DNA of 64,000 nucleotides from Octopus sinensis (taxonomy: Eukaryota): NCBI RefSeq assembly GCF_006345805.1, contig NC_043018.1, positions 13,640,001-13,704,000 of the forward strand, given 5' to 3'. This document shows, piece after piece, positions 1-64,000 of this stretch. The translations under genes and the position numbers were made by a program. The notes beneath the pieces were generated by a model, which saw only the letters and a program-made list of their open reading frames with translations, was not told the DNA's origin and searched no databases. Every line of letters starts with the position of its first letter. The first letter of the stretch is position 1.

Positions 1-12256: not shown

Positions 12257-13196
12257 CTAACCAGATAAGGAAGAGAAAGAGAGAAAGACACAGATAGATA
12301 GATAGAAGATAGATAGGTAGAGAGGGCGAGAGAGTATTTTCAGAAAGGGGAGATGAAAAGTGACGGAAAAGCAGTGAAAGAAAGAGTTGTTGATTAATGC
12401 GGAGGAGGAGGAGTAAACTTTGCAAAAGACAGTCACAACATAAGAGGAGGAGGAGGAGGAGGGTTGGCGAAGTATAGAAACGGTATAAGTATGAGCAGCA
12501 AGGTTAATTTGTTTAATTACTGCAAAATATCTGGATCCTTGTGCAAGGAAGATCTACGGACCACTGAAATACCAATGGGGGAATGTAAGAAGTAGGTAAT
12601 GTTTAAACTCTTAATTTTTTGCTCCTCGTGTGCAGATACGTAAAAGCGACGCCGAGTGCGTGTAGTGTTGATGATGCTAGCGATGGTGGTTCAATGGACT
12701 TTTTATTTGTACGTTTTGATTTTGATTGCATGGTATGTATTCTTATGTCGAGAGTACACGAAGTTTGTTGTGGTTTTGCTCTGACTGTAATCTTATTGAA
12801 GGCTTAAAAACAATGAGGAGGAGGCTGAGCGCTCGAATCGCCAACGCACCGGACAAAACGATTTGCGGTATTTTGTCCGTTTTTGGTTGTGAGTTCAGAA
12901 GTCGAGTTTGGTTTACATCGATTCGAAGTTTAAAAAAATTACTAGTCACGTACATTGGTCGATGAAAAAGTACAGGTAAAGGACCGAGGTGGATGTAAGT
13001 AGTTCCCGTCCCCCAAATTTCAGGCCTTACACCTGAACCGAAACGATTATTCACCGTTGCCGTTAACTATATTTTAGTTTATATGGAAATTCAACTTTTT
13101 ACGATAGAATTGATTCAAGATTTGAGAAGTTAGGTAACAGTGCTTGGCTTGTCTTAAATTGTTTTCTTTCTTATATTTTATTTGATTAGTTGCGCG

Positions 13197-13263
13197 ATGA
13201 AAAGAACTCTTGCACTCCTCTGCATTGGCGTACTCGTTTCAAGCACCACGTCGCAGAAGCAAG
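13197..13263 (+). CDS. Knottin gene K2, coding exon 1 (signal peptide MKRTLALLCIGVLVSSTTSQKQ)
   Basis: TTTGATTAG|TTGCGCG-ATG...CAA G|GTAAAT; 67 nt, phase 1. Confidence 0.9.
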
Positions 13264-13549
13264 GTAAATATTCACCACCACCACCATCACTTCAAAGTAA
13301 TTCTAGAGGTGGTGAGAGAAAAAGAGAGAGGAGTGGGGAGAGTCGTTGTTTTTTATGTTTTCAAAGGATGAGGGATTACTCACTCCCATCAAATTTTCTT
13401 GGCTCTTCTATCTTCCATACTATATTTATGGAAGCCCATGTTATTCTTGCGTTTAACATAATAATGTGCATTATCTTTCATTTACTTTTTCCACGTTTAT
13501 TTTCATTTTTATTAGTATGGCTGTTGGGATATTGTTATTATTTACTTAT

Positions 13550-13852
13550 GTGGAGGCGCGTGGCTTAGTGGTTAAGGCGCCAGCATCATGATCGTAAGAT
13601 TGTGGTTTCGATTCCTGGACCGGGCGACGCTCATGGGCCCGGTTTCCCGGTTTCAATGGCGTATGTGTTCCCCAGCTGGATGGGACGCCAGTCCATCGCA
13701 GCGTTACTCATTTTTGCCAGCAGAGAGGACTGGAGCAACGTGAAATGAAGTGTTTTGCTCAAGAACACAACGCGTCGCCCGGTCCAGGAATCGAAACCAC
13801 AATCTTACGATCATGATGCTGACACCCTAACCACTGAGTCACGCACCTCCAC
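13550..13852. mobile_element. Fold-back SINE family C in K2 intron 1
   Basis: 81-bp head (+) at 13550-13630 joined to a full inverted copy whose head is at 13772-13852. Confidence 0.85.
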
Positions 13853-14335
13853 TCACGTGATGTTGATAGCCACAAATTGGCAAAACATCGATATCCATCA
13901 TTCCTAAATCCTTCATAATCTCCAGATTTATCTCCAAAAGATTATCGCATATATCACCACATTGATCTTTTCACCTCTGACCTTGCAATCAAAGAAGAGG
14001 AGGGACCATATTTAAACGATTTATGTATTCAAAGTACAACATGGCTTTCAGAAACGGAATTTATACTCTCTCAAAGTGATAGAAAAAGATGTTGAACCTG
14101 ATGGAGTCCAATTTGACTAATGAATAATGATTATAAATCATTTTCGCTTTTTCCGTTCCAAGTGGCCATTTCGTGTAGAACAACCAAATATAATACATAT
14201 TATACGTATATTTCTCTGGTTATTTAAATATCCGCTGATAGCAGTTGAGCCATTTGTATATTTCTATACACCAGAAAATCTATCCGAAATCCTTGGATGT
14301 TTATTTACCTTTCAGTCTTCTTATATCATATCCAG

Positions 14336-14390
14336 ATCGCAGTATGTCCGAGGCTAGGCCAGAAACAGACCATGACCGCTTGGATGGAGG
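14336..14390 (+). CDS. K2 coding exon 2 (acidic propeptide DRSMSEARPETDHDRLDGG)
   Basis: TATCCAG|ATCG...GAGG|GTAAGA; 55 nt, phase 1 to 2, open frame. Confidence 0.85.
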
Positions 14391-15499
14391 GTAAGAAGTA
14401 TACATTGACAATTGTTTGAGAATGGCGTCAGTAAAAGTGAAAGAATTGTTACAATTCTTTTGTTAAACTGATTCATTTGTGTTAGGCTTATTTTGTAAAG
14501 AGTGTCTCGTGCTTTGCGTAACAAAAATATAATCAGAAAATAGAGTAACTGTCTAGGGGGAAAAATGTTTTGTCTAAATGTTAAACAAAGGTATTTTCTA
14601 CAGAGAATATATCTAAAAGTTATTTTTTATCAAATAAATACGCGATTAAAATGTAGAAGTAGTCTGTCTGACAAACGGATTTTGAAAGGAGGCCACAAGG
14701 CTGTAAAAACCCAACCACAGATAAACAAAACATTATTAGCTGACACAAGTTATATAGAAATGGGAATCAACCAAGGATGTCTCTTTCTTCCTATCATGCT
14801 TTTGCCTACGTCTTCCTGTTAAGTGCAACCAAAAAACTGCTCTTAGATTGGTTACTATTGTGAGTACAACCAAAATTAGTCATTTGCACTCTTCACATCA
14901 CATTGAGTTTTGTTCCAAATTCGTGATCCAGTTTCAGTACCATTATCGCGTTTGGGCTCTACAAATATCCTAGAATAAATTTAGATAATCATAGGAAGTC
15001 TACTTTGGTTAATTTTGAAATTGAAATCAGCCATTGAAAGAAATAAAAACAGATTTTGTGGTGGAAATCAGGAGATGAGCAAAAGTGAACAGTTTCAGAA
15101 TATTAAAATGAGAATACTCTTTTCTACTCTAGGCACAAGGCTAGAAATTTAATTTTTGGGGAGGGGCCAGTCGATTAGATCGACCCCAGAGCGCAACTGG
15201 TACTTAATTTATCGATCCCGAAAGGATGAAAGGCAAAGTCGACCTTGGCGGAATAACTCAGAACGTAGCGGCAGACGAAATACCGCTAAGCATTTCGTCC
15301 GGCGTGCCAACAATTCTGCCCACCATGTCTGCACATATGGTTGTGATGCATGAGCCTGGTGTACCCTTATCAGTTGGGTAGTCATGATGGGTATACCGGG
15401 CTTCGTTTATTTTACCCCAGTGTCACTTTGATGGCATGCACTGCTCTCTCGCTCAATAAAAATTATAATAATTACTGAAATCTGTAATCTTGACGGGAA

Positions 15500-16170
15500 A
15501 ATACGAAAATTGTTGACGATGAATAGAATGCAGCACCGTAAGGCAGATGTAGAACGACTTTATCTGCCAAGAAAAGAGGATGGCCGTGAACTTTTACACC
15601 TTGACTAGACAATGAAGATTGCTAGAATTAGCCTAAACACTTACCTGAAAAACTCTGATGACTGGATGTTAAAACTTATCTCAAAACAAGAAAACAAGAA
15701 AACCGCATACTCAGTAACAAAAGAGGCCGGGTAATATCTAAGTGAATTCCAAATATAGCGAGTCCCAGAATAAGACATACTGGAAACATGCACAGAAAAA
15801 GTGAAGCGTATGGAAACCTCTGCTAAAACTACAGCTTTAGACATTATTACTGATAAATGGCAAATATCCAAAGAGAGTTAATAATGCTGATGTTGACAAA
15901 GCCCTTACCCATCAATGGTGAGTATTTTCTGGCTTAAAATCAGAGACAGAAGAGTTATCATAGCAGCCCAGGATCAATGCTTACCTACAAGAAACTACCA
16001 GGCTAACCATCTTAAAGAACGGCAGTAACCCAACATGTCGTGTACGTAAACAACAGGCTGAAGCCATCAATCATGTTGTCTCCATGTGCAGCCTTCTTGC
16101 GCCTACACGGTATCTCAACAGGCACGACAGATCGGCACAGTATGACACAAACCACCCCCAGTGCTTGAAA
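15500..16170 (+). mobile_element. Degraded R4/Dong-like fragment in K2 intron 2
   Basis: ADVERLYLPRKEDGR and GLKSETE..IAAQDQCLPTRNY motifs with stops. Confidence 0.8.
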
Positions 16171-16389
16171 ATGTGATCCTTTTCAAGCACTGGAGGTGGT
16201 TTGTGTCATACTGTGCCGATACTGTGCCGATGGGTATAATCCAGTGCTTCTTGAGATATCTTGTCTACAGACAAACAAAGAAACAAATACGACTGAAAAC
16301 AATACAATATTTTAATAATAAAAGCTTGCCAGGTCAGAAGGCATTTGGTTGTGAAGTGGTGAAATGATGGAGGCAATTCAACCTGAATC

Positions 16390-17706
16390 CAGTTGGGAAT
16401 ACTTGGGAATACTTGAGGCAGATGGAATCAAAGACAATGACATGAAGGAAAAGACGAAAAGAGAGTAGCTGAGGTGAGCGAGAGAAATACTGGCTTCCGA
16501 GTTGAATGCCAGAAACACAATTTCGGCAATAAACTCGCGCGTAGTCGCAGTAGTTCGGTATGGGACTCGAATCTTGAAGTGGACGAGGAGGAGGAGGTAA
16601 AGGCGATAGACAGGGTGTCAAGAAAGCTCCTAACGATGCGTGGAGCCCATCATCCACATGCAGACACTGATCGCCTATACATGAAGAGAGAAAATGGAGA
16701 AAGGGGACTGATCAGTGTGGAAGACTGCGTGCTTATCGAACACGAGAGCTTAATGAGATACATAGCCCAAAGTAAGGAAACCTTGTTAGTGACAGTTAGG
16801 AACGAGGGAGTATTGGGAGCAGCGAAAAAGGGAAAACAAAAGAAGAAGTACAAAAAGGACACGAAGGAAGAATTACACAAGAAAGAACTACACAATCAAT
16901 TCCATGTAGCCACAACAGAAGTTGCTGGAAAACATAGGTGGGATTGGCTGTTGAAAGAAACTCTAAAAAAAAAAACCGGGAGCACTAAACTGGCAGCGCA
17001 GGACCAAGCTCTGGCCACGAACTGGAAGGTCAACCTGAGGAATGAGCAACTGTCTCCGCTGTGCCGCATCTGCAATAGAGTGGATGAAATCATTGTGTAT
17101 ATCGTGAACAAATGCCCTAGACTTGTTCAAAACCACTACAAGTTGTGGTGACATGACCAGGTAGCGAATGTGCTACACTGGAAACTGTGCGAAATTTGGG
17201 GGCTAGGGGGCAACAAGACGTGGTACGAGAACGAACCGAAGAGAGTGGCGGAGTCGGAGACTTGCAAAATCCTCTGAGGTTTCCTAATCCCAAACAGATC
17301 AGCTGCTAGAGCATAACAGACCGGACCTAGTGGTGGTGGACGAGGTGCACCGCATATGCTATATTACTGACGTTGCATGCTCCTTTGACCCACGAATCGT
17401 GAAGAAGGAAGGCGAAAAAATAAATACAACCCTCTTAAGCTATGGAAAATAATGAAGGTGAAGACAGTGCCGATTAGTGCTGGGTCCTTGGGGTCAGTAT
17501 TAGAAGGCATCAAGAGCAATATAAAGGAAATTGGAATAGAGTGCCCAGTAGAATTGTTACAAAAGGTTGCCTCCTTGGCACGGCCAGAATAATCAGGAAA
17601 GAATTAGCTGAAAAGAGCGAATAGCATAGTGCCATAGGCTGCAGGTAGTAAGCCCGTTACGCATACAAGACTCCAAGAACTCCAACAAAACCTGTGATGA
17701 AGGGAA

Positions 17707-17707
<1 letters not shown>
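16390..17707 (+). mobile_element. 5'-truncated R4/Dong-like element (post-RT, CCHC, endonuclease) ending in (AAT)n
   Basis: YLGILEADG, DRLYMKRENGERGL, AAQDQAL, CRIC..CP..H, RPDLVVVD motifs; stops present. Confidence 0.85.
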
Positions 17708-17783
<76 letters not shown>

Positions 17784-17865
17784 TAATAATAATAATAATA
17801 ATAATAAAATAATAATAATAATAATAATGATAATAATAATAATAATAATAATGATAATAATAATG

Positions 17866-17899
<34 letters not shown>

Positions 17900-17947
17900 A
17901 AATAATAATAATAAATGATGATAATGATAATAATAATAATAATAATG

Positions 17948-17982
<35 letters not shown>

Positions 17983-18218
17983 CAATTCTTTTTTATTGGC
18001 CACAAGGGCTGACACGCATGATTACATAAAGGGACAAGACAGGACGAAAGTTTACAACAGGGTTTTGTCCGTTTGTTAAAAAATCCGTGTAAAAAACTTT
18101 ATAACAATGATTATTAAAACAATGAAAAACTCCCAAAAGGGGGAGACGTTTCGAAAGGTTCCTGGTGGAAAAAACCCTACAAAAGCCAACGGGAGCCTGG
18201 TCTAATAATAATAATAAT

Positions 18219-18250
<32 letters not shown>

Positions 18251-18342
18251 AAATAATAATAATAATAATGATAATAATAATAATAATAATAATAATGATA
18301 ATAATAATAATAATAATAATAATGATAATAATAATAATAATG

Positions 18343-18392
<50 letters not shown>
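17708..18392. repeat. (AAT)n tracts (17708-17983, 18205-18392)
   Basis: Directly visible. Confidence 0.95.
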
Positions 18393-18393
<1 letters not shown>

Positions 18394-18590
18394 TGGGAGC
18401 TAGAGAGAGGCAAAACGTGGTATGAGCACAAACCGCAGAGTGTTGGGGAGTCAGAGACTTGCAAAATCCTCTGGGATTTCCCAATCCAAGCAGATCAGGT
18501 GCTAGGGCATAACAGACCGGACTTCGTGGTGGTTGACAAGGTGCACCACATGTGCCATATAGTTGATGGTTGCATGCCCCTTATGATTTG
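18393..18590 (+). mobile_element. Short R4/Dong-like endonuclease fragment
   Basis: WYEHKPQSVGESETCKILWDFPIQADQVLGHNRPDFVVVD, directly after an (AAT)n tract. Confidence 0.8.
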
Positions 18591-18812
18591 CATTCGTCTT
18601 TTGACAGTCCCGCTTCTGTTGCGACAGAAGCAGGATTGGGAACACTACAATGTTAACACAATCAAAGAAGAATCAAAGTAACTATAGAATCATCTCATCG
18701 GAACGATAGCAATTTAGAGGCTTCGGATATAAAATATGTTTCTATAGTACAGTTGCAACATACCTGGTGTCTTTAGATTGCTAAAATTTCTAATTATTTT
18801 CTCTGTTTACAG

Positions 18813-19032
18813 AAGAAGCAGATATAGGAGAGCCAACATATGCCAAAGATTGACGTGTAATAATCCAGGTGAATTATGCTGTCATGGTCAAAAGTGTTTA
18901 TGTACAGGCCTCTGGTCCTACTGCCACTGCAAATATTCGAGCTGCGCAATAGTTGCGATACATAATTATATATGTATAGGTATTTGTTTGTTAGCTTTTC
19001 TTCTACATGTAGTATGGACCTGTCCGATCTAA
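18813..19032 (+). CDS. K2 coding exon 3: RSRYRR cleavage site, knottin ANICQRLTCNNPGELCCHGQKCLCTGLWSYCHC, hydrophobic tail
   Basis: TTTTCTCTGTTTACAG acceptor, phase 2. Spacing C-4-C-6-CC-4-C-1-C-6-C-1-C; tail KYSSCAIVAIHNYICIGICLLAFLLHVVWTCPI*. Spliced ORF is 113 aa. Confidence 0.92.
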
Positions 19033-19059
19033 GTGCCGCGTTTATTATTAAACATCGTA

Positions 19060-19278
19060 AAGGCGGCGAGCTGGGAGAATCGTTAGCACGCCGGACGAAA
19101 TGCTTAGCAGTATTTCTTCTGTATTTACATTCTGAATTCAAATTCCGCTGAGGCCGACTTTGCCGTTCCTCCTTTCGGGGTCTATAAATTATATACCAGT
19201 TGCATACTGGGGTCGATCTGATCGACTGGCTCTCTCCCTCAAAATTTCGGGCCTTGTGCCTAGAGTAGAAAAGATTAT
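19060..19278 (+). mobile_element. SINE family A (variant tail) in the K2 3' UTR
   Basis: Starts 28 nt after the K2 stop codon. Confidence 0.85.
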
Positions 19279-19954
19279 TCAACATCATATAAAACTAATA
19301 AAATAAAGTCTGAATTAAAATGTTAAGACAAATTTTTTGCGTTCATTCGTCGTACATATGTTCATATATAAATGTTCTTTGCGTAAATCAGACAATCAGA
19401 CAAGATATATTTGCATATAAAGGATCATTGTGTAATGTATATATGCAAATGCGTTGTAGTATGCCCGAAACAAAGTTTCTTCTTTGAACATTACTCTCGT
19501 TCAATGAACAATATCGTTATGTGAAATTGAGAAAACACTAATTTTACAGGACACACGCAAAGTCTGCTATGAAAAAATGTAAAAAATTATATTTACGCAT
19601 CATGCAGTTAAGAAATTATTGAGATGGAGTTTCGGAACAGAACACCCACATAAGTTTAATTTTCTCCGCTTTGACAGGGATCTTCCGAATTTTATTTTTC
19701 ACTCAGACCTTCGAGGTAATGTGTTGGTGGGGACTTTTTATGAAAAATGTTTTTGAAAAATTAATTTTTTTCTTCACCTCAACCCCATTCTCCCGGCAGA
19801 TATTGGTGAATTTTTTTGGCATTAGGCACTTAAAAACAACGAGAGAAGCCTTTTCGGTAAAAAGAAAATTTCAAACAGAAAACTGTGTGATTGAAGGGCG
19901 ATTTGGCTGCTTCTGGCTCATCCTCTTTTCTTTGTCACTGTCACATACTCTTAA

Positions 19955-20166
19955 GTCTTTTACTTGTTTCAGTCATTTGACTGCGGCCATGCTGGAGCAC
20001 CGCCTTTAGTCGAGCAACTCAACTCCGGGACTTATTCTTTTTGTAAGCCCAGTACTTATTCTATCGGTCTCTTTTGCCGAACCGCTAAGTGACGGGGACA
20101 TAAACACACCAGCATCGCTTGTCAAGCAATGCTAGGGGGACAAACACAGACACACAAACACACACA

Positions 20167-20216
<50 letters not shown>

Positions 20217-20392
20217 TACGACGGGCTTCTTTCAGTTTCCGTCTACCAAATCCACTCACAAGGCTTTGGTCGGCCTGAGGCTATAGTAGAAGACACTCGC
20301 CCAAGGTGCCACGCAGTGGGACTGAACCCGGAACCATGTGGTTGGTAGACAAGCTACTTACCACACAGCCACTCCTGCGCCTATGTATTGAT
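19955..20392 (-). mobile_element. tRNA-derived SINE, family B (about 440 bp, internal CA/TA microsatellite)
   Basis: Head AGGCGCAGGAGTGGCTGTGTGG..GGTTCAGTCCC. Partial copies at about 1310-1500, 4950-5150 and 30895-31080. Confidence 0.85.
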
Positions 20393-21843
20393 ATTTTTCC
20401 ATAGCTGTCTTTCCATAAGTACATTTTATGGAATGACGATACGGAAGTAACGGTACATTGCAGCGATTTAAACAATAGCAAAAAATTTGAAATTTAAATC
20501 CCCCACCCCACCCCACCCTACCAAGCGAGGTCATGTGTGTGTGTGTGTAAGAAGGCACACATGGTCGAGATGTAAAGAGAACCCTTTCCTCTTAAAGCTT
20601 TTTTTCTTACAGAATCCCACGTTTTATGCTATGGGGATTCCGATTATGAAAAACAATTTTCAAAAAATCGCAACTTCAAAATTTCAATCCCCGAACCATT
20701 TGTTCATTTTTCACTTTTTCCGGAAATTTTTTTTCGCAAAATACATAGAAAAATACGGAGATTATTATTCTGAAGAAAAAAAAAAAGTTTGTAAAATTTC
20801 AATTTTCCAAAAAGAAAAAAAAATACTCCAATCCCCTCCTCTCCCGATTCTACGGCCTTGGTCTTCAAGCAAGCTATCCACATGGGAGGATAGGCCATCA
20901 AATAACCAGCAGCTTGGTTATTATTCACCGAACGGTAAACCATTCGCAGAATTTCGTTGACTCTGAAACCGGCGCTTGCACAAACGGTCAACATAAAGAT
21001 CTTCACTCGTGAACAAAAGAAAAATTAACAATGGATATATATTGACTTTTTTTTTTCGGAATCTCACGTTTTTGGTTATGGAGGATCTAATTCTGAAAAA
21101 AAAAAAAAATTAAAAAATCGCATTTTCAAAATTTCAATTACCACCCCCTCCTTCATTTTTCACTTTTTCCAGAATTTTTTTTTCCGTACAAACCACATTG
21201 AGGCCTATTGGTCACGAATCGGAAGACGGTTAAAATATGTCACTGGATCATCGGGCAATATGAAATAGTCCCGCATCGATGAATCGATGTATCGAGAAAT
21301 GTATGGATTTACTACGGTTAAGAAAAATTTCCAGAATTTCTATACATTTCTCAAACACGTTTCCGAAGTATATTCCCGCTAAACTCCGCTGGCGTCCATG
21401 GCGGAGGTTTCCAGTTGGAAAAAACAAAAACGAACGAACACTTTAATTTCATTTTGTCATAGTATTTATTTGCTACTTGAAATTTTGAAGTTGCGGTTAT
21501 TGGATGTGCTAGAAACAACAGCTAAATCTCGTTTAAATCGCACAACTTTTCTTGTGAAAATATAATTCTTTTAAACCGCAAAAGCTTCTCCCATCGTTTT
21601 TAAGTGAGTACTACCAAAAAAAAAAAAAAAAAAAAAGCCAAAATCGGTCTGGATGGGAGCAAGGAGGAGAAAGTAGGGAGTGCTAAAAAAATTAGATCGT
21701 GGTAAAAAAGAAACTAGAAAAATCCCCGTCAAACGGAAAAAATCCGACATGGGATGTTCTGATCCGAAACTATTATTGAAATTATTCACTACTCATTTTG
21801 CCCCAATTAAGATATTTTTGAAAATGTAAAATTATCAAATAAG

Positions 21844-21917
21844 ACAATTAATATTCTTTTCTCCATTCCCCCCCCTACTTAGTATGGGGGAAAATTGGAG
21901 AAAAGAATATTAATTGT
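21844..21917. repeat. 22-bp perfect inverted repeat forming a 74-nt hairpin
   Basis: ACAATTAATATTCTTTTCTCCA / TGGAGAAAAGAATATTAATTGT. Confidence 0.9.
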
Positions 21918-23209
21918 TAAACACCGTATTACACTGGTCTTAAAGGTATTCTTCGTTGAGTGATCTTACACTAATGTCGGTTGAATAAAAACAATTTAAC
22001 CAACGCTTTATACTGAATTATTAATATATTTGCTCAAGGAGAAACAAATTATTCTGTGAATCTTCTCAATTAAAAAAGATTTTCTGAATGTTGTTTTTCG
22101 AGAAAATTTCAATTTGTAATCTCAATCATTATGATGGAAATTTTTTCTTACCTTTTTCGCAAATTCACAAACTCGATAATAATTCTGTGACTGGTGGGAA
22201 TAAAATCTTTTAATTTTTATTTCCGTTCTTCTAACCACAACTACGGCAACAACAATATGTTTTCTCTTCAAGTCCTTTGCAACAACAGCAACAACAACTG
22301 ACTCAGACTTAACCTCTGAAACTCTTTAATTCAACCACAATTGATAAAAAGGCTTATTGAAATTTCAGCTTTGTAGATTGCCTTTGCTTACACACCAACA
22401 AGAACCACGACAATTACAACTAAAACCCCTCTACTGACCAATTCTACAGTACACCCGCGCGCATGCGCACACATACACATGTACACGACGCACACATGCG
22501 TTGTTAATTGCCCGCTAGTTTTCACATACCACTAAATCAAAGGAAATTAGATTTATTGCCATTTTTAGCGCAAGCTGTTGTCGCTAAAGTGTCTAAAATT
22601 TCATGAAATAAAACATAGATGTGAAGGTTTTTTTTTGTTTTGTTAAAAGTATCCTTTTCAACAACTGTCTACAAACACAGCCAAGCTGAAATAATGCATT
22701 CTTCCAGGATTGAATAAAAAATTCTCAAACTTGAGGGGATGGGCCCCCATATATGGATTCTAATGGCGCAGGGGCCAACTTGCCAACGGGCAAGCTGGCA
22801 ACCTGGCCAGTCCGCCATTGTCAATACATATTGTATAAAAACCTGGAAGCTGACGAGCTTGCTCGCGTGATTGTGTAAACAGACAATAATCACAATACAT
22901 ATTACATATAAAGAAAATGAATTTCTAGGGTCGCACATAGAATTGTCTTGATGGCATTCTACAATATGGATGACGTATTTTATAAGGTAGAGTTGTATTG
23001 ATTATGAGTATGCATATCTCGTATAGGTGGTCCAGAGGTTACGCTCTATAGAGTAGCAGTCCTATCATCGGGTTAGTCCGTGGTGTAAGGTTCATGGTTC
23101 ATGTGCATTAAGGTGTCACTCAGGTGTGTGTGTGTGTGGGGGGGGGATCATCGGACTTATATGTTCCCTGTTGTTGATTTGTGATCTTTATGTGCCGTTC
23201 CTATCGTAA

Positions 23210-23735
23210 TCTGAAAAGATGTGTCTGTTTGCGTGCATGCATCTTGTCAATCTCTCCGTAAATCGATTAATGATCCTATCTTTCGTCAACAATATACCTT
23301 TCTTTACTACCCACAAGGGGCTAAACACAGAGAGGACAAACAATGACAGAAAACAGATCAAGTCGATTATATCGACCCCAGTACGTAACTGCTACTTATT
23401 TAATCGACCCCGAAAGGATGAAAGGCAAAGTCGACCTCGGCGGAATTTGAACTCAGAACGTAGCGGCAGACGAAAGCATTTCGCCCGGCGTGCTAACGAT
23501 TCTGCCAGCTCGCCTATTTCGTCAACAATATAGACAGGTATTCTTCGGAACACGGTTGGCATCTCCTTGACGATGTTGTACGGATTTGCATGTTTAATTA
23601 TTGACCAGGTCAGGTCGCATTTGACCTTCTCTTTGAGTTTCCAGATGAAATCGGCCAGAAATGTCGAATGTTGTTCATTTACCTTTTTGAAGCAGGTGAT
23701 GTGATTTCTGTATCGATTTTTGTTCTTAATTATTC
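23210..23735 (-). mobile_element. Penelope-like (Neptune-type) GIY-YIG fragment split by a SINE
   Basis: RYRNHITCF..STFLADFIWKLKE..WSIIKHANPY, then EEYLSILL..NRFTERLTRCMH beyond the SINE; 16-bp TSD TTTCGTCAACAATATA. Confidence 0.8.
23300..23515 (-). mobile_element. SINE family A with 16-bp TSD
   Basis: TSD at 23281-23296 and 23517-23532. Confidence 0.9.
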
Positions 23736-24256
23736 AAGAAATGAACTGACACAGAATGAACTCTTTTGTGATAAATTTATTATTGTTCAAGTAATACCAG
23801 ATTCGTCTCCGTTTTTTACCGCACCCCTCCCATAAACTCATGTTAAATGCTGTAATCTGAAACCTTAAACAATTAGCAAGCTGGTTTACATTACTCTGTA
23901 TTTTTAGCTTTGGGACAAAAAGTCGACAAATTTGAACTGGTACTGTTTACATCTCACTTGTCTCCAAATATTGCATAAAAACGGTTTTGTTTCCTCTTGT
24001 TCATAGAGTAACACTAATCCCTTCTAAGTAACGTGACATACAACAAAGAATCGTAACTCCTAAACCCACTCCGTATCACGCATCTTCTTCATACGAATTG
24101 TACAATGAACGTTGATATGTTTTAGCAACTTTCGTGTGTCTATACTTTGAAATATAGCTTTATATGATATCGAAACTCGGTTTAATTGCTATTTGTTGCT
24201 GATTTGGATTACTTTGAATTACGATTATCGCAACACCCAGGCCAGGCGGATCTACT

Positions 24257-24488
24257 CTACAGGTGAAAAGAAGAAAGTAAAGAAATGCTTATACATATAT
24301 AATTACATATTGTTGTAGATTCTGCGCTAACCTCATAAAAGAAAGATTGCACGCATGCGCACTTCATCCAGTAAACATTACAAACACAAGCATGGCCCTG
24401 GCAGCACGTGCTCTCTGGTGTCTTCTCAATGGGACTACATGACTGATGCCATCTGGCGCATATTACCGCTTGTCTCTTGCTTTTGGCT
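24257..24488 (-). CDS. K3 coding exon 3: AKSKR site, knottin QAVICARWHQSCSPIEKTPESTCCQGHACVCNVYWMKCAC, C-terminal tail
   Basis: TTATTTTCAG acceptor, phase 2. Spacing C-6-C-10-CC-4-C-1-C-6-C-1-C, identical to K1; tail ends CNYICISISLLSSFHL*. Spliced ORF is 118 aa. Confidence 0.92.
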
Positions 24489-25019
24489 CTGAAAATAAAT
24501 AAATAAATATTTCTTGGGAATAGGACGCATCGTAGTCTTTCCAATTATCAGGGTACATACCTGTATAACTGGAGAGATTGAAGAGTTTTAATGCAGGAAT
24601 AGGCTAAGCGTAAATGGAAACGCTTATGGGTATTGGAAGAAAATTCGGAGCATATGCGTAGCTAAGTGGAGGAGATGGAATTGGTAGAGATTTGTCACGT
24701 GTTAATCATGTGGACATGACTAGAAATGATGAAGGTTGTCTTTACAGGTGACTGCTTACAGAACCTGTCGTTGTCATTAGATATGTATTTCAATATATGA
24801 GTGGTGAAGCAAATTATAATTATACTCATAATCAGAATTTTTGTATAAGTTTGCCGATAATGATTGTTTTAACATACCGAACTACTTAGTAAAATCATTA
24901 ATTATTAATTAATTAATTAATTAATTTTACCCTTTTTTATTATTGATAATATAATTCTCTCCCTGATAGTAAACGCGTATACAGTTAATCAGAGTCGGGT
25001 AGATTCATTATTTTTTTCT

Positions 25020-38298: not shown

Positions 38299-38416
38299 GA
38301 TAGCTACAGGATTAGTGTAACCTAAATTTCAGCTGTTGACCTTTGCTTCTTTGTAGGAATAAAGCTTCCGTTTCTAATGACTCCCGTTGTTTTATTTCTC
38401 TATCAGTAGGTGCGTG

Positions 38417-38480
38417 ATGAAAAGCATCAGTGTCCTATTGTTTTGTGTATCCATTTCATACACCTTCTCCGATAAACAAA
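38417..38480 (+). CDS. Knottin gene K4, coding exon 1 (signal peptide MKSISVLLFCVSISYTFSDKQ)
   Basis: TCTCTATCAGTAG|GTGCGTG-ATG...CAA A|GTAAGT; 64 nt, phase 1. Confidence 0.9.
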
Positions 38481-39149
38481 GTAAGTATAATAAGAAATAT
38501 CTTTTATTTTATAGTCATCAGGTATGTAGTGGGAGAAAAGAGGGAGAGAAGAAAAATGAATAACCTTACCCCAGCGGTACTTCGTATGGACCCCATTTAT
38601 ATGTAATTACAACTTTCAAAGAAATAACTCTACACATAGGTCAAATATTCAGAATTACGATTCTTCAACATAATATAAAACATTTCATTAACAATATGAC
38701 TGACGAATCTTTTATATACAAACCAAGAAGAATTCTAGTGGTGTGCTCTGATCTGTTACTTCTATATAAGATCAGAAGGTAAGCACGGCCGAAATGCCGC
38801 TAAGCATATAGTCTGTCGAGCTAAGAATTCCGTCAGTTCGCCACCGCCTTTTGGACTCATAATTATTAAAATCATTAAAGAATAGAATCAGCAGGAGCTG
38901 TATATAATGTCTCGTGTATTTTTTGTTTGTTTGTTTGTTTTCTTCTCTTTCCTTTTTATTGCTCCATTGGTTTTTATCTCCTTTATGCATTAGAAATGTC
39001 CATCACTACAGTGATGGGCCATATTAACAGTCTGAGAGAGGAAATATGAGTTCCAGTCGTAATGATCCTGCATCTTTTGTGTATTTCTACACAAAACTTT
39101 GGTAAATTGATATCTAATTCTTCCGTGTGTATTTCAATGTCTCTTTCAG

Positions 39150-39210
39150 ACATATCTCCCGTCCATCAACAGACAGGAGCTAACGTAAGTTGGAGTGAAA
39201 TGAGTCGTAG
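39150..39210 (+). CDS. K4 coding exon 2 (propeptide NISPVHQQTGANVSWSEMSRS)
   Basis: CTCTTTCAG acceptor, TAG|GTAAGA donor; 61 nt, phase 1 to 2. Orthologous position in the K6 duplicate. Confidence 0.87.
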
Positions 39211-39230
39211 GTAAGAACTACATATCTACA

Positions 39231-39615
39231 TCTCTCTCTATATAAACGGCAGTTTGTCTGTGCGTGTTTCTGTGTGTCTGTTTTCTCGTACCCTCACTCT
39301 GACCACGGCTTTCAACCGATTCTGATGTAACTTGACACACACATAGCCCAATGTCATAATTCAAAACTAACGCAGCGAAAATTTTGAAAAGTTCCCCCAG
39401 TTCTGAAAAAGATCGATAAATTCGACATGGGGTCGAGAATCTGAAACCCAAACCACAGACCGTCTAGGGGACGCAACTCCACCTTTTTTATCCCTCAAAA
39501 AAAATTTACCATAATTTTTTTTCCATTTTTTTGCTATTTTTTGGCTATAACTCTCTAAAAATGCTTTATAGTTATTTCCCTTACAAACCCGAGCAACGCC
39601 GGGCGATACTGCTAG
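39231..39615 (+). mobile_element. Non-autonomous Helitron in K4 intron 2
   Basis: TC start, CCCG..CGGG hairpin and CTAG end, inserted at A^T. Empty site is present in the K6 paralog near 59792. Confidence 0.85.
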
Positions 39616-40823
39616 TATCTTATATATGTAATTAATTTAGTATTGCCCAGGCGGTAAGCTGTCACAATCATTAGCACTCTGGATAAAACACTTTGTGGCA
39701 CTAATTCCGGCTTTAAGTTTGGGGTTGAAATTTCGCCGATGTTGACTGCATCTTCCATTATTTCTGGGCCGCTGAAATAAATGCTAGCTGGGAGCAAGTG
39801 TCCATGTAACAGAGTAGCAGCCTCCATCAACGTTTCAGGCCCTTGTGTCTATGATAGAAAAGTTATTAAATATTGGCAAATTCAAATTCTGAGACGGTTT
39901 CTAAATTATAGTTTCTGCGTAACAGAAAATCTGAAAGGGGAAGATATGAAGCGAGATTTATCGAAAGGAAAATTACTTTCATGAGTAAAAATCAAATAAT
40001 ATTTATTACAAAATTTATTAAAGATTTATTGAGATATGTGTGTAGATATGACTGTGTGGTTAGAAATACATTTAGTAACCACCAAGTTTCAGGTTCAAAT
40101 GCTTGAGCAAGGTTTTTGTTACTATGGCGCCGAGGCGAGCAATAACATCTCAACGAATGTGGTAAACGACCGGTCTTCCATATTTTCACTCATCAACTTC
40201 CATATTGTATTTGTAATGTGCGACCATCCGGTACAAAAATATTTTGTTCATAGTGTTCAAATGTATGCTCTGTGCACTGGGTCATTCTCTCCATCAATTC
40301 GACGTGGCCTGAACAGCTACAATGATAAGTATTGGGGGCTATTTGTTCCACCAAATTCTTGAATATTGGAATAAATCAAGCTTCTAACGATGTTCAAAAT
40401 TCCACTACCATAACCGATAGGAAAACAAACAGATAAAATACGTTGATATAAATCTTTTATATAGTAAATGTGCAGGTGTTGAAGGGATCGCAGAACAGCA
40501 AGAGATAAAATGCTATGCTCAAGAACGCTACGCACGATTTGGCCTAGGAATGGAACTTACGATCTCATTGTTGTGAGTATCTCAGCCTAATTAGTAGGCC
40601 ATGCACATTTACTATAGGAAAGATTTATATCAACGTTTTTTATCTGTTTGTTTTCATGATGGTTATGGTAGTGGAATTTTGAACATCGTTGGAGGTTTGA
40701 TTTATTTCAGCATTCCAGTATATGGCGGAACAAATTGCTCCCAATATTTATTCATTTTAAATGTGGCACGTGAAGAGGTCAACAAAATTTGCAATGCGCA
40801 GTGGAGCAAACACACAGGGTAAT

Positions 40824-43731
40824 GCATACATACATACACACATACATACATACATACATACATACATACATAATACATACATACATACATGCATACATAC
40901 ATACACACATACATACATACATACATACATACATTCATACATACACACATACATACATACATACATACATACATACATACAACATACATACATACATACA
41001 TTCATACATACATACATACATTCATACATACATACATACATACATACATACATACATTCATACATACATACATACATTCATACATACATACATACATTCA
41101 TACATACATACATCATTCATACATACATACATACATACATACAACATACATACATACACATACATACATACATACATCATACATACATACATACATACAT
41201 ACATACATACATACATACATACATAACATACATACACATACATATACATTCATACATACATACATTCATACATACATACATTCATACATACATACATACA
41301 TTCATACATACACACATCATACATACATACATACATACATTCATACATACATACATCATACTACATACATACATACATACATACATACATACATACATAC
41401 ATACATTCATACATACCATACATACATACATACATACATACATACATGCATACATCCATACATACATACATGCATACATCCATACATACATACATACATA
41501 CATCCATACATACATACATACATACATACATACATACATACATACATCATACATACATACATACATACATACATACATACATTCATACATACATACATAC
41601 AATACATACATACATACATACATACATTCATACATACATACATACATACATACATACATACATCATACATACATACATTCATACATACATACATACATAC
41701 ATACATACATACATACATTCATACATACATACATACATACATACATACATACATACATACATTCATACATACATACATACATACATACATTCATACATAC
41801 ATACATTCATACATACATACATACATACATTCATACATACATACATTCATACATACACACATACATACATACATACATACATTCATACATACAAACATAC
41901 ATACATACATACATACATACATACATTCATACATACATACATACATTCATACATACATACATTCATACATACATACATACATACATACATACATTCATAC
42001 ATACATACATTCATACATACATACATACATACATTCATACATACATACATTCATACATACACACATACATACATACATACATACATACATACATACATTC
42101 ATACATACATACATACATACATACATACATACATACATTCATACATACATACATACATACATACATACATTCATACATACATACATACATACATACATAC
42201 ATTCATACATACATACATTCATACATACACACATACATACATACATACATACATACATACATACATTCATACATACATACATTCATACATACATACATAC
42301 ATACATACATACATACATTCATACATACATACATTCATACATACATACATTCATACATACACACATACATACATACATACATACATACATTCATACATAC
42401 ATACATTCATACATACACACATACATACATACATACAAACATACATACATTCATAAATACATTCATACATACACACATACATACATACATACATACATAC
42501 ATACATTCATACATACATTCATACATACATACATACATACATTCATACATACATACATACATACATTCATACATACACACATACATACATACATACATTC
42601 ATACATACATGTATACATACATTCATACATACACACATACATACATACATACATTCATTCATACATACATACATACATACATACATACATTCATACATAC
42701 ACACATACATACATACATACAAACATACATACATTCATACATACATACATACATACACACATACATACATACATACATTCATACATACACACATACATAC
42801 ATACATACATTCATACATACATTCATACATACATACATACATACATTCATACATACATTCATACATACATTCATACATACACACATACATACATACATAC
42901 AATCATACATACATACATTCATACATACATACATACATTCATACATAACATACATACATACATACATTCTACATACATACATACATAACATACATACATA
43001 CATTCATACATACACACACATACATACTACATACATACATACATACACACATACATACATACATACATAATACATACATACATACATACATACATACACA
43101 CATACATAATACATACATTCCATACATACATACATACATACATTCATACATACACACATACATACATACATCATTCATACATACATACATACATACATAC
43201 ATACATTACATACATACATTCATACATACACACATACATAACATACATACATACATAATCATACTACACATACATACATACATACATTCATACATACTTC
43301 ATACATACATACATTCATACATACATACATACACATTCATACATACATACTACATACATACATACATACATACATACATACACATACATACATACATACA
43401 TGCATACATACATACATCATACATACATCCATACATACATACATACAGACATACATACATACATACATTCATACATACTACATACATAATACATACATAC
43501 ATACATGCATACATACATACATAACTACATACATAATACATACATACATACATACAATACATACATACATACATTATACATACATACATACATACATACA
43601 TACATACTACATACATTCATACATACACATACATACATTCATACATACATACATACATACAACATTCATACAATCATACATACATACATACATACATACA
43701 TACATACTACATACATACATACATACATACA

Positions 43732-43762
<31 letters not shown>

Positions 43763-45166
43763 CATACATACATACATACATACATCTACATACATACATC
43801 ATACATACATACATACATACACATACATCATACATCATACATACATTATACATACATACATACATACATTCACATACATACATACATAACATACATCATA
43901 CATACATACATACATACATACATTCATACATACATACATACATACATACATACATACATTCATACATACATACTACATACATACATACATACATACATAC
44001 ATACATACATACATTCATACATACATACATACATACATACATACATACAATACATACATACATACAACATACATACATACATACACAAATCATACATAAC
44101 ATACATACATACATACATCAACATACATACATACATATACATACATCATACATACATACATACATTCATACATACATACAATCATACATACATACATACA
44201 TACATATACATACATACATCATACATACATTCATACATTACATACATACATTACATACATTCATACATACATTCATACATACCACATACATACATACAAT
44301 ACATACATTCATACATAATACATACATACATAATACATTCATACATACATACATCCATACATACATACATACATACATACATTCATACATACATACATTC
44401 ATACATACATACATACATACATACATACAAACATACATACATACATACATCATACATACATACATACATACATACATACATAACATACATTCATACATAC
44501 ATACATACATACATACATACATACATACATACATACATTCATACATACATACATTCATACATACATACATACATACATACATACATACATACATACATAC
44601 ATTCATACATACATACATTCATACATACATACATACATACATACATACATACATACATACATACATACATACATACTACATACATACATACATACATACA
44701 TACATTCATACATACATACATACATACATACATACATTCATACATACATACATGCATACATACATACATACATACATTCATACATACATTCATACATACA
44801 TACATTCATACATACATACATACATACATTCATACATACATACATACATACATACATACATACATACATACATACATACATTCATACATACATACATTCA
44901 TACATACATACATACATACATACATACATACATACATACATTCATACATACATACATACATTCATACATACATACATACATACATTCATACATACATACA
45001 TACATACATACATACATACATACATACATACATACATTCATACATACATACATTCATACATACATACATACATACATACATACATACATTCATACATACA
45101 TACATACATACATACATACATACAACATACATACATACATTCATACATACATACATACATACATAG
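40824..45166. repeat. 4.3-kb (CATA)n microsatellite in K4 intron 2
   Basis: Directly visible; source of the HTYI and MYVC ORFs. Confidence 0.99.
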
Positions 45167-45680
45167 AATGATTCAAGAATATATTGAATTATTCTGATTG
45201 AAAATCTGGAACAAAAAGAAGAATTTTAAACTCAATACCTCGTGGCTAAATACTCTAACGAGGATTAATAAGGTGTCTACATAAATCCAAATGTATGAAA
45301 CACGTCAAAATACAGAAATTTAATTACTTAAATTTACATATTTGCTTTTTATTAATTGAAGATATTTAATGTTCCACGAATGCCTTTAACATTATTGATG
45401 TATAACAACTTCAACAAAAACATTCACCATTAATTACAAATGTTTATATTGTGAAAAACATGAAATAAATTTATCAAATAAATATCATTGAGTTATAATA
45501 ATGTTTCATCAAAAAATTTTGTCGTATATTAATTTGTACTTGCAGCATTCATATTTTGAGTTTAAGTCCCGTGAGAATCTTTAGTTCTATCGACGTCGAT
45601 AAGATAAATACCAGTATAGTCTAATCCTTTTTCCCGCAAATTCCTTGCCTTCTCCCTTAATGAGAAACCATAATTTAATA

Positions 45681-46068
45681 CGTAAAGTATACTAGCCATC
45701 TCAATATAGCTAACCACTAAGGGTGGGTGTTACTGTTGCTTTTAGCCCCAGGAGATCATCGTCTCCAGCTGGCTTTAGGCACACTTTCTGTGCCCTTATG
45801 GTATTTGCAAAGGGAGGTCATCCCTCTCTCGTAAACCTAAGTGATACGCACGGACTGCAGTTTCGAGGTATTTGCCTCTTGTCAACGTACGGCAATCACC
45901 GGTTTTCCATGAGGGAACCTGTTTGCAAATATCTATATAATGTTTTTCCCAGTAACTTCCGTCACTGATTTCGAAAAACTGTCTGCAAGCAATAATAAAT
46001 CTCTGAACGAGATGTAAACAGTAACCGCTCGACAACGACAACTACTTCGGCAAATACCTCGAAACTGT
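45681..46068 (-). mobile_element. Hammerhead-bearing insert flanked by 43-bp imperfect direct repeats
   Basis: Repeats at 45638-45680 and 46069-46111; ribozyme at 45848-45890 plus an inverted half copy at 46049-46067. Confidence 0.6.
45848..45890 (-). ncRNA. Minimal type I hammerhead ribozyme, U3-A8 core variant
   Basis: GUACG-UUGACAA-GAGG CAAAUA CCUC-GAAA-CUGCAG-UC-CGUGC: same loop 2 as the 3947 copy, palindromic stem III. Confidence 0.85.
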
Positions 46069-46140
46069 AAATTCCTTGCCTTTTCCGTTAATGAGAAACC
46101 ATAATTTAATAATATTTCCTAATACATTCTGTATTTTCAG

Positions 46141-46369
46141 TGACAAGATCAAGAGAGCAGCTACATGTTCAATAGGGTCTTGTGGAGAAGCTGCCTTCAA
46201 GAGATGCTGCGGCCATAGCAGATGTATATGTTTTGTGGTGCCCGGGGGCACTCGTTGCATGTGTATGCTCCATGCGGGGGCGGCGGCTGGTAACGCTGTA
46301 CTGCAAACTGTAAGCGCTTTTCTCGTTTTTCTTGTGAATTTCCATTTTATTGGCGTTCTGCTCCTGTGA
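46141..46369 (+). CDS. K4 coding exon 3: KIKR site, knottin AATCSIGSCGEAAFKRCCGHSRCICFVVPGGTRCMC, GPI-like tail
   Basis: TGTATTTTCAG acceptor, phase 2. Spacing C-4-C-7-CC-4-C-1-C-8-C-1-C; tail MLHAGAAAGNAVLQTVSAFLVFLVNFHFIGVLLL*. Spliced ORF is 117 aa. Confidence 0.92.
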
Positions 46370-47099
46370 ATCTTGTGGATAGATTGCATACGACAGATTG
46401 TTTTTCATGCAAGTAGAAAGTCAATGAGACCACGAAGACACAGACTTTGATGTTTTAGGTGAAGAGAATTTAGAACTGTAATGCGCAAATTACCCAAAGG
46501 ATCCAGACAAACGGCAAGCACTCAACTACAAGAACATCAACTAGCGTTGTTGCTGCTGCTGCTACAGCTTCAACAACAACAAAATGAAAAACTACTACTA
46601 CTGCTACTTTTCCAATTTTTAGACTAACTCAGTTCTTACATCCTATAACAAAAGAGAACTATGAACGAACATCAAAAATAAAATGGTAAAAGAAGAGAAA
46701 GTGTGTAAACCATAAACAACTGGTAATCGATTTGTCTAACATGAATTAAGACGACGATTTTCTACATAATATACTAATCTGGCAAATCTTAATGAAATGC
46801 CAATTAAATAAATTTATTAAGCAATGGCGAATTCTCCTTGCTTCGTTCTACGCTGTTGCGTTCGTTTTTAATTCGTGGTGATAATTGTTAATATTTACAT
46901 TGCAGTGTCACACAGTGGTTTTGCAAAAACATATTCATTGTGATTGTGCTTTCGTCGATAAAGCAGTCATGATTGGATTGGCAGTTGATGGCAGGCGATT
47001 GAATTGTGACCACCTCCAACGCTCTTTTTACAGACATCAAATGTATAAGCTCCCACGGTCCACACGGTCCATCAGATGATTGCACTTCATTTCTCTTTC

Positions 47100-47518
47100 T
47101 CTTTTCTCTTTTACTTGTTTCAGTTATTTTTTGACTGCGGCCATGCTGGAGCACCGCCTTTAGTCGAGCAAATCGACCCCAGAACTTATTCTTTGGAAGT
47201 CTAGTACTTATTCTATCGGTCACTTTTGCCGAACCGCTAAGTTATGGGGGACGTAAACACACCAGCATCGGTTGTCAAGCGATGTTGGGGGCACAAACAC
47301 AGACACACATACACACACACACACACATATATATACATGCATAAACATATATACGACGGGTTTCTTTCAGTTTCTGTCTACCAAATCTACTCACAAGGCT
47401 TTGGTCGGCCCGAGGCTATACTAGAAGACACTTGCCCAAAGTGCCACGCAGTGGGACTGAACCCGGAACTATGTGGTTGGTAAGCAAACTACTTACCACA
47501 CAGCCACTCCTACGCCTA
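47100..47518 (-). mobile_element. SINE family B
   Basis: Near-identical to 19955-20392. Confidence 0.88.
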
Positions 47519-47627
47519 TATTTGGTGATGATTTTACAGTAATTTCTGGCAAATGGAGCGACCACACAGTCTTCCCCGTTTTCTAGATCTAGGTTGCAAT
47601 ACTGAAGAAAGATGTCAGATAATTACG

Positions 47628-47661
<34 letters not shown>

Positions 47662-47689
47662 ATATAATATATATATATATAATAAATAT

Positions 47690-48134
47690 TAGGGAATAAA
47701 TCCAAACTTACAGGGAAAAATCAGATTTAGGATTGAATCCAATTTTATAGTAAAATATTATATTATATTAAATTAGAGACAAAACCACTATTAGGCAAAT
47801 CAAACAATGAAAGACTTAAGCCAATACATATGATTAATTTATATTATTTAAATATGTAACAAAATTATTAAAAAATATAATTAATATCCCACTACGATCG
47901 TTTCCTGCCTGCTGTCTTCAAATGTTTGAGTCGCAGTCATTCATCAGGTGGTTTAAAAATTTTTCTTGGCGAGTTTTAAACAATGAAGACAGCAGGCAGG
48001 AAACGATCGTAGTTTAATTATATTTTTTAATAATTTTGTTACATATTTAAATAATATAAATTAATCATATGTATTGGCTTAAGTCTTTCATTGTTTGATT
48101 TGCCTAATAGTGGTTTTGTCTCTAATTTAATATA
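47690..48134. mobile_element. Tail-to-tail Penelope pseudo-LTR fold-back
   Basis: Arms 47764-47920 and 47984-48134 are near-perfect inverted copies (6-bp indel); same family as 54690-54985. Confidence 0.8.
47889..47951 (-). ncRNA. Type I hammerhead ribozyme in a Penelope pseudo-LTR
   Basis: CCAC-CUGAUGA-AUGACUGC...GCAGGCAG-GAAA-CGAUCG-UA-GUGG; palindromic stem III ACGAUCGU. Confidence 0.75.
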
Positions 48135-48978
48135 TATATATAACAGATGTGAGGAGCGAAATCCTTGAAAGGGATGTCAAACACCCAACCCTGCAGCTAC
48201 AGTCCAAGTAAAGAATATGTATATATATAAATATATATCCAATATTTTCAAAGACAGGGGAGGAAGTTTAAGGAAAGGACAAAATTTGTTCGCCTCTGGG
48301 CTACAAAAGGTCTTTGTATATTTTTGTTGGTTGTAATAATTCATAGCAATATGTAATTCTTGATGATGAATCTCATTTGTATTTCATGAAGAGTTTTTCG
48401 TTCTTGTCTTTGGAATTAATTAAACACTGAAACAACTTATAGAAGGTATATTGGTTCTGTACCAACTTGGGTTTGAATTGAATTGAAGTTCGTCGACACT
48501 TACAATTTTTTCCTTCATTTACTTTTATATATATATATATATAGGTGCAAAATTTAAGTTAGTTGAAATACGCTTGTTCTTTAATGATTTTAATAATTAT
48601 GAGTCCAAAAGGCGGTGGCGAACTGACGGAATTCTTAGCTCGACAGACAATATGCTTAGCAGCATTTCGGCCGTGCTTACCTTCTGATCTTATATAGAAG
48701 TAACAGATCGGAGCACACCACTAGAATTCTTCTTGGTTTGTATATAAAAGATTCGTCAGTCATATTGTTAATGAAATGTTTTATATTATGTTGAAGAATC
48801 GTAATTCTGAATATTTGACCTATGTGTAGAGTTATTTCTTTGAAAGTTGTAATTACATATAAATGGGGTACATACGAAGTACCGCTGGGGTAAGGTTATT
48901 CATTTTTCTTCTCTCCCTCTTTTCTCCCACTACATACCTGATGACTATAAAATAAAAGATATTTCTTATTATACTTAC

Positions 48979-49042
48979 TTTGTTTATCGGAGAAGGTGTA
49001 TGAAATGGATACACAAAACAATAGGACACTGATGCTTTTCAT
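48979..49042 (-). pseudogene. K5: orphan inverted copy of the K4/K6 signal-peptide exon
   Basis: 64 nt identical to K4 and K6 exon 1 with intact splice sites. Intron homology stops at about 48578 and no exon 2 is found downstream. Confidence 0.8.
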
Positions 49043-49639
49043 CACGCACCTACTGATAGAGAAATAAAACAACGGGAGTCATTAGAAACGGAATCTGCAG
49101 CTGAAATTTAGGTAACACTTATTTTTTTCGCTATCCAAACTTATTTCACTGAAAATCCGAGCTTCACGACATTATCGTTTAAACAATAAGTAGCTAATTT
49201 AATTGCACCAAAAGTACTAATGCAAATTTAATTCCACCAAAAGAACTAATGTAAATATATAACTGAGGTGAAGATGATGTCTTCGAAGCATTTGTCCGTA
49301 AATGTTCTCTATACTGTTGACTGTGAATGAAATGTTCTTACTTCAAAAGTATCTGGCTTCTATAGCTATATTGGTTTTACTTCTGTCCGAAACAAGGATT
49401 TGAGGCTTGTCAAATACTTACACACATACACACACCATCATCTAAAAATGATGTATAAAAACCTGTTGTTTTTACTGCTATGTCAAAGATAGACCAAAAC
49501 TAGAATGCATTCACACGTTTCAAATCAAAGAATACTGGTGCAACAACTCAATAAAAACAGCAACCCGATGATAGCAAAATTGTTGCATGGATTTGAGGGC
49601 TGCAGTCGTGCTCTGTTGCAAAGTTTGATGGATGTGAAT

Positions 49640-50330
49640 GTCTCGTCATGAAAAAAGAAAATAAGAACATCTTTCGTAAATTAATGAGAAATGTACAGCA
49701 CAAATATCCAGCCTAAATATGTTTACTTGTTTCTTCACAAATAATTAGCATTAACCAAAACATTAGAATTAGAAAAGCTCGAGCTCATCCAAAAAGTGCG
49801 GGGTAAACTGATTCATATTTTCCAAATACAATTCTTTGTACCATAAGCACAAGTGCTGGATTTTGCAGGGAGGTGGATAGTCGATCACATCGACCCCAGT
49901 ACTCAACTGGTACTTAATTTATCGAACCCGAAATGATGAAGGGAAAAGTCGACTTCGTCAGAATTTGAACTCAGAACGTAGCGGCAGACGAAATACCGCT
50001 AAGCATTTCGCCCGTCGTGCTAACGATTCTGCCAGCACGCCGCCTTACATTTTTACAAATACAACCGATGAGATATAAAGTGAGAATTTGTAAAACATTC
50101 CGTTTATTCTCTCTGTTTGCCGTTCTTGGACTGTACACATGCAAACAGCCAACAAACAAATTAAGCTCTACCACTACCACCACCACCACCACCATCATCA
50201 TTACCATAACATACTCTGTCTATTGCTATTACTAATTCACACACAGCCACAATGAATAATTGAAATGCTACATACGTGTTACATTAGAACGGTATTCATA
50301 TAAAGCGCTCTCGAACTTTCTCTTGGGCAG
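49640..50330 (-). promoter_or_regulatory. Inverted conserved upstream block of K5
   Basis: Shares motifs such as ACAGCCACAATGAATAAT and CATCATTACCATAAC with the reverse complement of the K4 and K6 blocks. Confidence 0.45.
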
Positions 50331-52132
50331 CGTCCAGGCTGGTTGGTGAGCTTTGTATATTGTTAGTAAACTTACTGAACATCTTCAACCCTCGGTTGGT
50401 CTGGCTTTTGATTTCTTCTCTCTCAATTTTCACTTTACTGTTTCCTTCTTTTGGTCACACACGCACATACACACACAAACACACACACACACACACACAA
50501 ACACACACGCACACACACATATATCAAGAGCATGATTTATACGATGTGATTCAGTATTTACTAAGTTATGTAGTTCGACAGATGTGTGATTGATTTAGTG
50601 ATGAGAAAACGTCATTTCAAACCATATCAGAATTTATGTCCTCAGTTATGCCAATATTCGCCTTCGGAGATGTCAAAATTTGAGATTATAACACAAATGT
50701 TGTCTTTCATATGCCAACATACACTGATTCCTAAAAATCGTTGCGAAAATCCAAATTGTTGCTTAAATCCAGATCATTCCTAATCCATAAGACATAGTGT
50801 CAATGACATTTTATTTATAAACCACCTTATATTGTGCATCTAGCTTCACATATGAAATATCGTGCATACTCCTATGAAAGAATCAATCCCATGCAAAAGT
50901 CGTCTCAATATTTTTCTTGAAATAATGTGCAATTATTTCCTTATATCACGGTTAAATGTCGATTCTGTTTTCTCTGGCATATCAGAGCAACACATGTGTA
51001 TCAAAAAGTTAGATTACAGATTATTGAATAAGCAAAATAAGATAGTAACATATTTTTGCAGCACAGCTCACACTGGGTTTTAAACTGCATGATGGACAGG
51101 TTTTATGACTTAGATCATCGGTTGATATCTAAGATCTCACAACGGTTTCTTGCCGGTCAGAATGACATTACCGTTTCATCAGGTTTTAATCGGAAATAGG
51201 CAGAGGAAAGACTGCAGTTCTTCATTTATTGAGAACATAAAACAAAATATCTGTTGCTATCGACATGGCAGAAAATTAAAATCTATGGCCAAGCAAAAAA
51301 GAAAATAGATAGAAAAAGAACAGCGATGGAAGCCACTGGCCTCGAAACAAATAAGATTACTTAAGTACTTTCTTTGGTTCTGATTAACTTCTGTTAAAGC
51401 CGATCCTTGTTTTTAAGAGAAAAACTCTAGACCCCACAACTTATCGGTTTGGCAAAAGTGAAGTGTCAGGCTTCAAAATAAAAAAACAAAAGTACTGGTG
51501 TTGATTTATTCGACTGAATTTCTTCAAAGTGGCACCCTAGCATGGCCGCAGTCTAATGACTAAAACAATTAAAATGATAGAAGAATAAAAGAAATTACAA
51601 TAATAAATAATGTTGACCGGTCATAAATATATAAACAGGACTGTAAGTTGGCATGTGTCGACGTGCTGCTAATGATTAACGTATGTTGTGTCAGTTGCTT
51701 TGTTTTATTATTCCTTCGCCGCGATCCGCGATTCTGAGTTCAAATTCCGCCGATATCAACTGCCATTCATCATTTCCCAGTTGATAAAATAAGTACCAGT
51801 TGAGGACAGGAGTCGATGTAATTAGATATCTAATACATTTTTCACTGCTTTCAGTATGTGTTTCTTATTGTATCTGAGATTTGTTCAATGGATGTTCAAT
51901 AAGAATGATGATGTATACCTTAATTTGCCACATCTATATACGAAAACCAAGAAGACGTCTTGCGAAACGGAGTTTATTTCAACGAGGTACTTATTGAAAT
52001 CACCTGTGGAAACACAACTACACCAATGAATACGCCTAACCAGATGGTCAGACCCCACACGATGGGTCGAAGCATTTCTAGTGATCAATTGAGATCCTCG
52101 TATCTTCCATATTCCATCTCTCTCATTAATAA

Positions 52133-52169
<37 letters not shown>

Positions 52170-52402
52170 ATACACACACTCACACACACACACACATACA
52201 ACCACATGTGGGCGTGTGACTTCCGTCTGTGGTTGGCTCTAAATCCGGGTGTGAAGCGTCGCCATACTTTAGAGATTTAGCAAATGAGAACAGTAGAGAA
52301 CGGGCTTATAAAACGGCCTTGGGTCGATTTGCTTGCTGAAAGAAAGTGCACCGACAACGTTTACTAATCGATGCAGTCGAAATATATGTAGGTGTATTTG
52401 AA

Positions 52403-52471
<69 letters not shown>

Positions 52472-52919
52472 CGACACATATATATGTGTGTGTGTTTGTT
52501 TTTCTGTCGGTGTTAGTGTTGTAGGGGAAATAGTGATAAAATTACACCCCTCCTACGTGACGAGTTGGTATGTGTTAGTCGCTATAAATAAAGTGACATC
52601 AGTCAATGTCGACTGAGAGCATGTAGTAGTCGGATATAGAAAGTCGTGGTCTTTACTGGTCTAACTAACTATTCAGCTATACCAGAGTGGGCGTTATAAC
52701 AATCCACCATTAAGGAAACAGCAATGGCGACGCGGAATTAACAAACTCGCAAGGAGTTATGACATTCACAAGGAAGCACAAAACTCACGGAAAAAAATTG
52801 TAAAATTATGGAAAACTTGTTGGCGGGTTTGCTCGGATTGTAAAGAAAGCAACAAGAACAACTAAAAACACAGCAGCAGTGTGTGTGTATATGCACATAT
52901 ATATATATATGTATGTATG

Positions 52920-53034
<115 letters not shown>

Positions 53035-53069
53035 TTTATCTGAACTCCAATTAGAAAATTTAAAAATAG

Positions 53070-54983
53070 AGGGTGGTTAATATAGGGATGACCTTCTACT
53101 AATTACTAAAAATTGCACTAATAGGAACCTAATAAAAAACTTTATAGTTTCTTTAAAAGATATGATTTAAGTATTATTATATATAATGAGAATTTTAATG
53201 TTAATTATTTAGATGTCAATTTTAATCTAATTACAGGTAAAACACAACCATATCATAAACTTAATGAGAACCTCAGATATATAAATGTTAATAGTAATCA
53301 CCCACCATCAATTAAAAACTCGTTGATTAATAATATAAGTAAACGTATATCATTACTTTCTTATGATTTAGAGATTTTTAATAAACATGCTCCTTATTAC
53401 AATGAGGCCCATAGAGAGGCAGGTTATAATAGTAATATTAAATTTTTATTAAAAATAAAGATATAACTATTAATATTAGAGATAAAAATATTAATAATAA
53501 TTATAATAATTTTGTTAGTAATAGTGGTAATAATCTTAGAAATTATAAAAATAAAAATAATATAAATAAAAATAAGAATAAAAATGGAAATATAATTAAT
53601 AACTTTAATAATACTTTAAATATTAATTATAAATATAAATCTAATAATAATAATAATTATATGATAAAGAAATATAATAATAATAATGGTAACAATAATA
53701 ATGACAGTTTTAATAATAAGAACAAGGAAAATAAGAATAAAATTTGGTTAATAGTTCCTTATGGTGCTCAAGTTAAAACGAACATTATTAAAGAGATTTT
53801 AGATATTATTGAACTATTTATTCGAGATAATCGTAAATATAAAAACATTTTCTCTAGTAATAATTTTGGAGTAGGTTCTTCCACCACTAATAGTGTAGGT
53901 AACATTATTTCTTCTTTTAACAAATTTAAACTGAATAATTTTGATAAACATAAATTATATAATAATACCAATAATATAGATAAGACACTAATTAACTGTA
54001 CATGTAGAGATAAAACTAAATGTAAATTAAATAATAAATGCGATATTAACGATGTAGTGTATAAATGTATAGTTACATTACATGATGAGAATAATAAGAA
54101 TAATAATAACTCAAACGCGATATATATAGGGTCCACTTCCTCTAAAATAAAATTAAGAATTGCACAGCATATGCATTCATTTAAAAATAAAAACTTAATT
54201 AACTCCACTGGACTTAGCAAGTACATTTGGGGACTTAAATTCCAAAATATTAATTATAATTTATCTTGGGAAATAATTAGTAAGGCTAAATCATATAGTA
54301 TAGGAGCGAATTTTTGTTATTTATGTTCAAATGAGTTTAAGGAAATTTTATTTTATAAGCATGATAATTTAGTGAAAACCTGTGATGAGCGCAAAATAAA
54401 ATGCAGACACAAGTTGCTTTACTTATATAATAAATTTCTTGATAAATAATGAATATTTCTTAGCCTTAATTATCTCCCTATTTGTTGTTTTATGTAATAG
54501 TATTCTAAATATAGCAGGTGATTTGTAGTATTTATTATATTAGTTTCTTTTAGTTATTTAGGTTCAGTTTTTAATTATAGTTAGATTATATATAGTTGTT
54601 CATTTTATTACTAAATATTTTATTACTAAATATATTTTTAATGAATATTTAATGATTTATTGAATATAGAGTCTGATATTTCAATTAACCTGAAGATTGA
54701 CTGTAACCATAACTCGAATTATTACGAATAGTACAGCTAAGAAATGATCGTAGTGTTTTACTCTTTATTTTTTATTAAACTTTTAATACTTATGATATAT
54801 ATTTAAAATAATATAAATTAATTAATTTTATGTATTAGCTTATGTTTTTCATTGTTTGATTTGCCTAATAGTGGTTTTATCTCTAATTTAATATAATATA
54901 AAATAATATATTTATACTATAAAATTGGATTTAATCCTAAATCTGATTTTTCCCTGTAAGTTTGGATTTATTCCCTAATATTT

Positions 54984-54990
<7 letters not shown>
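53070..54990 (+). mobile_element. 5'-truncated Penelope-like (Neptune-type) element: RT end, Asn-rich linker, GIY-YIG ORF 53661-54449, pseudo-LTR
   Basis: GG*YRDD at 53081, YLDVNFNL..PY..NSNHPPSI thumb, CTCR..CKL..C, YIGST, CYLC, CRH. Disrupted by stops and frameshifts. Confidence 0.92.
54687..54755 (+). ncRNA. Degenerate type I hammerhead downstream of the Penelope ORF
   Basis: CUGAAGA-UUGACUGU...ACAGCUAA-GAAA-UGAUCG-UA-GUG. Homologous to the 47889 motif; stem I is weak. Confidence 0.65.
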
Positions 54991-55018
<28 letters not shown>

Positions 55019-55049
55019 TTTAAACATATGTAAATATACACATACATAA

Positions 55050-55113
<64 letters not shown>

Positions 55114-55258
55114 GTAGGTAGGTAGATAGATATCATAGGCTATTTAAATACCACTTGCTATAAACAGACCCATACCTCCAAAATACACACGAGCAATGCA
55201 ACGAATATAGCAGAAGCAGGCTTTCCTTTCGTGGAATACAGAAGTAAGAAATGTGTCT

Positions 55259-55322
55259 ATTTCAGGATCAATTGATTTCACCCTCTCTATGCAAAAACCT
55301 AGTTTGAGCTCATCAGTTGGAA
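55259..55322 (-). ncRNA. Degenerate type I hammerhead
   Basis: CUGAUGA-GCUC...GGGU-GAAA-UCAAUUGA-UC; perfect palindromic stem III, imperfect stem I. Confidence 0.6.
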
Positions 55323-55639
55323 ATAACTCGTTCAACATCTACTTCTGAAATATTCATCACCTTTCCTCGGTTTACTGATACTAACATCTGGAGAGAATTC
55401 ACTGTCCACCAGTGTTTGTTACGAGTCGAATATTATCAACAACATCCTTCCGTTCTTCACTAAATGCACTAAATGGGTCTCAGATAGTCAAATATTTTAC
55501 TTTTGTAGTTCACCAGAATTGCTAACTACATTTATCAATTTTCTACATCTATCTTTATCCATTCAACTTTGTGCGTGCATGGATGGCAATTCTCTATATG
55601 TTTCCTTTGCTAGAGATCTTCATCTTTTTGAAGTTGAAC

Positions 55640-56025
55640 GTAGCTTGCTTACGAATCACATGGTTCCGGGTTGAGTCCCATTGCGTGGCACCTTGGGCAA
55701 GTGTCTTCTACTATATTCTCGGGCCGACCAAAGCCTTGTGAGTGGATTTGGTAAATGGAAACTGAAAGAAGGCCGTCGTATACATGTATATATATATATC
55801 TATATATATGTATCTGTGAGTATATGTTTGTGTGTCTATGTTTGTCCCCCCCCCCAACATCGCTTGACAACCGATGCTGGTGTGTTTACGTCCCCGTAAC
55901 TTAGCAGTTTGGCAAAAGAGACCGATAGAATAAGTACTAGGCTTGCAAAGAATAAGTCCTGGGGCCAATTTGCTCGAATAAAGGCGGTGTTCCAGCATGG
56001 CCACAGTCACATGACTGAAACAAGT
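55640..56025 (+). mobile_element. SINE family B
   Basis: Reverse complement of the 19955-20392 consensus. Confidence 0.85.
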
Positions 56026-56439
56026 GTATCAGAACCTAAGAAATACTCAGGTAATACTATTTTGATTCAAGCCAGTGCTTTGAATCGCTATTTCGTTTCT
56101 CTCTTCCTTTTGTTTTGATGTGATTTAGATATCAAATCTCTACCATGTGAACTGGAAAAGGCATTTCGTTTATGTTTCCAAGAAATAAAGCATCGTAGTC
56201 ATTCTTCCTCTGATTTTTCATTAAATACTAGTAATACTGTAATTTGTTATGAATTTGAACAGCAGGCATTTTTAGTGGGATCTTAGATATCAGCCGAAGA
56301 ACTTAGACATAAAACCCGTCCATCATGCAGAACTTTTTGAAATCCACTCTAAGCTATGCTGAAAAGATGTTACAACTCAACTTTACTTATTCAAATTCCT
56401 GTAACATTTTTCCTGAGGAAAACTGTGAACTAATTTCTT

Positions 56440-56672
56440 ATTTTTTTATTGCCCACAAGGGGCTGAACATAGAGGGGACGAACAAGGACAGATAAAGGGA
56501 TTAAGTCGATTACATCGACTCCAGTGCGTAACTGGTACATAATTTTATCGATCCCGAAAGGATGAAAGGCAATGTCAACCTCGGCGGAACTTGAACTCAG
56601 AACGTAAAGGCAGACGAAATACTGCAAAGCATTTCGCCCGGCGTGCTAAAGTTTCTGTCAGCTCACCGCCTT
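56440..56672 (-). mobile_element. SINE family A with TSD CTGTGAACTAATTTC
   Basis: Full-length copy with flanking duplication. Confidence 0.9.
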
Positions 56673-56934
56673 CGCTGTGAACTAATTTCCTGACACACAG
56701 ATGTCGCTCTGTCGTTCAGTGATGAACATTGACGTAACAGAATATAAATTTAATATTGTTTGAAATGACTTATTCTTTATTATCACTCCACGCAAGTGTC
56801 CGAGCTACAAAGACTAGTAATATTGAATCTCATCTCATTAATCATGTCTTTCACAAACCCACCTACGCCCTCACACACAGATATATATATATATATATAA
56901 ATATTACCGAAATATATATGTATATGTATACATA

Positions 56935-58165
56935 CATAGCAAGTTGAGACTGAGATAAGAAGAAGAAAGTTGGAGCAAACAGACTATATATATAAATACC
57001 ATCATCTAATTTGAACTTTACCGTTAGAATATAACAAGTATGTAACATTCAAATTATTCATTGTGGCTGTTTGTAAATTAGTAATAACAATGTACAGAGT
57101 GTTATGGTAATGATGATGTCTTATAGAGGTAGAATGTGTGTTTGTAAGCTTCGTTTTTTTGTTGCCTGTATTCATGTGTACAACCGAAGAACCTGAAAAA
57201 GAGAAAGTATCCTTCAAGATTTTCGCCTCACAGTTCAGCGCTTGCACTTGGTGAATATGCATGGTTTTAATCTTTACTTTTGGGATAAACTGTAGCTTTT
57301 CTAGTTTTGTTTTTTTTTTTGGCTAATTCAAATCGGTTGTTAAGAAACAAATGAGAATATTAGTGTTGGCTACTACAGCTTTATATTTGTCATAAGTTCT
57401 CGAAAAATGTTCTCATTTACTCACTTTATCGAGAGGCAACAATTAAAAATGATTCTAAAACATTATATCGGCCAAAATTATAAATATTCGTTAATACTTA
57501 AAACTATTGTTGCAATTAGTCACATTACTAATTGTTGAAATGATCATTAAATGTCTTTGACGATATGTCAGCTGGAGTAGGAATAACTTGTTCCTAAACA
57601 ACAATTTGGAATATGCAGCGATTTTCTAGTATCAATATACATGTTCGCATAAGGCGGCGAACGAGTAGATACGTTAGCAACGCCGGGCGAAATGCTTTGC
57701 AGTATTTCGTATGCCATTACGTTTTGATTTCAAATTCTGCCGAGGTCGACTTTGCCTTTCATCCTATCGGGGTCGATAAAATTATGTACCAGTTACTCAC
57801 TGGAGTCGATGTAATCGACTTAATCCGTTTGTCTGTCCTTGTTTGTCCTCTCTATGTTTAGCACCTTTTGGGTAATAAAGAAATAGAGATTTCGTCTATA
57901 TTTACGATCCAAGTTCAAATTCCGATAAATTAAGTACCAGTTTCGTACTGGGGTCAATCTAATCGACTGGCCCTTCCTCCAAAATTTCGGACCTTGTGCC
58001 TAGAGTAGAAAAACAAAAGAATATATATTTTTGCATCTGAAAACCAACATATAGACATTGTCGTGTTTTCATCGAAAAGTTTGACGTCTCCACTGAAGAA
58101 CATGGACATTATGGAGGATATAGATTTGATACTGCTTAAAATCACCTTTTTTTTTTATCTAATTG
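56935..58165 (+). promoter_or_regulatory. Conserved upstream block of K6
   Basis: Diverged paralog of 34150-35340; includes TATATAAATA near 56988 and a conserved GTATGT motif. Confidence 0.5.
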
Positions 58166-58549
58166 CTATTTATTAATTATTAGTTCTCACTCAGTTCGAA
58201 CACCGCCGAGGTCGACTTTACTTTTCATCGGTTCGAGGTCGATAAATCAAGTACCAGTTGAGTACTGGGGTCGATATGATCGTCTGTCTCCCACCGCACA
58301 TAATCCAGGTATTCTTCCAGAAACCATAGTCTGTTAGTATCACGTAAGCCTGGAGTCGGGAACAATGACCTCCCTTGTAAACACTATACAGACACAAAAC
58401 TGTGTGTCGATGGCCAGCAGGAAAAGATGGGGCTTCAACAACAGCAACATCGTCCTCTATAGGACCGTCACGCTCTGTTGGCAAATAAACTTCGCTGTGA
58501 AGTACTGATATTATATATCTCGCGTTGAGAGATTTAAAACAATTTTACA

Positions 58550-58621
<72 letters not shown>

Positions 58622-58996
58622 GTATTTGACAAGCCTCAAATACTTATTTCGGACAGAAGTAAAACCAATATAGCTATAGAAGCAAGATACATTTGAAGTA
58701 AGAACATTTCATTCACAGTCAACCGTATGGAGAATATTTACGGACAAATGCTTCGAAGACATCATCTTCACCTCAGTTATATATTTACATTAGTACTTTT
58801 GGTGGAATTTAATTTGCATTAGTACTATTGGTGCAATTAAATTAGCTACTTATGGTTTCAACGATAATGTCGTGAAGCTCGGATTTTCAGTGAAATAAGT
58901 TTGGATAGCGAAAAAAATAAGTGTTACCTAAATTTCAGCTGCAGATTCCGTTTCTAATGACTCCCGTTGTTTTATTTCTCTATCAGTAGGTGCGTG

Positions 58997-59060
58997 ATGA
59001 AAAGCATCAGTGTCCTATTGTTTTGTGTATCCATTTCATACACCTTCTCCGATAAACAAA
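58997..59060 (+). CDS. Knottin gene K6, coding exon 1 (signal peptide MKSISVLLFCVSISYTFSDKQ)
   Basis: Identical to K4 exon 1; A|GTAAGT donor. Confidence 0.9.
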
Positions 59061-59711
59061 GTAAGTATAATAAGAAATATCTTTTATTTTATAGTCATCA
59101 GGTATGTAGTGGGAGAAAAGGGGGAGAGAAGAAAAATGAATAACCTTACCCCAGCGGTACTTCGTATGGACCCCATTTATATGTAATTACAACTTTCAAA
59201 GAAATTACTCTACACATAGGTCAAATATTCAGAATTACGATTCTTCAACATAATATAAAACATTTCATTAACAATATGACTGACGAATCTTTTATATACA
59301 AACCAAGAAGAATTCTAGTGGTGTGCTCTGATCTGTTACTTCTATACAAGATCAGAAGGTAAGCACGGCCGAAATGCCGCTAAGCATATAGTCTGTCGAG
59401 CTAAGAATTCCGTCAGTTCGCCACCGCCTTTTAAAATCATTAAAGAATAGAATCAGCAGGAGCTGTATATAATGTCTCGTGCTTTTTTTGTTTCTTTTCT
59501 TTTCTTCTCTTTCCTTTTAATTGCTCCATTGGTTTTTATCTCCTTTATGCATTAGAAATGTCCATCACTACAGTGATGGGCCATATTAACAGTCTGAGAG
59601 AGGAAATATGAGTTCCAGTCGTAATGCTCCTGCATCTTTTGTGTATTTCTTCACAAAACTTTGGTAAATTGATATCTAATTCTTCCGCGTGTATTTCAAT
59701 GTCTCTTTCAG

Positions 59712-59772
59712 ACGTCTCTCCCGTCCATCAACCGAAAGGAGCTAATGTAATTTTGAGTGAAATGGGTCGTAG
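59712..59772 (+). CDS. K6 coding exon 2 (propeptide NVSPVHQPKGANVILSEMGRS)
   Basis: CTCTTTCAG acceptor, TAG|GTAAGA donor; 61 nt, 8 substitutions versus K4 exon 2. Confidence 0.88.
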
Positions 59773-60276
59773 GTAAGAACTACATATCTACATCTCTTAT
59801 ATATGTAATTAATTTAGTATTGCCCAGGTGGTAAGCTGGCACAATCATTAGCACTCTGGATAAAACACTTTGTGGCACTAATTCCGGCTTTAGGTTTTGG
59901 GTTGAAATTTCGCCGATGTTGACTGCATCTTCCATTATTTCTGGGTCGCTGAAATAAATGCTAGCTGGGAGCAAGTGTCCGTGTAACAGAGTAGCAGCCT
60001 CCATCAACGTTTCAGGGCCTTGTGTCTATGATAGAAAAGTTATATGTGTATGTATGTATGTGTGTGTGTTTGTGTGTGCGTACGTGGGTGTGTACGGATG
60101 AATGGATGAACGAAAGAAATGAAACTCTTTTTCTAATAACTGATGCCTATTTTCTACACTACACTCGGGCCGACCCAAGCCTTTTAAGTGAACTTGGAAA
60201 ACGGAAACTGAAAATAAGTCCGTTATATACATACATACATACATACATATATACATACATACATACATATATATAT

Positions 60277-60307
<31 letters not shown>

Positions 60308-60635
60308 AAACGAAACGATCAACGAAACCCTTTTCAAGCTTAGCCAGCTCATGGACCCGGGTTCCCGGTTTCTCGGTTATGAGTTTCCTCTCCTCAGCTG
60401 GACAGGACGCTAGCCCATCCAAGCGAGAGAGAGAGAGAGAGAGTGAGAGAAAGAGTACAACAGGGGTCGCCACCACCCCCTGCCTGAAATTCGTGGAGCC
60501 TTTATGTGTTTCCGCTCAATAAACACACACAACGCCTGGTCTGGGAATCGAAACCGCGATCCTCCGACCGCGAGTCCGCTGCCCTAACTAGTAGGCCATT
60601 GCGCCTCCACGCACACACACATACACACACATCTG

Positions 60636-60667
<32 letters not shown>

Positions 60668-61149
60668 TGTATGTATGTATGTATGTATGTATGGACATGT
60701 GTGTGTGTTTGTCCTTCACTACAAATTCCACGTTGTTGTTAAAGATCTAATGCCGTATCATCGTGAACCGCCAGTTTTCTCCTTGTTTCTCAACAACCTA
60801 ATGAATGATATCTATTCTCCATACTCACAACACGAGTGTAATGTCAGTATAATATTACAGTCAGCATTATGCCGCTATCCATCACGTGAAACGTATTTTG
60901 TGAACTACAAACTCAGTTTGCATGCGTTATTAGAACTGTTAGTTATTTTCGCAATTTATCCAGTATTAGACAAACAAATATTATTTTCATAAACAATAGA
61001 TCCACTTATTTTGTTTAGTGTCTTATTCACGAATATACCAACACTAGGGCCCCTGACGGTAATATTTTCTGGGAACGCACAAAGACCTTTTCAGAGTTAT
61101 TTACTTTGAATTATTAATATCTCATATCTGATTAGCCTGTTTTTTGGTA

Positions 61150-61872
<723 letters not shown>

Positions 61873-62162
61873 AAAAACACAACCCCTCTCACTGTCTACA
61901 TCTACTTATGAAATTCTGGATATATATTTATATACTTAGTCGTTCAAAAATTCGAGAAAATACACTAGGTGATAGTTAAAAGAACAGAAAAATGACTTGG
62001 GGATTCTTGTTTCGGTTGTGCATGTTGTGAGTTGAAGTCCCGTCGGTAAATTAAACACCAGTATCATCTAATCCCATCTCTAAATATTCTTTGCTTTCTC
62101 CCTTGATGTGACACATTAATGTAATTATATTTTCTATTTCCTATGATATTCTGTATTTACAG

Positions 62163-62382
62163 CAACCCTCACGCGGGAAATGGAACGTGCAATCCAGTGT
62201 TCTGTCTCTTAAGCTCAACAACACCACACTTACCTTGCTGCTCAGGTTCGAATATTTGTACATGCAGACCTTATCGTTTCTGCAAATGTAATTCTCAGAA
62301 TATGATCCATGTGGCTAATAACGGTATACTCCAAACTGTGATAATTTTTCTGATTTTTTTTGTAAATTTACCATCTTATTAA
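62163..62382 (+). CDS. K6 coding exon 3: knottin NPHAGNGTCNPVFCLLSSTTPHLPCCSGSNICTCRPYRFCKC, GPI-like tail
   Basis: TGTATTTACAG acceptor, phase 2. Spacing C-4-C-10-CC-5-C-1-C-5-C-1-C; tail NSQNMIHVANNGILQTVIIFLIFFVNLPSY*. Spliced ORF is 114 aa. Confidence 0.92.
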
Positions 62383-62941
62383 CGTTCTGCTCTACTGAAT
62401 CTTGTGGATAAATGTCATACGTTCGATTGTTTTTATACAAGGGGAAAATCGGTGAGATCACGAAGTCAGACAAAACAAAGGATCCAAACACGCAGCAAAA
62501 TAGACTCGACTCCAAAAATATCAATAAGTGTTGTTGCTGTTAATGCTGCTGCTGCTACTTCGTCTCCTGCCCTACTCCTTCTCTTCCTCCTACTACTACC
62601 TTTTCAATTTTGAAATTAACTCAACTATAAAATCCTATAACAATATAACACTTTGAATAAACGTCAGAAAGATAGTGAAATATAAAATATTAACGAGCAG
62701 ATGTTTGATTTTGTAATTTATCCTGGAAAGAAATTCACGTATGTTGCGCCAAGAAATGAAATGGTTAAAATATGTAAACAATAACCAACAATCATGAGTT
62801 TTCTAACAACCCTAATTTTGGACGACAATCGCATCAAATATCTCATTTATGCTATTAATCCGTGAAATTTTAATGAAATTTCAATTAAATTCATTTATTA
62901 AACTATTACAAATATTCAGTGCTTTGTTCTTCGTTGTTCTT

Positions 62942-63227
62942 TTTGTTTATACGTCATTGAACGTAACAAACTCTTTGTGCTTCGTTCTTCGCTGTCCTAT
63001 TTGTTTATACGTCATTGAACGTAACAAACTCTTTGTGCTTCGTTCTTCGCTGTCCTATTTGTTTATACGTCATAGAACGTAACAAATTCTATGTGCTTCG
63101 TTCTTCGCTGTCCCATTTGTTTATACGTCATTGAACGTAGCAAATTCTATGTGCTTCGTTCTTCGCTGTCCCATTTGTTTATACGTCATTGAAAGTAACA
63201 AACTCTTTGTGCTTCGTTCTTCGCTGT
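62942..63227. repeat. 58-bp minisatellite, about 5 copies
   Basis: Unit starts at 62942, 63000, 63058, 63116 and 63174. Confidence 0.95.
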
Positions 63228-63584
63228 GGTGTTTTTTTTTAAAGTTTTGGATATGGAGGGTAAGATTTTACATTGGAGTGTCACACTATATTATTGTAAA
63301 AGCCAGAATATTCTGCAAGTTCTACATTATAACATTTAAGAAAGAAGAAACAGGAAAAAGAGAGATAAAAAAAGAAAAGCAAGGAATTATAATAGGAATT
63401 ATAAATAGATTAGTGTTCACTTCCGGATTCTATCACTCTGTGAAAGTTTCTAGTTCGAATCACACGTGTCTCGAGGTGCGCCGAAGATTTTTCTATTTTG
63501 GATATATTTGGGGTACTTAAGTCTGCTCGGGATTTGGTGCTTGCTTGTTCCATGTGTATGAATAAGTATTTCATTTATATCTCG

Positions 63585-63655
63585 CGTATGTGCCGCTGAA
63601 GAGGGGAAAATTTCTTGTGAATTAACCCCGAAATTGGACCAATACGGTAATAACG
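63585..63655 (+). ncRNA. Canonical type I hammerhead ribozyme
   Basis: GUGCCG-CUGAAGA-GGGG(19 nt)CCCC-GAAA-UUGGACCAA-UA-CGGUA; intact core and all three stems. Confidence 0.85.
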
Positions 63656-64000
63656 AATTGTTTAGAGATTTCTATCGGTTTGCTTCGAGACGCATAAATT
63701 TAATGGTTATCGACAATTTTTTGTTTCGGCGTAACTGGCATTAGAATTTTTCTTCTGCCCTTATCTTGTAAATTATGTATAAATTTTACCTTTAAATGCA
63801 TTTTTTGATATGTTGGCCAATTGATAATTTTTTTTCCCCAAAAATTTTTTATCGTATATCAATTATACTTAAATTCGTTTACGATAACATTAGGTATATG
63901 CAAATAGAGCTTCTATTTCACTATTCCGTGTAACGTGTAATGATACTGACCAGTGTGTCAGCATTCGGGGTCGCATCATGGTTATACAGATATAATGTAG

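What the first reader, a model, noticed from the sequence alone, without database searches (positions are those of the whole stretch)
18813..19032. K2: knottin with furin site and GPI-signal-like tail, a natural tethered toxin?
Seen: RSRYRR precedes the knot. After the eighth Cys come small residues (SSCA), a spacer, and a hydrophobic C-terminus (ICIGICLLAFLLHVVWTCPI) with no cytosolic tail. Established: this layout fits a GPI-attachment signal; GPI-anchored Lynx1-type prototoxins and engineered tethered toxins modulate channels in cis. I know of no natural GPI-anchored agatoxin-type knottin, but have not searched.
Basis: partly seen in the sequence, partly recalled or inferred. Interest (0 to 1): 0.82.

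Follow-up and report, generated by a model that had tools for sequence, protein, structure and literature searches.

The report
Octopus knottin with hydrophobic tail
The flagged stretch is the last exon of an intact gene in a cluster of uncharacterised octopus knottin genes, and its greasy C-terminal tail is a real trait of the family that may tether the peptide to membranes, though a GPI anchor is unproven.

Summary
Window 18813-19032 (+) is an exon that starts at a good splice acceptor. It encodes RSRYRR, an eight-Cys knot (C-C-CC-CxC-CxC) and a 33-residue uncharged tail that runs to a TAA stop.

It is exon 3 of an intact three-exon gene: signal peptide 13197-13263, propeptide 14336-14390, then the knot exon. 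The gene is one of five paralogues in the window. The only database relatives are "uncharacterized" RefSeq models from Octopus bimaculoides and O. sinensis. The window is syntenic with O. bimaculoides CM046622.1.

The tail is a family trait: 11 of 14 members carry a 30-50 aa tail. No nonsense mutation has hit the long tails, where 2.9-5.3 are expected (P 0.005-0.055).

Constraint on the tail is nonetheless weak:
- Pooled pN/pS is 0.81 (linker 1.27, hydrophobic core 0.54).
- The distal end shifts frame between orthologues.
- The O. bimaculoides K2 tail ends inside a SINE.
- Three K1 members are truncated.
- DNA conservation matches that of introns and continues to the poly(A) signal.

The knottin and convertase-site reading is supported. 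The GPI reading fits the layout but is untested, and I put it at about 0.3. It is a new variant of a known kind, of moderate interest.

The parts
13197..13263 (+). K2 exon 1: start codon, 22-codon signal peptide plus one base of a split codon; phase-1 donor CAAG|gtaaat
   Evidence: It aligns with the signal exons of K1, K3 and K4 and its translation was read. It is 79-86% identical to residues 1-24 of the O. bimaculoides model P0003.
14336..14390 (+). K2 exon 2: 55-nt acidic propeptide exon (acceptor tccag|AT, donor GGAGG|gtaaga)
   Evidence: tblastn matches P0003 residues 23-40 at 78% identity. The sequence and splice sites were read and the orthologous exon. The conserved intron start is found only at the K2 and K3 exon-2 donors (14390-14415 and 25474-25499).
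16474..18680 (+). Degenerate LINE fragment (reverse-transcriptase C-terminal region, interrupted by microsatellites) inside K2 intron 2. It ends about 130 nt before exon 3.
   Evidence: ORFs 16474-17151 and 18268-18681 carry LINE ORF2-like motifs. The LINE assignment is my reading from general knowledge; no search was run on it.
18813..19032 (+). K2 exon 3, the finding: last coding exon, including the stop codon
   Evidence: It is 64-69% identical in protein to exon 3 of O. bimaculoides LOC128250537.
18814..18831 (+). RSRYRR, a furin/proprotein-convertase-type site (R-X-K/R-R) ending the propeptide
   Evidence: It is RSRYKR in the orthologue. K3 and K4 have a KR at the same place.
18841..18930 (+). 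Eight-Cys knot domain, C-C-CC-CxC-CxC
   Evidence: Seven Cys columns are invariant and the eighth is kept in over 90% of the 12 aligned members. Weak PDB hits go to omega-agatoxin IVA/Aa4a and lambda-MeuTx. Foldseek hits are all knottins, with E above 3.
18931..19029 (+). 33-residue C-terminal tail: K, small residues Y-S-S-C-A, a spacer, then a 20-residue uncharged hydrophobic end
   Evidence: AlphaFold predicts a helix over exon residues 43-69 with pLDDT 83-88. It is homologous to the tails of K3 and the K2-like genes and to the DNA after the K1 stop.
19060..19272 (+). SINE copy inserted between the K2 stop and the poly(A) signal. The insertion is shared with the O. bimaculoides orthologue.
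   Evidence: Copies of 80-86% identity lie elsewhere in the window. The orthologue carries SINE sequence at the same place, and the paralogues in L002 and L003 do not.
19297..19307 (+). Two overlapping AATAAA hexamers, the likely poly(A) signal of K2
   Evidence: They are homologous to the AATAAA about 45 nt after the stop in the SINE-free K2-like paralogues.
3203..6902 (-). Paralogue K1: exons 6902-6833, 5231-5177 and 3332-3203. The stop comes one codon after the last Cys, so there is no tail.
24257..27866 (-). Paralogue K3: exons 27866-27797, 25553-25499 and 24488-24257. The tail is 31 aa.
38417..46369 (+). Paralogue K4: exons 38417-38480, 39150-39210 and 46141-46369. The tail is 34 aa with an Ala/Gly-rich small-residue run. 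A 4.5-kb microsatellite lies in intron 2.
58997..62382 (+). Paralogue K5: exons 58997-59060, 59712-59772 and 62163-62382. The tail is 30 aa.

Best explanation
K2 is the terminal exon of an intact three-exon gene for a small secreted cystine-knot peptide, in an octopus-lineage tandem gene cluster.

Shown:
- The gene has a signal-peptide exon, a short acidic propeptide exon, and a knot exon that begins with a furin-type site.
- The reading frame runs on for 33 uncharged, helix-prone codons after the last Cys.
- The same kind of tail is present in 11 of 14 family members from three octopus genomes.

Inferred:
- The tail is translated.
- In the K2, K3, K4 and K5 lineages it is kept open by selection as a loosely constrained hydrophobic segment that holds the knot at a membrane.
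- The mechanism that fits best is a GPI-attachment signal: small residues right after the knot, a short spacer, and a hydrophobic end with no basic flank. Cleavage and lipid anchoring in the ER would leave the knot tethered to the outer leaflet, where it could act on a neighbouring membrane protein.
- In the K1 lineage, stop codons just after the knot remove the tail and would give freely secreted forms.
For: Gene model:
- All five window genes share exon phases and splice sites.
- The RefSeq models P0003 and P0001 of O. bimaculoides have the same three-part build, and P0004 of O. sinensis keeps it behind a longer predicted N-terminus.
- The window is syntenic with locus L001 at about 78-91% nucleotide identity.

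Tail as a family trait:
- Tail lengths are 1, 4, 12, 30, 31, 31, 33, 33, 34, 35, 35, 39, 47 and 50 aa.
- The tail is not a dispersed repeat.
- The K4 and K5 tails give no BLAST match to the K2 tail, yet they are equally long and hydrophobic. K4 has an Ala/Gly/Asn run ahead of 17 hydrophobic residues.
- Indels in the proximal tail are multiples of three. Frameshifts occur only in the last ten or so codons.

Selection:
- Over a tail tree length of 1.32 substitutions per site, 2.9-5.3 nonsense hits are expected in the first 28 codons and none is seen (P 0.005-0.055).
- On the K1 branches, 1.5-2.7 are expected and 2-3 are seen.
- pN/pS is 0.54 in the hydrophobic core against 1.27 in the linker.

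Layout and structure:
- The crude GPI-layout rule passes 7 of 14 members, against 2.8-7.9% of background ORF ends.
- AlphaFold gives a confident helix for the tail.
- The knot itself is under purifying selection, with pooled pN/pS of 0.45 and all eight Cys kept. The genes are therefore not dead.
Against: - Pooled tail pN/pS is 0.81, close to neutral. The contrast between core and linker is not significant.
- Tail DNA is no better conserved than introns of the same paralogues (about 85%). The conserved block runs past the stop to the AATAAA, as toxin-gene 3' UTRs typically do.
- In the O. bimaculoides K2 orthologue, a 2-nt and a 1-nt indel change the distal frame. The tail gains Asp, Arg and Lys, and its last ten or so residues are read from a SINE.
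- Two K3-like members end in polar or charged residues.
- The K3 tails are only weakly hydrophobic.
- T-rich DNA yields hydrophobic translations in two of three frames.
- No GPI predictor, transcript end or protein datum was available.
- The nonsense test rests on a 99-nt alignment and an NJ tree, so it is rough.
Confidence: 0.4

Rival explanations
1. Neutral read-through. The family once had a stop just after the knot, or never needed one at a fixed place. The tail is former 3' UTR that happens to be open in frame. Its hydrophobic look is a by-product of T-rich DNA, and it has no anchoring role. The product may be trimmed, poorly made or tolerated.
For: - Tail pN/pS is 0.81 pooled and 0.78 for K4 against K5.
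- Tail identity equals intron and flank identity.
- Conservation continues to the poly(A) signal.
- The K1 stop TAA differs by one base from TAT in K2 and CAA in K3 at the aligned codon.
- The distal ends differ by frameshifts, and one ends in a SINE.
- Three K1 members work without a tail.
- Other frames of the same DNA are also hydrophobic.
Against: - No nonsense or proximal frameshift occurs in nine long-tailed members, where about 3-5 are expected.
- Tail lengths cluster at 30-35 aa, whereas background open segments in the window have a median of 10 and a mean of 17.6 codons.
- The K4 and K5 tails are independently open and hydrophobic.
- A useless 30-residue hydrophobic, Cys-bearing end on a secreted disulfide-rich peptide should be harmful, yet the knots are under purifying selection. 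This last step is inference.
Confidence: 0.3
2. Cleaved C-terminal propeptide. The tail is translated and useful during biosynthesis, for ER retention until folding, sorting to granules or self-protection. It is then removed by a protease rather than by the GPI transamidase, and a soluble knottin is released.
For: - The same evidence that the tail is maintained applies here.
- A basic residue directly follows the last Cys in all four K2-type genes. The O. sinensis K2-like gene has R-G-R there, which would suit cleavage and amidation.
- Tail-less K1 forms show that the knot can stand alone.
Against: - No conserved dibasic or other cleavage motif lies between knot and tail in K3, K4 or K5.
- I know of no hydrophobic uncharged C-terminal propeptide in animal knottin precursors. 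This is from memory and was not searched exhaustively.
Confidence: 0.2
3. K2 in this species is a decaying or unexpressed copy, and its long open frame has no biological product.
For: - No protein model for it exists in the searched databases.
- A LINE fragment and a SINE flank exon 3.
- The cluster contains an orphan signal exon.
Against: - All three exons, all four splice sites, the start codon, the eight Cys and the convertase site are intact.
- The O. bimaculoides orthologue has two RefSeq isoform models.
- The SINE is shared with that expressed-looking orthologue.
Confidence: 0.1

Closest known systems
Omega-agatoxin IVA / Aa4a (spider ICK toxins, PDB 1iva, 2ndb)
   Same: They share the eight-Cys order C-C-CC-CxC-CxC. 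They are the only PDB hits of the family profile and are among the three hits of K2 alone. In those chains, too, about 11 residues follow the last aligned Cys: the alignment ends at residue 37-38 of 48-49. From my own knowledge, that tail is hydrophobic.
   Different: The E-values are 0.3-0.9, so homology is not shown. The source is an octopus, not a spider. The gene has three exons. The tail is about three times longer and uncharged, and it reaches the C-terminus of the primary product.
Lambda-MeuTx / lambda-MeuKTx-1 (scorpion ICK peptide, PDB 8f2f)
   Same: It is the best single-sequence PDB hit for the K2 knot (E 0.018) and it also appears in the Foldseek list.
   Different: It is 38 residues long and has no hydrophobic extension. 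The similarity is confined to the Cys scaffold.
Lynx1 / Ly6-uPAR prototoxins and engineered GPI-tethered toxins
   Same: The proposed working principle is the same: a small disulfide-rich, toxin-like domain held on the cell surface by a lipid anchor, acting on a neighbouring channel or receptor. Papers on tethered toxins were listed (for example PMC7056315). I saw only their titles and abstract openings, so the account of Lynx1 biology rests on my own knowledge.
   Different: The fold is different: three-finger rather than cystine knot. No sequence or fold hit to Ly6 proteins was found. Anchoring of the octopus peptide is not demonstrated.
Modular spider toxins that join an ICK domain to a C-terminal helix (for example CsTx-1); from my own knowledge, not tested here
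   Same: A knot is followed by a helical, membrane-seeking C-terminal segment.
   Different: Those helices are cationic and amphipathic, and they are part of a soluble secreted toxin. The octopus tail is uncharged and resembles a transmembrane segment.
RefSeq models LOC128250537 and LOC128250510 (Octopus bimaculoides) and LOC118767484 (O. sinensis), all named 'uncharacterized protein'
   Same: They are true relatives. LOC128250537 is the K2 orthologue, from a locus syntenic with the window. The other two are K3-like paralogues. All have the same three-exon build and a tail after the knot.
   Different: They come from different species. Their distal tails differ by frameshifts and stop positions. 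They carry no function, no Pfam domain and no literature.

Membership tests
Inhibitor cystine knot (knottin), omega-agatoxin-IV-type eight-Cys framework | Cys order C-C-CC-C-C with the extra CxC...CxC pair, in a domain of about 30-40 residues | tested here: met
   A pattern scan finds it in all 14 members. In the 12-member alignment, seven Cys columns are invariant and the eighth is kept in over 90%.
Inhibitor cystine knot (knottin), omega-agatoxin-IV-type eight-Cys framework | Significant sequence similarity to a family member | tested here: not met
   The best hits are lambda-MeuTx at E 0.018 and omega-agatoxin IVA/Aa4a at E 0.3-0.9. No Pfam domain is recorded on the relatives.
Inhibitor cystine knot (knottin), omega-agatoxin-IV-type eight-Cys framework | Knotted three-disulfide fold | tested here: inconclusive
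   The AlphaFold models of the knot have pLDDT of about 55-64. All nine Foldseek PDB hits are knottins, but with E of 3.5-10. Disulfide connectivity cannot be tested here.
GPI-anchored protein | N-terminal ER signal peptide | tested here: met
   Exon 1 (13197-13263) has a basic start, a hydrophobic core and a small-residue end. It is conserved with the O. bimaculoides model. No signal-peptide predictor was available.
GPI-anchored protein | An uncharged hydrophobic stretch of about 12-20 residues reaching the C-terminus, with small omega and omega+2 residues 6-12 positions upstream | tested here: met
   K2 passes a crude home-made rule, as do 7 of 14 members. Background ORF ends pass at 2.8%, and T-rich ones at 7.9%. 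The rule is not a validated predictor.
GPI-anchored protein | The layout is kept in orthologues | tested here: inconclusive
   It is kept in the K2-like gene of O. bimaculoides. It is lost by my rule in the K2 orthologue (charged residues, SINE-coded end) and in the O. sinensis K2-like gene, which has an Arg in the hydrophobic stretch.
GPI-anchored protein | A positive call by a dedicated predictor, and a lipid-anchored mature protein | not testable with these tools
   No GPI predictor and no protein-level data are on hand.
Ly6/uPAR (Lynx1-type) prototoxins | Three-finger fold with its own Cys pattern | tested here: not met
   No Ly6/uPAR chain appears among the sequence or fold hits, and the Cys order is that of a knottin. 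The resemblance is one of proposed mechanism only.
Proprotein-convertase substrate | An R-X-K/R-R motif at the junction of propeptide and mature peptide | tested here: met
   K2 has R-Y-R-R and its orthologue R-Y-K-R. K3 and K4 have K-R. Cleavage itself was not tested.

The most novel reading that the evidence does not exclude
Octopuses carry a lineage-specific family of cystine-knot peptides that are naturally GPI-anchored, that is, endogenous tethered knottins acting in cis on membrane proteins. Free secreted forms, the K1 type, arose from them repeatedly by loss of the anchor signal. This would parallel the origin of secreted three-finger toxins from anchored Ly6 ancestors.
Probability: 0.3. 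Interest if true: 0.8.

Novelty: new variant of a known kind. Interest (0 to 1): 0.55.

Why it matters
I found no report of a cystine-knot peptide family in cephalopods in the searched literature, and no report of a natural lipid-anchored knottin.

If the tail does tether the knot, this would be a second, independent invention of the "prototoxin" principle known from Lynx1, on a different fold. The same cluster would hold anchored and tail-less members side by side, which would show how a secreted peptide can arise from a membrane-bound one.

Even if the tail proves neutral, two results stand. The cluster is an unannotated, fast-evolving octopus gene family. It is also a useful warning that T-rich 3' ends can mimic anchor signals.

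Tried and rejected
- **Two-exon gene model.** I first joined the signal exon directly to the knot exon through a weak AA|GT donor. I rejected this when the O. bimaculoides models showed a 55-nt middle exon and use of the strong AAG|GTAAGT-type phase-1 donor.
- **Signal-like ORF at 18574-18677.** It lies just upstream of exon 3 but sits in a LINE fragment and has no counterpart in the paralogues.
- **Splice donors inside the tails.** Candidates were ATAG|GTATTT in K2, GAG|GTTAGC in K3 and ACT|GTAAGC in K4. They are not shared across paralogues and the RefSeq models do not use them, so I did not adopt them. Transcript data are still needed.
- **Tail as a dispersed repeat.** It matches family members only.
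- **Extra DNA-level constraint on the tail.** I suspected this from 90.8% identity between K2 and the L002 paralogue. It is not supported, because the introns of those paralogues are about 85% identical.
- **Searches that gave nothing.**
  - A word-based protein search with the K2 exon.
  - A search with P0003, which returned only its own isoform.
  - An Rfam scan of 18000-21000, which hit microsatellites only.
  - An exact look-up of the TTG-started ORF.
  - Literature searches for the locus names and for octopus knottins.
- **AlphaFold on the knot.** Confidence was too low for a firm fold assignment.
- **Species of the window.** It was not identified. It is an octopus about 10-15% diverged in non-coding DNA from O. 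bimaculoides.

Full report
**1. What is at the coordinates**

The window is eukaryotic DNA. It is about 36% G+C and full of microsatellites, SINE copies and LINE fragments.

- A polypyrimidine tract and an AG end at 18812, and an open frame follows to TAA at 19030-19032.
- The frame reads RSRYRR, then eight Cys in the order C-C-CC-CxC-CxC (18841-18930), then a 33-residue tail.
- The tail begins K-Y-S-S-C-A and ends in 20 uncharged, mostly hydrophobic residues.

**2. It is one exon of a three-exon gene in a gene cluster**

A six-frame scan found four more exons with the same Cys framework and the same acceptor phase. I call them K1 (3332-3203, minus strand), K3 (24488-24257, minus strand), K4 (46141-46369) and K5 (62163-62382).

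Signal-peptide exons lie 3-8 kb upstream of each. The K2 signal exon is at 13197-13263.

I first joined the signal and knot exons directly. That needed a weak donor, which is missing in K2. A profile search of 1.84 billion representative proteins corrected this. It returned two proteins, and the cluster look-up added a third:
- P0001, the RefSeq model XP_052831628 of Octopus bimaculoides.
- P0002, the isoform-X2 model XP_052831765 of O. bimaculoides LOC128250537.
- P0003, the isoform-X1 model of LOC128250537 (accession XP_052831763), a cluster mate of P0002.

P0001 and P0003 contain a short middle segment between the signal peptide and the knot exon; P0002 starts with four different residues in place of the signal peptide.

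The matching 55-nt exon exists in K2 (14336-14390) and K3 (25553-25499), with good splice sites. A splice-phase scan found one unique candidate each for K1, K4 and K5.

K2 therefore has an intact start codon, three exons, four good splice sites, all eight Cys and a stop. The predicted precursor is 113 residues: signal peptide, acidic propeptide ending in R-Y-R-R, knot, tail.

**3. Origin and relatives**

- Locus L001 (O. bimaculoides CM046622.1, 36.41 Mb) is collinear with window positions of about 3-30 kb, at about 78-91% nucleotide identity. It carries K1-like, K2 and K3 genes in the same order and orientation.
- A second O. bimaculoides locus, L002 (29.15 Mb), holds K2-like and K3-like paralogues. 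So does an O. sinensis locus, L003.
- All annotated relatives are named "uncharacterized protein" and have no Pfam domain.
- No paper mentions these loci, and I found no report of octopus knottins.
- Against solved structures, the only sequence hits are lambda-MeuTx (E 0.018) and omega-agatoxin IVA/Aa4a (E 0.3-0.9).
- AlphaFold models of the knot are of low confidence. Every Foldseek hit is a knottin, but none is significant.
- I therefore call it a knottin-type peptide by framework, not a demonstrated member of the agatoxin family.

**4. The tail is a family trait**

After the last Cys, the 14 members have tails of 1, 4, 12, 30, 31, 31, 33, 33, 34, 35, 35, 39, 47 and 50 residues. The three short ones are all K1-type.

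- The tail DNA of K2 is homologous to the K3 tail, to the K2-like tails, and to the DNA after the K1 stop.
- The K1 stop codon TAA aligns with TAT in K2 and CAA in K3.
- The tail is not a dispersed repeat.
- The K4 and K5 tails give no BLAST match to the K2 tail, but they are as long and as hydrophobic. K4 has an Ala/Gly/Asn run followed by 17 hydrophobic residues.
- AlphaFold predicts the K2 tail as a helix with pLDDT 83-88.

**5. Is the tail under selection?**

Evidence that it is:
- Indels in the proximal tail are multiples of three (12 and 3 between K2 and K3, 3 between the K2 orthologues, 12 and 9 between K4 and K5). One- or two-base indels occur only in the last ten or so codons.
- On an NJ tree of the first 99 nt of 12 tails, the nine long-tailed K1c, K2 and K3 members span 1.32 substitutions per site.
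  - Their codons give a nonsense rate of 2.2-4.0 per substitution per site, so 2.9-5.3 nonsense hits are expected in the first 28 codons. None is seen (P 0.005-0.055).
  - On the branches to the truncated K1 members, 1.5-2.7 are expected and 2-3 are seen.
- pN/pS is 0.54 in the hydrophobic core and 1.27 in the linker.
- The knots have a pooled pN/pS of 0.45 and keep every Cys, so the genes are functional.

Evidence that it is not:
- Pooled tail pN/pS is 0.81, and 0.78 for K4 against K5. The contrast between core and linker rests on 28 and 28 changes and is not significant.
- The tail is no better conserved than nearby non-coding DNA.
  - For the K3 orthologues, my count from the alignment is about 94% identity in both the tail and the 3' flank, against about 90% in the knot.
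  - The introns of the K2 and K2-like paralogues are about 85% identical, much like their tails.
- The conserved block runs through the stop to an AATAAA about 45 nt downstream. Fast knot and slow flanks are what toxin-like gene families usually show; that comparison is from my own knowledge.
- In the O. bimaculoides K2 orthologue, a 2-nt and a 1-nt indel shift the distal frame. The tail gains charged residues, and its last residues are read from a SINE that both species carry between the stop and the poly(A) signal.
- T-rich DNA gives hydrophobic translations in more than one frame.

**6. Interpretation**

The gene model, the signal peptide, the convertase site and the knottin framework are well supported. 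The RefSeq models and the absence of a shared donor indicate that the tail is part of the primary translation product. This still needs transcript ends.

I judge it somewhat more likely than not that the tail is maintained for a purpose in the K2-K5 lineages.

The mechanism that fits the anatomy best is a GPI-attachment signal. The features are small residues just after the knot, a short spacer, and an uncharged hydrophobic end with no basic flank. A crude rule for this layout passes 7 of 14 members, against 3-8% of background ORF ends.

The alternatives are a plain membrane anchor, a cleaved C-terminal propeptide, or a neutral extension. I put GPI anchoring itself at about 0.3. Nothing here shows that the peptide is a toxin; its tissue of expression is unknown.

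**7. Comparison and novelty**

By framework, the closest known peptides are the omega-agatoxin-IV type spider toxins. In the PDB chains these also carry about 11 residues after the last aligned Cys.

By proposed mechanism, the closest are Lynx1-type prototoxins and engineered tethered toxins. Those have a different fold, and membership in that family fails.

The family is unannotated and lineage-restricted as far as the searched databases show. A long uncharged tail on a knottin precursor is unusual. I rate it a new variant of a known kind, with moderate interest.

**8. Conduct**

The short peptide strings used in scripts were copied from tool output for this window. No step needed referral.

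Noticed in passing
window 48585-49435 (minus strand), signal exon copy at 49042-48975: This is an inverted partial duplicate, 96.7% identical to 58604-59455. It carries a third, identical copy of the K4/K5 signal-peptide exon, with no propeptide or knot exon downstream of it on that strand. It is an orphan first exon.
   Followed up: partly
window 38363-39866 versus 58943-60043: The 5' parts of K4 and K5 (signal exon, exon 2 and the start of intron 2) are 95-97% identical, while their knot exons and 3' flanks are only about 77% identical. This suggests a recent duplication or gene conversion limited to the 5' half.
   Followed up: partly
window 40700-45200: A tetranucleotide-type microsatellite of about 4.5 kb (ATAC/ATGT-like units, strong GC skew) sits inside K4 intron 2. 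Long (AAT)n tracts lie at about 1830-2870 and 17600-18460.
   Followed up: no
L001 2433-4496 (minus strand), O. bimaculoides: Three K1-type knot exons about 1 kb apart lie downstream of a single K1 signal exon (7915-7847). Their tails are 4, 12 and 33 aa. The window has only one K1 knot exon, which is orthologous to the long-tailed copy but carries a stop one codon after the knot. The three exons may be alternative terminal exons or may result from tandem exon duplication.
   Followed up: partly
signal exons: window 6833, 13263, 27797, 38480 and 59060: All first exons end in a tandem donor, AAG|GTAA|GT-like, with two GTs 4 nt apart. The strong upstream one (phase 1) fits the three-exon models. 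The downstream one would join in frame directly to the knot exon and skip the propeptide exon in K1, K3, K4 and K5, but it is absent in K2.
   Followed up: partly
window 19060-19272, and copies near 23299-23514, 29986-30224, 57651-57886 and 61392-61621: This is a SINE family with many copies in the window. The copy after K2 is shared with O. bimaculoides, where the annotated coding sequence of LOC128250537 ends inside it.
   Followed up: partly
window 53661-54449 (+): This is a 262-aa Asn-rich ORF in a very AT-rich stretch. It may be a remnant of a mobile-element protein. It was not searched.
   Followed up: no
window 9162-9806 (minus strand) and 16474-18680 (+): These are reverse-transcriptase-like ORF fragments of LINE elements. 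The second lies in K2 intron 2 and ends about 130 nt before the knot exon.
   Followed up: no
window 13629-13853 versus 6128-6353: A repeat of about 225 bp at 93.8% identity lies a few hundred bases downstream of the signal exons of both K2 and K1. Related copies are in the K5 intron (60288-60610). It is probably a MITE or SINE rather than conserved intron.
   Followed up: no
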